Made by a program: the position numbers and the translations under genes
Part shown: positions 1-64,000 of the stretch, in pieces
Layout: each line of letters starts with the position of its first letter
How positions within the stretch are numbered: position 1 is the first letter of the stretch
The notes under the pieces: model-generated
Seen by the model: only the letters and a program-made list of their open reading frames with translations
Told to the model about the DNA's origin: nothing
Database searches by the model: none
Virus record (IMG/VR): IMGVR_UViG_3300018475_000011
Location: 24,000 to 87,999 of that record
Origin: a virus
Lineage: Duplodnaviria > Caudoviricetes
Length of the DNA stretch: 64,000 nucleotides
Reading direction: 5' to 3' (one strand)

Positions 1-11
1 TCACAACCGAC

Positions 12-560
12 TTGTATGAGTATGCAAGAGTAAACAAAGATGCGTTTATGATACAAACAAGTACAGAGCGATTATATGTAAAGCTCGTCCCCGTTAAAGA
101 TGATACGGATTTGAGAGATAGAACAATAGAAGAGTTTTACTATTCACGCCTTGGTTTCGGACAAAGAACCATGTTTGAACCTTATACACCTATGGAAGAA
201 GAAGGGTGGGAAACCGTAGGGTATTCAAGCGAAGTAGCTCAATTCAATCGCTTAATGGAGAGCTACCCAATAATAAATCTTGAAGGCGATTTGGCAACAA
301 GATATGGTTATAATGATAGCTTGTTTACGAATGATGCGATATACATGGAAAATCCGTCGGATTGGGTATTTGAAGATAAAGCCCTTCAACAAACTTTGGT
401 TTACAAGAACGGGAATTTGGTTGTGACTACATTCAATAAATTATCATGCAAATACGAACAGTATGTATTCTATTATGGAGATAAGGCAGACCAAAGCGTT
501 ATTGCAATTACGCCATTGGTTGAAATGATTGAAATATCTTTAACGCCCGAAGAAGAATAG
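12..560 (+). CDS. hypothetical protein (may start upstream of window)
   Basis: 182 aa ORF co-oriented with neighbours; no motif recognised. Confidence 0.6.
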   Translation: MYEYARVNKDAFMIQTSTERLYVKLVPVKDDTDLRDRTIEEFYYSRLGFGQRTMFEPYTPMEEEGWETVGYSSEVAQFNRLMESYPIINLEGDLATRYGYNDSLFTNDAIYMENPSDWVFEDKALQQTLVYKNGNLVVTTFNKLSCKYEQYVFYYGDKADQSVIAITPLVEMIEISLTPEEE

Positions 561-573
561 CGGGGGGAACTGT

Positions 574-867
574 ATGAATGTGATAGGAGCATTGGCTAAA
601 TCAAATTCCCAAAGCGTTATCTATTTTTGCAAGTTTGAGAAAACGGAATGTGAAATAGAAGGTATAAGGAATTTGGTGGCTGTTACGGGATATACAGAAA
701 AGATTTATGTTAATAGTATTCAAGCTGTCGCAATAGATAGTTGCGATGAAATGAAGAATGAGCTTAATTTCATCGGTATTATTTTCAAAAACGATGATAA
801 ATACATAACTCTTACAGCAAACGGATTTGAAGATGTTGAAGTCTATTTGCGTGAAATAGCAGAATAG
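574..867 (+). CDS. hypothetical protein
   Basis: ORF with GGGGGG SD. Confidence 0.65.
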   Translation: MNVIGALAKSNSQSVIYFCKFEKTECEIEGIRNLVAVTGYTEKIYVNSIQAVAIDSCDEMKNELNFIGIIFKNDDKYITLTANGFEDVEVYLREIAE

Positions 868-876
868 GAGAAGGGT

Positions 877-1590
877 ATGGAAAATATATTTGACAGTACG
901 GGTGTAGTAGAAGCGGGCGAATATAGTTCTGACAACGCAAAGGGAATGAATTATGATGTAATTATGGACGGAAAATCACATCGAATTGTGATGATTACTG
1001 AAATTGATTATAACGTAGATGTTCCATATATGTATAATCAAACCCGTATGGACGAAAAAGAACGGGAAATTGCATTAGCCAAAGTGATTCAGCACGAAAT
1101 TGAAAAGGGCAATGATTGGGCTAAAGACATGAAAGAAACCGCAATAACCGTTTGGAACATGATGAAAGCCGAAGGGGGAAAAATAACATATCCGTTATCG
1201 GATTGCGATGTTTGTATATCTCCTTGCGTGTACGATATTGATAAAAATTTTGACGACGTTCAATTACAAGATGTAGAATTTTATCTTGTTTATAGCCATG
1301 TCGTAAACGGCGGTCATTCCATATTTGATGTTACAAGTAGCCTTGTCAATTATGAACAAGTTAAGGCAAATCACGAAAAAAGTAAGAGCGACTTGCAATC
1401 GTTTTATGAGAAGAATGTAATGCCGATAGAAGATAAGTCTTTCGACGATATGACGGAAGATGAAAAAGATATCATGGGTACTTTTTCGGATTGGCACAAA
1501 GATATTTACGGACATCGCCCTAGAAGTTATAATAATGAGTGTAAAAACGCTTTGAGTGAAAGGGCGAAAACACAAAAAGAACGGGAGTAG
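877..1590 (+). CDS. hypothetical protein
   Basis: ORF with AGGAG SD; ends ERAKTQKERE. Confidence 0.7.
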   Translation: MENIFDSTGVVEAGEYSSDNAKGMNYDVIMDGKSHRIVMITEIDYNVDVPYMYNQTRMDEKEREIALAKVIQHEIEKGNDWAKDMKETAITVWNMMKAEGGKITYPLSDCDVCISPCVYDIDKNFDDVQLQDVEFYLVYSHVVNGGHSIFDVTSSLVNYEQVKANHEKSKSDLQSFYEKNVMPIEDKSFDDMTEDEKDIMGTFSDWHKDIYGHRPRSYNNECKNALSERAKTQKERE

Positions 1591-1601
1591 GAGATTGGAT
1601 T

Positions 1602-1895
1602 ATGACTAGAGATGATAAAGAACGTATGCTTTATTCTTTGTATTGCGATGCAGACGAAGCAATTAAGAGTATTCAGCAATGTGCAACCGCATTGAAGAAT
1701 CCCGAAGATAACGTAAAAAATATGGTTACGTTATTAAAGATTCAAGATAGAATTGCGGATATGCGTAAGGTTTATGACGAAGTAGACCGTATTCAAAACG
1801 AACCCATTGATGAATTTGATGAAAACGATGAATACGGAAGCGGAATGGGATATGTAGACGAATTTACTCAAAACCTATTAAATCCTATGGGATAA
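1602..1895 (+). CDS. hypothetical protein
   Basis: ORF with GGGAG SD, followed by terminator. Confidence 0.65.
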   Translation: MTRDDKERMLYSLYCDADEAIKSIQQCATALKNPEDNVKNMVTLLKIQDRIADMRKVYDEVDRIQNEPIDEFDENDEYGSGMGYVDEFTQNLLNPMG

Positions 1896-1898
1896 GCA

Positions 1899-1930
1899 AA
1901 AAGGGAAGCTCAAAAGAGCTTCCTTTTATT
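1899..1930 (+). terminator. intrinsic terminator
   Basis: GGAAGCTC-aaaa-GAGCTTCC then TTTTATT. Confidence 0.8.
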
Positions 1931-2014
1931 ATGCCCTTTATCTAAAAAGGACAATAGTGAGTGGCGATACATGATATACTATAATTACAACCAATATTAG
2001 AATAGGAGATAAGT

Positions 2015-3781
2015 ATGGACTTATATCGTGTTTCAAAAGTATTGTCGGAAAACAAGCGGGGGAAGATGTTTCTTGTTTACGACTTATATGGAGATAAAAA
2101 AAGCCTTACTGTGCGTGGCAATTTGCCCGAAATTTACGACGGAATGATAATAGGGCTAGAAATATCCACTAACGCATCAAAAGGGGCTAAAAAGCCAATA
2201 TACGAAGTCGTAGACTATGCCGTGGAAGTGACCGCAAAGAATGAAACCATATTAAAGAATAAAGGCGTTGATGTGGAGCGATACAAGGAAATGCTCTTTA
2301 ATCATTTGCAAGCCAAAAAAGAAGGCGTAACATGGGAAGTGGCAAGCATAGAAGTCGATAAACTATATGATAATTTATGCTTTGCCGATGCTGATAAAAA
2401 GCATAAGGAAAAGAAAAATGAACCGAAAGCAGAAGAAAGATTGCGGGCAATATGCAAAGAGATTCTTACAAAAGCAAGGGGCTTAAAAAAAATAGAGTAC
2501 GAAGTAGATGAATTTATTGGTTATGTCGAAAGCATCGAAGAAAAAGGAGCTTATAACGCACTTTCTTCAACCGATAAGATAGAGCTGATAATGAGAGATG
2601 AATTTGGATTTGCTTATGGCAAAATATATGATGTCGAAATGACGGATAAAGAAAACTACGTCCGATGCAATATGGCAAAACGCAACAGATATATTTCGGA
2701 ATTATTAGAAGAAGATGAAATTGCATCATTTATAAACAAACTATCCGATAGTTTAATGGTGCAAGAGCAAATAGATGTATTGTGGTGCTTAAAAGACAAG
2801 AAGCCGTGCATCATTACGGGCGGTGCGGGTACGGGCAAAACAACCGTAGTGAAATCTATTATAGAATGTTATTCTAAATATTATGATAAAGACGAAATAT
2901 TATTAGTTGCCCCTACGGGAAAGGCAAGCGTGCGTTTAGAAAACAGTACAAAAATGCCAACAAGCACAATACATAAGGCATTGAGAAAAAGCGTAGAAGA
3001 AGAATACGCATATTATAACGGGAGCAACAAACTACCGCATAAATTGGCGATTGTAGACGAAAGTAGCATGATTGATACGGCTCTCATGTACGATTTATTG
3101 CGGGCGTTAAGTGACGATTGTAAAATAATATTTGTCGGCGACCATAATCAATTACGTCCCGTAGGATATGGAGAACCTTTTTACGATTTTATCAAAACAT
3201 TATATGTTTATGAATTAACACAAAATCATAGGCAATCCGAAGAAACAGATATATTGGCAAATGCAAACAATGTTTTGGCGAATATACCGCTTTTCAACGG
3301 TAGAAGCGTAAAGGTAGAGCATATTTCTAAAAACGCCATATTCGATATGGTGGAATGGGAAAGCAATGCTCAAATATTAACGCAATATAGGGAGCTGAAC
3401 GCTCAAATAAACAATTCACTTAAATTCGGACAATCTGATTTTAATGTGGGGGACAAAGTAATTCTTCTAAAAAATACGGATTCGTATTGTAATGGAGATA
3501 TAGGATATATTGTCAAAATAGAAAAGGGTAGATATTACATAGAGCTTGAAGATGTCGGGGTGTATAGGGACACGACAAAAATTGTGGTTGACAAAAAGAG
3601 CGATATGGAATTGGCTTATGCTATTACGGTGCATAAAATGCAAGGAAGCGAAGCGGAAAAAGTAATCGTTTTTTTGCGTCGTGGAAAGGTAAGCAAAAGT
3701 ATGTTATATACCGCAATCACAAGAGCAAGATGCGAATTGGAAATATATTATTATGATGAAGTGGGAGAAGGCGTTGCGTAA
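2015..3781 (+). CDS. recD2: RecD2-like SF1B helicase
   Basis: GGAGTGKT, VDESSM, GDHNQL, LTQNHRQ, YAITVHKMQGSE, LYTAITRAR. Confidence 0.9.
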   Translation: MDLYRVSKVLSENKRGKMFLVYDLYGDKKSLTVRGNLPEIYDGMIIGLEISTNASKGAKKPIYEVVDYAVEVTAKNETILKNKGVDVERYKEMLFNHLQAKKEGVTWEVASIEVDKLYDNLCFADADKKHKEKKNEPKAEERLRAICKEILTKARGLKKIEYEVDEFIGYVESIEEKGAYNALSSTDKIELIMRDEFGFAYGKIYDVEMTDKENYVRCNMAKRNRYISELLEEDEIASFINKLSDSLMVQEQIDVLWCLKDKKPCIITGGAGTGKTTVVKSIIECYSKYYDKDEILLVAPTGKASVRLENSTKMPTSTIHKALRKSVEEEYAYYNGSNKLPHKLAIVDESSMIDTALMYDLLRALSDDCKIIFVGDHNQLRPVGYGEPFYDFIKTLYVYELTQNHRQSEETDILANANNVLANIPLFNGRSVKVEHISKNAIFDMVEWESNAQILTQYRELNAQINNSLKFGQSDFNVGDKVILLKNTDSYCNGDIGYIVKIEKGRYYIELEDVGVYRDTTKIVVDKKSDMELAYAITVHKMQGSEAEKVIVFLRRGKVSKSMLYTAITRARCELEIYYYDEVGEGVA

Positions 3782-4245
3782 TGTGGAAATACTTGGAGCA
3801 AACCAACAAAAATCTATTATATGAATATGCACGGGTGTTAAGTAACGCACGGGCAGATATGCGATACGATTCCGACGAAGATAAACGCAATAAAGAGTGT
3901 TTTTATCTCTTTTGGTTTGTTTATCGCTATGTCTTGGGGTGTAAGACGCTAAGAGAAGCCTTGGAACACGTTGACAAGGACACATTGGTAAAATATAAGT
4001 TATTCAGTATGCTACATCATAGATATTTATTTGTGGGACATGGAGAAAACAAAATGCCATTTTCAAAAGTCGAAGATGTCGTTGCGATTCTTGAAATATT
4101 ATATAATAAATACACATTCTTTGAACAAATGGAGTGCTTTTGTAGAAATGCTATGATAAGCGACGGGCATAGCTGTCGTTGTCGGAGATGCGAAAGCAGA
4201 ATGGAAGAGCTGAAAAGAAAGGTGTCGAAATATGAAAACAAATAA
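3781..4245 (+). CDS. hypothetical protein
   Basis: ORF translationally coupled to recD2. Confidence 0.65.
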   Translation: MWKYLEQTNKNLLYEYARVLSNARADMRYDSDEDKRNKECFYLFWFVYRYVLGCKTLREALEHVDKDTLVKYKLFSMLHHRYLFVGHGENKMPFSKVEDVVAILEILYNKYTFFEQMECFCRNAMISDGHSCRCRRCESRMEELKRKVSKYENK

Positions 4246-5278
4246 AGTTGTTTTATTTATGATTGTGGTGTTATTAGCAATAATGAATCCGATAAGAGCC
4301 AATGCGGAAACGGGGGACAGATATCGAATTAACGGGAGTGATAATTTGATTGCTGTTGGCGGGTATAACCAATATGATGAAATCAAAGTGTTTACACAAG
4401 AAGATGCCCTTGCCTTAGAAGCACGAATGAAAACCGACGGATATATTCAAGTGTCGGGAGAAGGACGGGTAATATCGGACGAAGAATACAATCTGATAAT
4501 GCAAGAAAACGAAGTGTGGTATTACCATTATAAAGACAGCTATAACGTGAAAATATTTATATATAAGCCCGTCTATGATGATTATATAGAATATAAGGCA
4601 AACGGCTTAACTGTGCCGATTGTGACGTTAGATGAATTAATGACAAGCTCTGTTGTGTTGGATTATTTTAATTTGGAGCAAATAGAATTGTCGGGTACAT
4701 ACGATAATCAAGTGGGAGATGCAATACCGTCGCATTTTAAGGCGGGGTGGATAGAGATACATAGCCCGATAGATTGCGAAATCGTATTGTGGAATGATGA
4801 ATCTAATAGATATTATAGCTTTTTGATTGAGAAGAATACGCCTTTTAAGGAGAAGCTGAAATGCGGGAGTTATCGTTTGGTAGAAATTAATAAATTGGCG
4901 GTACAAACAAGAATAGACAACGAAGGCGAAGATACGTTGCCTTACAATAACCGTATTCAAATAGGCGATTGGAATACCGAAGATAATCCATATCTTCTTG
5001 ACTTTACAAATATAACAATAAAATATCGCTTAACAGATATTAACAAAGAAGAGTATGTCCCCAAAGAAAATGTACCTTATATCGTGCCTACCGAACAAAT
5101 CAAAGTGATAAAAGGCGAAGAAGAAACGGTAATAGAAAAAGCAAAAAAAGTATTTAATGGTAAGACATTCGGCATTATTCTTTTTGTGCTAATAATAGCG
5201 TTATTAATAGCGTATGCAATAATTATTATCCGAAAAAACAAGAATGGAGCAAGCGACGATGATGAATATATTAGATAA
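4232..5278 (+). CDS. exported protein with C-terminal membrane anchor
   Basis: N-terminal signal peptide (..PIRANA); hydrophobic C-terminal helix followed by RKNK. Confidence 0.7.
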   Translation: MKTNKVVLFMIVVLLAIMNPIRANAETGDRYRINGSDNLIAVGGYNQYDEIKVFTQEDALALEARMKTDGYIQVSGEGRVISDEEYNLIMQENEVWYYHYKDSYNVKIFIYKPVYDDYIEYKANGLTVPIVTLDELMTSSVVLDYFNLEQIELSGTYDNQVGDAIPSHFKAGWIEIHSPIDCEIVLWNDESNRYYSFLIEKNTPFKEKLKCGSYRLVEINKLAVQTRIDNEGEDTLPYNNRIQIGDWNTEDNPYLLDFTNITIKYRLTDINKEEYVPKENVPYIVPTEQIKVIKGEEETVIEKAKKVFNGKTFGIILFVLIIALLIAYAIIIIRKNKNGASDDDEYIR

Positions 5279-5453
5279 TTTGAAGGTTGATAGCAATATG
5301 ACAAAAGATGAATGGAACGCCTTTTGCAGAAGATATCGAAATCGGAACGCATCAACGATATCAATTATATTAAGCAAAAGGTACAATATTAACATAAATC
5401 AAGATGCTTTGAATGTTGAAATCAAGAAAGAAATAGAAAATGCAAAAAAATAA
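5244..5453 (+). CDS. hypothetical protein (start uncertain)
   Basis: short ORF overlapping the upstream stop. Confidence 0.5.
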   Translation: MEQATMMNILDNLKVDSNMTKDEWNAFCRRYRNRNASTISIILSKRYNININQDALNVEIKKEIENAKK

Positions 5454-5475
5454 TGTCTTTTTTCTAAAAAAGCAC

Positions 5476-5504
5476 TTGACAACGCACATAGAAGATGCTA
5501 TAAT
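5476..5504 (+). promoter_or_regulatory. SigA-type promoter of ssb (class II)
   Basis: TTGACA-17-TATAAT with extended TG. Confidence 0.85.
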
Positions 5505-5547
5505 CAAAATATAGTAAAACACAACCAACCAAAAAGAATAAGGAGAA

Positions 5548-5877
5548 ATGATTATGGCAAACGGAAACAGAACTTACAACATTTGTACTAATTGGGGGCT
5601 TTATTGCTTCGATATGAAGGAAACAAACACGGGTGTTCGTCTTAATTGTGCAATGAACGGCAAGAAGAAGGACGACGGTACATACGAAAAAGGGTTGTCA
5701 ATGAGCGTTTTCTGCTCGTTTGAAACTTGCGACATTATCGAAGATGATTACAGTAATTGCTTCATTGATGTAGACGGTGGATTTACCATTTCGGAATATA
5801 TCGGAAACGATAATACGCCCCGCACATCTATTACGATTTTCGCCGATAAGGTGCGTAAGCACGAATGGAACAATTAG
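5548..5877 (+). CDS. ssb: single-stranded DNA-binding protein-like (OB fold), no acidic tail
   Basis: IDVDGGFTISEYIGNDNTPRTSITIFADKV resembles the SSB C-terminal strands. Confidence 0.6.
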   Translation: MIMANGNRTYNICTNWGLYCFDMKETNTGVRLNCAMNGKKKDDGTYEKGLSMSVFCSFETCDIIEDDYSNCFIDVDGGFTISEYIGNDNTPRTSITIFADKVRKHEWNN

Positions 5878-5935
5878 TAATAATTCCATAAAAATTAAGG
5901 GGTGGGGGGTACAAAAGCCCCTATCCCTTTTTTGA

Positions 5936-6397
5936 TTGAAAGGGATAGCAATGAACGAATTAGAAAACAAATACAACTTTGTAGATATATATATATTTGG
6001 AAGGGTTGATAATGGATATATTAGTCTTTCCGATTGGCACATGAGCGAAGAACACTCATGCGTAATGAAGTTTGATTCGGATAGCAAATACTTAATAGGT
6101 TTTAATATGTTTAGAAAAAGGGAATATTATATAGCCGAAATAAGTCTTGAAGAATTAATGATACTTGCGGGAATTACCACAACCACGAATTTTGTCAAAC
6201 AGTTTCGTAATGGTGTAGAAGAAGATAACGCCAATGACCTTATGGCAATAATGTGTTCTCAAAAAATACTCAATTACGGCTTTGGAAAATGCGTTAAAAC
6301 AGATAGCGGAATGGAATTTAAGAGAAGGCAACTGATTAACGGCAAGAGAGAATATGTGGTAGTTCTAAAAAAGAAAATGCGAAAGGAAACAGCATGA
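5936..6397 (+). CDS. hypothetical protein (start possibly 5951)
   Basis: co-oriented ORF. Confidence 0.6.
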   Translation: MKGIAMNELENKYNFVDIYIFGRVDNGYISLSDWHMSEEHSCVMKFDSDSKYLIGFNMFRKREYYIAEISLEELMILAGITTTTNFVKQFRNGVEEDNANDLMAIMCSQKILNYGFGKCVKTDSGMEFKRRQLINGKREYVVVLKKKMRKETA

Positions 6398-6936
6398 AGA
6401 AACGAAAACCCGAAGATGTAATATTTGCAATATTGGTTTTTGTATCTCTTATATCAATAGTGTATTGCGTGGCAACAACGGTAGTAGAAACTGTAAAAGA
6501 TAATCCGATAAGCCTAGACGATACACTATTTGTTTCATTAAAGCCTAGTATTGAGCTTGCGAAACGAATACCGCAAGCGATTGATTCAGCATCAAACGCT
6601 TATAAGATAAAAGAATATGATGATGAATGTACCGTTAGTAAAGTGGAATATGATACTATTGAAGTATTAATCGGCAACCATAAAAGGAGCTATAATTTGA
6701 CGGGAGTTGAATTAAAATATGATGTTTTGGGAAGCAGATTAAAAGAAGGCGATATATTGCATATAGATTACGTTGGATTAAATGCAAACTTATATTTTAG
6801 GGACGGGACGATGATACAACATTGGTTGTTGCTTAATGGATATGCTATCGTATCGAAAGAAGGAACGCCCGATGAAGAATTTGAGCAAATACAAGAAATG
6901 GCAAAAGAAAGAAAAGTCGGCTATTGGGCTGATTAA
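6394..6936 (+). CDS. membrane-anchored thermonuclease-like protein, catalytic motifs degenerate
   Basis: N-terminal TM; KVEYDTIEV..YNLTGVE and LLLNGYA..AKERKVGYW align to SNase but DGDT, RxxGxD and DxYGR are missing. Confidence 0.55.
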   Translation: MKKRKPEDVIFAILVFVSLISIVYCVATTVVETVKDNPISLDDTLFVSLKPSIELAKRIPQAIDSASNAYKIKEYDDECTVSKVEYDTIEVLIGNHKRSYNLTGVELKYDVLGSRLKEGDILHIDYVGLNANLYFRDGTMIQHWLLLNGYAIVSKEGTPDEEFEQIQEMAKERKVGYWAD

Positions 6937-6961
6937 ATATTATATAATAAAGGAGAAGCAC

Positions 6962-7306
6962 ATGGAAATTAAAGCAAGGAGAATTACACAAGACGATGTA
7001 ACAAATAACGAATACATGGCTTTGGTTAGAGCGGTTTCTTATGTTAAGGCACGTTATGCTAATGAAGTATCGGGAATGTGGCTTATAACAAATAAGTCAA
7101 TCGAAGGAGATACCCAAATTGTTGTGCAAACAACATTGGAGCGGGGAAGCGTTGATTATGTTCTTTTGAGCGGGAACATGAGTAGTATTCTTGGTGGTTG
7201 TATCATGTATGATTACGACGATTTAGAAACCGATACTTACGGAGTGAAAGAAGAAATTGAAAACGGAAATGCTCTTTTGCTTTATATGAACAAAAAAGGA
7301 GAATAA
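6962..7306 (+). CDS. possible degenerate minimal nucleotidyltransferase (MNT-like)
   Basis: MWLITN..GDTQIVV..EEIENGNALLLY; directly upstream of HEPN gene; lacks GS..DxD. Confidence 0.35.
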   Translation: MEIKARRITQDDVTNNEYMALVRAVSYVKARYANEVSGMWLITNKSIEGDTQIVVQTTLERGSVDYVLLSGNMSSILGGCIMYDYDDLETDTYGVKEEIENGNALLLYMNKKGE

Positions 7307-7309
7307 CAA

Positions 7310-7834
7310 ATGGGATTAAGTGAAGATACAATACAATCAGACCTATATATCGCTAAACATATTTTTTATGACGATAAGGGAAAGGACGCATGGCATAGAA
7401 ATCCGCAATTATTAAATATGTGTGCTTATCATTGTGAGCAAGCGATTGAAAAAACATTGAAGCTCTTTTTGCAGAGCATTAATGAAGATGCGTACCGTTC
7501 CGTTGCAAATTCACATAACATTTCGGAATTACTTGTAAAAATGCAATGCAATTCGGAAAATTTTATCGAAAACCATAAAGAGTTAGCCCATAATGCAGAT
7601 ACGATTACCAAAATGAATAATTTGCGATATGGAGTAGGGGAAGTATCAAAGAACGATTGTTATATCGTTTTGTCAAATGCAAAATCTCTTTTTGCAGAAT
7701 ATCAGAAAATATACGGGAAAGAGCATATAAGGACTATCAGCTCATTGGACGGCAACAAGCATAAACAAACAGAAGCGGATAACTCAAAAAAAGTAAATTT
7801 TACAATGAAGCGGATAGGTTCGGAAAGGGATTAA
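7310..7834 (+). CDS. HEPN domain protein
   Basis: CAYHCEQAIEKTLK..SHNISELL..NNLRYG. Confidence 0.75.
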   Translation: MGLSEDTIQSDLYIAKHIFYDDKGKDAWHRNPQLLNMCAYHCEQAIEKTLKLFLQSINEDAYRSVANSHNISELLVKMQCNSENFIENHKELAHNADTITKMNNLRYGVGEVSKNDCYIVLSNAKSLFAEYQKIYGKEHIRTISSLDGNKHKQTEADNSKKVNFTMKRIGSERD

Positions 7835-7835
7835 T

Positions 7836-8372
7836 ATGAAATACGCACATGGAGAATACGCAAGTGCAAGCAAGGAGCATATTAATAAATATAAAATGGC
7901 TCATTGTATAGGCGTAGCGGAATATATGCGGGATAACGCATGGAAATACGGCGAAGATAAAAATAAGATGTATGCCATTGGATTATTGCACGATATCGGA
8001 TATTTAGAAGGCAGAAAAGACCACGAAGCAACGAGTTATGAAATATTAGATAGTTTAGGAATGAGTGAAGATATCCTATTTGCTATCGTAAACCATGGAA
8101 AAAATCCGTATGAAGTAGAAGATGCCTTCCAAAAAAATTTATTGAAAGAGTGTCCCGTACTTGTGCTTTTATACGAAGCTGATATGAGCGTAAATGCACA
8201 AGGATATAAAGTAGGATTCGATAAGCGGTTGCAAGATATCGGGGATAGATATGGTTACGACCATATTGCCTATGAAACGGCAAGTAATACCGTGAAATTT
8301 GTAAAAGAAAAGCACAAGGAATTAGGACTACACAAGGGAAAAAAGGGGGCAGAGCATGAAGAAGTACGCTAG
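7836..8372 (+). CDS. HD-domain phosphohydrolase
   Basis: H(CIGVA)..GLLHDIG..H..NH..EAD metal-ligand pattern. Confidence 0.8.
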   Translation: MKYAHGEYASASKEHINKYKMAHCIGVAEYMRDNAWKYGEDKNKMYAIGLLHDIGYLEGRKDHEATSYEILDSLGMSEDILFAIVNHGKNPYEVEDAFQKNLLKECPVLVLLYEADMSVNAQGYKVGFDKRLQDIGDRYGYDHIAYETASNTVKFVKEKHKELGLHKGKKGAEHEEVR

Positions 8373-9027
8373 TTTTATTGCTTTATTAGTAATTTGTGTA
8401 ATTATCGTATGTATCATTGTTATTAAAAATTACGATGGAGTGCGGGAAAGCTATGAAAGCATAGAAGATATTAAGGTGTCACATTCTCAAAAGAGCGATG
8501 TTGCAAAAGTTACTATCGTAGATACCTACATTAAAGGCGGGGAAACATATTACGAATTAACCACATCAGTATCGGGAACGGAATTGTTTACCTTTTCCCA
8601 AAAGGAATATAACGAAATCTTTGGGGAAGGCAATACTGCCGTGGATTGCGAAATATACACACTTGAACTAAATGCGAAAATTACAAACTATCAAGCTCCG
8701 ATATTTTCTAAATACAACAAATTAGATATGAAAAAGTTGACAAAGTATAAAGATAATCCGTATGGTTTTAAGAGCGTTTATATTCCTACGGCATCTTACG
8801 ATATGTATTGCCAATTTTCATCTTCCGAAAAAGAAGGGACGTATTTTAATTATTATATAAATTGTTATAGTTCATTAAGAGAAGGAACAACGCTAACGAT
8901 TGAATATTCCGAATGTAGATATTCATTTTTGGGGGAAGAAGATTTTACGGAAGAAGAAATCGCATATTACAAAAATAATATAGACGAGATAAATCGTTAC
9001 ATTTTGGAAGCGTTAGATAACTATTAA
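8356..9027 (+). CDS. membrane-anchored hypothetical protein
   Basis: N-terminal hydrophobic helix. Confidence 0.65.
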   Translation: MKKYASFIALLVICVIIVCIIVIKNYDGVRESYESIEDIKVSHSQKSDVAKVTIVDTYIKGGETYYELTTSVSGTELFTFSQKEYNEIFGEGNTAVDCEIYTLELNAKITNYQAPIFSKYNKLDMKKLTKYKDNPYGFKSVYIPTASYDMYCQFSSSEKEGTYFNYYINCYSSLREGTTLTIEYSECRYSFLGEEDFTEEEIAYYKNNIDEINRYILEALDNY

Positions 9028-9046
9028 GAAAGGAGAATGAAAGCGT

Positions 9047-9253
9047 ATGGGTAATTTTATGTTTGGAGTTTTGGTGGGCTTTTTGGCGGGAACGGTTATG
9101 TCATGTATTTTGTTAGCAAAGAAAAACCTTCAAGCCAAAGACGCAATAGAATCATCAATCGAAAATAAGGTGGTATCGGCTAAAGATGCTTTTGCGGAAG
9201 CAAAGAAGTCTTTTAAGGAACAAATGCAAGCGTATGACGAAGCAAATAAATAG
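9047..9253 (+). CDS. small membrane protein
   Basis: N-terminal TM helix. Confidence 0.6.
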   Translation: MGNFMFGVLVGFLAGTVMSCILLAKKNLQAKDAIESSIENKVVSAKDAFAEAKKSFKEQMQAYDEANK

Positions 9254-9264
9254 GGGGTTAATAC

Positions 9265-9801
9265 ATGGGTATTGAAGTAATAATGGCGGGAGTTACAAAA
9301 TATGAACAATTCGCCAACATGAATGATGCTTACCAAATAGAATACAATAACGTATGTGGTTTTAAGCTGTATGCTGTATTAAGCAATCCTTCGCCCAATG
9401 AAATAGAAAACATGATAGGAAATTCGGATTTTACTATGTCTTTTTCGGTTATTGAAGAAATTGGTATTTTATCATTTATGTTCGATACAATGGTAGGCGA
9501 TTGCATATTAGAACCGCATATATGCGGAGATAATGAGCCAATGGACGTAATCCCAACGGGACGGGGAATAGCTCTTAATATAATTGTTATTGATTCAACG
9601 CAAGGCGGTTTAGTTAGGGGTATGCGTGCAATCGGATTAGGCGAAGAATTATCTAATAATATAAGAGAATGGTACAATGAAGAATTTAAGAAGCCATTTG
9701 ACAAAGGAAAGCACATTGATACAGTAAATAAAATATATCAAAAATACTCTCCGTATGATATAATCGTAAGGTGCAGAGCGTCATGGTCTTTAGATATTTA
9801 A
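9265..9801 (+). CDS. hypothetical protein
   Basis: ORF with GGGGG SD. Confidence 0.65.
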   Translation: MGIEVIMAGVTKYEQFANMNDAYQIEYNNVCGFKLYAVLSNPSPNEIENMIGNSDFTMSFSVIEEIGILSFMFDTMVGDCILEPHICGDNEPMDVIPTGRGIALNIIVIDSTQGGLVRGMRAIGLGEELSNNIREWYNEEFKKPFDKGKHIDTVNKIYQKYSPYDIIVRCRASWSLDI

Positions 9802-10089
9802 TTGAAAGGGGATATGCAGATGAAATTAGCGGAAGCTAAAAAAACATATCAGCGATATTTCAACCGTCCACCGACAAAAGAAACAACCTTATGCCTTGCA
9901 AAACTATCATATAGTTTAACAAGGGAAATTCCACTTATTTCCGTTGTTGTCGGAAGCGACAAAATTGCTTTGTATTACAAAGATGAATTAAAAGCAGAAT
10001 TTAACGGAAGCGATTTCAATGATGTAACAGACAAACTATTTAATAGCTCTATATTATTAGAACTATTGGATAAAGCAGAAAATGAGTAA
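9802..10089 (+). CDS. hypothetical protein (start uncertain)
   Basis: co-oriented ORF. Confidence 0.55.
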   Translation: MKGDMQMKLAEAKKTYQRYFNRPPTKETTLCLAKLSYSLTREIPLISVVVGSDKIALYYKDELKAEFNGSDFNDVTDKLFNSSILLELLDKAENE

Positions 10090-10108
10090 AGAAAGGCGAA
10101 AGATTATT

Positions 10109-11011
10109 ATGAAGAAAAGATTATTAACATTAGCACTTGTGGCTTTATGCACGTTATCATTATGTGCTTGCCAAACATCAACATCGGGCAAAAATAAGGG
10201 CGTAGGCGACGAATCAACACCCGAAGCAACAGCAACACCCGAACCCACGGAAGCACCCAAAACGATTACGGCAGAGCAAGTAAATGACCCGTATAAAGAT
10301 GTGGAAGAACCCAAAGATAATACAGAGAAAGAAGAAACCGAAAAAGAAGCAACAGCAACAGCAACGCCCGAACCCACGGAAGCACCCGTACCCACGGGGG
10401 AATTAGCAAGCCCTATTATAAATAGCATTAAGGCGGTTATGCAAGATAGCGAAGAAGCAAGATATTTCTATACAAATCGTGATGATATGGACGTATGGAG
10501 AACAGCTTTGTCCCAAATGTGTGTATCATTTCCTTCAAGCAAGGAAATTACCGAAGGCTTAAATGTAAAGTCGGTAACATCAGAAGATGAATTAATTGAT
10601 TATATCAATACATATAGCGATATATGGAGTATTAAAGAAGATAGTATTACCGTTGAAGGCAATCTTTACTCATATAACCATTCTTGGTTTTATAATCACT
10701 ATATGTCTAATGGCGACGGGAAAATATATTATTATATAATTGAAAATCCCAATTTCGACATGGCATATAGTTATGAAGTAGACGAAAAGGAAGTATACTA
10801 TGATGAATCAACAAAGAATTTGTATTTAACCCTTGTTCCGAATTTTAATTATGAAGAATACTTGTATGTGACAAATGCAACAAATACAATCGAAGATATT
10901 AAAGAAGGGGCAAAATCCAATAGAATGTTTATGGTATTACATTATCCCGATGAAGTGGAAATAAACGATGTTATCGTTCTTATGCCCCGTGTAGTAGCTT
11001 CAAATAATTAA
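10109..11011 (+). CDS. lipoprotein with Pro/Thr/Glu linker
   Basis: MKKRLLTLALVALCTLSLCAC lipobox; EATATPEPTEAP-type repeat twice. Confidence 0.75.
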   Translation: MKKRLLTLALVALCTLSLCACQTSTSGKNKGVGDESTPEATATPEPTEAPKTITAEQVNDPYKDVEEPKDNTEKEETEKEATATATPEPTEAPVPTGELASPIINSIKAVMQDSEEARYFYTNRDDMDVWRTALSQMCVSFPSSKEITEGLNVKSVTSEDELIDYINTYSDIWSIKEDSITVEGNLYSYNHSWFYNHYMSNGDGKIYYYIIENPNFDMAYSYEVDEKEVYYDESTKNLYLTLVPNFNYEEYLYVTNATNTIEDIKEGAKSNRMFMVLHYPDEVEINDVIVLMPRVVASNN

Positions 11012-11083
11012 AAATGGTTGCAAATATATCTCCAATGAGAATCGGTTGTGCTTGACAATGCACAATATTTATTAAAAAAACAC

Positions 11084-11112
11084 TTGACAATGCAATGTAG
11101 GAGTGTTATAAT
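11084..11112 (+). promoter_or_regulatory. SigA-type promoter of erf (class II)
   Basis: TTGACA-17-TATAAT; context shared with the ssb promoter (cacttgacaaYgca..tagRagRtgYtataat). Confidence 0.85.
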
Positions 11113-11179
11113 AAATATATGATAAAGAAAGATTTATCATCAACACAACCAATAAATATCGAATAAAGGAGATGTAATT

Positions 11180-12046
11180 ATGGCAACACAAACAAGTGCA
11201 AAAACCAACAGTAACGAAGCGGTAGAAGAAAAGAAAACCGCAAAGAAAACAGAAATCGCTAAGATGAATATTTTTCAGAAGATGCTTGCAATCACAACTG
11301 AATTGCAGACAGTAGCGAAGAACATGGAAGTCGGAACGGGCAACAACAAATATAAGGCTGTATCGGAGAGAGATATTCTTGATGCGGTTAAGCCTATCGA
11401 AGAAAAGTACGGCGTATATTCATATCCATTCGCAAGAGAAATTCTTGAAAGCAATTTGCTTGAAAGCGAAAGTGCATATAACGGACAAGTCACTAAAAAG
11501 ACTACGTTTATGACAAGAATTATGACCGTATATCGCTTTATCAATGTTGATAACCCGTCGGATTATATCGAAACAACAACATTTTCGGAAGGCATTGATG
11601 CACAAGACAAGGGGAGCGGTAAGGCAATGACTTATGGCGATAAATACGCTTTAATGAAAGCCTACAAAATCTCTACGGGCGACGACCCCGATGCAACCGC
11701 AAGCGTAGACGAAAATTACACCAACAGTAAGACTACATCAAGTGCGGGAGCAAGTAGGTGGAAAAATGCGAATGCCAACGCTAACGCTAATGCAAACGCA
11801 AACGCAAACGCAAACGCTAATGCAAACGCTAATGCAAACGCTAACGCTAATGCAAACGCTAATGCCAACGCTAATGCAAACGCCAATGCTAACGCCAACG
11901 CTAATGCAAACGCTAATGCAAACGCTAACGCTAATAACGGCACTAAATCCAATGCGGGAGTAAGTAGGTGGAAAAATGCCAATGCTAATGCGACACAAAA
12001 TCAGACATCAGAGCTTCCGAAGGCAAGTGGTTACAACGGCAAATAA
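11180..12046 (+). CDS. ERF-superfamily single-strand annealing protein with Asn-Ala repeat
   Basis: YKAVSERDILDAVKP..GIDAQDKGSGKAMTYGDKYALMKAYKISTGDDPD. Confidence 0.85.
   Translation: MATQTSAKTNSNEAVEEKKTAKKTEIAKMNIFQKMLAITTELQTVAKNMEVGTGNNKYKAVSERDILDAVKPIEEKYGVYSYPFAREILESNLLESESAYNGQVTKKTTFMTRIMTVYRFINVDNPSDYIETTTFSEGIDAQDKGSGKAMTYGDKYALMKAYKISTGDDPDATASVDENYTNSKTTSSAGASRWKNANANANANANANANANANANANANANANANANANANANANANANANANANANANANNGTKSNAGVSRWKNANANATQNQTSELPKASGYNGK
11765..11932 (+). repeat. coding hexamer tandem repeat (AAY GCN)x28
   Basis: 28 units counted; flanked by imperfect direct repeats encoding AG(A/V)SRWKNANA. Confidence 0.95.
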
Positions 12047-12059
12047 GGTCAAACAGTTT

Positions 12060-12091
12060 GCGGGGGTGGCAAAGCTATCCCCGCTTGTTTT
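12060..12091 (+). terminator. intrinsic terminator
   Basis: GCGGGG..CCCCGC then TTGTTTT. Confidence 0.7.
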
Positions 12092-12111
12092 ATAAAGGAG
12101 AGCGTATAAGT

Positions 12112-12375
12112 ATGGCAGATGAAAAAACAAGATATGCAAAAGTGGTAAAAATCACATATAGCGATATCGAAAAAGATAGAGTTGACGGGATTATTAATGA
12201 TACGGTCAACAAAATAAAAGAAAACGGCGGGAAAGTAATATCTTTCATGCAAGAAGTTATCGGGGTGGGCTTTTCGACGGTTTATTTGCTATATACGATT
12301 ATATATGAACGTCACGAAGAAATACCTTGCGAAATCTTCAAAGAAGAAAAGAAGGGAGATGACGACAATGACTAA
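12112..12375 (+). CDS. hypothetical protein
   Basis: AAGGAG SD before ATG 12112. Confidence 0.6.
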   Translation: MADEKTRYAKVVKITYSDIEKDRVDGIINDTVNKIKENGGKVISFMQEVIGVGFSTVYLLYTIIYERHEEIPCEIFKEEKKGDDDND

Positions 12376-12697
12376 TCAAACATCAAGCGAAATGATAAGG
12401 GAGATTTGGGCTAGTTCGGGATTGAGTTATTGCGAATTATCTAAGATAGTGGGGATTGCTGAAAACACATTGGCTTGTTGGATATCGGGACGCAGAAACC
12501 CACCGCATTATGTTGTGGAGTATGTAAAAATGAAATTAGCTTTATCATCATTAAACACAAATGAAGATATAATCCGCAATTTGAGTAAAAATGATTTGGC
12601 TGATTTATTGGAGCTTGTAAGCACAAACGGGTTTGGTAAAAGAACCGCATTAGAGTTTTTGGAAGGAACGGATTTAAGAGAAAGGTATCGGGTATGA
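12368..12697 (+). CDS. XRE-family HTH protein
   Basis: GLSYCELSKIVGIAENTLACWISGRRNPP. Confidence 0.75.
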   Translation: MTNQTSSEMIREIWASSGLSYCELSKIVGIAENTLACWISGRRNPPHYVVEYVKMKLALSSLNTNEDIIRNLSKNDLADLLELVSTNGFGKRTALEFLEGTDLRERYRV

Positions 12698-14172
12698 AAG
12701 ACCTAAGAATATCAAAAAAATTTGATGCAAGTAGCGTAGAATATGTAGACCAAAATAGTTTTGATTATATGTATTCTACGCTAAATGAAGAACAACATTG
12801 CGTATTCAATCAAATGATAAATGGTACAAATGTTTTTTTGACGGGCAATGCGGGTACGGGCAAATCATACGTTGTAAAAGTATTCGATATGTGGTGTGCA
12901 AGAAACAATATTAATCTTATTAAGACAGCCCCTACGGGTATATCTGCATTTGAGATTAACGGTACAACATTGCACCAACAATTTCGCTTAAAAATGGGAT
13001 TGGACTTTGAAGAGCAGACGTTTTATCCTAAAGAGTTAGACAATGTAGACGTTCTTTTAATAGATGAAATATCCATGGTTCGCATTGATATTTTTGATAG
13101 AATAATGCAAATATTAACGCTTGCAACGATGAAGCGTAAGCGGAAAAAGAAAAAGGATATTCAGCTCATTATGGTTGGAGATTTCTTTCAGTTACCGCCC
13201 GTTATTACAAAAGAAGAACGCCCTTTCCTTAATGAGCATTACGGGATAGATATAAAAGACGGATATTGTTTTCAATCAAAGTTTTGGTATATGTGGAACG
13301 TACAATTATATAATTTAACCGAAGTTATGCGACAAGAAGATTTGGAGTTTTGTGATGCACTCGATAAGTGCAAAAGGGGCGACAATTCATTTGTTCAGTA
13401 TATAAGAAATAATTGTGCAAAGAAGGAAGTTCCTAACGGAATATGGGTATGCGGAAAGAACGCAACCGTTGCTGAAAAAAATGCAGAAGAGTTGGGAAAG
13501 ATAGAAGGAAAAACATATTATTCGCAAGCCGAATATCATGGAATGGCAACGCCGAATGACAGATTGTGTGATGATATTTTTGAGTATAAAATTGGTGCAA
13601 GAGTGGTAATGACCGCAAATGATACGACAAATAATATTTATCAAAACGGAACACTCGGCACGATTGCGGGAACATCAAAAGATGCGATTAAGGTACGATT
13701 TGACAACGGCAAATCATGTTTGGTTAATAAGCAAAAAATCTCAAAATACGAATATGTATATGAGAATGAAAAGGGCGAAAAAAACACCGAAACAAAAAAA
13801 TTAGTTCAAAACGAAATTGGGTATGCAAAACAATATCCGATGCGTTTGGGATATGCCGTTACAATCCATAAATCACAAGGACAGACATACGAAGCTATGA
13901 ATCTGAATTTGGAAATTTTCTCAAAAGGACAGTTATATGTTGCTTTGTCCCGATGCAAGAATATTAAGAATTTATATATTCGTGGATTCATTTCAAATCG
14001 TATGATTATGACATCAGATGAAGTTATTGAATATTACAATAATCCTTCAAATTACAATTTTTTTGAACCAACAAAAGAAGTTGATGAAGAAATGTGTAAT
14101 ATTATTGTACCGACAAGGTTTGTACGGGAAGTGCAAGAATATATTGAACAATTAAAAGCAGAGAATGTATAA
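12694..14172 (+). CDS. Pif1-like SF1B helicase
   Basis: GNAGTGKS, IDEISM, GDFFQLPPV, LTEVMRQ, YAVTIHKSQGQT, GQLYVALSR. Confidence 0.9.
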   Translation: MKDLRISKKFDASSVEYVDQNSFDYMYSTLNEEQHCVFNQMINGTNVFLTGNAGTGKSYVVKVFDMWCARNNINLIKTAPTGISAFEINGTTLHQQFRLKMGLDFEEQTFYPKELDNVDVLLIDEISMVRIDIFDRIMQILTLATMKRKRKKKKDIQLIMVGDFFQLPPVITKEERPFLNEHYGIDIKDGYCFQSKFWYMWNVQLYNLTEVMRQEDLEFCDALDKCKRGDNSFVQYIRNNCAKKEVPNGIWVCGKNATVAEKNAEELGKIEGKTYYSQAEYHGMATPNDRLCDDIFEYKIGARVVMTANDTTNNIYQNGTLGTIAGTSKDAIKVRFDNGKSCLVNKQKISKYEYVYENEKGEKNTETKKLVQNEIGYAKQYPMRLGYAVTIHKSQGQTYEAMNLNLEIFSKGQLYVALSRCKNIKNLYIRGFISNRMIMTSDEVIEYYNNPSNYNFFEPTKEVDEEMCNIIVPTRFVREVQEYIEQLKAENV

Positions 14173-14286
14173 GAAACACGGGAGCGTTTTGGGGCGTTTC
14201 CGTGTTATTTTCATCTTAAATAAATATCTTGATAGGGGATTAAGATAATAAACAAATAAGAATTGAAAAATAAAAGGAAATATGTA

Positions 14287-14316
14287 TTGACATATACGGC
14301 ACGAAAAGAGTATAAT
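14287..14316 (+). promoter_or_regulatory. SigA-type promoter
   Basis: TTGACA-18-TATAAT. Confidence 0.65.
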
Positions 14317-14392
14317 GGGACTAAAAAATAAATATCATAAAATATAGGATATTATATAAATTAAAAACATTATAAGAAAGGAGTGTTTTAGT

Positions 14393-14665
14393 ATGGAATG
14401 GGTAAAAGGAGCATTAACCGAAGAGCAGAAATCTTATGTTCGTAATAAGGCAGAAGAATTTAATAAAACGGGAAAAGCTGTAAAAGTAGATTGGAATATT
14501 GATAAACCGATTTGCACTTTATGTTGGGAATACGTTGATGAAAATGGCGATTGCGTTTGTGGCGTAAACAAGATTAAGGGCGAAGCATACGATAATTATA
14601 TTGCAAGAAAAAAAGCCGAAAAACATAAAGGCTTCTTCTCTAAATTGGTGGGGGCAAAGAAATGA
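14393..14665 (+). CDS. hypothetical protein
   Basis: AAGGAG SD; Cys pairs. Confidence 0.65.
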   Translation: MEWVKGALTEEQKSYVRNKAEEFNKTGKAVKVDWNIDKPICTLCWEYVDENGDCVCGVNKIKGEAYDNYIARKKAEKHKGFFSKLVGAKK

Positions 14666-15468
14666 TAAGCAATAGAAATTATTACATATTAAAATGTATT
14701 GCTTGCCTTACAATGCTTATAGACCATACGGGATATTTTTTCAAATATCAATGGAATATATCCCCCGTGATTTATTTTATTATGCACTTAATCGGGCGTT
14801 TGGCTTTCCCGCTTTTTGCGTTCTTGGTAGTGGAAAGTTATTATCATACAAAGCATAAAGTAAAGCATGGAATGAGAATCTTATTAATCGCATTAATAAG
14901 TGAAATACCATTTAATCTATTGTATACTCACGGATATCCTTTTGACAAATTACAAAATGTTTGCTTTGAATTATTTATTGGATATTGCATGATATCAGCG
15001 ATGAATATTTCTTTTGTAAAAAGAGAAACAAGGGTTAAGGACGAAGCATTAAAATTTATAATTGATACGACAAAAAAACTATATCCATTCATTTGTTATG
15101 GAATAACATTTATCGTATCTATCCTTATAAATAGCGATTATTCATTTATGGGAATTACTCTTATGGCACTATTTAATATCGCCCACAACGCAAAACCTTT
15201 TAAGTGTGGCAATAAGACATTTGATGTAGAAATATCACGGAACTTTTATATAACGATTGCTGTATCGGTATTTATTTCTATGATGTATAATCCATTATAC
15301 GCAATGTGTTATTTGGATATGCTATTGCTGTATGTAGCAACGTCCAAACTATTTAATAAAACGAATGATAAATTTGTTGTACCTAACAAAATGGCGTTTG
15401 TGTTAAGATATTTTTATCCGTTGCATCTTGTGTTTTTAATTCTATTTCGACTTGCATTATCTCTCTAA
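14662..15468 (+). CDS. traX: TraX-family membrane protein
   Basis: LKCIACLTMLIDH..GRLAFPLFAFLVVE..ISEIPFNL..QNVCFEL..FYPLHL. Confidence 0.8.
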   Translation: MISNRNYYILKCIACLTMLIDHTGYFFKYQWNISPVIYFIMHLIGRLAFPLFAFLVVESYYHTKHKVKHGMRILLIALISEIPFNLLYTHGYPFDKLQNVCFELFIGYCMISAMNISFVKRETRVKDEALKFIIDTTKKLYPFICYGITFIVSILINSDYSFMGITLMALFNIAHNAKPFKCGNKTFDVEISRNFYITIAVSVFISMMYNPLYAMCYLDMLLLYVATSKLFNKTNDKFVVPNKMAFVLRYFYPLHLVFLILFRLALSL

Positions 15469-15550
15469 AATATTATATAATAGAATGACGTTAAGGGCAT
15501 GGCTGATTGTTTCGGCGATGCCCTATTTTATAAGAAAGAAGGTATGAGCC

Positions 15551-16123
15551 ATGAACAGCTATGAAATGGGAGAAGTTGTAGAACGGAAAGAAAAGCGGAA
15601 ATGTGCGTGTTGCAAAAAGCGAATATTGTTAGGGAAATTTTGTTGGGATTGCAGAAAGAATATCCCGTACAAATTCAAGGGAACGGTTGATGAAAAATGC
15701 AATGAAATATTACGCAACAAGCATTTGAAAAGTATCTTTTCCAAAACAAAACAGATAGGCAACATCTCCTTTGATATGACACACAATATATTCTGCATTG
15801 GTAATGAATATCATAAAATTAGCGAATTAAGCAACTTTGGCATATACGAAAGTAATTGCCGTGTAAAAGACGATGTATCGGGATATATTTTGATATATGT
15901 AGATATAATGCTCCTATATGAAATCAAAGACCAAAAATGCAAGGAACGAAGAATAATGACCGCAAGATGCAAGCTAAAAAAGAAGGGCGGTAAGTGCGAA
16001 ATTGCATCGCCGAAGGAACTTGCCGAAATAGAAAACCTTATGAGAACTATGCAATCATCGGAATATAAGAAGGCGGTAGATGTATTAAATCTAATAGATT
16101 ATATGAATGAATCGCAAAAATAA
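15551..16123 (+). CDS. hypothetical protein with N-terminal Zn ribbon
   Basis: CACC..CWDC. Confidence 0.6.
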   Translation: MNSYEMGEVVERKEKRKCACCKKRILLGKFCWDCRKNIPYKFKGTVDEKCNEILRNKHLKSIFSKTKQIGNISFDMTHNIFCIGNEYHKISELSNFGIYESNCRVKDDVSGYILIYVDIMLLYEIKDQKCKERRIMTARCKLKKKGGKCEIASPKELAEIENLMRTMQSSEYKKAVDVLNLIDYMNESQK

Positions 16124-16158
16124 TTACAAAATATATGATATTTTATTAAAATAATGTG

Positions 16159-16187
16159 TTGACAAATGCGTTACAATGTGTTATTAT
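16159..16187 (+). promoter_or_regulatory. CGTTAC-class promoter 1
   Basis: TTGACA aatgCGTTACaatgtgt TATTAT. Confidence 0.8.
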
Positions 16188-16240
16188 ATAATTACAGAGA
16201 ACAACAAACCAAATATACAATAACAAAGGAGATAACGCTT

Positions 16241-17206
16241 ATGTCATTCTTACAAACATTTAATCAGAACTTTGAAGGAATCCACAACCGCATCAATCAT
16301 ATTATGAGTACCGAAAACACATTCTCGGTAAATAGCGAAAACTATCGCACAAAGGATATTGCTAGAACAATCGGCAATATCAGCAATTATTCAGACTTTG
16401 GCTTATGCACATTGGGAAGAACAGTAAAGTTTCCTTCTCCATTCGTTTCGGAGCTTGCAGAAACCAACCCTATGCTTGCTAATACTGTGATTGCAGATAG
16501 AATTGATAATTACTTTGAACACGGCAAGGACACATTCTTTGCAAGAGAGTTTGAAGGCAAGATTTGCGGTATTGTAAGCAATAAGTATACATACTTTGAC
16601 GACAATCAAGTTGCTGATATCATTGCAGATAGCCCCTTGGCAAACAAGAAATACGCTCATGCAATGGTTACACCCGAAAGATTGCATCTTAGAGCAATCG
16701 ACGCAGATACCCCGTTTAGAGTAGACGGCGATGAAAGCGATTTGTTCTTTGCATACTTCATTGATAATTCTATGGTAGGACAGAGTTCTTTTAAGGTACA
16801 GCTCGGTATTTACCGCCTTGCTTGCAAAAACGGTCTTATCGTTCCCATGAAGGAATTTGTAATTTGTAAGCAAGTGCATCGTGGAAACAAGGATATCTCC
16901 GAACAGTTTAATGAGAGTATCGCATTTCTTGAAGAAAGAAAAGAGAGTATTCGTGAGATGATTTGCAATTTGGGTATTCAAAAGGCAAGCATCGAAGAGA
17001 TGAAGGAAGATTTTAAGAAAGACTACCTTGCAAAACAGCTCAATCTTTCCGCAAAGGAAGTTGGAAAGGTGCTTACTCTTTACACCGATACATACGGTGG
17101 AGAAACCAAATGGGCTTTGGTTCAAGCAATTACCGAATTTGCTAGAGATACAAAGAACATCGACAGAAGAGTATATCTCGAAAAGAAAGCCTTGAAGGTG
17201 GCATAA
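16241..17206 (+). CDS. DUF932-like protein
   Basis: NSMVGQSSFKVQLGIYRLACKNGL..HRG..TKWALVQAITE; AAGGAG SD before ATG 16241. Confidence 0.7.
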   Translation: MSFLQTFNQNFEGIHNRINHIMSTENTFSVNSENYRTKDIARTIGNISNYSDFGLCTLGRTVKFPSPFVSELAETNPMLANTVIADRIDNYFEHGKDTFFAREFEGKICGIVSNKYTYFDDNQVADIIADSPLANKKYAHAMVTPERLHLRAIDADTPFRVDGDESDLFFAYFIDNSMVGQSSFKVQLGIYRLACKNGLIVPMKEFVICKQVHRGNKDISEQFNESIAFLEERKESIREMICNLGIQKASIEEMKEDFKKDYLAKQLNLSAKEVGKVLTLYTDTYGGETKWALVQAITEFARDTKNIDRRVYLEKKALKVA

Positions 17207-17212
17207 TAAAAC

Positions 17213-17246
17213 GGGGCAGAGTGAAAAAACATTCTGCCCTATATTT
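17213..17246 (+). terminator. probable intrinsic terminator
   Basis: GGGCAGA..TCTGCCC hairpin. Confidence 0.6.
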
Positions 17247-17268
17247 ATAAAAGGAGAAGAAAAAAGCC

Positions 17269-17469
17269 ATGGATAAAACAATCATTTTTACAATAATCAA
17301 TTACACTATACAAGATAAGCCATTATATGATGTTTATACAAAGCACAAGGATTTTATCCGAAAGAATACGGTTGGAGTTAAGGCAAGCGAATTATATGGT
17401 GTTATGCAAGAGATATCGGCAGACTTGAACAACAATGCTAATGTTGCCGTTTTATTTGAGATTGGATAG
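17269..17469 (+). CDS. hypothetical protein
   Basis: AAGGAG SD. Confidence 0.6.
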   Translation: MDKTIIFTIINYTIQDKPLYDVYTKHKDFIRKNTVGVKASELYGVMQEISADLNNNANVAVLFEIG

Positions 17470-17478
17470 GGGGCAAAT

Positions 17479-17871
17479 ATGAGTAAAGAGATATTATCGG
17501 TAAGTCCATTTTGGAAAACTATAAGGGTTGCGGGGGTACGCAAATGGATTTATTTGGATAAAGTATATCGTATCGTAGGCAAGAGTTGGTTTAATAAAGC
17601 AACTATGGGTGTTAGTATTCATATTGGATATGAAACAGAAGAATACAAAACAACGCCTATATCAAACGAAATATATCATATTTCCATAGATTATTACATT
17701 GCAAACTATTTTGGAGATACAAGCGGTATGCACTTTAGAAGTAAAGAATATGTGCTAATAGACGGAGCATTGTATAAGCAAAGCGAAAATGGGGCATTGG
17801 TTAGTCGAATGACAAAAGAGCTAAAAGGTATCATGGAAGAAATAGGCGAAATGAAGAAAGGAGATTGTTAA
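17479..17871 (+). CDS. hypothetical protein
   Basis: GGGGG SD. Confidence 0.6.
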   Translation: MSKEILSVSPFWKTIRVAGVRKWIYLDKVYRIVGKSWFNKATMGVSIHIGYETEEYKTTPISNEIYHISIDYYIANYFGDTSGMHFRSKEYVLIDGALYKQSENGALVSRMTKELKGIMEEIGEMKKGDC

Positions 17872-18216
17872 GTGGTTAATTGCTGTATTTATGAAGATAT
17901 ATATAAAGGACAATATAAAAATCAAAAATACAGAATATGGTCTGTAATGGGGCGGGAAGGCGTATTGGCGTATTGGTATGTGGTAATGTATGATTCAACA
18001 TTCGATAAAGAATATACGCAACCAAATATCGACTATCCCGAAATAGATATAGATATGCAAGAAGTAGATGATAAAATAACAAACCTTGCCATAGATATTA
18101 GGAAGTTGCCAAATTATAAAAACATAACACCTACCGAAATCATACATTATAGAAAAACCCTTGTTGTTCCGCTTATAAAAGAAGCAATAAAAAAGGGAGA
18201 TATTACACCTATATAG
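17872..18216 (+). CDS. hypothetical protein
   Basis: GTG start after AAGGAG. Confidence 0.55.
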   Translation: MVNCCIYEDIYKGQYKNQKYRIWSVMGREGVLAYWYVVMYDSTFDKEYTQPNIDYPEIDIDMQEVDDKITNLAIDIRKLPNYKNITPTEIIHYRKTLVVPLIKEAIKKGDITPI

Positions 18217-18260
18217 AAAATTATAAGACCGTATTATCGGTCTTATTTTTATTGTCTTAA

Positions 18261-18440
18261 TGTCGCTATTATGGCGACAAAACATGGGCGATATGTCGTC
18301 TTTATGGCGACAAAATGCAATTATGTCACTATTTTGGCGACAAAATGTGGGTATTAAGTCGTCCTTATGGCGACAAAACATGAAATGTCGCCAATTTGGC
18401 GACAAAACGGAACGGCAACGTCGTCTTTATGGCGACAAAA
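18261..18440. repeat. array of six 22-bp quasi-palindromic units ending TGGCGACAAAA
   Basis: unit starts 18261, 18294, 18324, 18357, 18386, 18419. Confidence 0.9.
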
Positions 18441-18472
18441 TGAAAAATAATATAATAAATTGTAATAATGTG

Positions 18473-18501
18473 TTGACATTATCGTTACACTATGCTATAA
18501 T
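18473..18501 (+). promoter_or_regulatory. CGTTAC-class promoter 2
   Basis: TTGACA ttatCGTTACactatgc TATAAT. Confidence 0.85.
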
Positions 18502-18533
18502 ATAACTATAAAAGGAAGGGAGATATAAGAGAT

Positions 18534-18728
18534 ATGAAAAATAACGATTGGATTCTTTGTAGCGAAGAGTTGCCTAAGAAAAATGGAACATACATTGTAA
18601 CAATAGAAGGAATAAGCGAATCCCAATTCCTTTTTTGGAATTATAATAAATTTATTGATAAACTTTACGGCGAACCTTGCGACACGGTTATTGCATGGCA
18701 ACCCATGCCACCTATTTACAAACCTTAA
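18534..18728 (+). CDS. DUF551-like small protein
   Basis: WILCSEELP..VIAWQPMP. Confidence 0.65.
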   Translation: MKNNDWILCSEELPKKNGTYIVTIEGISESQFLFWNYNKFIDKLYGEPCDTVIAWQPMPPIYKP

Positions 18729-18753
18729 ATGCTAAGAAAAGGAGATTACCGCT

Positions 18754-19023
18754 ATGGCAATAAGATATGTTTATACTAAGATATATTGGGGTTCAAGAAA
18801 AGGATTGCAGATACAGAGAGAATGTGAAGATGGACGAATTTGGTTCGGTATCGAAGATGCAATCAAAAATTACCTTGAAGAAAACGGGTTGCAAATAGAA
18901 AACGTAAAGTGGAGTGTATGGTCGGAAGCAAAAAACACCTACGTTGATATTGTAGCAACTGATATAGCAGATTGGAAAAAGCAATTTGAACAAATCGAAG
19001 TGGTTTGGGAAAAATGGGATTAG
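18754..19023 (+). CDS. hypothetical protein
   Basis: AAGGAG SD. Confidence 0.6.
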   Translation: MAIRYVYTKIYWGSRKGLQIQRECEDGRIWFGIEDAIKNYLEENGLQIENVKWSVWSEAKNTYVDIVATDIADWKKQFEQIEVVWEKWD

Positions 19024-19040
19024 GTAGGGGGAATGAGAAT

Positions 19041-19172
19041 ATGTTTGCTGATTGCGAAGGTTGTCACAACCTAATTATAGAAGAAAATGGCGATATGATT
19101 TGCAATAGATACGGAGAAGAAATCTTCCGTATTAATGAATGCGAAGAGTGGCACGACGACGAAGAAGAATAA
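19041..19172 (+). CDS. 43-aa Cys-rich acidic peptide (below ORF-track cutoff)
   Basis: MFADCEGCHNL..ICNRY..NECEEW; fills the gap between genes. Confidence 0.5.
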   Translation: MFADCEGCHNLIIEENGDMICNRYGEEIFRINECEEWHDDEEE

Positions 19173-19197
19173 ACTATCATATAAGGAGAAAATAAGC

Positions 19198-19776
19198 ATG
19201 ACGACATTTGAGAAGATGATTCGTAGATATATTCGTAGAAAGATATGGAAAAAGGCTTGGAAGCCATTTTGGGCTACCATTTTAATTATGAGTATTATTT
19301 GCATTATTGCTTACGGAGCATGGTGGATATACGGCAATATTACATTCACAACAAGCAATAATGCCAATGAGCTTTATAAGGTAGAATACGTTAAGGACGG
19401 CGACACTATCGTTTGTAATATAGACGGGGAATCCGTTACAGTAAGAATGATTGGAATTGATACACCCGAAAGCGTACATAGCGACGAAACAAAGAATGTG
19501 CCACAAGGCGATACCGCATCAAATTACACCAAAAGCCTTTTGGAAGGCAAGAAAGTCTATCTTGAATACGATATAGACAAAACAGATGATTATGGTCGTA
19601 CTTTAGCGTATGTGTATCTTGAAGATAATACAATGGTAAACAGCTTACTTTTGGAGAAGGGCTATGCAGAAACAATGATGATTGCTCCCAACGTAAAATA
19701 CGCATTGAAGTTTAGTGGCGTAGAAGCGGAAGCAAAGAAGAACAACGTCGGATTTTGGGACGGATATTTTGATTGA
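19198..19776 (+). CDS. membrane-anchored thermonuclease (SNase family)
   Basis: VKDGDTI..VRMIGIDTPE..DDYGRTLAYVY..AKKNNVGFW. Confidence 0.9.
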   Translation: MTTFEKMIRRYIRRKIWKKAWKPFWATILIMSIICIIAYGAWWIYGNITFTTSNNANELYKVEYVKDGDTIVCNIDGESVTVRMIGIDTPESVHSDETKNVPQGDTASNYTKSLLEGKKVYLEYDIDKTDDYGRTLAYVYLEDNTMVNSLLLEKGYAETMMIAPNVKYALKFSGVEAEAKKNNVGFWDGYFD

Positions 19777-19795
19777 GATAAGGAGCATAAGGCGT

Positions 19796-20389
19796 ATGGA
19801 ATACGAAAAATTGTTAAATGCGGTTGTTAGGGACTTAAAAGAAGATAAGGAGCGTGTATCGCAAGGGCGTACATCGTTGGGTAGGGGGTGTGCTGAATAT
19901 ACCGACGATTGCAAACAACGCCTTATTGAATATGCAGAAAACGGTAAAGAATGTTTAAGCAAATGCGAATATTGCTCGAAATTCAAATGGGTTATTGACA
20001 GAGCAAATCATTATGGAGAGAAATTGGGGATTCCGTGGAAGGAAGTTATGCAATCATGGGACGAAGATATGAGCTATTGGTATATGAATTATTATCAAGA
20101 ATGTAATCAACCACGCATAGAAGGCAATAATGTGTTCGTATTTGAATCAGCAGAAGAAATGAGAGAAAAGGTTGGGACAGAGTTTATATGCCCTTGTTGC
20201 AAAGGAATATCTACTAATCCTTACGAATGTAATTCGGGTATAATTATTAAAGGAAGCGGGGTTTGCGATTGGAAATCCTATGGGTTAATTCAGCTTAATC
20301 TTGCATTCATATATTGCAAAAAAGAAAGAAAGTCTACAAAATGTTTCATGCCAAAGGCGTTGATTCATCAAACCAAAAAGGAAGGATAA
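19796..20389 (+). CDS. hypothetical Cys-rich protein
   Basis: AAGGAG SD; CPCC..EC..CDW. Confidence 0.65.
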   Translation: MEYEKLLNAVVRDLKEDKERVSQGRTSLGRGCAEYTDDCKQRLIEYAENGKECLSKCEYCSKFKWVIDRANHYGEKLGIPWKEVMQSWDEDMSYWYMNYYQECNQPRIEGNNVFVFESAEEMREKVGTEFICPCCKGISTNPYECNSGIIIKGSGVCDWKSYGLIQLNLAFIYCKKERKSTKCFMPKALIHQTKKEG

Positions 20390-20392
20390 AAC

Positions 20393-20644
20393 ATGAACGG
20401 CGGGGAATATTTGTATAATGATGATTTTAGAAGCGTATGGCTCGATATTAAACGCAATCCATGTACGGAGCAAGAAGCAAAAGACCTTATAAGTAAAATA
20501 AAGCGACGAAAAACGAAGTGCGATAAATGCAAAAGTGCAGATTGCGGAAAATGTAATTTAATTACATCATACAAAGATGAAGCTCGTGTTGCTCAATATT
20601 TGCTTAACAAAGCGACAACGCCAAGGAGAAAGGAGATATTATGA
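20393..20644 (+). CDS. hypothetical protein
   Basis: co-oriented ORF with Cys cluster. Confidence 0.55.
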   Translation: MNGGEYLYNDDFRSVWLDIKRNPCTEQEAKDLISKIKRRKTKCDKCKSADCGKCNLITSYKDEARVAQYLLNKATTPRRKEIL

Positions 20645-21198
20645 AACCTAGTGGATATAGAAAAAAATATGAAGAATTAAAAGAAAAGGGTTATGATTAC
20701 GATGTAAATATGGAATACAATGAACAATGCGACGTTAAAAACGGAGCATGGGTTCTGATAACAAGGCAAGTTCCCGTGGAAGAACACGCAAAGCCCCATT
20801 TGTTCGGCATATATTGGGGTGTCCCGAAGCAAGACAAATTCGATAGGCAAGTATGCGTTATCCATACAACCGAAGATGTTACGCTATTAAACCATGAGTT
20901 TACCGTAATCGACGAAGAAAAACTGAAAATCTATCGTGAAGAAGGGTGGGAATTGCACGAAACTCATGGCTCAACAGAACAGCCTTTAGATATGGCGTTG
21001 ATTGAACAAGGGAGAAGTCTATGTGAAGAAGAAAGAGAAACCATTTGGGCTTTACAGCTTGACGGATTATCAGAGATGCAAGCGTGTGAAGAATATTTTT
21101 TGAGTAAGCACACGGATTACAATAATTACTCTATTTGTTACATTCCCAATAAGGACGTTTTTGAATATTGCGTTTCGGTATTTGGAGAACGGTGGTAG
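20641..21198 (+). CDS. hypothetical protein
   Basis: AAGGAG SD; coupled. Confidence 0.65.
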   Translation: MKPSGYRKKYEELKEKGYDYDVNMEYNEQCDVKNGAWVLITRQVPVEEHAKPHLFGIYWGVPKQDKFDRQVCVIHTTEDVTLLNHEFTVIDEEKLKIYREEGWELHETHGSTEQPLDMALIEQGRSLCEEERETIWALQLDGLSEMQACEEYFLSKHTDYNNYSICYIPNKDVFEYCVSVFGERW

Positions 21199-21219
21199 CA
21201 TACATAAGGAGCGGGTAAA

Positions 21220-21705
21220 ATGGCAAAAAGATTACACTATGAATTGGGTGGAAATGAAGATGATTATGTTAAGCAATGTTTGAGATGCCGACATAATTAC
21301 ACGAAAAGGAACGAAAGCGATACTTTGTATTGCACTCTTTCGGAATGTCGCTTTGAAGAAATACAAGGCGGGACATTGGTTATGACCTTGAAGAAAAAGT
21401 GGTTTGATATGATATTGTCGGGGGAAAAGACGGAAGAATATCGGGAAATGAAAACCTATTGGGAAAAGCGGTTCGATAATTATTTCGGTCGGCATTATGA
21501 TTTACAAAATCCTTCAAATCTTTTGTGGAACAATCAGATAAAGAACATTGTGTTTCGTAATGGTTATGGAAATGATAAGCCCGAATTTACCGCCAAATGC
21601 TCTATAAGCGAAGGATATGGAATAGAAGCATGGGGAGCAGAGCAAGGCTGTAAATATTATGTGTTAAAAATACATAAGGTTTTTAATCAACGAAATATCA
21701 TATAA
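21220..21705 (+). CDS. ASCH/PUA-like domain protein with N-terminal Cys motif
   Basis: LKKKWFDMILSGEKTEEYRE..IVFRNGY..WGAE. Confidence 0.65.
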   Translation: MAKRLHYELGGNEDDYVKQCLRCRHNYTKRNESDTLYCTLSECRFEEIQGGTLVMTLKKKWFDMILSGEKTEEYREMKTYWEKRFDNYFGRHYDLQNPSNLLWNNQIKNIVFRNGYGNDKPEFTAKCSISEGYGIEAWGAEQGCKYYVLKIHKVFNQRNII

Positions 21706-21721
21706 TACGGAGAGATAGAAT

Positions 21722-21946
21722 ATGCAAAAGGGAGATATAGTAAGAAATAATTGTCAATCCAATGGCAATCCATATAGACATCAAATTGTCGTAGGCGTTT
21801 TTAATGGTGGCAAAAGCGTAAGAACCATTGATTACATGGGAAATACTCACGTTTTTGATAATGCAATAGAACACATGGAAGTAGTCGGGCATTCCAAAGA
21901 ATATGATGCCTACATGGAATCATTAAAGGCACTAACTACTTATTAA
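21722..21946 (+). CDS. hypothetical protein
   Basis: GGAG SD. Confidence 0.55.
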   Translation: MQKGDIVRNNCQSNGNPYRHQIVVGVFNGGKSVRTIDYMGNTHVFDNAIEHMEVVGHSKEYDAYMESLKALTTY

Positions 21947-21968
21947 ATATAAGGAGAAAGGGATAAGT

Positions 21969-22451
21969 ATGTATTTCATTAAGAAAAAGGAAAATGAATG
22001 GTGGGAATTGGATAAAGAAACAATGTGTGCTTTTAACTTTTTCGGTGGCTATCATACAATCAAAGCAAATGAGCTTCAAACTTGTGAAATTGCAGAATGC
22101 GAAAATTGGCGTGACCTATATATAAAGAAGCATTATTGTCCCTTGGAAGTGACTATAAAATGGCGTGATGTTTGGATATCTCCCGAAGGAAAATATTACA
22201 ACGGGGAAGCACACGAAAACAGAGCGGAAGAAATCCTTGAAATCATATACGGGGAAGCCGATATTGATTGGGCGGGCGACAGATTAGAAGAGCTTGGGTG
22301 GATAAGAGCAACGGCAAGTTTGATGTGGGAAGTAAGAGCAAATTCGGATTATTGGAACGGAAAGAAGCTCACGCAAAGACAATACGATGCTTTATGGGAT
22401 TGGTGCGAATCACACAAAAAGACCCTTCCACAAAAAATAGAGATAATTTAA
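21969..22451 (+). CDS. hypothetical protein
   Basis: AAGGAG SD. Confidence 0.65.
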   Translation: MYFIKKKENEWWELDKETMCAFNFFGGYHTIKANELQTCEIAECENWRDLYIKKHYCPLEVTIKWRDVWISPEGKYYNGEAHENRAEEILEIIYGEADIDWAGDRLEELGWIRATASLMWEVRANSDYWNGKKLTQRQYDALWDWCESHKKTLPQKIEII

Positions 22452-22463
22452 GGAGAAAAATAT

Positions 22464-22685
22464 ATGATATTTAAGTGGTTGATTATTGCATTCATAATTA
22501 TATGTGCCTTGTTTCAAATAGGATTAATCGTTAGATTTTTCTGTTGTGTCCTTCCCAAGAAAAAAGATTGCCAACGGAACTGTCCCATGGGGTTTATGTG
22601 TACTCGAACACATTATTACGCTCCATTAACGCCCGAAGAAGCAGAAAAAATAAAATATTATATAGAAAAGGGAGATTTGAAATGA
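22464..22685 (+). CDS. small membrane protein
   Basis: N-terminal TM. Confidence 0.55.
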   Translation: MIFKWLIIAFIIICALFQIGLIVRFFCCVLPKKKDCQRNCPMGFMCTRTHYYAPLTPEEAEKIKYYIEKGDLK

Positions 22686-22849
22686 AAGAATATTGCATGA
22701 TTGGAAAAGATATCGGAATTGTTGTGTATGCAAATAACGCTCTCGAAGCTATGCAGAAAGCAGAAAATGAATTGTTGCAAGGGTGGGGCGGGAGCATTGA
22801 ATTTTGTAATGAGAACGACCAAGAAGAATATGACAATGCCGAAGTATAA
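22682..22849 (+). CDS. hypothetical protein
   Basis: ATGA overlap with upstream stop; GGGAG SD. Confidence 0.5.
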   Translation: MKEYCMIGKDIGIVVYANNALEAMQKAENELLQGWGGSIEFCNENDQEEYDNAEV

Positions 22850-22878
22850 GCGAATGCGGGAAAGGTGGTTGTATAACT

Positions 22879-23094
22879 ATGAATAAAAACGGAAGTAGTA
22901 ACGATTTGAAAAAATTGTTAAGGGCGATGTGGAAGTGGAGCGATGCTGATTTGGCGAATTATTATATTGATGTATGTGCATATAACGACGATGATGCTAT
23001 TAAAATAGGAAAGGAAATTCGTGAGATAATGGTATCAAGGTTCGTAGAAAAATATGCAGATATAAGACCCGAAGAAGAAAACGAAGAAGAATAA
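22879..23094 (+). CDS. hypothetical protein
   Basis: co-oriented ORF. Confidence 0.55.
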   Translation: MNKNGSSNDLKKLLRAMWKWSDADLANYYIDVCAYNDDDAIKIGKEIREIMVSRFVEKYADIRPEEENEEE

Positions 23095-23201
23095 TCATAA
23101 ATATAGGCAAATGTCTGTTCGATTTTGCTTGCAATCTGAATAGATTAGTGATATAGTTTCCTTAACACAACCAACTCTATTTTTAATATAAGAAAGGAAG
23201 T

Positions 23202-23549
23202 ATGCGTATGGGAAACTATTATGTAGGACAGACCGTATACAATTCGCTCAAAAAAGAAGATGAAGTTGTAGTTGGTGTGTCAGAAGAAATTATCAAGACT
23301 AGCAATGCAGACGGATTTGTAAGCGATTATGATATTGCCTATATTCTTCCTATGAGTTCAAAGGATATTGACAAAAAGTATCATAATATAAAATGTCATG
23401 TATGCAAGGAATTGGAAAAAGTTAAAGAAGTAAGTGGAGATTATCCATTGGTAATGTTTGAAGATATTAATGGAAATAGGGTAATGCAATATCCTTACTT
23501 CTGCTATTCATGCGGTGCAAAATTATTTGAAGAAGAGCCACTTGGATAA
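23202..23549 (+). CDS. hypothetical protein
   Basis: own promoter (TTGCAA-17-TATAGT) and ACACAACCAA leader; Cys pairs. Confidence 0.65.
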   Translation: MRMGNYYVGQTVYNSLKKEDEVVVGVSEEIIKTSNADGFVSDYDIAYILPMSSKDIDKKYHNIKCHVCKELEKVKEVSGDYPLVMFEDINGNRVMQYPYFCYSCGAKLFEEEPLG

Positions 23550-23552
23550 ATA

Positions 23553-23580
23553 AAGAGCGTGTTTCGGCACGCTTTTTTAT
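23553..23580 (+). terminator. intrinsic terminator
   Basis: AGCGTG-tttcgg-CACGCT then T run. Confidence 0.8.
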
Positions 23581-23603
23581 TTTACAAAATATGCAATTAT
23601 GTG

Positions 23604-23632
23604 TTGACAGAATCGTTACGCTATGTTATAAT
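23604..23632 (+). promoter_or_regulatory. CGTTAC-class promoter 3
   Basis: TTGACA gaatCGTTACgctatgt TATAAT. Confidence 0.85.
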
Positions 23633-23661
23633 ATAATTAACTTGAAAGGGGGTGCAATTAA

Positions 23662-23871
23662 GCACATGAACAGATTGATGAAGCAAATGATTCGTTGGAA
23701 GATGCAAAAGATTCTCTCGAATCATTAAAGGAAGCTATTACCAATTTGCTTACCGATGCAGAATATGAAGATTACGAATTTGGCGACGCTGACGACGCAA
23801 AAGAGAAGTCCGAAAGTGCTTGTAGCTCAATCGAAGAAGCTATCAGTAGCATGGAAGATGCTACCGCATAA
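23662..23871 (+). pseudogene. 5'-truncated acidic helical ORF
   Basis: 69 open codons (HEQIDEANDSLEDAKDSLESL..IEEAISSMEDATA) with in-frame TAA immediately upstream and no ATG start near the SD. Confidence 0.5.
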
Positions 23872-23954
23872 AAAGGGGATATACTTGCCATATATCATAT
23901 ATAAGCATGGGTTATAAACATCAAAAGTAGCCCATGCTTATTTAATAAAGAATG

Positions 23955-24035
23955 AGTGGTAAAAATAACCATAAGAGAATAAGTAGTAAAAGTAAAGTAG
24001 TAAAAGTAACCTATGTTTATTTAGTGGTAAAAGTA
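23955..24035 (+). repeat. four AGTRGTAAAA(G/A)TA direct repeats
   Basis: copies at 23955, 23982, 23996, 24023 abutting a promoter -35. Confidence 0.75.
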
Positions 24036-24064
24036 TAGACAGAATGGCTAAATTGTGCTATAAT
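24036..24064 (+). promoter_or_regulatory. SigA-type promoter
   Basis: TAGACA-17-TATAAT with extended TG. Confidence 0.7.
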
Positions 24065-24138
24065 GAACATATAATAAAGTAGTTAAGGTAACGGTCGTTA
24101 CTTTAACTACACCAAAGAATAACGGGAGAACGAAAACC

Positions 24139-24546
24139 ATGAGAAGCATCTATGATAATCCTTATAAATATGCTTGCGTTTGCGATGTGCCTATTGAATT
24201 AGCAAAGATAGCGTGCCTAAAACATAGACACAATATTAAGGAGCAGAGAAAACATCGTGCATACTGTCCTTGTTGCAAATCAAAGCATTTGATATTTAAC
24301 ATGGGTTCATACGAAGAAGGATATGGAGATTTCTTTGAATGCTATGAATGCGGGGAAACATTTGACCCTAGCGAAATACCTAACGTGGAATATTTTGATT
24401 ACATGGGGTGGGCTGACTTCGATGCGGTTTTATATTTCAGCGACACTAACAATAAGGAAGAAGGGTGGTTGGAAGCGTGCGGAGCAACCACACATGAAGA
24501 ATGGCTAAGATTTGCAAAGTCAATGATAGTCGGAAAAAGATATTAA
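24139..24546 (+). CDS. hypothetical Zn-ribbon protein
   Basis: CPCC..CYECG; GGGAG SD. Confidence 0.65.
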   Translation: MRSIYDNPYKYACVCDVPIELAKIACLKHRHNIKEQRKHRAYCPCCKSKHLIFNMGSYEEGYGDFFECYECGETFDPSEIPNVEYFDYMGWADFDAVLYFSDTNNKEEGWLEACGATTHEEWLRFAKSMIVGKRY

Positions 24547-24761
24547 AATACAAAAGAGTATGGAGCGGAATTATGATAGTGGTATATATAGGAATTGCAA
24601 TTATGGCAATAGGCGTTACTATGTTTTTAATACCAATGGCACTTGATAAGTGGGAAGCGTTGGCAAAAGCGGGATTTATTGTGTTTTGTGTGGGGATATT
24701 TATAACCCTTATTGCATTATTAGTATCGCAAGGGGGTGTTTATTTTGGCATGGGGGATTAG
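24501..24761 (+). CDS. small membrane protein (start uncertain)
   Basis: two hydrophobic helices. Confidence 0.5.
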   Translation: MAKICKVNDSRKKILKYKRVWSGIMIVVYIGIAIMAIGVTMFLIPMALDKWEALAKAGFIVFCVGIFITLIALLVSQGGVYFGMGD

Positions 24762-24960
24762 TCCAAAAGCTCCACCACGGGAAAAAATCAAAGCAGAGAT
24801 GAATGATTTTCTCATGGGGTATAACAGTTGCGGGATTATTGATTATTCTACATATTCCGAAATGTACGATTTTACAATGGAATTATTAGATAGAATGTAC
24901 GCACAAGGAATGACCGACGGCAAAATCATAGATGATGCCATTGCAAAGGAGCAAGAATGA
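24736..24960 (+). CDS. hypothetical protein
   Basis: co-oriented ORF. Confidence 0.5.
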   Translation: MFILAWGISPKAPPREKIKAEMNDFLMGYNSCGIIDYSTYSEMYDFTMELLDRMYAQGMTDGKIIDDAIAKEQE

Positions 24961-25202
24961 AATATTATATAAGCAAACCAACTTCTCATAAAACAGATGA
25001 ACGTCTTATTGAAGGAATAAAATCGGTGGATTCAGAAGCGGAATTTGTCGGTAATTTATATAAAGCGGATATTGCTGTATTTCAGAAGGGGTGGACGAAA
25101 TCTAAAATATGCGTAGCAGATTATCACTTGGCAAGTGAAAGACGCATAGAAAGAAGGGAAGCCTATTTGTATACAGATAAGTATAAAGCCAAATTAAATT
25201 AG
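24957..25202 (+). CDS. hypothetical protein
   Basis: coupled; AAGGAG SD. Confidence 0.6.
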   Translation: MKYYISKPTSHKTDERLIEGIKSVDSEAEFVGNLYKADIAVFQKGWTKSKICVADYHLASERRIERREAYLYTDKYKAKLN

Positions 25203-25214
25203 AAAGGTAAACAA

Positions 25215-25532
25215 ATGGAAATATTATCAGAAATGCCTACGGGAATGGGCGGTAAATGGGTACTTGTAAAATATAAGGAAGATTTTTACGCATACGGTTA
25301 TGAGCGGGATTTACACTCGCTGTGGGGATTCCCCGTAAATCATTGCGGAACTAAAGACGATGTTTTGGGGCATTGTAAAGCGATTGCGGAATTGTGCAAA
25401 AAAAATATAGCCAAATACCATGCGGAAATTGCGAAGAAGCAATCTGACGGGTGGAAGCTCTTGCTCGAACAAGAAGAAAAAGAATTGGATATGCTGACTA
25501 AATTCGCAAGCATCTTAACGGAAGCGATATAG
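25215..25532 (+). CDS. hypothetical protein
   Basis: co-oriented ORF. Confidence 0.6.
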   Translation: MEILSEMPTGMGGKWVLVKYKEDFYAYGYERDLHSLWGFPVNHCGTKDDVLGHCKAIAELCKKNIAKYHAEIAKKQSDGWKLLLEQEEKELDMLTKFASILTEAI

Positions 25533-25550
25533 GCACAATGGGGGTAATTT

Positions 25551-25814
25551 ATGAAAAATATTGATAACATTAAACTTTCTATTTGTAACGCTATTAACTC
25601 TTTGTCGGAAGAAGAACTACGTCAACTTATAATTTCATGTGGGGAATTTAAGGAGAGTGAAGGGCTTTTATCAATTCGGGCGGTGTATGGTTGTGATGAA
25701 TGCGAAAAAACATTTGATTACTGTGAGAATTATGGCTTAGATGCTCCATGTGAGAAGCGTTTTTATGATTATTGCAATATGGAAATTCTTGAAAGCGAAA
25801 ATAAATCTTCGTAA
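25551..25814 (+). CDS. hypothetical protein
   Basis: GGGGG SD. Confidence 0.55.
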   Translation: MKNIDNIKLSICNAINSLSEEELRQLIISCGEFKESEGLLSIRAVYGCDECEKTFDYCENYGLDAPCEKRFYDYCNMEILESENKSS

Positions 25815-25823
25815 CTGTGGAGC

Positions 25824-26018
25824 TTGTATGAATGGAAAATCGAAATTTTTAGGGAATTTAATATGTGTACTAAGTTTGAGTGTAAAAAATCAAGTGAATG
25901 CGTAAACGAATATATCTGTGACGATGTTAGATGTCCGCATTTTCTTAACACAAATTGCTATATGTGCAAAAGGTCAAACGATTGCAAGCAAGCAAAGAAC
26001 AGCGAAAAGGGGGAATAA
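25824..26018 (+). CDS. Cys-rich hypothetical protein
   Basis: 9 Cys in 64 aa. Confidence 0.45.
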   Translation: MYEWKIEIFREFNMCTKFECKKSSECVNEYICDDVRCPHFLNTNCYMCKRSNDCKQAKNSEKGE

Positions 26019-26019
26019 C

Positions 26020-26253
26020 ATGAGCTTTTTTATAGGTTTAATCGTGGGTATCGCCTTTAATGTTATTGCAAGTCGCTTGATAAGAAGAGAAATGGAGAAA
26101 AGGCAAAAGATATTTGCATTGATAGTTTTATATATTACGGCGATTGTTCTAATCTTTTTGATTACGGTAGCGATTCCTATTGTGTTGGAAGGAACTACGC
26201 AAAATCTTTCAAGCGAAATCGCCGACATGGTAAAAGCGAATAGTGGAAAATAG
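26020..26253 (+). CDS. small membrane protein
   Basis: two TM helices; GGGGG SD. Confidence 0.55.
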   Translation: MSFFIGLIVGIAFNVIASRLIRREMEKRQKIFALIVLYITAIVLIFLITVAIPIVLEGTTQNLSSEIADMVKANSGK

Positions 26254-26268
26254 AAAGGAGCTTGGGAT

Positions 26269-26466
26269 ATGACAGTAGGGGAACTGATAGAATGTTGTTA
26301 TGATAAGATAATTATTTATACAACCATTGAAAATAAAACAAGTCCAAATGAAATGTTTAAGGATTTGTATAAGGGAGAGAAAGATAAAATCCCCAATAAT
26401 CTTTTGGATAAGCCCGTACAATGCTTTGGAGCTAGGCGGGTAGATGTTATTGAAATTTGTATATAA
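26269..26466 (+). CDS. hypothetical protein
   Basis: AAGGAG SD. Confidence 0.55.
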   Translation: MTVGELIECCYDKIIIYTTIENKTSPNEMFKDLYKGEKDKIPNNLLDKPVQCFGARRVDVIEICI

Positions 26467-26483
26467 TAAGGAAGGAAATAAAA

Positions 26484-26831
26484 ATGCAGAAACAGCCACT
26501 TGTATCATTTGATATTTTGAAGAACGGGGACAAAATTATTAGTCCTATTGATAAGGAAGTAACGGAATTTTTGATTAGTAAAAACGGCGATAAGTATTTG
26601 GCAAGTAAACATAGTATGTTTTATTTTACTCAATTTAATCCAAAAGACTTCTATAAGTATGACGGAAGCAAGGAAGTAGGGGAAGTGGACGGCGATTATT
26701 TTAAGGATAATGATTGTTGCGTGCAAGAAAAGTGTCAATTTTATCAACCTTGTAACGAAGCATCACATTTGGGTTGTATGTACGGAGCGTGTGCGGAAGA
26801 TAAAGAATCGGAAAGGGAATGTAAAAAGTGA
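26484..26831 (+). CDS. hypothetical protein
   Basis: AAGGAAGG SD. Confidence 0.6.
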   Translation: MQKQPLVSFDILKNGDKIISPIDKEVTEFLISKNGDKYLASKHSMFYFTQFNPKDFYKYDGSKEVGEVDGDYFKDNDCCVQEKCQFYQPCNEASHLGCMYGACAEDKESERECKK

Positions 26832-27100
26832 AGGAGATTACATTGATAAGCGACAACGCCCTTCGTCGATTGAGAGAAATGGGGTTTGTTATCTTGTGTC
26901 AAATTGCAGATGATTATATACGGTTTTATAATTCCGAACACGACATAGAAGTAACCCTTTATAAAAGCGAAGAGCGGGATTCGTATAAAGGCGTATATAT
27001 GGACTTAAAGGCAAAAGGGGAATGGATTAAAGAGTGCAAGGGAAGAAACGTGGTGTCGCACATTGAGCGATATTTCAAACGAAACGGAATTAAGGAGTAG
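26828..27100 (+). CDS. hypothetical protein
   Basis: coupled GTG start. Confidence 0.55.
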   Translation: MKEITLISDNALRRLREMGFVILCQIADDYIRFYNSEHDIEVTLYKSEERDSYKGVYMDLKAKGEWIKECKGRNVVSHIERYFKRNGIKE

Positions 27101-27102
27101 AT

Positions 27103-27597
27103 ATGGTAAAAGTGTTAATAGCCTATTCGGGTGGGGGCAAAACCGCAAAAATCAAAACAGACATAATCAATCACTATTACGGCGATGATGAAATAGGTCG
27201 TGATGTCTATATTATAGAAAGAGAAGATTATTCCGAATATAGTAGGGTTTTCAATTTGGATTATTTCAAAATAATTAAGCCTAGTTCGGATATGTCGTTT
27301 TTTGATGATGTAAGAGATAGTGATATATATATTGATTGTGAGTGCATGGAAGATGAATTTATGAGCAATGTATTAGGTATCATCAAGAACGCAAAAACAC
27401 GCAAAAACAACGTGGTTATTACATTTTTAGATATTGAAAGAAGCAAGTATCAGCGGGCGATATTTGAATATGCCGACGAAGTATTGGTAGGAAAATGCGA
27501 TTTGCTTACAGAGCAAATTCTTGAAGCAATATTTTCGCAAAAAATAAGACCGCAACAGACACGGTACGAATTTAGAAAATTAGGGGGTAAAAAATAA
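27103..27597 (+). CDS. small P-loop NTPase-like protein
   Basis: LIAYSGGGKT Walker A-like; IYIDCE degenerate Walker B. Confidence 0.45.
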   Translation: MVKVLIAYSGGGKTAKIKTDIINHYYGDDEIGRDVYIIEREDYSEYSRVFNLDYFKIIKPSSDMSFFDDVRDSDIYIDCECMEDEFMSNVLGIIKNAKTRKNNVVITFLDIERSKYQRAIFEYADEVLVGKCDLLTEQILEAIFSQKIRPQQTRYEFRKLGGKK

Positions 27598-27599
27598 TT

Positions 27600-27899
27600 A
27601 TGAATGGATATACATTAATGGCTGAAAGCTACAAAAAGGCGGTGGAAAAGGGAAAGATTGAAAAGGAAGTGGCTGACAAAGAAATTCGCATATATGATTT
27701 TTTGGCTACTTGCGACGAAGATGATATGTGTCGTTTGGTAGATAGCGGAGCATTTAATGATATTATTAAGGCATATATCGAATTAGCGATAAAGAACGCT
27801 GATATAGGAGAGAAGGCAAAGGAGCAAGCCTTATCGCAAGTGCGTTGGGTATTTGATATAAAAAATGCAAAAGAAGCTCTTGCCGATTATTATAAATAG
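27600..27899 (+). CDS. hypothetical protein
   Basis: GGGGG SD. Confidence 0.6.
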   Translation: MNGYTLMAESYKKAVEKGKIEKEVADKEIRIYDFLATCDEDDMCRLVDSGAFNDIIKAYIELAIKNADIGEKAKEQALSQVRWVFDIKNAKEALADYYK

Positions 27900-27913
27900 G
27901 AAGGAAATGGCAA

Positions 27914-28648
27914 ATGTTCAAAGGAAGAACCATTTACGGCTATTGCCGTGTAAGTACAAAGAAGCAATCCTTAGAGCGACAGTTTCGCAATATATTGGCA
28001 TTTTGTCCCGATGCGAATTTGGTGGTGGAAACCTTTACGGGAACATCACTAAACCGTCCCGAATGGAAGAAACTGTATAAAAAATTAAAAAAGGGGGACA
28101 TCATTATATTTGATTCAGTATCACGAATGTCCCGTGATTGCGAAGAAGGATTTGCTTTATATAAGGAACTGTATGAAATGGGCGTTGACCTTATCTTCTT
28201 AAATGAACGCCATATTGATACCATGGCATATAGAGAAGCATTGGAAGGTATTATTTCAGCAGAAGTATCGACGGGAGATAACGCTACCGATGAATTAGTT
28301 AATTCTATAATGAAGGCAATCAATAAGTTTATGATGATAAAAGTCGAAGCAGATATCAAAAAAGCATTTGAACAATCCGAAAAGGAAGTCAAAGACCTTC
28401 AAAAGCGTACTAAGGAAGGAATTGAAACCGCAAAGAATAATGGGAAGCGTATTGGAACAGAAAAAGGGCGAAAGCTCAAAACCAAAAAGAGCGAATCTGC
28501 AAAACCTATGATAATTAAGCATAGCAAAGACTTTGGCGGTACGTTGTGTGATATTGATTGCATTAGGCTTGTCGGTATCTCTCGCAAAACATATTATAAA
28601 TACAAGCGGGAGATAAAGAAAGCATACGAAAAAGGAGAAGCGGTATAA
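27914..28648 (+). CDS. small serine recombinase (resolvase/invertase family)
   Basis: YGYCRVSTKKQSLERQ..TGTSLNRP..DSVSRMSR; C-terminal HTH (GISRKTYYKY). Confidence 0.9.
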   Translation: MFKGRTIYGYCRVSTKKQSLERQFRNILAFCPDANLVVETFTGTSLNRPEWKKLYKKLKKGDIIIFDSVSRMSRDCEEGFALYKELYEMGVDLIFLNERHIDTMAYREALEGIISAEVSTGDNATDELVNSIMKAINKFMMIKVEADIKKAFEQSEKEVKDLQKRTKEGIETAKNNGKRIGTEKGRKLKTKKSESAKPMIIKHSKDFGGTLCDIDCIRLVGISRKTYYKYKREIKKAYEKGEAV

Positions 28649-28649
28649 T

Positions 28650-29054
28650 ATGGCAAATAAACACTATCAATATTTTCAGCCCAATAAAAAGGACTTAAAA
28701 GACGAATACGGCGATTGCGTAATTAGGTCATTTGTGAAGGCTACGGAATTGACATGGTTACAAATATTCGATGAATTACACCCGATATCACGGGAGCTTC
28801 AAGTGCCATTTAATTGCCGTCCGTGTTATGAAAAATATCTTGACGGGAAAGGATATACATATTACGGTATAAGTAATAAAAAAGGAACGAAGCGACCGAC
28901 GGTGCTTTCATTTGCAAAGGAACACAAGACGGGAACTTACATATTAAGAGTAGCACATCATCTTGTGACCGTTGTAAATGGGATTTATTACGATACATGG
29001 GATTGCGGAAGCAAATCTCTGTATGGGTATTGGGAAGTCGTGAAAGGAGAATGA
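28650..29054 (+). CDS. hypothetical protein, possible Cys-His-Asp fold
   Basis: GDCVIRS..AHHLVTVVNGIYYDTWD. Confidence 0.65.
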   Translation: MANKHYQYFQPNKKDLKDEYGDCVIRSFVKATELTWLQIFDELHPISRELQVPFNCRPCYEKYLDGKGYTYYGISNKKGTKRPTVLSFAKEHKTGTYILRVAHHLVTVVNGIYYDTWDCGSKSLYGYWEVVKGE

Positions 29055-29057
29055 GCC

Positions 29058-29306
29058 ATGATGAACTTTATTAATAACCTTTTTAATAAGAAAAGGGAAG
29101 AAAGCAACCAAAGGGAATATAACATTACCGTTGTATTAAAGGGGGAAACGGAGCGACGCATCAACGCTACGAATTGGCTATATGAAATTCCCAAAACCAA
29201 TGAAATATTACAATATAACGGTATCAGATACCGCATTACAAGAATTGTGCATCATTATAAGGAAGGATTTAAGCCTTATATCGAAATCGAAGGAAGTGAA
29301 ATCTAA
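29058..29306 (+). CDS. hypothetical protein
   Basis: AAGGAG SD. Confidence 0.55.
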   Translation: MMNFINNLFNKKREESNQREYNITVVLKGETERRINATNWLYEIPKTNEILQYNGIRYRITRIVHHYKEGFKPYIEIEGSEI

Positions 29307-29330
29307 AATATCATATAATAAGGAAAAAAC

Positions 29331-29552
29331 ATGGAAAATAAGCATTTGAAACTAAAAAACAGATTGCGGGAATATCGGCAAGAGAAGGGCTTGACCCAAC
29401 AAGAGCTTGCGGAAATGGTGGGAGCGTCCCGCAACACTATTGTTGCCATAGAGAACCGAAAGTTTTGTCCTTCTGCATACTTGGCTATTTGTCTATGCGA
29501 AGTGTTCAAATGCAAGTTTGAAGATATGTTTTTCCTTGGCAAATCCGAATGA
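29331..29552 (+). CDS. XRE-family HTH regulator
   Basis: NRLREYRQEKGLTQQELAEMVGASRNTIVAIEN..PS. Confidence 0.9.
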   Translation: MENKHLKLKNRLREYRQEKGLTQQELAEMVGASRNTIVAIENRKFCPSAYLAICLCEVFKCKFEDMFFLGKSE

Positions 29553-29572
29553 TAAACAGATAGGAGAGAAAA

Positions 29573-29992
29573 ATGCAATTTGTTAATAAGGAAGCGTTAC
29601 CCCAAAGCATTGTTGATGTGATTGATAAGGACGACTACGTTGGATATGTTAGAGTGTATTATAGTGGCGGGCGGTATGGTTCAAGATTGTTTTTTAAGGA
29701 TAGTGCAAACGGAACAATAGATAAAATAAAGGAAGCTGAAAAGCGGGGAATGGAAAGATATACTCCCGAATTAAAGAGTGCATTACAATCTGTATGTGAA
29801 ACTCTTTTTGAAGAAAGCAATCCGACGGGAAGATATGAATTATATGATTTTTGCGAAAAAAATCAATTCGACAAGACCGAAGCGGGTTGGATAGGATATT
29901 GTTACTTAGCACATTCAGCGTTTTTAATTAGTGTATCAAAGGACGATGATTATTTCTGTCGGGTATATTTTTATGACAGAGAGAATCAGTAG
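29573..29992 (+). CDS. hypothetical protein
   Basis: AGGAG SD. Confidence 0.65.
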   Translation: MQFVNKEALPQSIVDVIDKDDYVGYVRVYYSGGRYGSRLFFKDSANGTIDKIKEAEKRGMERYTPELKSALQSVCETLFEESNPTGRYELYDFCEKNQFDKTEAGWIGYCYLAHSAFLISVSKDDDYFCRVYFYDRENQ

Positions 29993-30007
29993 GAAGGAAG
30001 CGAAGAA

Positions 30008-30427
30008 ATGAAAGACCGTAATTTGCTTATATCCCGATTAAAAGAAGTCGGGGAAAACATCGCTAAAGAGCGTGGCATAACCCAAAAAGACGTTAAAGTA
30101 AAAGATAAGTTGGGCGTATGGGGAGCAGACGCATTGAAACACCTTGAAAAAGAGCATGGGGATTGTTCCGAAGAAATAACATGGATTGATGATAACGGGC
30201 AGAAAGTAGAGTTTCGTTACAGATTTTCAGACCCCGTTTTATCAGTTCTATATAAGGGCGACAACGGACAAGAAATCATGGCAAGCATAGAATACAGCAA
30301 TTTCAACCACATTACAAAGGAATACGACAGCGAATTTGCCGAACATGAATATATGGTATGGGGTGGTAGAAAAGGCATCGAACTATTAAATGATTTGCTT
30401 GAAAAATGCAAAAATGTATTGGATTGA
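30008..30427 (+). CDS. hypothetical protein
   Basis: AGGAAGG SD. Confidence 0.65.
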   Translation: MKDRNLLISRLKEVGENIAKERGITQKDVKVKDKLGVWGADALKHLEKEHGDCSEEITWIDDNGQKVEFRYRFSDPVLSVLYKGDNGQEIMASIEYSNFNHITKEYDSEFAEHEYMVWGGRKGIELLNDLLEKCKNVLD

Positions 30428-30431
30428 TAGT

Positions 30432-30460
30432 AAAGGGCAAGTGAAAACTTGCTCTTTTAT
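30432..30460 (+). terminator. intrinsic terminator
   Basis: GGGCAAGT-gaaa-ACTTGCTC then T run. Confidence 0.75.
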
Positions 30461-30483
30461 TTTGCAAAATATGTAATAATGTG

Positions 30484-30512
30484 TTGACAAATGCGTTACG
30501 ATATGCTATTAT
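30484..30512 (+). promoter_or_regulatory. CGTTAC-class promoter 4
   Basis: TTGACA aatgCGTTACgatatgc TATTAT. Confidence 0.8.
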
Positions 30513-30559
30513 ATAATTAACAACCAACCAATAAAATCGAATAAAGGAGATATTAAATT

Positions 30560-30877
30560 ATGGAAGTATTATCATTAGTGTTAGGATTAACAATGAGTTT
30601 TTCAAAGGCGATTATCGTGGAATATTGCAGAATTAGTCGCCGTCTAAATGAATTTATCTGTATGGTTAATGCGGTGGTTAGCATGGCACTTCTTTTTTTG
30701 AACAGAACAATGGAAACAGACAGCTTTGTATGCGGTTTGCTATTTGCCGTTAGTTTCTTTAGCGTATCGGAGATTGTAACAAGCGTTGTAGAAGATGCCC
30801 GCCGTAGAGAAGCAAAGGAATTACGTCAACGAAAAGAACGTATGCAGATACAAAGAGAATACAGAAAGGCAAGCTAA
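30560..30877 (+). CDS. membrane protein
   Basis: three hydrophobic segments; leader complementary to the sRNA. Confidence 0.65.
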   Translation: MEVLSLVLGLTMSFSKAIIVEYCRISRRLNEFICMVNAVVSMALLFLNRTMETDSFVCGLLFAVSFFSVSEIVTSVVEDARRREAKELRQRKERMQIQREYRKAS

Positions 30878-30891
30878 AGGGGGACAATGAT

Positions 30892-31431
30892 ATGAGCGAA
30901 TTAAGTGCAAGAGAACAAATTAGAGCTTTCATGGGGAGCGAAACCCATTTATCCGAAAGGGAAATCAAGGTAATCGGGGATTTGCTCGAAGTTGATACAA
31001 TAGACGGAATGGAAATTGCAAAGGACTTTGATATTGCCGTAAACAATTTTTGCTTGAATGCAGACTTGTTCGGACGTTCTATTTCAAAAATCGAAAGCGA
31101 TGATATCCATGAATTTATTAAATATATGATATTTACATATATTCATCTTTCCGCAAAATGTTATCGGGCGGGAAGATACGATTTGCGTAATGAAGATGCT
31201 TGTAGAAACGCCAATATGATTGCTAACGTATGGACGGAATTGGAATCAGCTCTTTCTTCCGAAATGCGTAACAAAGCCGAAGCGATTGCAAACTATTGGA
31301 GTATTCATACGCATAGAACTTTACAACAATCTCTTATGAGAGTATTGTTCTGTTATATTAAAAATAGAACAGACAAAGAATATGCAGAAATCAGCGACAT
31401 TGTTGCAGATGCAAGCATGAGATTTATATAG
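30892..31431 (+). CDS. hypothetical protein
   Basis: GGGGGACA SD. Confidence 0.65.
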   Translation: MSELSAREQIRAFMGSETHLSEREIKVIGDLLEVDTIDGMEIAKDFDIAVNNFCLNADLFGRSISKIESDDIHEFIKYMIFTYIHLSAKCYRAGRYDLRNEDACRNANMIANVWTELESALSSEMRNKAEAIANYWSIHTHRTLQQSLMRVLFCYIKNRTDKEYAEISDIVADASMRFI

Positions 31432-31447
31432 AAGGGAGCGTGATAAT

Positions 31448-31657
31448 ATGGGATATGGTCACTTACGGGACATGGTAAAAATCATTTCTGCTGACGAAGA
31501 AACCGAATACCGTAACGGAACTTGCATTGTTACAGAAGCAAATAAGTTTTTTGCGGAGTGTAATACCAATGGCAATCAGATAAAAGACGTACAGTATTTT
31601 GCCGATGCAAAAGGTATCGTTAGGAGTATTGTTATTCGATATTCTGTGGTTATATAA
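31448..31657 (+). CDS. hypothetical protein
   Basis: GGGAG SD. Confidence 0.55.
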   Translation: MGYGHLRDMVKIISADEETEYRNGTCIVTEANKFFAECNTNGNQIKDVQYFADAKGIVRSIVIRYSVVI

Positions 31658-31660
31658 AGA

Positions 31661-31697
31661 AAAGGCAACCTTCTCATTAAGAGTGGGTTGTTTTTTT
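31661..31697 (+). terminator. intrinsic terminator
   Basis: GCAACC..GGTTGT hairpin then T run. Confidence 0.65.
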
Positions 31698-31716
31698 ATA
31701 AAATACATTAAGTGTG

Positions 31717-31745
31717 TTGACAAGTGCGTTACGCAATGTTATAAT
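31717..31745 (+). promoter_or_regulatory. CGTTAC-class promoter 5
   Basis: TTGACA agtgCGTTACgcaatgt TATAAT. Confidence 0.85.
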
Positions 31746-31813
31746 ATAATAAACACAATCAATACTAATCGGGCAAAGAAATAGCGGTACGGAAAGGAGA
31801 ATATGGATAGAAG

Positions 31814-32065
31814 ATGAAGAATGAAATGCAGACTAAAACATTGTATCGGGTGTCTGAATTAGCAAAGATATTGGGCTTAAAATCAAAAGCGTTTCGTGAA
31901 ATAAATGAAAAAGAAGGTAACCCATTGGGATTAGTCGGAAACGACAAGGTGCATATTGCCGACATTGATACATGGGTGGAAGAATGGAAACGTAAGCACG
32001 ATACAAAAGAGTATTATGCCGATAAAATATTTGAATTGGCAAAACAGAGAAATTCTATTAAATAA
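31814..32065 (+). CDS. small protein, possible excisionase/MerR-type HTH
   Basis: LYRVSELAKILG. Confidence 0.45.
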   Translation: MKNEMQTKTLYRVSELAKILGLKSKAFREINEKEGNPLGLVGNDKVHIADIDTWVEEWKRKHDTKEYYADKIFELAKQRNSIK

Positions 32066-32077
32066 GGAGATAAGGCA

Positions 32078-32569
32078 ATGCTTATAGGCGTAAAAGAAGT
32101 GGGAAAGCCATTACAATTTGTTCAAACAGAAGAAAAATATCGGTCTGATTGTTGCAAGAAACATATCGGGCTTGACATTGATAACGATAGGTGCGATTTT
32201 GTTGGATTAAGTCAAGACGGTCTTTTCTTAGCCGTAGACGAAGAAGGTCTTTTGAAAAATAGCCCGACAAATTTTTATCTTGAAATGCAAAATCCACAAT
32301 ATCCAATTCAAAAAATGGTGGGTACGGGCGTTTTTGTTCGCATTAAGCCCGTAAACATATATGAAGAAGAAATATGGGATTACGAAGTTACTGATTTGAC
32401 ACAAGCTGATATGGCATTTATATTGACGTTATTAAATGACCGATATCAAAACGAATTAAGTAAAAACTTCAAAGATTATACGTTTGGAAGTATGCCAATA
32501 CAGTTTCAAACATTTAATGATGATGATGATTTCTTTGAGTTTTTATCAAAAATAACGGGGGGAAGATAG
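32078..32569 (+). CDS. hypothetical protein
   Basis: AAGGAG SD. Confidence 0.65.
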   Translation: MLIGVKEVGKPLQFVQTEEKYRSDCCKKHIGLDIDNDRCDFVGLSQDGLFLAVDEEGLLKNSPTNFYLEMQNPQYPIQKMVGTGVFVRIKPVNIYEEEIWDYEVTDLTQADMAFILTLLNDRYQNELSKNFKDYTFGSMPIQFQTFNDDDDFFEFLSKITGGR

Positions 32570-32577
32570 AAATAGTT

Positions 32578-33312
32578 ATGAAAAAACAACACACACCAAA
32601 TAAAACCAACTTGGAAGGCGTAAAAGAGATTGCAAAATTATTGTATATGGCTGTGGAAATTAAGCCAAACGAAATTGTACCCTTTATTGTAAACCACCCT
32701 TTCATCGAAAGTACCCATGTTCAAATAGAAGGCAAGGGATTTGACCTTTTAGATATTACAAAGGAAGAAAATGCAAAAATGGCACAAGAGATGTGGTTTC
32801 GTCGATTTGACGAAGCAACGTCCATACACGACATAACTTGTCATGTGTCAAAGCCATATAGATTGACTTTTTTGAAGTATGCAAAAGAGTATTTATCATT
32901 GGCTGACTTTTCATCATATCTTGCAGAATCTTGGGTTACAAGCGAAAACGGAAACAACGATGTTAATTGTTCGTTAAAAGAGATTGTGTCATGGTTTAGA
33001 AAGGCTGATAAAAAAGCTCTTATGGGCGAAGAAGATTACGAAATATATAATAATTTCCCCGAAACATTTACCGTATATCGTGGCGTGGCTGTGGGGCGTG
33101 TAAAAAACGGGTTGTCATGGACTAGAAATCTCAAAACAGCTCAATGGTTTGCAAATCGTTGGGGAAAGAAAGGATATATTCAAAAAGCAGAAATATCCAA
33201 AGAAAATGCTCTTGCGTACTTAAATAGTCGTGGGGAAGATGAAGTCGTAGTGGACGTATTTGCGATTAAAAATAATATAGTTCGCATGGAAGCGGAAGGA
33301 GATGCAGAATAA
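32578..33312 (+). CDS. putative R-S-E type ADP-ribosyltransferase-fold protein
   Basis: TVYRG..GLSWT..RGEDEVVV in C-terminal half. Confidence 0.6.
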   Translation: MKKQHTPNKTNLEGVKEIAKLLYMAVEIKPNEIVPFIVNHPFIESTHVQIEGKGFDLLDITKEENAKMAQEMWFRRFDEATSIHDITCHVSKPYRLTFLKYAKEYLSLADFSSYLAESWVTSENGNNDVNCSLKEIVSWFRKADKKALMGEEDYEIYNNFPETFTVYRGVAVGRVKNGLSWTRNLKTAQWFANRWGKKGYIQKAEISKENALAYLNSRGEDEVVVDVFAIKNNIVRMEAEGDAE

Positions 33313-33578
33313 TGGCTGATATGGAGAAAATGAACAAATATGTGAAGATTGCCGAAAGAGCTGAAAAGTCGGGAATGTATGTAATGGATAGGTTGAGCGT
33401 CCTTATGGATATAGAGAGTGCGGATTTGCGTTTCAATATCCGTCTTGATGATTGGCTCAATGCCGATGATGAAAATTTCTTCCATGATTTTACGGGCATT
33501 GTCACGAACATCGAAAGAACAAAATTTCCCGCAACGGAATTTAATCTGTTCGTGCCAAGATTTGCGGGAGAAGAATAA
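33312..33578 (+). CDS. hypothetical protein
   Basis: coupled ORF. Confidence 0.65.
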   Translation: MADMEKMNKYVKIAERAEKSGMYVMDRLSVLMDIESADLRFNIRLDDWLNADDENFFHDFTGIVTNIERTKFPATEFNLFVPRFAGEE

Positions 33579-34060
33579 TGAAACGTATTGAAACAATGAT
33601 AATTGAGAAGGTTCTTTTGGCATCGTGCTTTGGCTCAAACCCCAAACTCGCAAAAGAATACGGAACGACGGAAGTTACTATTGATTTTCAAAGAAACGGT
33701 AACGGAAAAGAGATTGTTGACTTTATGAGCTATAATCCCAAAGATGATATTGTAAAATGTTATGAAATCAAAGTGACAATGCAAGATTTTAATAGCAATG
33801 CAAAAAAATCATGGTACGGCAACTATAATTATTTGGTGTTGTCTGCGGAATTATATAATGAGCAATCGCTTGAATTTTGGAAAGAAAAAACTCCCGTTAC
33901 CGTAGGAATTATTGTGATAAATACGGAAACAACAGTAAAAATGTGCGTGAAACGTGCAAAATTTATTTGTTGCTCCATGGATAAAAGTGCGTTGAAAGAT
34001 AGCCTTATCCGAACATTATTTTATCAAAATCAAAAAGACGATTGGTATTTAAGAAAATAG
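33578..34060 (+). CDS. PD-(D/E)XK nuclease-like protein (MmcB-like)
   Basis: EV..IVDFM..CYEIKVTMQDF. Confidence 0.6.
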   Translation: MKRIETMIIEKVLLASCFGSNPKLAKEYGTTEVTIDFQRNGNGKEIVDFMSYNPKDDIVKCYEIKVTMQDFNSNAKKSWYGNYNYLVLSAELYNEQSLEFWKEKTPVTVGIIVINTETTVKMCVKRAKFICCSMDKSALKDSLIRTLFYQNQKDDWYLRK

Positions 34061-34066
34061 AAACAC

Positions 34067-34099
34067 AAGGGTCATTTGGTTAATTCCGAATGACTTTTT
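34067..34099 (+). terminator. intrinsic terminator
   Basis: GTCATT..AATGAC hairpin then T run. Confidence 0.65.
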
Positions 34100-34122
34100 A
34101 TTTAACAAATTGCAATAATGTG

Positions 34123-34151
34123 TTGACATTATCGTTACGCTATGCTATAAT
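34123..34151 (+). promoter_or_regulatory. CGTTAC-class promoter 6
   Basis: TTGACA ttatCGTTACgctatgc TATAAT. Confidence 0.85.
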
Positions 34152-34179
34152 ATATTTAGACGAAAGGGGTGGCAACAAT

Positions 34180-34449
34180 ATGGCTATGACAGAAAAGCAG
34201 ATAAAAAGACGCATGGACGAAGCATGGGAAAGTCACTATATACAGTACGATATGGAAGCCGAATGGTACGCAACAGATGATTTTCACGAATGGATATGCG
34301 ATATCCCGTCGAAGCAGATAACCGTCAAAATGGTACTGATTGAAGATGCGAAGAGAGTTACCATTTACGAAGCTCCATTGGAGAAACAAAGACGATATGA
34401 TTATGTAAGAGAAACCGAATGGAAAGTACGGGGACATTATAGTTGGTAA
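34180..34449 (+). CDS. hypothetical protein
   Basis: AGGGGTGG SD before ATG 34180. Confidence 0.6.
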   Translation: MAMTEKQIKRRMDEAWESHYIQYDMEAEWYATDDFHEWICDIPSKQITVKMVLIEDAKRVTIYEAPLEKQRRYDYVRETEWKVRGHYSW

Positions 34450-34470
34450 AACAAGGGGGATTAGAGAGTT

Positions 34471-34794
34471 ATGTTGTATGAAATTAGAAAGGCTGATGTG
34501 CAGAATTTCAAAGAGATTACTATATGGAAGCACGCCAACGAAGATATATGGGAAGTACGCCCTAATGATTGGCACATTGGTTCGGATATTCTTATCCTTG
34601 TTGATGAAGAAAGGGTAATGGAGTTCGATTATGAAGGACAGCATTTTTCGATTCTATTGAAGAAGGGATATCCCGAATACTTTACCAAAGAAGAACCATT
34701 TAAGGATATGGGGATTCGCAAGGTGGTGTATTTGCGATTTACAGACGATGATTTTGTAAGCAAACAAATACCTACGTTAATAAGAAAGGGGTAA
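34471..34794 (+). CDS. hypothetical protein
   Basis: co-oriented ORF. Confidence 0.6.
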   Translation: MLYEIRKADVQNFKEITIWKHANEDIWEVRPNDWHIGSDILILVDEERVMEFDYEGQHFSILLKKGYPEYFTKEEPFKDMGIRKVVYLRFTDDDFVSKQIPTLIRKG

Positions 34795-34795
34795 C

Positions 34796-35023
34796 ATGAA
34801 AACATTAAGAGATTTAATGCCGTTCATATCTTATACGGCTGATTTACAGATTATGGAAACAGAAAGGGATTTCAAGAAATACGATTATGTCTTTCCCAAA
34901 TGTGACATTATCAAAAGGAAAACCATTGAAGAACATTATCCCGAATTGCTCGATAGAGAGCTTTCCGACGGCATTCATGGAGAAGGAGTAAGGGACGGCG
35001 TATATATTCACTTATATAAGTAA
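34796..35023 (+). CDS. hypothetical protein
   Basis: coupled; GGGG SD. Confidence 0.55.
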   Translation: MKTLRDLMPFISYTADLQIMETERDFKKYDYVFPKCDIIKRKTIEEHYPELLDRELSDGIHGEGVRDGVYIHLYK

Positions 35024-35034
35024 GGGGGACACAC

Positions 35035-36138
35035 ATGAGAAGAAATAGTAACTCAAACGATGTAGATTTAGCTTTGAAATGGGTAAAAGGATTGACCGAA
35101 GATATGGGGGCATTGGAAAAGCTCGTTTCCGTTCCTAGTCCCGAAGATATAAGAAAGCTCTTTTTGATAGATGCTTCTACAACGCTTGAAGAATCAGCAG
35201 AGTTGATGAAGAAACATAAAGAGTTTTATAAATTAATGTGCCAAGCAAGAGAATTTGACAAGTCTGCATATACGGAAACCGTTAATGATTTGGACGCAAT
35301 AAGTATGTTGCAAATATGGGCTAGAAATAAGCAGATATTTTCATTTGATGCGGATTTTCTTGCTGAATTGCTTAATACAGATACGCCAACATTTGAAAAG
35401 GATAGTTGGGATTACCTACCCTACAATCCGTTTTACGTTGATTTATCTGATAGCGAAGAGTTAAGTCAAAAAATAGGCAAGGGATTCTTTTTGTATATAG
35501 AAAAAACGGGAAACGATACGTTTATGCCCGAAATGCAAAACAGTTATTACGTTCATTTGTGCCGTGTAACTGATGAAATGTACTTTTGCGATATGTTTTC
35601 ACGCAAGAATACAAGCGGTACGGTGGAAATTAATAAAGACGCAACCGTAGTCGTTCCCACTATGGCAATGGATAAAAAACACGGCGAAATGTTTTCGATA
35701 GAAGATATTAAAACGGGCGAAGCTACATTGAGTAGCGGTTTATATGATTTGTTGGTTATGCAAATTCTTACCTATTTATCAAGCCTTGAACCCGATATTA
35801 AGGAAAACAGTATTACAAAAAATACATACAGAAAGCCGAAAACAGATTCCAAGCCAAAGAATAAGTTTTCGGAAGTGCAAAAATGGAATGTCGGAGAATC
35901 GTTTGGCGTTTCTTATAGGAAATGGGAAAAGGAACGCTCTGCGTCCCATGGCGGTCATGGTGGCGGTAGTGGAGCAAGCGGAGTTAAGAAGCGTCCACAT
36001 TCCCGTAAAGCCCATTGGTCGCATTATTGGTATGGAAGTGGCGACAACAAAGTGCGTCGCCCTAAGTGGATATCGGCAACCTTTGTTAATGCAAGTGATA
36101 CGGAAATGAAAGTAACAGTAAATACAGTTAGTAAATAA
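35035..36138 (+). CDS. hypothetical protein with basic His/Trp-rich C-terminus
   Basis: 367 aa; KRPHSRKAHWSHYWYG..WISATFV. Confidence 0.75.
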   Translation: MRRNSNSNDVDLALKWVKGLTEDMGALEKLVSVPSPEDIRKLFLIDASTTLEESAELMKKHKEFYKLMCQAREFDKSAYTETVNDLDAISMLQIWARNKQIFSFDADFLAELLNTDTPTFEKDSWDYLPYNPFYVDLSDSEELSQKIGKGFFLYIEKTGNDTFMPEMQNSYYVHLCRVTDEMYFCDMFSRKNTSGTVEINKDATVVVPTMAMDKKHGEMFSIEDIKTGEATLSSGLYDLLVMQILTYLSSLEPDIKENSITKNTYRKPKTDSKPKNKFSEVQKWNVGESFGVSYRKWEKERSASHGGHGGGSGASGVKKRPHSRKAHWSHYWYGSGDNKVRRPKWISATFVNASDTEMKVTVNTVSK

Positions 36139-36140
36139 GC

Positions 36141-36172
36141 AAAAGCTACCCTTTTTTTAGGGTGGCTTTTTT
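36141..36172 (+). terminator. intrinsic terminator
   Basis: AGCTACCCT..AGGGTGGCT then T run. Confidence 0.8.
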
Positions 36173-36193
36173 ATTTTAATATGCAATTATGTG

Positions 36194-36222
36194 TTGACAT
36201 TATCGTTACGCTATGTTATAAT
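36194..36222 (+). promoter_or_regulatory. CGTTAC-class promoter 7
   Basis: TTGACA ttatCGTTACgctatgt TATAAT. Confidence 0.85.
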
Positions 36223-36234
36223 ATATTTAGATGA

Positions 36235-36623
<389 letters not shown>

Positions 36624-36624
<1 letters not shown>

Positions 36625-36854
36625 TGAGTTGGGAAGAAATTAAAAAGGATTTAATCAAAAGAAATTATAAATTTGATACTAACAATGTATTTGCTAGGAT
36701 TTGGTGCGATACAGAAGAAGATGCAAAAGATATTCAATCATATTTAACAAGATTTTACTTTTATAAAGAAGTTGGGGAATATGGTTGGGAAAATGTGTAT
36801 GATTATGATACCGACCATTCATTTACGGTTTGCGTAATCGGATTGGAAATGTAA
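36624..36854 (+). CDS. hypothetical protein
   Basis: TAATG coupling. Confidence 0.55.
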
Positions 36855-36876
36855 AGAAAACAAAAGGAGATTCATT

Positions 36877-37080
36877 ATGGCAAAGATAATCGCATTATTG
36901 CATTACAAAAAACCTTTAACCCAAGGTGCAGATTACGCTACTGTATCTGAAAGAGAATATCCCAAAAAGGATTTGTATAAATTCTACTCAAAGGATAATT
37001 TACCGCAAAAATATAGAAAAGTAATAGAAAGACCTTGCGATAAAGATGCAAATAATATTGAGAAATGGTATTTTGAGTAA
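36877..37080 (+). CDS. hypothetical protein
   Basis: AAGGAG SD. Confidence 0.55.
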   Translation: MAKIIALLHYKKPLTQGADYATVSEREYPKKDLYKFYSKDNLPQKYRKVIERPCDKDANNIEKWYFE

Positions 37081-37127
37081 CCAAAACCGATTCCACATTT
37101 TATTTAAGAAAAGGAGATTAAGAAGAA

Positions 37128-37319
37128 ATGGAAAGAGAAAATCATTTTTATATAGAAACATTTGACGAAGAAATCAATATGCGTGTTCAGTTTCATTATT
37201 GGACGGAAGCGGATAAGTTTTATTCAAGTACAGAATTGGAAAATGGCACAACGGCGTGGCAAGGAGAGATAAGCGAAGATTCGTTTGTAAGTGCATTAGA
37301 AACATTGCATAACGCATAA
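37128..37319 (+). CDS. hypothetical protein
   Basis: AAGGAG SD. Confidence 0.55.
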   Translation: MERENHFYIETFDEEINMRVQFHYWTEADKFYSSTELENGTTAWQGEISEDSFVSALETLHNA

Positions 37320-37345
37320 ATGGTACACATCTGAAAGGAAATAGT

Positions 37346-37534
37346 ATGGCGATAGCAACAGAAATGTATTGCGACGGGTGCGGAGCATTACGACATTATA
37401 GCGGTAGCGTAGGCAAAGTCCTTATGGAGCGAATGGCAAGGAAAGACGGTTGGCAAATTGGAAAATATCATCTTTGCCAAGAGTGTAAAGCCAAAGGCGT
37501 AAATTGCCTAAAAAAAGAAGGGTGGATAAAATAA
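37346..37534 (+). CDS. small Zn-finger-like protein
   Basis: CDGC..CQEC. Confidence 0.55.
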   Translation: MAIATEMYCDGCGALRHYSGSVGKVLMERMARKDGWQIGKYHLCQECKAKGVNCLKKEGWIK

Positions 37535-37535
37535 A

Positions 37536-38216
37536 GTGTTCAATAAGGAGTGGATAAAAAACGTAAAAATAAAAGAAGATAGGGTAATTGCTAAACTATA
37601 TGATAATACAAAAACATTTAAGGGTTCAGTTGTTATTCCTACGGCATATTACCCATTGTGTAACAATGAAATAAGAGTATTTCATGCTGATAATTGCAAG
37701 GAAATAACCGACGAAAAGATACTTTCCATATTGGATAAGGTAGAGTACAAGGTGGGGCATTGTTATACAAATAGCGAAGAATTATGTAGATTGTTAAAGG
37801 AAGCGGGATATGATGCGAAAACATATTCGGGGTGGTTCTTTATTTGTGAAAGCGAATATCCCGTACATCACGCATGGGTAGTAGTGGGCGACAGCGTAAT
37901 AGATTTAACCGACGATTTTACAATGATGTGTTCGGATAGCGATAAATGGAGCGGTATTGGGTCAAAAGAAAAATGGGGTCAACAAATGGTTGATTTCTAT
38001 AAGGAAATAAATGATAAGCAGATACCTAATAGCGTAAGAATAGCTCCCGTAGGCGTGCCGACAAGCTCGTTTTTATATGTAGGGTGCGAAAGCAATCCAT
38101 TACAAGCAAAAATGCTGTGGAATGACTTAATGGCGACATATCCAAACCATACAACACGGCGACATAACTCAAAGGGGATAACCCCGACGCAACAATATGT
38201 AATGCAACGCTTATAA
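37536..38216 (+). CDS. possible papain/transglutaminase-like fold protein
   Basis: GHCYTNS..VHHAWV..VIDLT (Cys-His-Asp order). Confidence 0.5.
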   Translation: MFNKEWIKNVKIKEDRVIAKLYDNTKTFKGSVVIPTAYYPLCNNEIRVFHADNCKEITDEKILSILDKVEYKVGHCYTNSEELCRLLKEAGYDAKTYSGWFFICESEYPVHHAWVVVGDSVIDLTDDFTMMCSDSDKWSGIGSKEKWGQQMVDFYKEINDKQIPNSVRIAPVGVPTSSFLYVGCESNPLQAKMLWNDLMATYPNHTTRRHNSKGITPTQQYVMQRL

Positions 38217-38363
38217 TATGCCAAAATCCCTTGCATATCGTCGATTTGACGGCACTTAAAATGCAAGACGATAAAATATAGGGGTGGCGGTAAAAAGACG
38301 CTAAAAACGGCAAATAAAGGGGCGTGTTAGAAAAAATATTTTAACAAAATATGCAATTATGTG

Positions 38364-38392
38364 TTGACAAATGCGTTACAGTATGTTATTAT
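38364..38392 (+). promoter_or_regulatory. CGTTAC-class promoter 8
   Basis: TTGACA aatgCGTTACagtatgt TATTAT. Confidence 0.8.
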
Positions 38393-38442
38393 ATAATTAA
38401 CAACCAACCAAATACAACTGAATAAAGGGAGATAACGGGAGC

Positions 38443-38610
38443 ATGAGTGAGTACAAGTATGATTGTATAATGAGTTTATGCGAAAAGGAATGGAACGCTA
38501 GATTGGGGGAATCTGACGGTCTGTGGAATACTCAAACAGTTCAGACAAAAAACAAATTCTTTGAGAAGATGTGTCGTGAATTAGAGAGTGAAGAAAGGTG
38601 GAGAGTGTAA
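38443..38610 (+). CDS. 55-aa hypothetical protein (below ORF-track cutoff)
   Basis: first ORF after promoter 8, GGGAG SD; MSEYKYDCIMSLCEKEW.. Confidence 0.5.
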   Translation: MSEYKYDCIMSLCEKEWNARLGESDGLWNTQTVQTKNKFFEKMCRELESEERWRV

Positions 38611-38647
38611 CAACACTCTCCATACATTACAAATAGGGAGATAAGAA

Positions 38648-38914
38648 ATGAAAGTTTTTCACTTAAAGGGTGCAAGTCAAGAAACCAAAAATGAATTTAT
38701 GAATTATTTGGAGAAATGCCTTATATCTCAATGTATAGAACAGCATAGAGAAAAAGATATTACCGTTATAATGAAGGGTGGCGTAGAAAACTACGAAATA
38801 CACCACGAAAACAACGATGATTATATTTCAATCCAATATAAGAATGGAGAAGTGTGGGAATACCGTGATGTTGATTTTGGTGCTGACGGCATGGAATATA
38901 AGCGTGTCAAATAG
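38648..38914 (+). CDS. hypothetical protein
   Basis: GGGAG SD. Confidence 0.6.
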   Translation: MKVFHLKGASQETKNEFMNYLEKCLISQCIEQHREKDITVIMKGGVENYEIHHENNDDYISIQYKNGEVWEYRDVDFGADGMEYKRVK

Positions 38915-38929
38915 CAGAAAGGCAGAAGC

Positions 38930-39313
38930 ATGAATATTAAAGAATTTAGCGTCGGACAGAATGTATATATTAGACTTTGCGGAAACGCAAGTAGGGGGAA
39001 AAGCGAAGATGCCCTTATCGAAGAATGGGAAATTGTTTCAGTTGGAAGAAAACTGATTAAGGCAAAACGCAAGGGTTGGACGGACGCTTGTGCGGTAACA
39101 TTTGAAAAGAGAGAACACGGGTATAGCGATAAATTTGTCGAAAAGACGAATACTTGCGTCGATTTTATCTTGTATAGTAGTCGGAAAGAAATAGAAGATG
39201 AAATTGAGCGGGAGAGATTACTTTGCTCTATATCAAATTATTTTCGTGGCTACGGGGAGAAGAAAGTATCTCTTGAAAATCTTAGGCTGATAGCGGAAAT
39301 GATTGGTGTATAG
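38930..39313 (+). CDS. hypothetical protein
   Basis: co-oriented ORF. Confidence 0.65.
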   Translation: MNIKEFSVGQNVYIRLCGNASRGKSEDALIEEWEIVSVGRKLIKAKRKGWTDACAVTFEKREHGYSDKFVEKTNTCVDFILYSSRKEIEDEIERERLLCSISNYFRGYGEKKVSLENLRLIAEMIGV

Positions 39314-39314
39314 T

Positions 39315-39536
39315 ATGAGTGCAAAAAGAAAACACGCACACAAACGGCAAGATATTTACAAAACGTCTTACGATGAACTCATTAAGAGTGCAAAAAGAAA
39401 ACACAATGAAGAATTTTATATTTTCAAAACCATTGTGGGCGGTGTAGAGTGGTATAGTGAGTGTTCAGTAGATACAATGGGAAGTAGCATTGAGTATTGG
39501 AAGAAAATAAATGGTAAATGGCAGATAGTAAGCTGA
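39315..39536 (+). CDS. hypothetical protein
   Basis: coupled ORF. Confidence 0.5.
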   Translation: MSAKRKHAHKRQDIYKTSYDELIKSAKRKHNEEFYIFKTIVGGVEWYSECSVDTMGSSIEYWKKINGKWQIVS

Positions 39537-39553
39537 TAAAAAGGAGATTTACA

Positions 39554-39724
39554 ATGAATAGGTTTAACGAATTTCATAAACAGCAGAATATTTGCATTGA
39601 ATGTCACGGGCTTGGTTACAAGCGTATTAGTGAACCATATAATCGTTTTGGTCGTTGGTATGATGATTGCAAATCGAAAATAAAATGCAAAAAGTGTTGT
39701 GGTACGGGCAAACATATAAATTAA
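39554..39724 (+). CDS. small DnaJ-type Zn-finger-like peptide
   Basis: CIECHGLG..CKKCCGTG; AAGGAG SD. Confidence 0.5.
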   Translation: MNRFNEFHKQQNICIECHGLGYKRISEPYNRFGRWYDDCKSKIKCKKCCGTGKHIN

Positions 39725-39743
39725 GATTTATGGAGAGATTAAA

Positions 39744-39995
39744 ATGGCAAAAGGTGTAATTGTTCGTAGCGATTATAGCAATAATAACTCATTACAAATT
39801 ATTCAAAAAGATGATGGCGATATTGTTATAAGAACCTATATTAGAGATGAACACGATAAAGGTATTGAAATAGCAACAAATCAAGGCGGTTCACGAATAA
39901 ATCATAATACGGAAGTGATTAAACACTTTATGGCTATTATTGAGTTACTTAGTGACGGTACAGAAAGAGAAGATATTGTCCGTATATTGAAATAG
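39744..39995 (+). CDS. hypothetical protein
   Basis: GGAG SD. Confidence 0.6.
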   Translation: MAKGVIVRSDYSNNNSLQIIQKDDGDIVIRTYIRDEHDKGIEIATNQGGSRINHNTEVIKHFMAIIELLSDGTEREDIVRILK

Positions 39996-40000
39996 ATAAA

Positions 40001-40270
40001 TTGAAGGAGATTTATAATAAAGCAATGGAAAATAATAGTTATTTGAATTGTAAAAAGGTAGATACTTCAATCAGTAGAGCAAAAAAAATGTTGATTGACA
40101 GAGCGAAAATAAACGGATTATATGAATGTTTCGGACAGAAGGAAGTCAGAGCAATCAAAGATAAGTTTGTTGATTTATGTGACTATTCAAAAGAAATGAA
40201 CACAATCAGAAACAAGATAGAAAATTTCGATGAATGGTGCAAGACTTACACGGGACAAAATGAGATTTGA
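40001..40270 (+). CDS. hypothetical protein (start uncertain)
   Basis: co-oriented ORF. Confidence 0.55.
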   Translation: MKEIYNKAMENNSYLNCKKVDTSISRAKKMLIDRAKINGLYECFGQKEVRAIKDKFVDLCDYSKEMNTIRNKIENFDEWCKTYTGQNEI

Positions 40271-40376
40271 AATAGGAGCTTGCAAAATAGCGGGATATAA
40301 GTACCGACGGGACTAAGAAAAAAACAACTTCAAACGGTTTTAGATTTATTGAGAAAATACAGTAGAAGGGAGATTT

Positions 40377-40562
40377 TTGGAGATGAATATAGTAGAAATC
40401 GAATTTGATGAAAACCAAAATGTATATTTGCGTGTAAATCACGGAGAATGGATTGTTAAAAATTGGAGCGATTTAACAGAATATGAACGTATTTTGATAC
40501 GCTCATTACAACCCGATTCAGATACGGAAATTGTATCGGTCAAAATGCCGTTTAAGAAATAA
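40377..40562 (+). CDS. hypothetical protein
   Basis: GGGAG SD, TTG or ATG start. Confidence 0.5.
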   Translation: MEMNIVEIEFDENQNVYLRVNHGEWIVKNWSDLTEYERILIRSLQPDSDTEIVSVKMPFKK

Positions 40563-40589
40563 ACGGTTATAAAGAAGGGGGATTGCACG

Positions 40590-40880
40590 ATGAACGAAAG
40601 CCACAAATATAGCGAATCCGAAAGATGTGTCGTATATCAGAAATCAGACGGTGGAATGAAACTATCCATGACGTTTAATAAAGATACTAAGTCGGTAGAC
40701 ATCAATCTTATGATGTTTGTGCGAAATGATGAACCTATGCTCGAACCAATGGAAAGCGAATGGGTTAGATATTCTGCAAAATACGGACATTGGCAACAGA
40801 TATTTCCTACTTTATCGGTAGAAGATATTGAATTTCTCTATATGAAATCAAGAGAATTGTTCGGTAATGACAAAAAATGA
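40590..40880 (+). CDS. hypothetical protein
   Basis: GGGGG SD. Confidence 0.6.
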   Translation: MNESHKYSESERCVVYQKSDGGMKLSMTFNKDTKSVDINLMMFVRNDEPMLEPMESEWVRYSAKYGHWQQIFPTLSVEDIEFLYMKSRELFGNDKK

Positions 40881-41087
40881 TTGGAGATATGTTATATGAC
40901 AGTAAGCATTATTGTTTCCGTTGTGGTTTCAGCAATATTGACAATGTTTGGAGATGTCGCCTTGAAATCGAAGGGTATTAAATTGCGGGGTATTGGATTA
41001 TTTGGAATCTTTATACTTATGTTTGGAATAACATTTATATCAATAATTACAGCTTCTCATTATCTGAATGGCGTTAAGAGAGTGTAA
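40881..41087 (+). CDS. small membrane protein
   Basis: two TM helices. Confidence 0.5.
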   Translation: MEICYMTVSIIVSVVVSAILTMFGDVALKSKGIKLRGIGLFGIFILMFGITFISIITASHYLNGVKRV

Positions 41088-41138
41088 AAAATAGTAAAAT
41101 AAATTAAGAAATATAATAAATAAAAGGAGATTACCGAT

Positions 41139-41339
41139 ATGGCAAATTCAAATCTTAACATGAGAATTACAGAAGAAACAAAGGATTGCATTAAAAAGTT
41201 TGCGTCCGACAGAAATATGAACGTAACAGAGTATGTATTGTTTGCGTGCTACACAACTGAATCAATGGCAGAAACAGTTAAGTCTATTGCAAGCGATGTT
41301 AGCGAACTAAAAAACATGATTAAGCAGATGCAGAAATAG
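41139..41339 (+). CDS. ribbon-helix-helix DNA-binding protein
   Basis: NLNMRITEETKDCIKKFASDRNMNVTEYV. Confidence 0.7.
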   Translation: MANSNLNMRITEETKDCIKKFASDRNMNVTEYVLFACYTTESMAETVKSIASDVSELKNMIKQMQK

Positions 41340-41345
41340 GGAAAA

Positions 41346-41377
41346 AGAAGAGCATATCAAGGGATATGCTCTTTTTT
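41346..41377 (+). terminator. intrinsic terminator
   Basis: GAGCATATC-aagg-GATATGCTC then T run. Confidence 0.85.
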
Positions 41378-41399
41378 AATTACAAATTGAAAAATTGTG

Positions 41400-41428
41400 T
41401 TGACAAATATAACATCGTATGATACTAT
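41400..41428 (+). promoter_or_regulatory. SigA-type promoter of the putative sRNA (no CGTTAC box)
   Basis: TTGACA-17-TACTAT with extended TG. Confidence 0.75.
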
Positions 41429-41434
41429 GAGCTT

Positions 41435-41532
41435 GTAAACGATGTAAGGTCGTTTAGTAATAAAGAGTTATCTCTTTATTCGATATTTGGTTGTGTTGAA
41501 AAGTCGTTGTGTCCCCCATAACGACTTTTTTC
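41435..41532 (+). ncRNA. putative trans-acting antisense small RNA
   Basis: promoter, two hairpins, single-stranded segment and terminator (AAAAGTCGTT..AACGACTTTTTT), no ORF; 41467-41499 complementary to several 5' leaders. Confidence 0.7.
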
Positions 41533-41725
41533 TTGTCTAAAATTGCATATACTCTCTTCTGCTATCGACACATATACTCTCTTCCACTCTTTCGTTGGCA
41601 CTCACAAACTATCATATAGTTTGAAGGGTGCTTTTAATTTGCGTTGAATATGTCAAAACATCATGTAGTGTTGTAAAAATGCAAACACTACAAGGGGTTA
41701 TAGTGTTTGCAAAATGCTAAACGTA

Positions 41726-41754
41726 TTGACAAATGCGTTACAATGTGCTATAAT
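41726..41754 (+). promoter_or_regulatory. CGTTAC-class promoter 9
   Basis: TTGACA aatgCGTTACaatgtgc TATAAT. Confidence 0.85.
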
Positions 41755-41795
41755 ATAATTACAACCAAATACAATTTAATAAGGGGGACAATGCC

Positions 41796-42020
41796 ATGAA
41801 CGCATTTATAAAAAATCCGTATTACGAATCAAAAATACGGTCGGAAAAAGCAAATATTGCTCATTACAAAAACCAAATTAAGCATCTCGAAAATCAAATT
41901 GAGCATCTTAAAGAAAAAGGCAAACCCACAAGAAGCCTTGAAGATGCTATTAATACCCTAAACAGAAATATGGAACATTCCAACATTATGATTTCTCGGT
42001 ATCAGCGATTAAATATATAA
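41796..42020 (+). CDS. small coiled-coil protein
   Basis: GGGGGACA SD; heptad pattern. Confidence 0.6.
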   Translation: MNAFIKNPYYESKIRSEKANIAHYKNQIKHLENQIEHLKEKGKPTRSLEDAINTLNRNMEHSNIMISRYQRLNI

Positions 42021-42022
42021 AC

Positions 42023-42056
42023 AAAAAAGCCCTATGCAAATTGCATAAGGCTTTTT
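42023..42056. terminator. bidirectional terminator at strand switch
   Basis: AAAAAAGCCCTATGCA-aat-TGCATAAGGCTTTTT between convergent genes. Confidence 0.8.
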
Positions 42057-42080
42057 CAATGAAGGCAATATGGAAAAAGA

Positions 42081-43022
42081 TTATCTCTCTACATTGGGAC
42101 GATTACGCTCTTTTGCGTCCATATTTCTGTACTCAATACACGCCTTTGCAATTTCGGCGTTACCAATATACTCTCCCACATCTTCTTTATTATTGATAAA
42201 TAGGCTTTCAAATTTGCCGTTTTCATCTTTGTAATCGAAGTTTGTGGCTTTGATGAACTTATCTCCCTTTGCGGTCTTGCCAAATTCAACCATAACATTA
42301 TCTTCGTGGCTACGAAGCTCTACTCTTTCGCCAAATTCGTCATTTCTGTATCTTGCGTAAGCATTATTTACAAGCTCTCCTTGACCGTTTACTACTTTTT
42401 CGCTTTCCGCATTGAAATTTTGATTTAAGGTAAACGCAAGTTTCTGTAATTCGCTAATAGCTTTATCGTCTTTCACTAACATACCCGATTCCATAACAAA
42501 ATTAGCAATAGCCTTGGTTTCGGGAGATATCTTGTCTACGCTCTTGATATCATCAGCCTTGTAATAATTAGGCTTTGCCTTACCCGAATTGTCCTTTTCC
42601 CATTTTTTAACAACCATATTGGTAAGCTCAACACCGTTGCTGATATCATCTTTGGCAAATAGCGTAAGTGTTTCGTTAGCCTTATTATTATTAATAGAAA
42701 TTTTAAGGCTATAAGCGTCACTTCCGTCCTTATGTGTTAATCTTTCTTCTCTCTGTGTTTCGCTATTAAAAACAATCGCATCGGCAACGGAAACAACCGC
42801 TTTGTTCTTATATTCTTTGCCTTCAAGCGTTACGCTGTTTGTGGTAAGATTGTTCTTTTCTAATGCGTCCATGAGTTCAAGGGCTTTCTCTAAAAGAACT
42901 TCACTAGCCGAAGCAACAAAAGTATCTTCTTCTGCTCTTTCTCTTGTGTCCTTATCAATATACGCAAGATATTCCTTTTTATCATTAGTTGATGTGTTTG
43001 TTGGTAAATGACCCCATGCCAT
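42081..43022 (-). CDS. hypothetical protein, tail ..NRPNVER
   Basis: 313 aa; AAGGAG SD. Confidence 0.75.
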   Translation of the reverse strand: MAWGHLPTNTSTNDKKEYLAYIDKDTRERAEEDTFVASASEVLLEKALELMDALEKNNLTTNSVTLEGKEYKNKAVVSVADAIVFNSETQREERLTHKDGSDAYSLKISINNNKANETLTLFAKDDISNGVELTNMVVKKWEKDNSGKAKPNYYKADDIKSVDKISPETKAIANFVMESGMLVKDDKAISELQKLAFTLNQNFNAESEKVVNGQGELVNNAYARYRNDEFGERVELRSHEDNVMVEFGKTAKGDKFIKATNFDYKDENGKFESLFINNKEDVGEYIGNAEIAKACIEYRNMDAKERNRPNVER

Positions 43023-43061
43023 AAATTTGTTCTCCTTTATATTATAATATAGTATGTTACA

Positions 43062-44819
43062 TTAGCGGTCGCCATAATCCGCTTTTGGCTTTTCTTTGGT
43101 CTGTGTCTGCTCTTTGTTCAATTCAGCAACATGAGCATCATATATTCGGCTAGGGCGTACTTTACACTCTACGCTCTTTCCCCTAAAATTGCTTATTTCT
43201 AATTCGCCCAAAAAAGCAATTTCTCCCTTGGCGTTTGTAGGATAATTTGCATCATTAAAGCCCCAATCAACCGCCTTAAACTTTGTTACGCCTTTAAGCT
43301 GAATATCCTTCCAATTAGGATTATTCGCTTTTCTAGCATCTTTTTTCTTTTCATTTTCTACGCCAATAATTTCAACGGGGGGTATTTTAAGACCCGTTCC
43401 TAACGGTTCTAAATGCTCCATTTTGCTTAATGTTTCATCTGCTGAAATTTCCTTGGGGGACATTTTTAGCAAAACAAGCTCTTCTTTTCTTTTAAGATTA
43501 GATTTGTTTTCGTTAATAGCTTCAACGAAAAGGTCAAAATCGTCGGCAGATATTCCCGAAATACCAACAGCGTCGTGATGCCCGCCGTACTTGATATTCA
43601 TACCGCCCACCGTATTATCTAAAAATAGCTTTAATGATTCATTTCCTACCGCATTACGACTACTTCCCGTAAATGTTTGTGTTTCTTCTTGGAGTGCCAC
43701 GCATATTACAGCCTTATCGGTTGCATCTGTCAATTTACTTGCAACCAAACCCGCAAGAGCCGTTGGAGTATTATCGGGCAAACGATATACAAACACATTG
43801 CCTTCCGAATGACGTTCTCTTAAAGCGGTTTCGTAGAATGTTTCATCTTGCAATGTCGCTACAACCGCCTTACGCTCCGAATTAAGCGTACTTAGCTTGG
43901 AAAGCTCAATATATGCGTTAGCGTTGTTTGGATTGGCTGTAAGAGCGTTATACATTCTCATAGCACCATTTTCTCCCAATATGGCACTCATTCGGGAAGA
44001 ACTATTAAGGAACGCACCTACATTAAAACCGATTTGCTTTGCCGTTACATCTTGTTCATTAATACCGCAAATACTCAATGTGTGACCTATGATAAAATCG
44101 AAATTCTCTTCGTGAGCATTATTGATAATATCAAGCCCCTTCTTAATTATTTCACGGTTACGGCTATTCATATCCATAACATTAACCATATCGCAAATAG
44201 TACCGATGCAAGCCATAGCACCCAATGTATTATTTAATACTTCTTCGGATAAAGATTCGATGCCTTGCTTTTCACACTCTCCACGCATACATTCAAACAC
44301 ACGATATGCCAAACCCGTTGCACAATATTGAGCATTAAGGCTATCGTCCGTGTGGAAGCAATGGGGATTTAGTAATAACGGGTCTTTTGAGAAGGCTTCT
44401 CTATCCGCTTCATTATTGATAAGGTGGTGGTCTATAATAATTGTGTCTTTGCCAAAAGTATTGCGGATATAATCTAATTCATTACTTCCCATATCAAGAA
44501 CGATGTATTTTGCATCTTCTTCCGCTTCAATGTATTTAGGAACACCATACGACATACGACGGTCGTTGCAATGTACTTCTAAATCAATATTGGGATTAAC
44601 CTTTCGCAAGGCTTTGTCAAGGATATATGCTGAACATATACCGTCTGCATCATAGTCTGTTAGAATACGAACCTTATTGTCGTTCTTCGCCAATGATAAA
44701 ACATGGCTTGAAGTAGAGAGAATACTAATACTAGCTTCGGGAGCTTCTTGCATTTTACTCTCTTTATCTTCGACATCGGCGATGATTTCATCAAGCGTTA
44801 CATATTTAATCTCTGCCAT
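43062..44819 (-). CDS. recJ: RecJ-like DHH/DHHA1 ssDNA exonuclease
   Basis: TDYDADG, VLDMG, IIDHH, GTICDMV, GSSR, GGHHDAVG; start at 44819 after AAGGAG. Confidence 0.85.
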   Translation of the reverse strand: MAEIKYVTLDEIIADVEDKESKMQEAPEASISILSTSSHVLSLAKNDNKVRILTDYDADGICSAYILDKALRKVNPNIDLEVHCNDRRMSYGVPKYIEAEEDAKYIVLDMGSNELDYIRNTFGKDTIIIDHHLINNEADREAFSKDPLLLNPHCFHTDDSLNAQYCATGLAYRVFECMRGECEKQGIESLSEEVLNNTLGAMACIGTICDMVNVMDMNSRNREIIKKGLDIINNAHEENFDFIIGHTLSICGINEQDVTAKQIGFNVGAFLNSSSRMSAILGENGAMRMYNALTANPNNANAYIELSKLSTLNSERKAVVATLQDETFYETALRERHSEGNVFVYRLPDNTPTALAGLVASKLTDATDKAVICVALQEETQTFTGSSRNAVGNESLKLFLDNTVGGMNIKYGGHHDAVGISGISADDFDLFVEAINENKSNLKRKEELVLLKMSPKEISADETLSKMEHLEPLGTGLKIPPVEIIGVENEKKKDARKANNPNWKDIQLKGVTKFKAVDWGFNDANYPTNAKGEIAFLGELEISNFRGKSVECKVRPSRIYDAHVAELNKEQTQTKEKPKADYGDR

Positions 44820-46335
44820 GATTTTCCTTCTCCTTCTTAGACTTTTCTGTGGTCTTATCTTCCTTTTTGTTGTTACGTTCATTGATAGCTTTGTCTACCA
44901 AATCAACGCTTTCTTCAAATAGTTTTACGCTGATTTTATAATCGGCTTGGTCTGCTCTATTGTTTCGCACGATAATTTTTCCCTTGTCTGCAACAAGACT
45001 AACATCTTTCTCGTTATCGTATTTATAGGCATATTGAGAAATGCCACCTTTTTCATCGAAATTAAAATAGGTTTTGTTGCCGTCGGGAGATACCGCACAA
45101 ATATATGTGCTGTCGTCGTGAATTAGCTTAATATCCCAACCCGACGGGGCATTAGAATCCATGACACGCATAATCGCATCAATGCGTTTGATATGCTCGT
45201 CGTTTGCTTTTTTGAAACCACTAACGCCTTGTTCTTTCAGCATGGTCTTTACATCATCGTTAGTTAAGCCACAAACAGATAAATAGCGATTGGTAATATC
45301 TGATTTGATGATATCCCTAACGATGTATTGGCGGTCAAAATCTAATTCGCTATGGATTTTGCCGTCTTTACCGTTAGTCCAAATGCCGACGGTTTTTTTA
45401 GCTCCCGTACCTTTGGGATTTTTGGGGTCTGAATTGTCATATCCCGTATAAAGAGATGCAACGATTTTATTGTTACTCATTTTGAACTCAATCAAAGAGT
45501 TTTGTCGTTCATGGATAACACAATAGGTTTTATCATCTCTTAATACACCACTAATACCGTTTGCATCGGTTGTAATATTATATAAATCATTGACTTTTCC
45601 GATAAGCTCTTCCTTCTGTTTTTTTGTTTCCATAAGGTTTTGAATTTTATCTTGCGTTTCCTTATCATATTTTCCGTAATTTTCTAAGTCGGGGAAATGC
45701 TCCCGCAAAATTTCAAGCCTTATTGCATCAGCAACGGAATAAGATTCATCAAGTTTTACTTCACTTAATTTTAGGCGGGATATGCTGACATCTTCTTCGA
45801 CGGGAACAAACCCGAATTGAACAAACCCGCCCGCCGATTGAGATTTAACCATATAATAATTATCGTCACTCTTAATATACAATTCTCCGTCTGCGTCGCT
45901 TTTGTATAGTGTAGCACTATCTGTATCAATTCCATAGCTTTTAATGGCTCTGTCATAGCTTGAAAAAACCTTTTCTCCTTCGCCCTTGGCTTGACTTTGA
46001 GCAAGGTCGTTTAATTCCTTTTCGATTTTGCCGATTTCCTTTTCGGCATCTTCAATAGAGATACTACCGATTTTACTTGCCAATTCCGATGTGGTATGAA
46101 TTAAATTGTCAAGGATTACCGCCGTTGTTTCGCTATTGTTTTCTACATCATCAAGACTTTTCGCTATACGCTCTAATGCTTCATAACAAGGTCTGTGACG
46201 CAATGCCTTAATAATATCCATAAGCATTTCATATAGAGTTTTCTTTTTTTCTTGATTTTCAGCTTCTATTCCCGCATTTTCGGGGTTGGTGTTTTCGGTA
46301 TTAGTATTATTAGTATTTTCTGTATTCTGTGCCAT
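44806..46335 (-). CDS. hypothetical protein, basic tail ..ENHGRD
   Basis: 509 aa; N-terminal coiled coil. Confidence 0.75.
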   Translation of the reverse strand: MAQNTENTNNTNTENTNPENAGIEAENQEKKKTLYEMLMDIIKALRHRPCYEALERIAKSLDDVENNSETTAVILDNLIHTTSELASKIGSISIEDAEKEIGKIEKELNDLAQSQAKGEGEKVFSSYDRAIKSYGIDTDSATLYKSDADGELYIKSDDNYYMVKSQSAGGFVQFGFVPVEEDVSISRLKLSEVKLDESYSVADAIRLEILREHFPDLENYGKYDKETQDKIQNLMETKKQKEELIGKVNDLYNITTDANGISGVLRDDKTYCVIHERQNSLIEFKMSNNKIVASLYTGYDNSDPKNPKGTGAKKTVGIWTNGKDGKIHSELDFDRQYIVRDIIKSDITNRYLSVCGLTNDDVKTMLKEQGVSGFKKANDEHIKRIDAIMRVMDSNAPSGWDIKLIHDDSTYICAVSPDGNKTYFNFDEKGGISQYAYKYDNEKDVSLVADKGKIIVRNNRADQADYKISVKLFEESVDLVDKAINERNNKKEDKTTEKSKKEKENHGRD

Positions 46336-46337
46336 GA

Positions 46338-47441
46338 TTATCTTCCTTTCGATGAATTTCTAAATTTACCCCAACCTTTTGTATTGTCCTTGGTGGAATC
46401 TTCAATGTTTGGCTCTACATTCTTAATAAACCATGAAGGTTTATATATTTGTCCGTCCTTGCCACAAAATTCAAGCCATTGCCTTATATTTTCTGTTCCA
46501 TACATCATTGCTCCGTTATAGATAAGGAGCGGTTTGTCATCAACGGTATCACGATTACATACATAAATCTTGCCATTTGGTTCTGCTTTGGTAGAAAAAC
46601 AAACAACGCTTCCTTCATAATGGATATTGGAAACATTTTCTCCAAATCCATTTTGCAACTCTCTTTTAATGGCGGTGTATATGCCATAAATGTTTTTCTT
46701 ATTATTGTCATTTATAGCATATAGGGCTTTTGTTGCGTTATTACTTAAATAATCTTTGCTCTCGATGCCTTCTTGATAACAAAAATTATAAACATCTTTA
46801 TAAATTTTGTCATAATCATAAGCCCCTTCTTTCTTTTCAAACAATAACGCCTTTCCTAATAATTCATCGGGATTGGTTAATTCCAAATGGGCGACGTTGT
46901 AAAAGCGATATCCACTCTTAATAAAGGGCTTTGTTTTATCTTTTGCGATTTCCTTATAGTTTGCATAATCATCGTCAAGCATAAATTCATGTCTATCGGT
47001 TAATCTTTTGCTGAAAACATCATAAGGAATGAATTTTTTAGGGGTTACGCTAATGTATTCTCCGTCGTGCAAATTACGCTCAAATTCTATCGGTTGTAAG
47101 TGCAAATAGTAATATTCGGGTTTTCCCTTTCCTTCAACAGCAAAAATGCTTTTTAACATACTTGCTTCATAATCCGATGCGGGTTTATACGAAGGATTAT
47201 TTGCATTTTTGAGTACCGTATCATCAGTTATGAGCATTTTTTGTAAAACAAACAAAACATCTGTCGAATCAAATGGTTGGATTCCAACAATACATTGGCT
47301 TTTGTCGGCTTTGATTGTTTTGCTAGTTTTTTCAAGAAAGTCAAACATCATATCGGCTTTATCCTTTATTGATGCTTGCTTAAATGGAATTTCGCCCTTG
47401 TTAATCTCAACAACATTTCCGTTGCTATCAACCACTTTCAT
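46338..47441 (-). CDS. hypothetical protein, tail ..NSSKGR
   Basis: 367 aa coupled ORF. Confidence 0.75.
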   Translation of the reverse strand: MKVVDSNGNVVEINKGEIPFKQASIKDKADMMFDFLEKTSKTIKADKSQCIVGIQPFDSTDVLFVLQKMLITDDTVLKNANNPSYKPASDYEASMLKSIFAVEGKGKPEYYYLHLQPIEFERNLHDGEYISVTPKKFIPYDVFSKRLTDRHEFMLDDDYANYKEIAKDKTKPFIKSGYRFYNVAHLELTNPDELLGKALLFEKKEGAYDYDKIYKDVYNFCYQEGIESKDYLSNNATKALYAINDNNKKNIYGIYTAIKRELQNGFGENVSNIHYEGSVVCFSTKAEPNGKIYVCNRDTVDDKPLLIYNGAMMYGTENIRQWLEFCGKDGQIYKPSWFIKNVEPNIEDSTKDNTKGWGKFRNSSKGR

Positions 47442-47444
47442 ACT

Positions 47445-48383
47445 TTATCTCTCCCACATATCTTTTTTCTTAGGCTTGGTTTGGTCTGTATTGCTTCTAT
47501 TGTTACGACTAGAACTATATTCTATAATTCGTGACTTTAATTGCTCAACCGTTTCCTTTTCCTTAATTGCAACCGTTAAATCCTTGCTCTCTTGTTCCAA
47601 CATAGACATAACGCAAAGCAAATCAAATTGGCTTTGTGATAATTTGATTGGATTTTCGGGCGTGTTATATTTGCGATATGCCGTTTGTAATTTGAACGCT
47701 TCTTCAAATTTCTTTTTCGGCATAGAAGAAATTATGTCGTCTATGTTTTGACGATATTGCCCTATCAAATAACCATAATTATTAATAGTTTCATCGCATT
47801 TATTTATCAATATTTCCTTAACAAATTCTTTGTCTGTTTTCCACATTTCCGCAAGGCTATGTATTTGGAGATATTTGTCGCCAATCGAATACTCATACAC
47901 GTTATCGTTTTCGTCAACGGCTTTAATATCATATAATAAGTTGCGGGTGGTAGTTGTCATTGCCCCGCTTAATCCTATGAGCTTACATTCTTGCGGGGTA
48001 AGCGGAAATACATCGGCATTTCTGCCTTGCTTTAAGTCGTTTCTTGCTTTTTGGACTTCCCTTAAATTGCTATACATATCCAATGGCAAATTATAATCAT
48101 CAATCAGCATTTCGCACGCATTAGGCAAGGTGGTATTCATGTTTTCCATTACTACTGATATCGGTGTGAAGGATTTTCCACACGCAAAACAAGTACAAGT
48201 ATTTGTATGCGGATATATATGAGCCGACGGTTTTTTGTCTTGGTGGCTTGGCGAAGGACAGCTTATGTTGCCCTTTTTGGAAGTATCAATATTTGCATAC
48301 CGCCTTAAAACATCATCAATGGGTACGCTTTTATTGATAGCATCTAAATCGTATCGCAATGGAATATAATGGTCTTTTTTCAT
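47445..48383 (-). CDS. CHC2 (primase-type) zinc-finger protein without TOPRIM
   Basis: VPIDDVL..CPSPSHQDKKPS..CTCFACG. Confidence 0.75.
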   Translation of the reverse strand: MKKDHYIPLRYDLDAINKSVPIDDVLRRYANIDTSKKGNISCPSPSHQDKKPSAHIYPHTNTCTCFACGKSFTPISVVMENMNTTLPNACEMLIDDYNLPLDMYSNLREVQKARNDLKQGRNADVFPLTPQECKLIGLSGAMTTTTRNLLYDIKAVDENDNVYEYSIGDKYLQIHSLAEMWKTDKEFVKEILINKCDETINNYGYLIGQYRQNIDDIISSMPKKKFEEAFKLQTAYRKYNTPENPIKLSQSQFDLLCVMSMLEQESKDLTVAIKEKETVEQLKSRIIEYSSSRNNRSNTDQTKPKKKDMWER

Positions 48384-48387
48384 GGTC

Positions 48388-50697
48388 TTATTCTTTTACC
48401 TTTTGTTGTTTTGATTCGATTTCCTTTTGAGCATTTGACAAATAAGAATTTGCAATGTGCATTGTGTTACGCACACTCGAACTACTGTCTTTGGCAATGC
48501 CGTCAATCATAGCTTTTATCTGTTCGATTTGGTTTATCTTTGAACCGTTAGAAAGTGAAAGCTCATTACTTTCTGCGGTCAAGACGGAAAGCGTAGATAC
48601 AAGAGCTTTCGACAATTCTTCCGTTTGGCGTTTTAATAAATCATTTTGTTCTCTTAAAGCATTGGTGTTTTCGGTCAAAGCTATTGTTTGCTTTGTGAGA
48701 ACTGCAATTAACGACGAATAATCAACATTAGAATCGGCTACTTTATTTTCCTTGCTTTCAACAGCTTCGCTAATATGCTTAATAGGTGCTTCTCCCACTT
48801 GCTTAACATTTCCGTCGGTTACAACAATGGGTACGGTATCATTATGCTTATTAGAATAAAGCTCTCTTTCTCTTTCATTCAAGCTCCTTGTGCCATATTC
48901 GCTTCCGTTCATAATAGCTTGAACTTCGATGTCGGCAAGCAATTCGGCTTGGGTGGGAATTTCAAAATATGTATCATCGTCAAGAGCGGGAGCAACATCG
49001 GCGGGAGCAACATCGGCATTGTTTAATACATCTCCGCTTACGATGCCCGCCACAAAATCATTTAATGAAACATTTTCTTGCGTCGGGGACACTTCTAACG
49101 ATTTAGCTGAATGTTCCTTTTCATCATCTTTTTGAGCGGATATTTCTATGCCATGAATACGCTCTCTTGCATCTTGATAAATAGAATCAACAATAGATGC
49201 CATGGCAAAACATTTGTCGATAGTATGTTTATTAAATACTTCAAGACCGTTATTTTCAGCAATACACTCTAAGCTGAATTTGAAATTAGAACCGTCAATA
49301 GAATCAAGGTCAATTACCCTATTAGGTAAATCATTGCTCATTCGTTCATAGGTATACTCTTTGACAACTTGTGCGAAGTCTATATAAGGTGCGTTACAAA
49401 CGCCCAAATTGCCGATTTTAGACATGGAATTTTGAGTAAAGGATAAATCACTATTCCTTGCTTTTCCGTTGCTAATTAAGGCGTATTCGTCCGTAGAATA
49501 CTGTTTGAAAAAGCGGTTAATCATATCGACAGCTTCATCGGGACTTAAAACACCACCTTCCGATGATGATATTCCTTTCATATAATCATCAAGATTGATT
49601 CCCGTATAGGTAAAGGCATCGAAAGAACCCTTTTCTTTGTTTTGAATTGCTTTATTAATGGAATTGCGGTCGGCGTTGATATCCATAGACATAACGCAAA
49701 CGCCTTCCAAACTTTCTTTGCCTAATTCATAGACCGTAGCCGTAAGCTGAATGGGGTAATCATTAGCGGTAAATCCCGTTGTTGCGGATTGCATTATGAT
49801 AATACCCTTTTTATCGCTCTTACCTTCTAAAACATCATATAATTCATTTAAGTCGCACGGATAATCTCTGTCTATAACATCGTGAGATATAACATTACTA
49901 CTCAAAAGGGTTGTGAATTTACCTTCAAAATCGCTTTCAAGGTATTTTTCCTTTCCTTTTCGCACCATGCTTTCATACTGTTCTTTATTATTTTCATTGT
50001 AGAAAACAACAGTATCATTATATAACCACTTGTTTTCACGCCCGTAATGAATCATAAAATTAGCCATTGATTCGGTACGCTTATCCGTCCCCATGATTTT
50101 TTCGGCAGATGCGATTTCTTTGTGATTTACATAGTGATTGAGGACATCTAATGTAGCGGTTCGTGATTCTATGCCCTTTTTATTGAAATACTCCTTTGTC
50201 AAAGTGGTTTGGTCGATAATTCTTTCATCTTCGTCAAGAGCTTTGAGCATATCAGCACAACCGATTTTATCCATATAGGAAATACAAAACTTAGTTCCGT
50301 TTGCAATGTAAACAGTATCTTTATCAAAACCTTCCATAAAGCGTGTAAATTTAGCCTTAAATTCATCGACACTTAAAACATTGTCGCCATTTATATATGC
50401 GGTTGCGTCAATACCGCCGTTTTGGAATACATCGTATTTATCCTTATTGGCAATGGCGTGTTGTAATCCTTCGTCGGTGCATTTTACAAGCTCGTCAAAT
50501 ACAAGAGCTTGTTTATATGCTCCTACTTCTTTGTCGTATTCATATTCTTTTACACATACTCTTGTGGGCGAATGTGCATCACAAGCAGAATTATCAATAC
50601 CCGTTGTGCTAACTACCATAAATACAAAATTGTTACGCTCATTAATTGCGTTTTCCATTTCCATTAAATAGGGGTATGCCTTAAACGAACCTTTCAT
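48388..50697 (-). CDS. protein with two degenerate DEDD/DnaQ-like exonuclease domains and a C-terminal coiled coil
   Basis: FMVVSTTG..IANGTKFC..IIDQTTL and IMQSATTG..ISNG..YIDFAQV..SLECIA. Confidence 0.55.
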   Translation of the reverse strand: MKGSFKAYPYLMEMENAINERNNFVFMVVSTTGIDNSACDAHSPTRVCVKEYEYDKEVGAYKQALVFDELVKCTDEGLQHAIANKDKYDVFQNGGIDATAYINGDNVLSVDEFKAKFTRFMEGFDKDTVYIANGTKFCISYMDKIGCADMLKALDEDERIIDQTTLTKEYFNKKGIESRTATLDVLNHYVNHKEIASAEKIMGTDKRTESMANFMIHYGRENKWLYNDTVVFYNENNKEQYESMVRKGKEKYLESDFEGKFTTLLSSNVISHDVIDRDYPCDLNELYDVLEGKSDKKGIIIMQSATTGFTANDYPIQLTATVYELGKESLEGVCVMSMDINADRNSINKAIQNKEKGSFDAFTYTGINLDDYMKGISSSEGGVLSPDEAVDMINRFFKQYSTDEYALISNGKARNSDLSFTQNSMSKIGNLGVCNAPYIDFAQVVKEYTYERMSNDLPNRVIDLDSIDGSNFKFSLECIAENNGLEVFNKHTIDKCFAMASIVDSIYQDARERIHGIEISAQKDDEKEHSAKSLEVSPTQENVSLNDFVAGIVSGDVLNNADVAPADVAPALDDDTYFEIPTQAELLADIEVQAIMNGSEYGTRSLNERERELYSNKHNDTVPIVVTDGNVKQVGEAPIKHISEAVESKENKVADSNVDYSSLIAVLTKQTIALTENTNALREQNDLLKRQTEELSKALVSTLSVLTAESNELSLSNGSKINQIEQIKAMIDGIAKDSSSSVRNTMHIANSYLSNAQKEIESKQQKVKE

Positions 50698-50703
50698 ATT
50701 ATC

Positions 50704-51078
50704 CTACCTTTCTACTGTGTTTTTAACTTTTCCTTTTGCTTTTTCGTCAACACCGATTGCTTCACGATTAAAGTGCCAATCATCAGTTAAATTTATAAAT
50801 CTTTCGGGGATATCCCACAAAGCATCTTCTATAATCCCCATACGACTTGACGCTGATTTGTTTTTGGGTTCAAGGTGGAATACTTTTTCGCCCATTCCCT
50901 TTTCGCCAATCTTTTTATAATAAAAATCTTCTTTTTCCTTTTCGCCGAATTTGACGGTTAATGTTCCTTCATCATTGGAATAGCTTAAATATTTGACATC
51001 ATTATTGTCCTTGTAAAAAACTGTCAAATCGGGATTTCTTGATTTTTCATTTTGGAAAATATTATATAATTTGTTCAT
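50704..51078 (-). CDS. hypothetical protein, tail ..KNTVER
   Basis: AAGGAG SD. Confidence 0.7.
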   Translation of the reverse strand: MNKLYNIFQNEKSRNPDLTVFYKDNNDVKYLSYSNDEGTLTVKFGEKEKEDFYYKKIGEKGMGEKVFHLEPKNKSASSRMGIIEDALWDIPERFINLTDDWHFNREAIGVDEKAKGKVKNTVER

Positions 51079-51091
51079 CTCTATACTCCTT

Positions 51092-51134
51092 GTAAATAAA
51101 ATAAGGGCAATCCCTTGTAGAAGGAACGCCCTTT
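51092..51134 (-). terminator. terminator-like hairpin immediately upstream of the 51078 SD
   Basis: AAGGGCGTTCCTT-ctac-AAGGGATTGCCCTT ATTTTATTT. Confidence 0.6.
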
Positions 51135-51264
51135 ATATAGCATATAATAATATGAATAAAAATCATATCAAATAAGACAAATACTATATAACGGACTATC
51201 CTTCAAAGCAATACACGCATATTGCCCGATAACAGAAGGGAATTACCGTATCTGATTACCTTAT

Positions 51265-51293
51265 ATTATAACAAAATTAAACAAAATAGTCAA
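51265..51293 (-). promoter_or_regulatory. SigA-type promoter
   Basis: TTGACT-17-TATAAT with extended TG. Confidence 0.75.
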
Positions 51294-51296
51294 CAT

Positions 51297-52859
51297 TTAT
51301 CGGTCAATGTCAACATCTGCTTTATATGACCCTTTCCCCTTGGGAATTGGTTTTCCCGCATTGCCAAAAGCAATGTCTTTTCCCCCAAAAGCAAGGCTTT
51401 GGGTTATGTACTTGAAGTTTTCATCTTCCGTCAATACCTTTCGGGCATATTCGCTATCAATTCGATTATTAAAAATGATAGGATTCGATTGGGGAGAAAC
51501 GGTTTCCTTTTCTCTTTTATAGAATATATCCATTCGATTCCCAAATTCATCAAACGTGATAGATACTTGCCCCCCATTGCAAAACAAGTTAATTGAATTA
51601 TTAAACTTATTATAAGCTACAATAACATCATCGGGTACGGCATTTGCGTATTCATCAACCCGCTTTTCCATTTTCAAAGCAAGGGCATCGGAATACTCGG
51701 TTGTATAACAAAATGTTTTGTTTGGCACTTCTGTTATGCCAATATCATCTAAGCTAAATTCTTTGTTGCCTAAATAAGAATCTACACCGTTGTAGTCGTA
51801 CTCGACCTTTTTGGCACGATTTAATTCAAGCCCAACCGTTGCAATTAAGTCATTAAATGAGTTTTTTGCAAGAATATTTAGATAATCGCTATTATCAATA
51901 TAAGCAAAGCCATTTGACGCATCTCTTATATCATATACTTGCGATACTTTACCCGTGTTGTCTTTGTAATAGGCATTAATTAAGCCCATTTCATAATCGT
52001 AATTAAGAATCATTCGGCTATCATGGTTGTCCGAAAATATCATGGCTTGATTTAGGGCGGGCAAAAATGTAACATTTTCATTTGCATAATAATTAGCAAC
52101 GGTCTTAATTCGCTCCGATATATCTGTTGATTTTATTATGCTTTCATTTTTGGCTATTCTCTCTTTGACCCTTTCCGCTTCCTTGTTGAATAATTCATCT
52201 ACAAGGCTAATCGCCTTTGGGATATCTCCAATACCAAATACCGCCATTCCAACGGTTTCAAAATTACTTTTTAATTCTTTGATAGAATACGGGTTTTTAT
52301 CGTCTTTAATAAGGGCTTTGTATTTATCATTATTGCGTACCATTTCTTCAACCGTAAAATAAGATTTGGGTTCATTGGTTATGCAATCAATAGATATTAC
52401 GGCGGGAAAACCTTTTTGATTTCGCATTACATTATTCAATTCGTAATTGGGATTAAACAATATAATATCATTGGTTTTCTCATTTTTCAGCAAACGGTAT
52501 TCGTCGGCATTAGGAGATTTTGCGATGCTTTCCATGATTAACTTAAATTCAGCTCTCTTTCTTTCGATATTAGAGAGATTTTCAGTAAGCGAATCTATGG
52601 CTTTTTGGGCGTTATCCTTGTTCTCACTTAACAACGCAAGCTCCAACGCATAATCAGCTCTTGCCAACACGGGAATTATCTCACGAAGATTGTTGTCGTT
52701 ATACTCACTTGGATTAGCATATTCGTCTTTTTTAGAATCAACAAAATCAGCTACTTCTTCGGCATTGATTTCTTCTTCTATTGGTTCACTTTCTATATTT
52801 CGTAATCGTTCCGATAATTTATCACATAAATCGGCTACTTTTCTTCTGAAATAAGACAT
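51297..52859 (-). CDS. hypothetical protein, tail ..DVDIDR
   Basis: 520 aa; GGGAG SD. Confidence 0.75.
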   Translation of the reverse strand: MSYFRRKVADLCDKLSERLRNIESEPIEEEINAEEVADFVDSKKDEYANPSEYNDNNLREIIPVLARADYALELALLSENKDNAQKAIDSLTENLSNIERKRAEFKLIMESIAKSPNADEYRLLKNEKTNDIILFNPNYELNNVMRNQKGFPAVISIDCITNEPKSYFTVEEMVRNNDKYKALIKDDKNPYSIKELKSNFETVGMAVFGIGDIPKAISLVDELFNKEAERVKERIAKNESIIKSTDISERIKTVANYYANENVTFLPALNQAMIFSDNHDSRMILNYDYEMGLINAYYKDNTGKVSQVYDIRDASNGFAYIDNSDYLNILAKNSFNDLIATVGLELNRAKKVEYDYNGVDSYLGNKEFSLDDIGITEVPNKTFCYTTEYSDALALKMEKRVDEYANAVPDDVIVAYNKFNNSINLFCNGGQVSITFDEFGNRMDIFYKREKETVSPQSNPIIFNNRIDSEYARKVLTEDENFKYITQSLAFGGKDIAFGNAGKPIPKGKGSYKADVDIDR

Positions 52860-52876
52860 TTTGCATCTCCCTTCTA

Positions 52877-54313
52877 CTATCTGTCTATATCACTCATTTT
52901 CTTTTTGGGCTTGGAAGTGTTCTGTTTGTCTTTTCCCATTTCTTCCTTTTCAAAGAATTTATCAAACTCTTTGTTGAACTCCTTAGAAAATGCGTCAGCT
53001 CGGCTAAATGCGGTTTCAAAAATCGTGTTTTTGCCGATACGGAACGCATCGGTTTGGATATTGTTCATAGTGTGGCTTATTTCTAATGCTAATTTTTCTT
53101 CACATTCTATTCCTATATGCTTACATACCATGTAGGCTGACATTGCAACTTCTAACTTGTGCATATCGCTATCGGACGGTATTCGGCTTTTAATACCCGT
53201 TATGATAGCGGGGTTTTCGGAAAACAATTTATCGGCGTAACCATGAACCGCTTGATATAATCTTTCTTGCTCGGATATATTTTTGTCGTCGGGAACAACA
53301 AAAGGGTAAGAAACGATATAACCGCCTTCATTAGTATTGAAGTTTATTTGATTCATTGCGGTTGAAATTTCATTGAAATTCTCTGCATTATCTTTAAGTG
53401 GCTTGTTTAACTTCAATAAATGTTCGATTTCTTCTCCTTTTTCATTTAAGGCGAATGTCTGTTTTATGTCGAATACGGGAGTATCAACAAATCCCGATAA
53501 TACTTGAACTTCTCCCTTATGAGCTATTTGGTCTAAGAGCTTATCTTTTTCATCATCAGTTAAGTGGTTACGCTCAACATATTTATTTACTGAATCTTCA
53601 TTAGAAAGAATTGTAAAGACGGGAGCAAATATATGAATAGCACTCTCTCCCTTACTTACTTGCCTATCAAGAGCTTTCCATGCTTTATAACCCTTAACCG
53701 CTTCGGCATCGGGGGCTTGGGCGTAAACAAGACCAATGTTATTGCAACTGTATCGCTCAAAATTATCCTTTATATCTAAAAACTTTTGATAGTCTGCTCC
53801 TTCAATAGTTGCTTTAACAGCATCACTAGCTTTTTGTGACAGAACTTCGGTAGACTTTGAAACATCTACATTGCCTTGCGATATTACGGGGATTCCGTAT
53901 TTATCTTCAATAGCCCCCTTTATTGTACCGTCGTAAAAATCCATTCCGCAAGCAATATCAAACGGTATATGAACGACAATACTGTTTGAAATATCATATA
54001 AATTACTCATGTATTTATTGGCGGTTTCTTTTATATGTTGCTCAAAGCGGGCGGGGTCGTATTCTTCGATATAATCGCCAATGTATTCGGAATAATCCAT
54101 GATATCTCCGTTAGCAAGCATTTCTTCACGCTCTGCCAATTCTTCTTGTTGATTAGCAAGGTACATTTCCTTAACATCATCTTTTGCCATAGATAAGGCT
54201 TGGGTGTAATTAATATCTGCGGGAAAATCAAATTTTACGCCCTTGCAAGTAAAAGGCACTCCTTCTTCTCTAAATTTCTTTATTTGATTATCTGTATAAC
54301 CGCTAAAATCCAT
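52877..54313 (-). CDS. ArdC-like N-terminal ssDNA-binding domain protein with degenerate metallopeptidase region
   Basis: YSCNNIGLVYAQ..KGYKAWK..RQVSKGESAIHIFAP..VFDIKQT; AVHGYAD in place of HExxH; start 54313 after AAGGAG. Confidence 0.75.
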   Translation of the reverse strand: MDFSGYTDNQIKKFREEGVPFTCKGVKFDFPADINYTQALSMAKDDVKEMYLANQQEELAEREEMLANGDIMDYSEYIGDYIEEYDPARFEQHIKETANKYMSNLYDISNSIVVHIPFDIACGMDFYDGTIKGAIEDKYGIPVISQGNVDVSKSTEVLSQKASDAVKATIEGADYQKFLDIKDNFERYSCNNIGLVYAQAPDAEAVKGYKAWKALDRQVSKGESAIHIFAPVFTILSNEDSVNKYVERNHLTDDEKDKLLDQIAHKGEVQVLSGFVDTPVFDIKQTFALNEKGEEIEHLLKLNKPLKDNAENFNEISTAMNQINFNTNEGGYIVSYPFVVPDDKNISEQERLYQAVHGYADKLFSENPAIITGIKSRIPSDSDMHKLEVAMSAYMVCKHIGIECEEKLALEISHTMNNIQTDAFRIGKNTIFETAFSRADAFSKEFNKEFDKFFEKEEMGKDKQNTSKPKKKMSDIDR

Positions 54314-54326
54314 AACAAACTCCTTC

Positions 54327-56021
54327 CTAATCTCTTTCGATATGCTTTTTTGATTTTTCTTTTTCATCGGGCAATTTAGAAGCAACAAGATATCCCGACA
54401 TTATCTTTTCCGCATTACGCATTATTGATTTCCATTCATCTTCCGACTTTGCAAAAACTTTTTTCATTTCTCTGCACATAAAACGGGAATCATCTCTTGT
54501 GAAAGCTCCAATTTCAACGGGCATATATTCACATATTGTATCATTGTGATTAACTACGGAAAAAGTAATGCTGTCACGTTTGATATTGTAATCCATATAT
54601 ATTTTTTTAGCGTCAATATGGCACATATCTAAATTATCATATAATACACGCCCCCATGATTCTTTGCGTAGGTCGAATTTGGAAAGGTCAAGCTCTGCTC
54701 TAACACCTTCGGGGATTCTAATAAGTTCGTCCATGCCCTTTGACATAGTATTGATTAAACTCTTCCTATCAACACTAAACGTCATGTCTTTTGTGTGGGC
54801 GGTCATTTCAAGTAAATATTTGATAGTACATTGGCTTTGGTCGTAAATAACGTATTCATCATTTTTTAGTCCCGTTCTGTGTTTGTCGGCATATACCGAT
54901 AAACAACCACTCGGCAAACTGTTCTTATTGAAGGAGCGGGACAATGATGAAACGGGTTTATACGTTTCTCCTAAAGCAACGGAATAAACCGCCATGTACC
55001 CACTATCACGTTGTCCGTCGTTCCATACCGCACCTTTTACGTCCATATAATTGAGTGATTTACGACTATCGGGAGCAAAGTAAAGTCCGTTGCCAAACAT
55101 CTTTCCCGTAATTTTTGCATCGGGATTAAGCGAAAGACCGCTCTTCATTATAGACAACCAATTCTCAACCTTGCTACCATGGTAAAATAACCGACAATCT
55201 CTATGGGATAAATTATGTGCTTTTTTGAAATCTTCATAAGCAGAGCGTGTTTTTTCATTCTCAACCGCAAATCCTTTAATATATCTGCTTTCAACTTCTC
55301 TACCGTCGTAATCTCTTCCTAAATGAGATGTGATTTCATCTTCTTCTTTATAAGTAACGGGACGAACAGACAAACCGTATGCTTCCAATAATGTTTTATC
55401 TTGGTCTACTGATGCCGTAATCTGCGGAGCAATTTGACCCTTGACATTATCAATCATGTCTTGTTCTCTTTTTATAATTTTTGTAAAGTCAAGCGATGAT
55501 TTAGCGGTATAATCGTCCACATTTTTCATTTTACGGGGAATGTCGGTAAATATTTCCACTAATTTTTCGTTGAAACGCCACAATGCCACATTAGGCATAT
55601 TATTAACCATGTCAATCAATTCATTAAGGTCGTTTTGAGCTTCATCAACCATTTTCTGTGTAATATCAGATGATTGAATCGTATAATTTGCCTTCATAAA
55701 TTCTCTTGCTGATTTGGCAAGCATCTCAATAAGAGCATTTACTTCTTCGTGTTCTATTTTTTTGTAATCCAAATCAGTATTGTGATTCGTAACAACTTGG
55801 CTTGAATGTAATGCGGTTACGTCGTTATACCCCTTGTTTTCCTTTGAGCGTAATAATTCATAAAAATCTTTTTCTCCCCTTGAGTAATGGTGGAACGATG
55901 CCCTACCGCCAACTCTTCCGAAATTAACATCAATACTGTTATCATCATTTTGGGTAATTTCATAGTATTTATTACTATTGGCAAGCGGGTCAACATATAC
56001 TAAATACGCATAATTCTTCAT
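54327..56021 (-). CDS. poly(ADP-ribose) polymerase-like protein (WGR + helical regulatory + H-Y-E catalytic domain)
   Basis: NKYY..FGRVG..K.NKGY; LFYHGS..GKMFGNGLYFA..KSLNY..NDEYVIYD. Confidence 0.9.
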   Translation of the reverse strand: MKNYAYLVYVDPLANSNKYYEITQNDDNSIDVNFGRVGGRASFHHYSRGEKDFYELLRSKENKGYNDVTALHSSQVVTNHNTDLDYKKIEHEEVNALIEMLAKSAREFMKANYTIQSSDITQKMVDEAQNDLNELIDMVNNMPNVALWRFNEKLVEIFTDIPRKMKNVDDYTAKSSLDFTKIIKREQDMIDNVKGQIAPQITASVDQDKTLLEAYGLSVRPVTYKEEDEITSHLGRDYDGREVESRYIKGFAVENEKTRSAYEDFKKAHNLSHRDCRLFYHGSKVENWLSIMKSGLSLNPDAKITGKMFGNGLYFAPDSRKSLNYMDVKGAVWNDGQRDSGYMAVYSVALGETYKPVSSLSRSFNKNSLPSGCLSVYADKHRTGLKNDEYVIYDQSQCTIKYLLEMTAHTKDMTFSVDRKSLINTMSKGMDELIRIPEGVRAELDLSKFDLRKESWGRVLYDNLDMCHIDAKKIYMDYNIKRDSITFSVVNHNDTICEYMPVEIGAFTRDDSRFMCREMKKVFAKSEDEWKSIMRNAEKIMSGYLVASKLPDEKEKSKKHIERD

Positions 56022-56031
56022 AACAATCTCC

Positions 56032-56313
56032 CTAGTCTACTAAGTCGCATGGAACAAGGATTATATCTTCTCCGTTGTATATCTTTGCGTACATGATGCC
56101 GTCAACAATCATTTCTTCCAACGTATAAATAACTCTGTCGTATTCATCAGTTTCTTTGCGGATAAAACGAATAAAGTCCAATTCGTTGCCATTGTCGCTT
56201 TGAAAAAACGCTCTCCAATCTATATGCTTTGCAAGCGGGTGGCGGGCGTAGGTTTTTTGAATTTCTAATCTTTTTTCTGCGGATAGTGAATTGATATATT
56301 CATAATTAGTCAT
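56032..56313 (-). CDS. hypothetical protein
   Basis: GGGG SD. Confidence 0.65.
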   Translation of the reverse strand: MTNYEYINSLSAEKRLEIQKTYARHPLAKHIDWRAFFQSDNGNELDFIRFIRKETDEYDRVIYTLEEMIVDGIMYAKIYNGEDIILVPCDLVD

Positions 56314-56318
56314 GTTGG

Positions 56319-57200
56319 TTATCCCCTTTCTATATTGTTCTTGTTGTGACGCTCGTTTATTGTTTTAGCATTGCCTTTATCTATTATTTCTTTGACAGCA
56401 TCGCTTGTAACAACAAAAGAACGTCCTTCGGATTCGGCTTTTAGAGCTTGCTCATATATGTTTTGGGCTTTCTCCATGTATTTTTTGTGCCATAATGGAG
56501 ATTGCTCTTTCATGCAATCAAGCATTATTTTCTCTATCATTTCATTGCTTATATTGTAAAGCGGATTTTCTATAACTGTTTTGTCATACATATTGGCATT
56601 AGCGGTTAATCTCTTTAAGTCGTCCGAACTATCGTAATACCATTTTTCGTTTTCGGAAACGTGGGTATACGCTAAATATTTATGGGTGTTTGTATGCGTT
56701 GGAATATCGGAAATACCGTTTACAATTAAAACGGGCATATTTTCTAAAACATAAGGAAGAATAGTTGGATATGAATTATCTAATATTTTATTAAATTCTT
56801 CCATATAATTTTCAAAATCTATTTCGGGCTTATATCCAATATCATCAAGCCATACCTTCAAGGTATCAGCTTCAATAATTAAATCCTTCATTGTGTCGGG
56901 ATATCGGGCGTTATATCCAAATCCGCTACAACACTCTATTCCGTAATCCGAAACAGCTTGCATCACAATAATTTCAGCATCTTTACTGTCATACGGATTA
57001 AGGTCGTGATAATTAAATTTTGTGGCATCTACCGAACCCATATATGCGTATAACGTACTTCCTTCTTTGTCTACATGAAAAATATCATATATTGTGGCTA
57101 AAAATGGAGATTCGGAACACTCTTTATCATCAAATGCTTTTCGCATTAGAGTACCGCCATTCTCGGCAATATTATTATTGCCGTAGTTTACCCATTCCAT
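56319..57200 (-). CDS. hypothetical protein, tail ..NNIERG
   Basis: 293 aa coupled ORF. Confidence 0.7.
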   Translation of the reverse strand: MEWVNYGNNNIAENGGTLMRKAFDDKECSESPFLATIYDIFHVDKEGSTLYAYMGSVDATKFNYHDLNPYDSKDAEIIVMQAVSDYGIECCSGFGYNARYPDTMKDLIIEADTLKVWLDDIGYKPEIDFENYMEEFNKILDNSYPTILPYVLENMPVLIVNGISDIPTHTNTHKYLAYTHVSENEKWYYDSSDDLKRLTANANMYDKTVIENPLYNISNEMIEKIMLDCMKEQSPLWHKKYMEKAQNIYEQALKAESEGRSFVVTSDAVKEIIDKGNAKTINERHNKNNIERG

Positions 57201-57892
57201 TATCTTTCAACTTCCTTCCGCTTTGGCTCTTTTGTCTTGCTTTTTTCTTTATCTAAAGCTCCTAATTCTTTGGCAACGGTTAAAATGTTCTTTATTGTGT
57301 TATAACCTATGTTATCGCTTGAAAATCCCGCTCCGTCGCCTACTCTTTGAATATTGTTTCGCATTGCAAATTCCCACGCAAAGCTATCTATAACATCATG
57401 CCTTGCATCTCCGTAATTATCTTTGAAGCGATTTATAATGCCAATGGCATTTTGAGTAATAAGATTAGAATATTGAACATCATTCAAATCATAACATTCT
57501 TGCTGATATTTTAAGGTGTAATCCTTAATACATTTACATTCGGACAAGGCAGATAATACCTTTTCACAATCTTCATCTTTTAGATATCCCGTAAATTCCA
57601 TTGGGTGTAAATACAAATACGTTTTATCGAATTTATAACCTTTAGATAATTCAGCACAACTACCCGAATTATCATTTGGTTCGTTTACGGTAAATCCGTA
57701 GGAACGCAATTTATTATGTACTTCCGTGTGGAAAGCATTGGCTTGTTGTCTATTCCACCCCGTTCCCATTTGATAATCGCCGTGAATACCTATATATACT
57801 CTTTTATATTCAGACGGTTGAAGGATAACATCGGGTCTTATTTCCATATTCCAATCAAACGGTTCTGTTCCTTTTACACTATATACGCTCAT
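57200..57892 (-). CDS. hypothetical protein, tail ..RKEVER
   Basis: 230 aa coupled ORF. Confidence 0.7.
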   Translation of the reverse strand: MSVYSVKGTEPFDWNMEIRPDVILQPSEYKRVYIGIHGDYQMGTGWNRQQANAFHTEVHNKLRSYGFTVNEPNDNSGSCAELSKGYKFDKTYLYLHPMEFTGYLKDEDCEKVLSALSECKCIKDYTLKYQQECYDLNDVQYSNLITQNAIGIINRFKDNYGDARHDVIDSFAWEFAMRNNIQRVGDGAGFSSDNIGYNTIKNILTVAKELGALDKEKSKTKEPKRKEVER

Positions 57893-58697
57893 TTCTATTA
57901 TTTTCCTTTCTTATGTTCTTTGTGGCAATAGAAACACACTCTTCTACTTTCTTAATAGATACTTCCATGGTTTTATCCCAATTTTCTCTTTGCATTTCGG
58001 CTGAATATCCTTCAATACAAAACATTTTTGAATCTACGGAATTAATCGAATTGATAGCTTTTATAGGTGTTCCTTTCCACTTTTCAAGGTTTACCTTATA
58101 ATCATCAATCAGCACGGATATTTCCGCATTTCCTTTTATGAAGTTATTTTTATCTGCTCCTAACGGGGAAAAAAATATGTTTTTTTTGTCTATAAAAGGA
58201 CAGTTATTATCTAGCCATTCCCATTTATCCCTTATCGTATCTTTTTCAGCAGAACTAATAACGCATACATCATATCCTTTTACACATAGATTTCTCGCAA
58301 GCTCTATCATAAATTCGTGTGGCTCTATATCTTTGAAATAATGGTAATGCGGGTCAAGCACTTGGTCGGGATATGCAAACCCCCTTGTGTTTTGATACCA
58401 ATATCCCAATGTTCCGTCAATGTCAAAGTATATCGACGGTTTATTTGAGCAAGGAACATTAGTCGTAGCCAAATTAGCCCATTGTTCCTTGTCGTACTTC
58501 AAATATGCCTTTAATTCGGGAGCGTCCTTACTAGACCATACCACTTCATCATCTATATTTCTCTTTATCTCTGCAAGAGCGACGAATGTTCCGTACTTAT
58601 CTGCATACAAATCCGTTTCATTTAATGCTGATTGAAGATTATTATGTGGTTTCTGCATTTTGTCGCCGTTTTGATTTGTGTATTCTACATAATACAT
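57879..58697 (-). CDS. HAD-superfamily 5'(3')-nucleotidase-like protein with N-terminal extension
   Basis: IYFDIDGTL..VISSA..KWEWL..LIDDYKVNL. Confidence 0.75.
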   Translation of the reverse strand: MYYVEYTNQNGDKMQKPHNNLQSALNETDLYADKYGTFVALAEIKRNIDDEVVWSSKDAPELKAYLKYDKEQWANLATTNVPCSNKPSIYFDIDGTLGYWYQNTRGFAYPDQVLDPHYHYFKDIEPHEFMIELARNLCVKGYDVCVISSAEKDTIRDKWEWLDNNCPFIDKKNIFFSPLGADKNNFIKGNAEISVLIDDYKVNLEKWKGTPIKAINSINSVDSKMFCIEGYSAEMQRENWDKTMEVSIKKVEECVSIATKNIRKENNRNERI

Positions 58698-58729
58698 AAA
58701 TAATCACACTCCTTTGTATGAATATAAGG

Positions 58730-59027
58730 CTTAAAAGTATATCAAGTTAGAGTATTAAGCCTTTCACACTCAAATTTGCCTTTCCATGTGATTTTTGCGA
58801 TTTATTATAACACATGGATATTTGCGTTTATTTATTAAATTACATTATAATTTTGCGTTTTATACATATTAAAATATACATTATAATACATACTAAAATG
58901 CAAATTAAATTTGCGTTTTATCGCCATGCAACGCATGGCACACTATTATAAAAAGATATCTCACGAAATAATAATGCAAAAAGAGCTTTGTTTTTATCTT
59001 AATCATATAACTTGATATACTTTTAAG
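58730..59027. repeat. perfect 20-bp inverted repeat flanking 258 bp
   Basis: CTTAAAAGTATATCAAGTTA (58730-58749) and TAACTTGATATACTTTTAAG (59008-59027). Confidence 0.9.
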
Positions 59028-59033
59028 ACATAC

Positions 59034-59987
59034 TTATCTTTCATAATCACGCCTTGACTTGCTCTTTGATGTAGTTTTGGTCTGATTTCCTTGCTTTTCT
59101 GTATTTTCTTCTGCTTCTTTTTCTTCGTAGGTTTTTACGCCCCGCTCTTTTTCAAGGCTTCCTATATCATCAAACATTTCGTATTGAATAAGATTTCCTA
59201 CTTTTGTTTTATCTATTGTTGTTTCTTTTGGAGCTTCATTATGAACAATCTCATTATTGTTCTTAACCATAGAATTAAATTGTCGTTCCATATCGGGATT
59301 ATCTCTTAATGCTTCCATGGTTGCATTGGTAGCCATAACATATCCGTCATTGCTTTCTGTTATTTCAAGGCTTAATGGCTTGGTTTCCACTATATCAATT
59401 TTAATAAGTTCATTTTCATCTTTAGCCTTAAAATATGCGTCAATCGTCTGTTCTCGAATGGAAAGAGATGAATTTATATCAATTCCTACATCTTCCATTA
59501 ATGCAGATACAGCATTAAGAGATTCCTTTACATCATTTATTGATATGCCGTCACGCATTGCATTGTGGAGAGCTTCATTTAATGTTTTGCTTTCAAGCAT
59601 GGTTTCTATGGATTGCAAAACGATATCATCTCTAAAATCACGGCTCATTATACTTAAATTAGCATTAAATCCTTCTGCTAAAACATATCGCATCGTTTTA
59701 TCATCTAAATTATTAGATAGTATAGCCAAATTGTCACAATAAGCATCTTTGCCTATTAACGATTCAATTTCGTCGCCCACCCTATTGGTTGATGCGGTAA
59801 TAAATTCCAAAGCATTGCCAACAGAATTAAAAAATGATTTAGTTTCCATGTAATCACGCATGGATTCAAAACAATCTCTTTCTTCTACTTCTTTTTCTTG
59901 AATAGAACGGTTGATTTCAATTTCTCTTTCCTTGTATCTTTCGATTGCTTCTTGGATTTCTATTTCGCTTTCCAATATTTTATTCAT
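59034..59987 (-). CDS. hypothetical protein, tail ..RRDYER
   Basis: start 59987 after AAGGAG, coupled to upstream stop. Confidence 0.7.
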   Translation of the reverse strand: MNKILESEIEIQEAIERYKEREIEINRSIQEKEVEERDCFESMRDYMETKSFFNSVGNALEFITASTNRVGDEIESLIGKDAYCDNLAILSNNLDDKTMRYVLAEGFNANLSIMSRDFRDDIVLQSIETMLESKTLNEALHNAMRDGISINDVKESLNAVSALMEDVGIDINSSLSIREQTIDAYFKAKDENELIKIDIVETKPLSLEITESNDGYVMATNATMEALRDNPDMERQFNSMVKNNNEIVHNEAPKETTIDKTKVGNLIQYEMFDDIGSLEKERGVKTYEEKEAEENTEKQGNQTKTTSKSKSRRDYER

Positions 59988-60897
59988 AAGACATCTCCTT
60001 TTTGTTTTTCTTATTGTGAGCATTTAATAAAGCAATACATTCCGCATATACGCCGTCGGTTATAAATTTGCCATATTCTTTTGATAATTTGGCACTAAAA
60101 CGGGTATCTATTGATACGGTCGAATTTCTTTCTCGGCTTGTCAAATCGACGGTGCATATATCCGCAGATAAAGATTCGTTAGTATTTGTTCTTTTCAAAT
60201 TCATTTCAATAGATATTTCATCTACGATAAAACTATCATATAAAACGATATTTCCATTTTTGAATCCTACATTATAATCCGTACTTTCCATTAAAAATTT
60301 TAATACTTCCAATTTGAAATCATCAGCATTTTCTATATATCCAAAAGCTGATATGTCGCCACCTAAAGATGCTATTTTTAAGGGATTAGTTTTTGAGCTT
60401 TTCATAATTACAGATAATAAATCGTCAGCTCCTTTTAATATTTGTGGCGGGTTATATTTATCTGCAAAGCTCAACGGAAATAATTTGCAAAAATCCATAA
60501 AGCATTTTTGACATTCTTCAATTATATATTTGGGACATTTTCCTTCAACCAAATAAGAAGTGGGGCGTTCAAATCCTATCTTTTTTTCCAACTCCATATT
60601 TAAGGAACTATAAGAACAATAGAAATGAGTGTCTATTTCCAATATGCTACCCTTGCTTTTACTAAGGGAAATATCGTGAACTCCACCCAACTTTATATCA
60701 GACATTACCATTCTTTGTAAATGTGGTATCATTTTATTTTCAATATGAGCTTCTATTTCAGCTATCAAGGCACTTGTATTAGCCTTTTCCAATACATTTC
60801 CTTCAAAAAATTCATTAGCCATACAAGCCTTATAATATTTTTCAAGGTATTCCTTTATGATTTTAACTGAAATGTTTTTATGTCTGTCGTTATACAT
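59980..60897 (-). CDS. hypothetical protein
   Basis: 305 aa; AAAGGA SD. Confidence 0.7.
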   Translation of the reverse strand: MYNDRHKNISVKIIKEYLEKYYKACMANEFFEGNVLEKANTSALIAEIEAHIENKMIPHLQRMVMSDIKLGGVHDISLSKSKGSILEIDTHFYCSYSSLNMELEKKIGFERPTSYLVEGKCPKYIIEECQKCFMDFCKLFPLSFADKYNPPQILKGADDLLSVIMKSSKTNPLKIASLGGDISAFGYIENADDFKLEVLKFLMESTDYNVGFKNGNIVLYDSFIVDEISIEMNLKRTNTNESLSADICTVDLTSRERNSTVSIDTRFSAKLSKEYGKFITDGVYAECIALLNAHNKKNKKEMSYE

Positions 60898-60912
60898 ATA
60901 ATTTTCCTTTCT

Positions 60913-60963
60913 GATAATAAAATAAGCGGGGTTTTATATATAAATATATAGAACGCCCGCTAA
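60913..60963 (-). terminator. terminator-like hairpin immediately upstream of the 60897 SD
   Basis: AGCGGGCGTTCTATATA..TATATAAAACCCCGCT TATTTTATT. Confidence 0.55.
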
Positions 60964-61059
60964 ATGCCTAAAATAATCGCTATGACGGACTTTCCAATCA
61001 ATAAGGTTCTACCGTTTCTAAAAGCCTTCAAGATGCACCAACGCATCGACTTTTTAGAA

Positions 61060-61088
61060 AGTATAGCAATTATTATATAAAATGTCAA
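61060..61088 (-). promoter_or_regulatory. SigA-type promoter
   Basis: TTGACA-17-TATACT with extended TG. Confidence 0.75.
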
Positions 61089-61091
61089 TAT

Positions 61092-61625
61092 TTAGAAAGA
61101 CAATAGGTTGAATTTGGTTAGTATTCCCAATAGCAATACAAGAACTACATTAAGGCGTGTGAATGATATCGCTTGTTTACTACCCGATAATATGTTTCCA
61201 AAATGAATGTTTTTGTTTTTTATCAAAGACGGTATTCCCGTCGGATTGAATAAATCTAAATATATATGAGAAATGCAACCTATAAAAAACCCTACAAGAG
61301 TAGGAAAGCAAAAATATGATAATAATAAGCCTATTGAATAAGCGAAAATATCGTGAAATAATCCCCTATGATATTTACCGCCCTTTCCGAATTTCTTTCC
61401 TATTTTGTCTATATATCGGCTTAAAGGATATGATAATCGCCCCATAAACGATTTGGGATTATCAATATCGGGAAATATTCCACCTATCAAACACCCTTCA
61501 ATCAAAAGTGTTGCGGTTGCTCCGCTATATTCTATGTTAGGAAACGCACCCGATAAACTATCCATGTTTAAGGCAAGCATCGCTCCGATTGCTAACCCTA
61601 ACGTACAATGACAATTTCCGTTCAT
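61092..61625 (-). CDS. YdjM-like membrane-bound metal-dependent hydrolase
   Basis: MNGNCH..FPDID..HRGLFH..SHIYLD. Confidence 0.8.
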   Translation of the reverse strand: MNGNCHCTLGLAIGAMLALNMDSLSGAFPNIEYSGATATLLIEGCLIGGIFPDIDNPKSFMGRLSYPLSRYIDKIGKKFGKGGKYHRGLFHDIFAYSIGLLLSYFCFPTLVGFFIGCISHIYLDLFNPTGIPSLIKNKNIHFGNILSGSKQAISFTRLNVVLVLLLGILTKFNLLSF

Positions 61626-61682
61626 TTCTTCTCCTTATGTAATATATATTATAATATATATTGTATATATTATAATGCACAT

Positions 61683-62048
61683 TTAATCATTCACATATTT
61701 TTCAAGAAAGTCGGCTATTAATTCCGATAAGCTAATTCGATTATCATAAGCCTTTTTATATGCTTTTTCATATATGCTTGGAAGAATAGTAAACGAATAC
61801 CTTTTCTTTGTTTCCCTATTAGTTTTCGGTCTACCACGCCTTACCTTGTCCTTTTTAGGCTTTTTTTCCTTTTCGGGAGCGGAAATAATTGCCTTTTCGA
61901 CAACATCAACCTTTTTCACATCTTTTTCTTCGGTTGGGGAATCCTTTTCGCCTACTTCTACTACCTTTCGTGATATAATTGAGCCAACGGGACTTCTTCT
62001 TATTGTTCCATTTTCACGGTCTGCAAGACCACTACCTTTTTGTGCCAT
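61683..62048 (-). CDS. RHH partition adaptor (type Ib ParB/ParG-like)
   Basis: downstream of parA; KRYSFTILPSIYEKA..ISLSELIADFLEKY. Confidence 0.7.
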   Translation of the reverse strand: MAQKGSGLADRENGTIRRSPVGSIISRKVVEVGEKDSPTEEKDVKKVDVVEKAIISAPEKEKKPKKDKVRRGRPKTNRETKKRYSFTILPSIYEKAYKKAYDNRISLSELIADFLEKYVND

Positions 62049-62061
62049 AAACTACTCCTTC

Positions 62062-62811
62062 CTATTCCCCATAATTTTCATTAATGAAATTCGCAATTTT
62101 CACATATTCCATTGCAACATCACTATTGGGGTTAAATTCAACAACGGGAACGCCGTCATAAACGCCCTTGTCGGTATCGTTCTTCAAGTTACAAACACCT
62201 AGAACTTTATAATTCTTCATCATCGCTTCTAAAATCTCTTTTTGCTTATTGGTTCTTTGATATTTAGTCGCTATATATCCGTATATTTCTAAATCGGGAT
62301 TAGTAAGCTCCTTTATGTCTGCAATGCTATTATTTAACAATTCGATTCCCCTATAACTGAAATATTGGGTTTCAGAAGGAATAATAACGCCGTCCGCACA
62401 AGTCAAAGCATTAACCGTGAGCGTACCCAAATTTGGCGGGCAATCAATCATAATATAATCATATACGCTCTTTAATGGCTCAATGGCTCTTTTCAATATG
62501 TATTCACGGCTTGTTCGGGATATTAAGTTAAGCTCTTCTGTCGCAAGGTCTATTGTCGATACAGCAATGTGCAAATTGCTGTTAATTTCATATACGCAAT
62601 CAGCAATAGAAGCACTCCTATTGACTACGTTAGCCATGCTCTTTTCTAAATCGTATGGCTCTATTCCGACCGCTATTGTAAGACTTGCTTGCGGGTCTAA
62701 ATCAATCATTAAGACCTTCTTTCCTATATTAGCCAAAGCCATGCCAATATTGTAAGTCGAAGTGGTTTTTGCTACTCCACCTTTTTGATTTGAAAATGCT
62801 ATTACTTTCAT
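62062..62811 (-). CDS. parA: ParA/Soj-family partition ATPase (type Ib)
   Basis: NQKGGVAKTT, IDLDPQAS, IDCPPNLG; no N-terminal HTH. Confidence 0.9.
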   Translation of the reverse strand: MKVIAFSNQKGGVAKTTSTYNIGMALANIGKKVLMIDLDPQASLTIAVGIEPYDLEKSMANVVNRSASIADCVYEINSNLHIAVSTIDLATEELNLISRTSREYILKRAIEPLKSVYDYIMIDCPPNLGTLTVNALTCADGVIIPSETQYFSYRGIELLNNSIADIKELTNPDLEIYGYIATKYQRTNKQKEILEAMMKNYKVLGVCNLKNDTDKGVYDGVPVVEFNPNSDVAMEYVKIANFINENYGE

Positions 62812-62847
62812 AAGTTTTGTTCACTCCTTTTTAATAAGATATGTATT

Positions 62848-62877
62848 ATTATATATACTGTAAATACTAATTGTCAA
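62848..62877 (-). promoter_or_regulatory. parA operon promoter
   Basis: TTGACA-18-TATAAT. Confidence 0.65.
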
Positions 62878-62958
62878 TATCTTTAATTAAAATAAATACA
62901 ATAAATACTATAATTAAATAAAAAAGATGCTTGCCGTAAGGCAAACACCTTTAATCCT

Positions 62959-63597
62959 TTATAACATATAACAATATTCTATTTCCCAACCCTTATCTCC
63001 ACCATGTTCCGCTTTCAAATACCGTTCTATACGCACACACGGGTCGCTCTTATCAAGAGAAGTAGCAAATATGGAATATCCCCCCATTCCCGCAATCCAT
63101 GCCTTATTGTTATTTGAAACTTCATAACTTCTCGATTCAAGGGGATATTGAACATCAAAACTATCTTCCTTTATAACAATAACACCCTTTATCACATCAT
63201 CTCCGTAGCATATATGTTTTTCATTTTCTTTTCTTAATTTATTTCTTTCATCAATCATGTCGTTATGCTCTCTCATAGCACCACATAGCTCGGCGTAAGA
63301 AATTTTATTAATTCCGTCGGGGGAATCTTTATAAACAAAAGGAAGTATGAAAACACCGTAGCACGTTTCTTCAATTTGTGCCTTCATTTCATGCTCTTTA
63401 AGAAAATCCTTTAATTTACTTACATAATCATCAGTTAAAGATAGTTCAACGTATTTATCGCATAAAGATACTTTGAAACAATCCCTTTCCTTGTATTTAT
63501 CGAATACGCTAGGTAGCAACTTAACATTACTTCCTTCCGATTCTACAATATTGTTAAATTCATTAATCAATTCTTTAATGTTTGGTTGTGTTTTCAT
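62959..63597 (-). CDS. hypothetical protein
   Basis: 212 aa; AAGGAG SD. Confidence 0.7.
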   Translation of the reverse strand: MKTQPNIKELINEFNNIVESEGSNVKLLPSVFDKYKERDCFKVSLCDKYVELSLTDDYVSKLKDFLKEHEMKAQIEETCYGVFILPFVYKDSPDGINKISYAELCGAMREHNDMIDERNKLRKENEKHICYGDDVIKGVIVIKEDSFDVQYPLESRSYEVSNNNKAWIAGMGGYSIFATSLDKSDPCVRIERYLKAEHGGDKGWEIEYCYML

Positions 63598-63628
63598 AAT
63601 TAATCTCCTTTGAATTATTTATAATCCT

Positions 63629-63657
63629 ATTATATCACAACGTAACGCATTTGTCAA
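63629..63657 (-). promoter_or_regulatory. CGTTAC-class promoter 10
   Basis: TTGACA aatgCGTTACgttgtga TATAAT on the minus strand. Confidence 0.85.
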
Positions 63658-63883
63658 TACATAGATATACAGTATATATAGTATATATTAATATATATAT
63701 TATATATACTATATTATAGTGCTGTTTAGTAGAGTCTTTATGTGAGCGGGCATCTATCTTTCTATCAAAAAAACATATAAATAATTTAATATAATTAAGT
63801 ATTATATAATGTAATTATATATATCTTTATTAAGGGGGGCGAAAAATGTCGCAAAATAGCGGGTTGTGGGATTTTTTGGTAAT

Positions 63884-64000
63884 AATATAATTCCTAACGG
63901 TCATAATAAGATTCCCGAAGGTCATAATGAAAATCCAAAAGGTTATAATAAAATTCCAAAAGGTTATAATAAAATTCCAAAAGGTCATAATAAAATTCCA
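63884..64000. repeat. 21-bp tandem iteron-like repeats (run off the window end)
   Basis: GGTYATAATAAAATTCCAAAA consensus; GGT at 63899, 63920, 63941, 63962, 63983; preceded by a very AT-rich tract. Confidence 0.85.

Follow-up and report, generated by a model that had tools for sequence, protein, structure and literature searches.

In F-like plasmids, the antisense RNA FinP hides the ribosome site in the traJ leader, and the functions concerned stay off while the plasmid is established. FinP is transcribed opposite its single target, as a cis-antisense RNA, and it needs a FinO-domain chaperone. RsaE and RoxS, the C-rich anti-Shine-Dalgarno (anti-SD) small RNAs (sRNAs) of Firmicutes, are chromosomal, conserved across genera, and target host metabolism via the Shine-Dalgarno (SD) sequence alone. 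The c4 RNA of phages P1 and P7 (immI) uses two-part pairing, with specificity located upstream and occlusion of the ribosome site, and RNase P cuts it from the transcript that it controls, a single operon target (PMC5320573). In the p576 regulon (Reg576/EGeRS2), a ribbon-helix-helix (RHH) repressor binds dual TTATCCC heptamers (PMC6294495, PMC8708921), and for pLS20 a long structured region of unknown mechanism is described (PMC8708921). Leaders can also be read by proteins, as in the case of Aca1 and Aca2, which bind 5' UTR RNA motifs of anti-CRISPR operons (PMC13551039).

Here we analysed a 64,000-nt window, bases 24000-87999 of an 87,999-base record that IMG/VR classes as a virus with terminal repeats. 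Judged from sequence and predicted folding, window positions 41435-41532 are likely to encode a trans-acting antisense sRNA, whose exposed seed would dock first and whose pairing would then mask the ribosome sites of a leader-tagged regulon. This one sRNA would probably switch off a block of recombination and likely anti-defence genes in at least seven operons. It has what is generally found in trans-encoded base-pairing sRNAs, namely its own promoter and terminator, a conserved accessible seed, and several unlinked targets. The kind of regulator is known; for its wiring, in which a stand-alone RNA with a masked anti-SD is constantly found beside an RHH gene and would address a private 5' tag on many operons, we found no described match. 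The literature searched on leading regions, zygotic induction, and plasmid sRNAs yielded no trans-acting RNA directed against shared leaders of plasmid early operons.

Like c4, the plasmid sRNA is a small structured RNA of a mobile element whose specificity differs between related elements, and its predicted duplexes are also two-part, with a specificity site upstream and occlusion of the ribosome site. Unlike c4, it comes with a promoter and terminator of its own and would target at least seven dispersed operons, and it is carried by a Gram-positive-type plasmid rather than an enterobacterial phage. With FinP/FinO it shares the principle of a plasmid-encoded antisense RNA aimed at a leader ribosome site, but it is unlinked to its targets, which are many and lie 0.3-40 kb away. 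RsaE and RoxS resemble it in their stand-alone promoter and terminator, their many SD-region targets, and a UCCC-type loop motif (here UGUCCCCC, in the terminator loop), whereas the plasmid sRNA is addressed by a private 5' tag and its main anti-SD is masked.

The likeness to p576 lies in several strong sigma-A promoters before small-gene operons on a Gram-positive-type conjugative plasmid, an RHH-type gene that may belong to the circuit, and the idea of a diffusible repressor whose absence from the recipient allows transient expression. The p576 repressor is a protein, whereas the shared element here is a transcribed leader matched by an RNA. Dual TTATCCC operators are absent; the two matches with two mismatches are at chance level and do not lie at promoters. 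A first-pass annotation of this DNA stated that antisense control had been proposed for pLS20-type plasmids, a proposal that does not appear in the p576 and pLS20 papers (PMC6294495, PMC8708921). The Aca systems are alike in that mobile-element anti-defence operons are controlled post-transcriptionally through a conserved leader, with one regulator for several operons; there the partners are a protein and leader hairpins, and here they are an RNA and unstructured leaders.

The record carries a 35-base terminal repeat, which indicates a circle. It encodes a MobV relaxase, a 970-aa VirB4/HerA-like ATPase, a type IV coupling protein, and TraX, as well as a type IA topoisomerase and a Rep3-type initiator. 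No capsid, terminase, or phage structural genes were seen among the large ORFs scanned. Judged by this gene content, the replicon is a circular 88-kb conjugative plasmid and not a virus. Its host is probably a low-GC Gram-positive bacterium, given a G+C content of 35%, sigma-A-like promoters with TG-extended -10 boxes, strong AAGGAG-type ribosome sites, and a relaxase whose closest plasmid relatives (~37% identical) come from Clostridioides and Peptostreptococcaceae. A close relative of the replicon is absent from PLSDB, from the phage collection, and from 185,579 species genomes, and the plasmid is known only from metagenomes. The oriT and leading region were not located on it. Five AAAGGTTATAAT repeats extend across the circle junction (window 63937-63971 plus the record's first 120 bases) beside the Rep3 gene, and are likely iterons of the replication origin.

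The predicted small RNA gene and its surroundings

The predicted sRNA is ~98 nt long (41435..41532, plus strand), its start being placed 6-7 nt after the -10 box. The promoter (41400..41428, plus strand) consists of TTGACA, a 17-nt spacer, and TACTAT, with a TG before the -10, and agrees with the consensus at 10 of 12 positions. The word CGTTAC, which the regulon promoters described below have in their spacers, is missing from it, and the sRNA may therefore be constitutive. The transcript is predicted to form, all on the plus strand, hairpin 1 (41436..41456; stem AAACGAU / UCGUUU, loop GUAAGG), hairpin 2 (41459..41480), a U/G-rich seed stretch CGAUAUUUGGUUGUGUUG (41481..41498), and an intrinsic terminator with a U tail (41499..41532; 41498-41530 in the terminator scan), a 14-pair hairpin with loop UGUCCCCC followed by a T run. 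In hairpin 2, the 3' arm CUCUUUAUU is an anti-SD masked by the SD-like 5' arm AAUAAAGAG, with an unpaired probability of 0.03 for the anti-SD arm; the loop together with the 3' arm complements the GGAGAUAAC segment of the leaders. The stretch at 41481-41498 folds as a weak wobble-rich hairpin with UUGGUU as its loop, which leaves UUGGUU unpaired and complementary to AACCAA at the leader 5' end. The sRNA as a whole has a minimum free energy (MFE) of -33.3 kcal/mol (z = -7.2), and no shuffle folds as well. The signal scan and the fold bear out the promoter, two hairpins, unpaired stretch, and terminator that had been placed here by the first-pass annotation. That annotation did not recognise the RNA, and no Rfam family matches it, either at the gathering score or leniently; C4 is absent from both result sets.

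The unit contains no ORF with a ribosome site and has no coding potential, and no gene is encoded opposite 41435-41532. A replication-control RNA was ruled out, the Rep gene and its nearby repeats lying more than 20 kb away, as was a type I toxin-antitoxin RNA, for which the small ORF on the opposite side is absent. A single-strand origin or promoter was likewise ruled out, as the unit has ordinary double-strand promoter and terminator signals.

Two other terminators flank the sRNA unit. Directly upstream is a 66-aa RHH gene (41139..41339, plus strand) with weak NikA-like, TacA, and CopG matches, which ends in its own terminator-like hairpin at 41348-41373. This RHH gene appears to close the operon behind the targeted 38443 leader. 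On the 3' side, a 190-nt spacer precedes the next promoter (41726). Within the spacer are a direct repeat of CATATACTCTCTTC (41546-41559 and 41571-41584) and a palindrome, CAAACTAT-N-ATAGTTTG, at 41605-41623. The palindrome and one CATATACTCTCTTC copy recur at the same place in two related metagenome assemblies, L042 and L043, and the repeat and palindrome may constitute a protein-binding site.

Complementarity between the small RNA and operon leaders

The motif ACAACCAA occurs 12 times in the window against 1.9 expected, a count reached in none of 100 shuffles. Seven of its plus-strand copies lie between a promoter and a start codon, 20-35 nt before the start codon, and the leader motif starts 6-8 nt beyond the -10 box, where the mRNA is predicted to begin. 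The reverse complement of sRNA positions 24-66 aligns with the leaders from their 5' end through AAUAAAGGAG, and in several leaders the alignment runs on through GAUAAC. The leaders are unstructured, with MFE values of 0 to -2.2 kcal/mol that are no better than those of shuffles, and have no conserved hairpin; a 5' hairpin ahead of the tag is present in the erf leader only.

Full-length sRNA duplexes with 60-nt windows of the replicon were long and heavily bulged everywhere. Since they did not discriminate, they were replaced by core-only duplexes, cofolding, and local alignment. Duplex energies were computed for the sRNA core with 134 start regions, and the top 12 beat the same rank in all 200 dinucleotide shuffles of the core. 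Cofolding, which charges the sRNA for opening its own hairpins, sets apart 6-8 of the 134 start regions at -24 to -10 kcal/mol, versus a median of -3.7 kcal/mol for all 134. In the best cofolded complexes, hairpin 2 opens while hairpin 1 and the terminator remain closed. The local-alignment scan covered both strands of the whole 88-kb replicon and used no gene calls. Its top five non-self alignments score 48, 39, 37, 36, and 32; each lies on the coding strand and stops 4-8 nt short of a start codon. Scores below ~27 merge with those of locally shuffled DNA. The complementarity between sRNA and leaders exceeds chance. The earlier proposal of an exposed seed and a masked anti-SD arm able to pair with many leaders agrees with the computed folds and duplexes, and the pairing is far better than that of shuffled RNAs or of the other ~125 start regions.

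The best target is the leader of the Erf-family recombinase operon (11138..11179, plus strand), with a cofolding energy of -23.6 kcal/mol and an alignment score of 48. This operon begins with the Erf-family gene (11180-12046), followed by a PIF1-like helicase gene. Successive paired runs of 11, 14, and 5 nt are separated by bulges of 3 nt and 1 nt, respectively, and an earlier description as 13 nt, a 3-nt bulge, and 13 nt comes close to this. Within the erf gene, GCAAACGCTAA is present six times at 11810-11918 with 12- to 54-nt spacing, and the Erf-family protein contains a repeated peptide segment as a result.

The leader of the 38443 operon (38397..38442, plus strand) cofolds at -19.8 kcal/mol and has orthologous leaders in L042, L043, and a further relative, L009. 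A 55-aa gene comes first in this operon, which includes ProQ C-terminal-like and RHH genes. The leader of a 109-aa gene at 5548-5877 (5516..5547, plus strand; alignment score 30) also cofolds at -19.8 kcal/mol; the name ssb given earlier to this gene finds no Pfam or PHROGs support. Next are the leader of a 105-aa gene with function unassigned, first in its operon (30517..30559, plus strand; cofold -17.0, score 39), and that of the DUF932 gene (16195..16240, plus strand; cofold -15.6, score 36). We place the DUF932 start at 16241 and not at 16166, because the promoter overlaps 16166. The leader of the 74-aa gene 41796 (41758..41795, plus strand) cofolds at -11.2 and combines a seed match with a GGGGGACA ribosome site. 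The short leader of the RecD2-like helicase gene (1984..2014, plus strand) has a duplex energy of -25.4, a cofolding energy of -7.2, and a score of 28; its pairing is weaker and near background in cofolding. The leader of 23202-23549 (23162..23201, plus strand; score 22) is weak and seed-only. All eight leaders named in the first-pass annotation thus exist, including the last, which it had already called partial.

Two further sites extend the set. One, a possible target, covers codons 3-6 of 62959-63597, the first gene of a minus-strand block (63572..63592, minus strand; cofold -9.8, score 27), and has ACACAACCAAA behind a CGTTAC-type promoter. The other is the start region of an HTH gene (replicon 2717-2989, outside the window), with a cofolding energy of -15.9 kcal/mol. 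A point against the model is that the anti-SD of the window sRNA has to leave one G bulged to pair with GGAG. Inside gene 17872-18216, positions 18019-18032 match the sRNA reverse complement exactly over 14 nt (CAACCAAATATCGA), and a 20-nt match at 17474-17493 overlaps a start codon at 17479; these matches may be extra targets or chance.

The GGGGGACA sequence itself is overrepresented, with 8 copies against 0.75 expected, among them those at window positions 30879, 35024, and 41783 and also at 3448, 4312, 28093, and 43455. The copies at 30879, 35024, and 41783 form the ribosome sites of genes 30892, 35035, and 41796, respectively. The GGGGGACA ribosome site of the 41796 leader matches the sRNA terminator loop, and the orthologue of this leader in the relative L008 cofolds at -18.8 kcal/mol. 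From this complementarity, the loop UGUCCCCC may be a second seed against GGGGGACA-type ribosome sites; no co-variation of UGUCCCCC and GGGGGACA is seen in L009.

The position of the seed target at the predicted mRNA 5' terminus could also fit an activator or stabiliser, in which pairing at the extreme 5' end shields tagged mRNAs from a 5'-exonuclease. The pairing, however, crosses the Shine-Dalgarno and reaches up to 4-8 nt before the start codon, so that the ribosome should be blocked, and we regard a stabilising role as highly improbable.

Promoters, neighbouring genes, and regulon content

A family of near-identical promoters carries CGTTAC at a fixed place in the 17-nt spacer, at 16159, 18473, 23604, 30484, 31717, 34123, 36194, 38364, and 41726 on the plus strand and 63657 on the minus strand. 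The leader tag follows those at 16159, 30484, 38364, and 41726, and in a degenerate form the one at 31717. It is absent after 18473, 23604, 34123, and 36194, where the leaders are ~15 nt long, and it also follows unrelated promoters at 5476, at 11084, and before 2015. Being found behind unrelated promoter types and missing from other CGTTAC promoters, the tag is a module of its own, and the leaders are therefore not mere passengers of one duplicated promoter cassette.

This bears on a reading in which the leaders are alike through copying of an open promoter-leader cassette and the inverted copy at 41467-41499 is a by-product with no regulatory role. Terminator-promoter junctions do repeat in the manner of cassette borders, and the leaders are A/C-rich and open, as copying would have it. 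Besides the tag's occurrence behind unrelated promoters, however, the inverted copy has a near-consensus promoter and a strong terminator, with no start codon after it on the other strand. The unit is also syntenic across lineages whose neighbouring RHH proteins are 43-77% identical, and in L009 the RNA and leaders have changed together. Such an origin for the complementarity is very unlikely.

The CGTTAC set probably represents the operators of a protein repressor, for which the adjacent RHH protein is, from its position, the obvious candidate. If the RHH protein represses these promoters, the sRNA would escape that control and would form a second, post-transcriptional layer. A 127-aa PF24203 protein (phage ProQ C-terminal-like; 38930-39313; Pfam E 8.5e-9) is encoded inside the sRNA-targeted operon. 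Many metagenomic elements carry a relative (58-94% identical), mostly without this sRNA; in L045-L051 (58-74% identical), neither the sRNA nor the promoter/leader family is present. Comparison of the PF24203 family profile with solved structures gave nothing meaningful. In the subset of genes scanned, no Hfq- or FinO-type chaperone gene was found, the ProQ C-terminal-like PF24203 gene being the only one of related type. The PF24203 protein may be an RNA-binding partner, which we offer only as a lead. The tagged 38443 operon appears to reach the RHH gene via PF24203, so the circuit may feed back on itself.

These genes also raise an alternative in which the shared leader is mainly an RNA or DNA site for a plasmid protein (RHH, HTH, or ProQ C-terminal-like), with the sRNA secondary or acting as a titrator. 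The RHH gene adjoins the sRNA in all lineages, the PF24203 protein is encoded within a tagged operon, and there is precedent in Aca1 and Aca2, which bind RNA motifs in anti-defence leaders, and in the existence of an RHH Aca (PMC13551039). Unlike the Aca motifs, however, the leaders here are unstructured and have no conserved hairpin. Furthermore, the sRNA carries the complement of the tag and not the tag, and so cannot mimic a protein site, and the complementarity is ~30 nt long and co-varies. We consider a protein site as the main role of the leader improbable, and base pairing with the sRNA remains our preferred account.

The tagged genes encode an Erf-family recombinase with a PIF1-like helicase, a RecD2-like helicase, a DUF932 protein, and a Cro/C1-type HTH protein, together with the 109-aa protein and many small proteins without a family. 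In the orthologous region of L042, precomputed matches name two AcrVA2-like proteins; in the window, a Pfam scan of gene 35035-36138 found nothing at E 0.001. An establishment or anti-defence role of the regulon is plausible from this content, though only in part documented. A convergent minus-strand block at 43062-56021 encodes a RecJ-like DHH/DHHA1 protein, a DnaG-type zinc ribbon protein, an ArdC N-terminal domain protein, and a WGR-PARP protein, with the CGTTAC promoter 63657 at its head. This block is likely a second set of entry or anti-defence functions.

Relatives, co-variation, and a proposed mechanism

Relatives were reached via the RHH protein and a neighbouring 313-aa protein, and all are metagenome assemblies. 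Three lineages could be compared, including that of the window, the two others as fragments of 6-11 kb. In one (L042, L043, L044, and L008), the RHH protein is 77% and the 313-aa protein 83% identical to those of the window; in the other (L009 and L010), the values are 43% and 57%. The sRNA gene lies directly behind the RHH gene in all three lineages, and its homologues in L042, L043, and L009 have a TTGACA-17-TAnTAT promoter and a strong terminator. An nhmmer profile of the sRNA finds exactly one copy per element and none elsewhere. All three lineages keep UAAGGU (loop of hairpin 1), AUUUGGUUG, and GAAAAG (base of the terminator) unchanged, and the terminator stems vary by paired changes (GUCGUU/AACGAC versus GCCGUC/GACGG). 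In all homologues the seed is open and the anti-SD masked (unpaired probability 0.03-0.24), with the L009 mask built differently, from a longer 5' helix.

Wider searches gave no further homologues. BLAST against PLSDB and the phage collection found none, IMG/VR pattern scans returned one chance match or none, and 30 matches in JGI metagenomes were all rejected as chance, having no promoter or terminator context. Species genomes yielded no sRNA by pattern and none by way of the 313-aa protein family, and IMG/VR relatives of the 313-aa protein (29-35% identical) are without the sRNA. K-mer screens for analogous RNA/leader pairs in distant relatives were swamped by trivial anti-SD matches.

In L009, the stretch of the sRNA from seed to anti-SD differs from that of the window, its reverse complement being CCAACCAAATAAAAACAATAAAGGAG, and the two tagged leaders on the 6.3-kb fragment read AACCAAATAAAAACAAAATAGGAG and AACCAAATAAAAACAGAAAGGGG. 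The L009 sRNA has 15-17 nt of exact complementarity to these two leaders (AACCAAATAAAAACA) that is missing in the window pair, and cofolding of the leaders with their cognate RNA gives -18.5 and -24.3 kcal/mol, versus -1.6 to -9.9 kcal/mol for the other 11 starts. From these few sequences, the sRNA and leaders have changed together in L009, the most distant lineage. In L042, the loop of hairpin 2 is AUUUU versus UUAU in the window, and the orthologous leader has GGAGAAAU where the window has GGAGAUAAC, such that the bases after the SD change in step with the loop. One clear outlier target is present on each of the fragments L042 (-16.0 kcal/mol) and L008 (-18.8 kcal/mol). The window and L042 RNAs nevertheless pair about equally with each other's leaders, cognate and non-cognate pairs not being clearly different, and good pairing with some foreign leaders is also seen for the L009 RNA, whose anti-SD, CUCCUUU, is perfect. 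Any address code is therefore coarse. The covariation in relatives that the first-pass annotation had named as a check is present as changes in step in L009 and L042, with the near-equal cross-pairing of window and L042 as a caveat.

L009 also has the leader tag in sense orientation (TTCCAACCAATTTAAAAAACAATA; ~3964-3987, minus strand) immediately before the sRNA promoter, where the RHH transcript ends. A read-through RNA with this copy may pair with the sRNA seed and mask it in L009. No sense tag copy is found upstream of the sRNA promoter in the window.

The same pairing could have inter-plasmid competition as its main use, with the RNA of a resident plasmid silencing the early operons of an incoming sibling. 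A possibly constitutive sRNA promoter without the CGTTAC word would suit such a use, as would the difference in sRNA and tags between lineages (L009 versus the window), which immunity specificity predicts, and the c4 RNA of phage P1 acts as RNA-level immunity (PMC5320573). The cross-pairing of window and L042, on the other hand, makes the specificity coarse, and competition as the main use is unlikely. A private RNA address code that combines both, with established-state silencing through a toehold-gated anti-SD and silencing of an incoming sibling plasmid, is possible but doubtful.

In the mechanism that we favour, the sRNA would be made from its own sigma-A-type promoter, probably constitutively. 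The unpaired UUGGUU, next to the terminator, would dock on the open A/C-rich mRNA 5' end (ACAACCAA) of approximately 7-10 operons. Pairing would then zip 5'-wards in the sRNA and open hairpin 2, and the freed 3' arm and loop of this hairpin would cover the AAUAAAGGAGAUAAC ribosome site. The resulting duplex of ~30 bp would stop translation from starting and would probably attract RNase III, leading to decay. Since the anti-SD is hidden until the seed has docked, the sRNA would be kept off other ribosome sites. The tagged operons would be silenced in the established state and released in a cell lacking the sRNA. The pairing geometry is computed; for the later steps we draw on what is established for other antisense RNAs, and we infer transcription, repression, and the roles of RNase III and of timing. 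As the sRNA and its targets enter a recipient on the same DNA, the post-transfer timing is likewise something we infer, and a burst after transfer would further require, for example, that a stable RNA builds up slowly.

Synthetic toehold regulators are built on the same principle, an exposed seed combined with a masked anti-SD, and a natural case would be of interest to RNA biologists. The sRNA and its tag would also make a compact orthogonal repressor/tag pair, for which the window and L009 versions suggest ready-made variants. The address code, if true, would keep a costly set of early genes silent and would also give exclusion or incompatibility at the RNA level. Published ways to switch the early, anti-defence, and recombination genes of conjugative plasmids on briefly and off again comprise single-strand promoters, a protein repressor, and an unknown mechanism (PMC8708921). 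Control of many operons by one stand-alone RNA via a shared 5' tag would be a further solution for brief early-gene expression. Such a system could evolve cheaply, since ~30 nt of leader would be enough to bring a cassette into the regulon.

Follow-up and report, generated by a model that had tools for sequence, protein, structure and literature searches.

The DNA analysed here (the window) is a stretch of 64,000 nucleotides corresponding to positions 24,000 to 87,999 of a circular IMG/VR record of 87,999 bp, referred to as G000. The record is filed as a virus, whereas its gene content is that of a conjugative plasmid of the Firmicutes type, with a Rep3 initiator, a topoisomerase, ParA, a Mob_Pre relaxase, a VirD4-type coupling protein and a CD1110-family VirB4. 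The nearest PLSDB proteins to VirD4 are only ~30-36% identical to it. The DHH relatives include one Coprococcus protein, and the plasmid is probably carried by gut bacteria.

On the plus strand of this plasmid, positions 41435-41532 hold a predicted sRNA of 98 nt, which contains no SD-led ORF and belongs to no Rfam family. Directly upstream of it, both here and in the sister lineage considered below, lies a NikA-like RHH gene (41139-41339, +), whose product falls below the Pfam cut-off and is also found on 17 ENA contigs, each of ~88 kb. A terminator at 41348-41373 separates this gene from the sRNA, which is a stand-alone unit flanked by two terminators. The promoter that a preliminary description of this DNA had placed at 41400-41428 (+) is present as a sigma70-type element, TTGACA-17-TG-TACTAT, and is conserved in the related contigs L195, L196 and L206. 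Since it lacks the CGTTAC operator carried by ten other promoters of the plasmid, it is probably constitutive.

The two hairpins proposed in the same description, at 41436-41456 and 41459-41480 (both +), fold as described, and the intrinsic terminator is also present (about 41499-41532, +, or 41498-41530 by a second delimitation). Hairpin 1 carries in or at its loop a TAAGGT motif that is kept in all homologs, and the 3' arm of hairpin 2 (41472-41480) forms the anti-SD strand. The following seed region (41481-41498, +) had been taken to be unpaired; instead, a third, weak and G-U-rich hairpin is predicted, with TTGGTT (41487-41492) in its 6-nt loop. Three compensatory pairs, one in hairpin 1 and two in the terminator of the sister plasmid, are found over four sequences and carry modest weight because the sequences are few. 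The hairpin-1 loop TGTAAGGT (41443-41450) also occurs as a tag opening many promoter-proximal leaders in the distant relatives G002 and G008; G002 143079(-) begins with the TGTAAGGT tag paired to its own complement, followed by a pyrimidine tract.

In a scan of the plasmid, 41435-41532 was the only short promoter-terminator unit of less than 115 nt. Its sequence signals, conserved in the homologs, are those of an independent short non-coding unit, as in the trans-acting class of sRNAs. A search of the window against Rfam gave no match at the gathering score, and 41435-41532 returned nothing at E<=10 beyond noise. The minus strand opposite the sRNA holds no gene, no promoter and no usable ORF. 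The idea that the locus is the remnant of a minus-strand leader was rejected for lack of a promoter or usable ORF. On its 3' side, the sRNA is followed by a conserved non-coding stretch (41545-41715), retained in L195 and L196, that contains repeated ACTCTCTTC, an AAACTAT/ATAGTTT palindrome and TAGTGT inverted repeats. This stretch could be an oriT or a protein-binding site, for which no support was found; an oriT was searched for and not located.

The plasmid also carries a layer of promoters that are likely to form a repressor regulon. Ten near-consensus promoters bear CGTTAC at a fixed position in the spacer (16159, 18473, 23604, 30484, 31717, 34123, 36194, 38364 and 41726 on the plus strand, and 63657 on the minus strand). 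Sister plasmids have variants of the spacer motif, GGTAC/GATAC in plasmid B, TGCATTAC in G006 and TGTACAC in G002. By analogy with Reg576, the RHH protein is a candidate repressor acting at the CGTTAC promoters (PMC6294495). Control would comprise two layers, the sRNA and the CGTTAC operator, to which the RHH protein probably binds. Elsewhere in the window, long leaders (138-164 nt) precede minus-strand operons at 51293(-) and 61088(-), each with a promoter, a shared GTCCGT element and a terminator-like end; counterparts are present in L191, L218, G002 and G008, and these leaders are possible attenuators.

The potential partners of the sRNA were ranked among 123 predicted plasmid leaders by net energy, using the full folded RNA and including the costs of opening. 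The eight best are the leaders that share a common motif, at -24.6 to -12 kcal/mol against a median of -4.2. The best partner is the erf leader with its SD (11140-11173; gene 11180-12046, encoding an ERF-family annealing protein) at -24.6 kcal/mol, and the earlier observation that 11140-11168 and the reverse complement of 41467-41499 agree in two 13-nt blocks, with a 3-nt bulge between them, was confirmed. There follow the leaders of 5554-5877 (5519-5545; -19.0), of the 55-aa gene 38443-38610 (38400-38432; -18.5), whose ortholog is targeted in both sister lineages, of 30560-30877 (30520-30550; -17.7), of an HTH regulator outside the window (gene G000 2717-2989; target as a whole at L003:2686-2989; -17.3), of the DUF932 gene 16241-17206 (16201-16233; -16.6) and of the RecD2-like helicase gene 2015-3781 (1987-2012; -13.3). 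The weak leader of 41796-42020 (41761-41788) comes last at -12.0, with pairing in the model confined to the seed. All of the sites within the window lie on the plus strand. Related leaders are present where the preliminary description had listed them, but its place at 41796 is seed-only in the model and that before 23202-23549 (23165-23200, +; seed match only, -8.2) is marginal.

The identities of the targets fit a role in DNA handling, through ERF, the RecD2-like helicase and DUF932. The gene 5554-5877, named ssb in the preliminary description, stands as a partner and is possibly SSB-like: it has no Pfam, PHROG or NCBIfam match, and the sole lead, from the Atlas, is a value of 0.92 to a cluster in which 22% of the members are SSBs. 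The HTH gene matches phrog_1373 (E 6e-10) and is located close to where the transfer region begins; the first gene behind promoter 2289 lies on one side of it and topB, relaxase and virB4 on the other. The sRNA site of the HTH gene falls within the coding sequence of the upstream gene. No known toxin family was found among the targets in domain and family searches, and an ArdC-like anti-restriction gene is not a target in the energy ranking. The leader word is likewise absent from all three of an AcrVA2-like gene (35035-36138), one with an ArdC N-terminal domain (52877-54313) and a WGR-PARP gene (54327-56021).

Pairing with the leaders exceeds chance by several measures. ACAACCA occurs in 7 of the 123 leaders, against 0.33 expected. 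For the best seven leaders the mean duplex energy is -30.3 kcal/mol, compared with -19.0 +/- 1.4 for dinucleotide shuffles of the pairing region; when the anti-SD half was held fixed and the 3' part alone shuffled, the value was -23.7 +/- 1.2 kcal/mol. In both cases 0/150 shuffles reached the observed energy; a comparison with shuffled controls had been proposed as a check in the preliminary description. Nine other short units from related plasmids, serving as rough controls, gave no comparably separated group of leaders. In the strong targets the seed word precedes the SD by 9-14 nt, measured from its final copy if it is present twice, and it usually falls among the first 25 nt of the mRNA as predicted. 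It is the distance to the SD that is held, not that to the promoter, and the motif follows several promoter types. It also occurs inside operons, before gene 12909 of plasmid B and, in G000, within the coding sequence that precedes the HTH gene. The complementarity to initiation regions of these unlinked genes is imperfect, above chance and conserved. On the sequence evidence, 41435-41532 is very probably a genuine pairing sRNA.

Close homologs of the sRNA are present behind the same RHH gene in L195, L196 and L197. A diverged, syntenic homolog is encoded after the RHH ortholog of sister plasmid B (L192 and L206), where neighbouring proteins are 43-60% identical. Promoter, TAAGGT motif, TTGGTTG seed and terminator are all retained in this homolog; its middle sequence differs. 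The B homolog carries a perfect anti-SD, which a different helix is predicted to lock, and its seed is predicted to be single-stranded; in L195 the seed is predicted to be partly paired, with a loop of only 3 nt.

Covariation between sRNA and leaders in related elements, suggested as a check in the preliminary description, was found in plasmid B, and rests on two independent lineages only, A (that of the window) and B. The exact 13-mer CCAAATAAAAACA, which is complementary to the B RNA, is present in three leaders of an 18-kb B contig and is not found in the 88 kb of G000. The expected number of this 13-mer in 18 kb is 0.001 (P about 2e-10, with no correction for how the segment was chosen). 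Conversely, the A-type 11-mer ATCGAATAAAG is present in two A leaders and in the A sRNA and absent from B. For the orthologous 55-aa gene (38443; L195 8407; L206 9609), the leader changes in step with the sRNA. Mean duplex energies are -30.3 for the A RNA on A leaders, -24.1 for B on A, -27.6 for B on B and -17.4 for A on B. Specificity is one-sided, because A leaders remain good partners for the B RNA and its perfect anti-SD (-15 to -21 net); on one A2 leader the B RNA even outdoes the A2 RNA. The leader of the 41796 ortholog in L191 pairs better than the window's own.

More distant searches did not extend the family. A covariance model (R1) found no homolog in G001, G002 and G006-G008, whose DHH or ERF proteins are 45-70% identical, or in L217/L218, and blastn with the sRNA against PLSDB and phages gave no match. 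Pattern scans for the sRNA in IMG/VR and GTDB returned only chance-level matches in unrelated taxa (the one inspected was coding-like), and a leader-pattern scan of IMG/VR returned 117 single matches. RHH scans of metagenome and viral contigs, together with the distant RHHs P0009 and P0010, revealed no further sRNA. When G002, G006 and G008 were searched de novo for functional analogs, nothing equally selective emerged, and G006 168389(+) and G002 143079(-) are weak leads. Other short units bounded by a promoter and a terminator, in which an anti-SD-like pyrimidine tract is exposed, were seen at G002 25271(-), G008 106965(-) and G006 168389(+), of which the first two are homologous and have a co-varying 5' hairpin. 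Several operator promoters of G006 are followed by copies of a structured leader or RNA of ~200 nt (103118, 115317, 120164, 136849 and 145920, +), and two of these copies end in a terminator.

A mechanism can be proposed on this basis. The sRNA would be transcribed as an independent unit of 98 nt from the promoter and terminator present in the sequence. Its loop seed, UUGGUU(G), would nucleate on the complementary (C/A)AACCAA word before the SD of a target; pairing would then spread towards the SD, displace hairpin 2, cover the SD and block 30S loading. Hairpin 2 would keep the anti-SD locked until a seed-matched leader displaces it, preventing it from binding SDs at large. This extended pairing is modelled for erf, 5554, 38443, 30560, the DUF932 gene and the HTH gene; recD2 is modelled with a different pairing, and 41796 and 23202 with the seed only. 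The earlier proposal that the seed docks on ACAACCAA and that pairing opens hairpin 2 over the SD is supported by the energy ranking, the shuffles and the covariation between sRNA and leaders. It is likely that the sRNA represses translation by pairing over the SD.

An alternative to repression is that only the seed pairs, at the extreme 5' end of the mRNAs, and stabilises or activates them while hairpin 2 remains closed and the SD free. There is precedent in the stabilisation of ska by FasX bound at its 5' end (PMC7509114). It would suit the position of the seed word in most targets, within about 1-25 nt of the predicted transcription start, the stability of hairpin 2 in the isolated RNA as modelled and the seed-only pairing predicted for 41796 and 23202. 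It is nonetheless improbable, as complementarity and covariation span the middle of the RNA and the SD, the anti-SD of the B homolog is perfect, and two targets are internal to operons and so are not 5' ends. An equally small chance is given to the idea that no pairing function exists, the leaders being a copied promoter-leader cassette and the sRNA locus an inverted copy whose similarity is maintained by gene conversion or duplication. A promoter cassette is indeed used ten times over on the plasmid, and concerted evolution of repeats is possible; however, the leader word is found on only four of the ten CGTTAC promoters, and the operator is absent from five of the nine motif leaders. Moreover, the supposed inverted copy has a conserved promoter and terminator of its own and compensatory pairs, its minus strand offers neither a promoter nor a usable ORF, and sRNA and leaders have remained antisense to each other in two lineages whose sequences differ.

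Repression by pairing over the SD might, with the same molecular mechanism, serve a standing function, either in the control of conjugation and DNA metabolism through the HTH regulator or as an antitoxin-like guard against harmful small proteins. The strong site of the HTH gene, placed before topB, relaxase and virB4, would suit the former, and the several small proteins without known function among the targets the latter. Against this, the strongest partners encode proteins that handle DNA (ERF, RecD2-like, SSB-like and DUF932) and the domain and family searches showed no known toxin family among the targets, which makes a standing role unlikely. Overall, the best explanation, to which a probability of about 0.7 is assigned, is that a trans-acting antisense sRNA of the plasmid represses about eight of its dispersed genes. 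As the sRNA matches and co-evolves with eight leaders of its own plasmid, one RNA would probably keep these genes off except briefly after entry. The timing is the least certain step, drawn by analogy: established cells would keep the targets low, and a new recipient would express them until the RNA has built up, with the separate operator/RHH layer acting in parallel. That the sRNA is specifically an establishment timer, released after transfer, is accordingly put at somewhat less than an even chance. Slightly more tentative is the fuller proposal of an RNA-only switch for zygotic induction, in which the sRNA governs, as master repressor of translation, a scattered regulon for establishment and recombination, above the RHH/operator circuit, with a code that co-evolves between sister plasmids.

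To our knowledge, the brief expression of establishment genes after transfer is only partly understood, and the routes described act on DNA, through ssDNA promoters and protein repressors. If correct, the present proposal would add an RNA route by which such genes are timed, besides ssDNA promoters, protein repressors and EGeRS1. The regulon flags uncharacterised genes, and the two natural sets of sRNA and leaders are ready-made allele pairs. The sRNA resembles a natural toehold-type translational repressor and could serve gene control in Firmicutes.

The sequence at 41435-41532 represents an undescribed RNA family. No plasmid sRNA repressing a dispersed regulon of its own plasmid was found in the literature, the coverage of which was incomplete, so that this absence is not proof of novelty. 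FinP, other cis-antisense plasmid RNAs and type I antitoxins use a loop seed and occlude the SD; they mostly lie opposite or beside a single target, to which they have near-perfect complementarity. Unlike these, the window sRNA is predicted to pair imperfectly, in trans and with multiple targets. A type I antitoxin was rejected since the strongest targets are distant genes for proteins of 100-590 aa and the adjacent gene is the weakest, and a FinP-type cis-antisense RNA since the opposite strand has no gene or promoter.

Dispersed small operons under a shared upstream signal are familiar from the IncN CUP/ArdK system, which acts on DNA. For the pLS20 family, an RHH repressor (EGeRS2, Reg576) and a long cis element, EGeRS1, whose mechanism is not known, are described (PMC8708921, PMC6294495). 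The window resembles the Reg576/EGeRS regulons in its dispersed small operons, one shared upstream signal and an RHH gene inside the regulon, and its CGTTAC promoters and RHH gene look similar to the Reg576/EGeRS2 layer. When that layer was compared directly, ten CGTTAC promoters and the NikA-like gene were found, with an operator that differs from TTATCCC. Whereas those systems act on DNA, the feature of the window is a 30-nt mRNA word that would be read by an RNA in trans; PMC8708921 and PMC6294495 describe no RNA of this kind. EGeRS1, in pLS20 clades I, III and IV, is a structured upstream repeat of 400-600 bp without a strong sigmaA promoter (PMC8708921); membership was rejected because the shared part here is ~30 nt and follows near-consensus promoters. 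Antisense control of establishment genes on pLS20-type plasmids, cited in the preliminary description, is not borne out by PMC8708921 and PMC6294495, in which 'antisense' appears only in a reference title.

RocRp of the Legionella conjugative plasmid pLPL copies a host sRNA and silences several host genes for DNA uptake and recombination (10.1101/623074). Like RocRp, the window sRNA belongs to a conjugative element and has several targets at once; unlike it, the window sRNA matches and co-varies with leaders of its own plasmid. No sequence relation to RocRp was found, the window sRNA showed no similarity in Rfam or the plasmid database, and the evidence favours targets on the plasmid.

Close parallels may be drawn with the C4 RNA and with the CI RNA of satellite phage P4, which pair with short sites in leaders of their own element. 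Their specificity shifts by co-variation of RNA and site, and their absence at entry creates a time delay. Each is processed from the one operon that it controls. C4, an antisense RNA of phages P1 and P7, controls ant (PMC8201110). The Rfam models of C4 and P4 CI gave no match at 41435-41532, and membership of this class was rejected because the sRNA is a stand-alone unit with targets up to 60 kb away and is not in the leader of a repressed operon. Like C4 and CI, the window sRNA is encoded by a mobile element and has co-varying sites in that element's own leaders; unlike them, it forms a unit of its own, and its predicted targets, about eight in number, are scattered across more than 60 kb of a conjugative plasmid.

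Follow-up and report, generated by a model that had tools for sequence, protein, structure and literature searches.

A four-domain PARP subfamily carried by large conjugative plasmids of gut Clostridia in their accessory gene arrays

What would a PARP of the eukaryote-like, DNA-break-sensing kind do on a bacterial mobile element? Bacterial PARPs have been known for more than a decade and two of them are active in vitro, and both their target and their physiological role are described as 'unknown' (PMC8120803). The gene that raises the question here, P0001, lies in a window of 64,000 nucleotides (the whole stretch of DNA that was analysed, corresponding to positions 24,000 to 87,999 of the record IMGVR_UViG_3300018475_000011; all coordinates below are counted from its first letter). 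We assign its product to the Clostridia branch of the bacterial PARPs and, within that branch, to a monophyletic four-domain subfamily whose genes lie in the accessory arrays of large conjugative plasmids from gut Clostridia. This long-form clade gives the question of role a defined setting, namely a constant position within the accessory array of a conjugative plasmid beside an anti-restriction-type protein, together with three plasmid-specific additions that can each be deleted separately: a fourth domain, a tail and a small candidate partner protein.

The replicon and the enzyme core

The record is a circular assembly of 87,999 bp, classed in IMG/VR as viral and as having direct terminal repeats. 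A phage origin was considered and rejected: the 'terminal repeat' is a 35-bp overlap between the ends of the circle, and the genes are of the plasmid and conjugation type. Neither Phage_capsid nor Terminase_6N (the two families tested) has a match on the plasmid. The mobile-element setting put forward in the preliminary description, which had been made from the sequence alone, is borne out by genes for a Rep3-like initiator, Topo III, a Mob_Pre (MOBV) relaxase, a VirB4-like ATPase encoded directly after the relaxase, and a VirD4-type coupling protein; ParA, an ERF recombinase and RecD-like and PIF1-like helicases are encoded as well. Judged by this gene content, the 88-kb circle is a conjugative plasmid. 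PLSDB holds no near-identical DNA, and the stretch is present in DNA sequencing runs from animal faeces and gut, with no RNA run listed. The same description had recognised no PARG or macrodomain near the PARP gene, and this extends to the entire replicon, since Macro, PARG_cat_microb, PARG_cat_C and ADP_ribosyl_GH (ARH) have no match anywhere on the 88-kb plasmid; nor is a PAR eraser listed within 10 kb of the PARP in related loci.

The PARP open reading frame is uninterrupted, begins with ATG and is preceded by a Shine-Dalgarno sequence (GGGAG) 6 nt before the start (Table 1). A layout of WGR-like, helical regulatory and catalytic domains matching the cores of PARP1, PARP2 and PARP3 had been proposed for it, and this holds. 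Pfam recognises the WGR domain at residues 5–68 (29.8 bits, against a cut-off of 22), with the motif F34-G35-R36, in which G35 is invariant and R36 is retained in at least 90% of 40 relatives, and the PARP catalytic domain at residues 230–406 (87 bits). Pfam PARP_reg has no match in the protein. An AF2 model built on the alignment of the 40 relatives (pLDDT 83.8, pTM 0.78) nevertheless aligns in Foldseek over ~470 columns with the WGR-HD-ART chains of DNA-break-bound PARP1 and PARP2 (E ~1e-20), and as this alignment spans the helical domain, the domain is present despite the Pfam miss. The helical domain of the Clostridiales clade described by Garcia-Saura et al. 2018 is likewise undetected by PARP_reg (PMC5966428).

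The catalytic triad is formed by H281, Y314 and E389, all invariant in the 40 relatives (41–86% identity), and the H-Y-E motifs that had been singled out earlier (YHGS, GLYFA and NDEY) stand within the segments LFYHGS, GNGLYFA and NDEYVIYD, which line up with H862, Y896 and E988 of PARP1. In the nicotinamide pocket, S322 and Y325 match S904 and Y907 of PARP1, with RKSLNY aligned to the SKSANY segment, and much of the NAD+ pocket is invariant across the same 40 sequences. Sequence searches of the PDB with phmmer and with the 40-sequence profile return PARP1 first, followed by PARP2, PARP3 and the tankyrases. The cores of human PARP1, PARP2 and PARP3 (PDB 4dqy, 7s6h and 6x0l) share the fold, the domain order, the H-Y-E triad and the pocket Ser and Tyr with the plasmid protein, which in turn is ~20% identical to them, lacks the zinc fingers, BRCT and N-terminal region, and carries an extra C-terminal domain. 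By alignment and structural model, the plasmid gene thus encodes an intact ADP-ribosyltransferase of the PARP1/2/3 type, with WGR, helical and ART domains and the H-Y-E triad. An invariant Asn (N387) stands two positions before the catalytic Glu, where PARP1 has Tyr986, a residue with a role in polymer synthesis versus mono-ADP-ribosylation, and the loop before that Glu is ~27 residues shorter than in PARP1; given these two differences, the product may be either poly- or mono-ADP-ribose.

Table 1 Features of the PARP locus, in window coordinates
Feature	Position	Strand	Extent	Basis and remarks
Array of one-strand genes	42081..60897	-	16 genes	includes NT5C-like, PARP, ArdC-N-like, CHC2 primase-like and RecJ-like genes; Pfam, synteny in related plasmids
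ArdC-N-like gene	52877..54313	-	478 aa	directly downstream of PARP; Pfam ArdcN, E 1.8e-6; PHROG anti-restriction family; ATG start at 54313 read from the sequence
PARP gene P0001	54327..56021 (stop codon included)	-	564 aa	ORF list, translation, Pfam WGR + PARP, >100 full-length relatives
Disordered Lys-rich tail ending I-E-R-D	54330..54362	-	last 11 residues, 554-564	pLDDT <50
Family-specific C-terminal domain	54363..54800	-	residues ~408-553 (~150 aa)	alpha/beta, no fold match; model pLDDT 90.9
ADP-ribosyltransferase domain	54801..55334	-	residues 230-407	Pfam PF00644, E 1.5e-24; phmmer and profile alignments to PARP1
Helical HD-like regulatory domain	55335..55769	-	residues ~85-229	model helices 92-197; Foldseek coverage
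WGR domain	55797..56021	-	residues ~1-75	Pfam PF05406, E 6.5e-7; beta-sheet + helix in model
Small acidic protein (candidate long-form partner)	56032..56313	-	93 aa, pI 4.7	directly upstream of PARP, 10 nt gap
Near-consensus promoter TTGACA-17-TATACT with TG (putative)	61060..61088	-		11/12 matches, consensus match only

Activity has been demonstrated for two bacterial enzymes: the Herpetosiphon aurantiacus PARP is DNA-dependent (PMC8120803) and that of Clostridioides difficile CD160 synthesises PAR (PMC5966428). Likened by description rather than by sequence, both share the family and architecture class of the plasmid PARP, but they are encoded on chromosomes, contain a canonical PARP_reg and are accompanied by a PARG in the genome, whereas the plasmid carries no eraser. 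From the conserved WGR, the helical domain of autoinhibitory type and the Herpetosiphon precedent, it is reasonable to infer that the plasmid PARP would sense DNA breaks. The enzyme core as such is ordinary, bacterial WGR-PARPs being known already and plasmid-borne and phage-borne ones having been described (PMC5966428, PMC7824862). Four features, none of them described in the literature searched, appear to be new: the architecture of four domains, the constant array context, the small putative partner and the tail that co-varies.

A fourth domain, a C-terminal tail and a small upstream protein

Reviewed bacterial PARPs have three domains at most, WGR, PARP_reg and PARP (PMC8120803), and the plasmid PARP exceeds this limit by running past the ART with a folded domain of ~150 residues and a disordered tail, both of which had been pointed out in the preliminary description as an extra domain and a basic ending in ERD. 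Modelled alone, the domain has the order alpha-beta-beta-alpha-beta-beta-beta-alpha-alpha-beta. Conservation is highest in a charged helix, TxDDxxFLxREMKKxFAxSExEW (T508, D510, D511, F514, R517, E518, K520, K521, F523, E527 and W530), and at R419, which looks like an interaction surface.

Pfam holds no family for the last 155 residues of the PARP, and searches of the domain in Pfam, NCBIfam, PHROGs and PADLOC returned no match; in structure comparisons the best values were E 0.17 (Foldseek against the PDB), Z 3.7 (VIA-align wide, to AcrIF13) and E 0.08 (BFVD), and in the ESM Atlas the domain reached a TM of ~0.5 to Bacillota proteins. Sliding-clamp-like rows turn up repeatedly in the fold comparisons, weakly and without significance. 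A phmmer search against 1.84 billion representatives found the domain confined to the long-form PARP family or fragments thereof. The possibility of a module common to the neighbours was discarded, as the domain's profile matches the PARP alone among all ORFs of the plasmid; being absent from the other plasmid proteins, it is not a common delivery domain.

The tail is common to 12 other proteins of the array. A K/R-rich tail with [DE]-R-(x) closes 13 of the 16 array genes, as against 13 of the 82 other genes of the plasmid (p = 7e-7), and at least four K/R fall within the last 14 residues in 72 of 106 long-form relatives. An origin of the tails in overlap with the Shine-Dalgarno sequence of the following gene was tried and rejected as a general account, as it is true only for the genes at 56319-57200, 50704-51078, 47445-48383 and 46338-47441 and false for the PARP and five others. 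The tail of the PARP is not such an overlap because the Shine-Dalgarno sequence of the next gene sits beyond the PARP stop codon, and the Arg codons of the tails that lack an overlap vary (AGA, CGA and CGC). Basic tails are found too in the arrays of the related loci L004, L005 and L023, while in L024 nearly all array proteins, the PARP among them, end acidic rather than basic, so that Shine-Dalgarno overlap is no explanation for these. Since the flavour changes for the array proteins together, plasmid by plasmid, it is a property of the plasmid and not of the protein family, and the tail would behave as expected of a signal read by plasmid-specific machinery. In VirB/D4 systems basic C-terminal signals are recognised by the type IV coupling proteins, and among Dot/Icm substrates acidic E-block signals exist. 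The shared tail and its plasmid-wise change of flavour lend indirect support to the earlier suggestion that the PARP may act in the recipient.

Most of the neighbouring proteins retrieve nothing from Pfam, NCBIfam, PHROGs or PADLOC. The near-consensus promoter listed in Table 1 probably drives an operon of ~10 kb that includes the PARP, and the next strong promoter that a promoter scan places on the same strand is at 51293.

The small gene upstream of the PARP had been missed by the preliminary description. Its acidic product has no known family (Pfam, NCBIfam, PHROGs, PADLOC and Atlas), and homologues with 31–48% identity are encoded immediately upstream of the PARP in L004, L008, L023 and L024, loci whose PARPs are themselves just 43–56% identical to that of the plasmid. 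A profile of the small protein matches five of six long-form loci (in the sixth, L005, the PARP stands without it) and none of 13 short-form loci (Fisher p = 5e-4); six of 16 clusters of the small protein are co-located on a contig with a cluster of long-form PARPs, and the L024 homologue bears the tail as well. Since its occurrence is confined to PARPs with the fourth domain, the small protein is the best candidate ligand of that domain, and it most likely represents a binding partner of the PARP, acting as a chaperone or an inhibitor.

Phylogeny and genomic contexts

Bacterial PARPs had initially been called rare, a term that misfits the long-form clade: full-length proteins of ~565 residues from gut metagenomes form more than 100 clusters at 90% identity. 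The same protein collection contains short forms of ~404 aa, which terminate with the ART domain. In a phylogeny of the common core, the 37 long forms sampled fall into one clade (SH-aLRT 99), whose sisters are short forms from Lachnospiraceae and other Clostridia, those of Lachnospiraceae being nearest; as the long forms are monophyletic, one gain suffices for the fourth domain. Relatives come from gut Clostridia (Lachnospiraceae, Oscillospiraceae, Blautia and Clostridium porci).

Across nine genomic contexts the long-form PARP always lies within a long one-strand array, in which YdjM, NT5C-like, CHC2 primase-like and RecJ-like genes recur and a GGDEF protein is often encoded, and in eight of the nine an ArdC-N-like homologue is found 0–3 genes downstream of the PARP. 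In L004, MuF_C and ART-PolyVal domains occur in the genes just upstream. MuF_C, ART-PolyVal and ArdC-N are parts of proteins that have been proposed to enter a new host together with the DNA of the mobile element (PMC5512222). These early-entry 'polyvalent protein' domains (Iyer et al. 2017, PMC5512222) resemble the plasmid locus in that ArdC-N, MuF_C, ART-PolyVal and primase share one array; they differ in being joined into one giant protein, whereas the plasmid array consists of separate genes, and PARP is not among the domains in that study (0 occurrences). This gene company tentatively favours plasmid establishment or counter-defence over housekeeping, a reading for which we would claim somewhat less than even odds. 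Short forms have other surroundings, one example being a phage module of replication and nucleotide genes, and their loci in genomes have almost nothing but the PARP in common with this plasmid.

The Clostridiales PARPs of 'clade 1.2' (PMC5966428), such as that of Butyrivibrio proteoclasticus pCY360, likewise combine WGR and catalytic domains with Firmicute hosts and carriage on plasmids. They are 26–40% identical to the plasmid PARP over the core and stop at the ART, whereas the plasmid clade continues with a fourth domain and the tail and is accompanied by the small partner gene. PARPs of phages (Cellulophaga phi4:1 and Klebsiella and Xanthomonas jumbo phages) also place a WGR-HD-ART protein on a mobile genome and are 25–32% identical to residues 1–407 of the plasmid PARP (PHROG 23333), but at ~380–420 aa they lack the C-terminal domain and the tail, and they occur in contexts of replication and nucleotide metabolism.

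Plasmid establishment and alternative functions

The reading that we favour, at a probability of roughly 45%, is that of a DNA-end-activated ADP-ribosyltransferase that would serve plasmid establishment and might be delivered by the T4SS. As a first step, the WGR domain would bind an end or nick, be it in incoming or newly replicated plasmid DNA or in plasmid DNA cut by host nucleases, and this binding would free the enzyme from its autoinhibitory helical domain, which would unfold. Sensing of DNA by the WGR domain, unfolding of the helical domain and use of NAD+ at the site are known from PARP1–3 (PMC6486540), and the Herpetosiphon PARP (PMC8120803) is a bacterial model for the scheme. NAD+ would then be spent on ADP-ribosylating the PARP itself, proteins close by or the DNA end, and the plasmid would be protected or repaired during establishment, with the ArdC-N-like, primase-like and RecJ-like neighbours acting alongside. 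The extra C-terminal domain and the tail, both specific to the plasmid form, would most likely link the enzyme with machinery of the plasmid, with the tail as a putative recognition signal common to the array and possibly one for T4SS delivery into the recipient.

A fuller version of this proposal, which we regard as rather doubtful, has a Gram-positive conjugative T4SS inject the PARP and other array proteins together with the plasmid DNA. The plasmid-specific tail, mostly basic but acidic in some plasmids, would be the export signal, the small protein would serve in the donor as a VirE1-like chaperone or inhibitor, and in the recipient the PARP would ADP-ribosylate host nucleases or plasmid DNA ends and thereby secure establishment. 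VirE1 and VirE2 of Agrobacterium are a precedent for such a chaperone–substrate pair, and, by analogy, a small acidic protein is encoded here just upstream of a possibly delivered, predicted DNA-binding protein. If the tails are delivery signals, Gram-positive conjugation would export a whole set of enzymes and DNA-end signalling of the PARP type would be linked to plasmid conflicts with host defence, which bears on the origin of eukaryotic PARPs; if the injection into the recipient is true, a bacterial PARP would for the first time have a physiological role, and a conjugation system of Firmicutes its first effector signal.

The PARP could alternatively belong to the maintenance of the resident plasmid, sensing the nicks and breaks of replication and recombination and marking them for plasmid repair proteins, with no role in transfer and no delivery. 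The RecJ-like, ERF, RecD-like, PIF1-like and Topo III proteins encoded on the plasmid would suit such a function, as would the placement of short-form relatives in phage replication and nucleotide modules, the DNA ligase gene that adjoins the PARP of the Cellulophaga phage, and the interpretation of gut jumbo-phage PARPs as repair sensors (PMC11662467). We nonetheless consider resident maintenance unlikely, as it leaves unexplained a C-terminal domain found in the plasmid form only, a tail common to unrelated neighbours and a dedicated small partner, and as the conserved neighbour is an anti-restriction-type ArdC-N protein.

The small protein also invites a toxin–antidote interpretation, in which a toxic PARP that consumes NAD+ or modifies DNA or proteins is neutralised by its acidic neighbour, the pair serving plasmid addiction or abortive defence against phages and rival elements. 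Toxins of the ART family such as DarT are known (PMC9967889), the acidic gene immediately precedes the enzyme gene and is tightly coupled to it, its product accompanies the long form alone, and the plasmid has no PAR eraser. The arrangement does not conform to a type II toxin–antitoxin system, however, since the two genes are adjacent in five of six loci, the small one being missing from L005, both stand midway along the ~10-kb operon with no strong promoter of their own, and PADLOC gives no match; an autoinhibited WGR-HD enzyme, moreover, ought to need no antidote. On these grounds we judge a toxin–antidote pair to be quite improbable. Host takeover in the style of phage T4 Alt/Mod, whereby RNA polymerase, translation factors or defence nucleases would be modified irrespective of DNA breaks and the WGR domain would be a mere DNA tether, appears very unlikely: ARTs that act on host factors are widespread among phages and plasmids (PMC5512222, PMC7824862, PMC9503650) and the L004 array contains a second ART-type gene (ART-PolyVal), but the full autoinhibitory HD is conserved and, in the model, packed as in PARP1/2, which argues for allosteric control via a ligand bound by the WGR domain.

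Identity of the replicon

The window covers positions 24000–87999 of an 88-kb record (G000) that IMG/VR lists as a complete virus bearing direct terminal repeats. This circle is a conjugative plasmid, whose gene content includes Rep3-like, Topo III, MOBV relaxase, VirB4-like, VirD4-like and ParA genes, and its terminal "repeat" reflects a 35-bp overlap of the assembly. Further genes, in the plus-strand part, encode a single-strand-annealing protein, a DUF932 protein and two helicases (listed in the table below). The gene at 32578–33312, an unconfirmed candidate for a second ADP-ribosyltransferase on the plasmid, had no Pfam match at E ≤ 0.001.

Coordinates of features in the window and in compared loci carrying related PARPs
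Feature	Source	Positions	Strand	Location
RecD-like helicase	window	2015–3781	+	plus-strand part
ERF single-strand-annealing protein	window	11180–12046	+	plus-strand part
PIF1-like helicase	window	12694–14172	+	plus-strand part
DUF932 protein	window	16166–17206	+	plus-strand part
Gene without Pfam match	window	32578–33312	+	
16-gene array including PARP	window	42081–60897	-	
Weak homologue of MuF_C-bearing protein	window	59034–60023		
MuF_C and ART-PolyVal genes	L004	2951–6415		5' of small-protein/PARP pair
GGDEF protein	L005	13789–15618		3' of PARP
GGDEF protein	L023	14860–17310		3' of PARP
GGDEF protein	L024	13899–15674		3' of PARP
Short-form PARP and replication genes	L007	349–4004		
Paired short-form PARPs	L010	9956–14134		
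WGR-PARP and neighbouring gene pair	L028	4620–7041		

C-terminal tails of the array proteins

Across the array of the window and those of four related loci (L004, L005, L023 and L024), the type of C-terminal tail varies jointly over the whole array, plasmid by plasmid. The tails are basic, ending in ..[DE]R(D), in the arrays of the window, L004, L005 and L023, and acidic (..DD, ..DLD, ..GIE) on nearly all array proteins of L024. This joint variation suggests that the tails constitute a common signal read by plasmid-specific machinery.

Neighbouring genes in related arrays

On L004, a related 86-kb plasmid contig, genes encoding MuF_C and ART-PolyVal domains lie just 5' of the pair formed by PARP and its putative small acidic partner, and the product of one gene of the window is weakly homologous (30% identity) to the protein with the MuF_C domain. 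The arrays of L005, L023 and L024 each encode a GGDEF (diguanylate-cyclase-type) protein a few genes 3' of PARP; none was recognised in the array of the window.

Other settings of related PARPs

The long form of PARP, which carries the extra C-terminal domain, also occurs together with the small partner on a 196-kb contig (L008, CAKQCV010000001.1) binned into a Prevotella MAG. Since the remaining relatives all point to Clostridia, this contig is probably a mis-binned plasmid.

A short form of 404 aa, which stops at the end of the ART domain, resides in a phage-like replication module (L007). In this module a LAGLIDADG-type gene interrupts the gene for DNA polymerase III alpha, and genes for Thy1, NrdD and dUTPase are adjacent to it. 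Two short-form paralogues share a contig in Clostridium porci (L011 and L016, NZ_VUMD01000017.1; ~13 kb apart) and in a Lachnospiraceae MAG (L010; 1.5 kb apart). On the B. thuringiensis Bt407 megaplasmid BTB_502p (L028), a WGR-PARP adjoins a CBASS-like pair of nucleotidyltransferase and SAVED-domain genes on the opposite strand.
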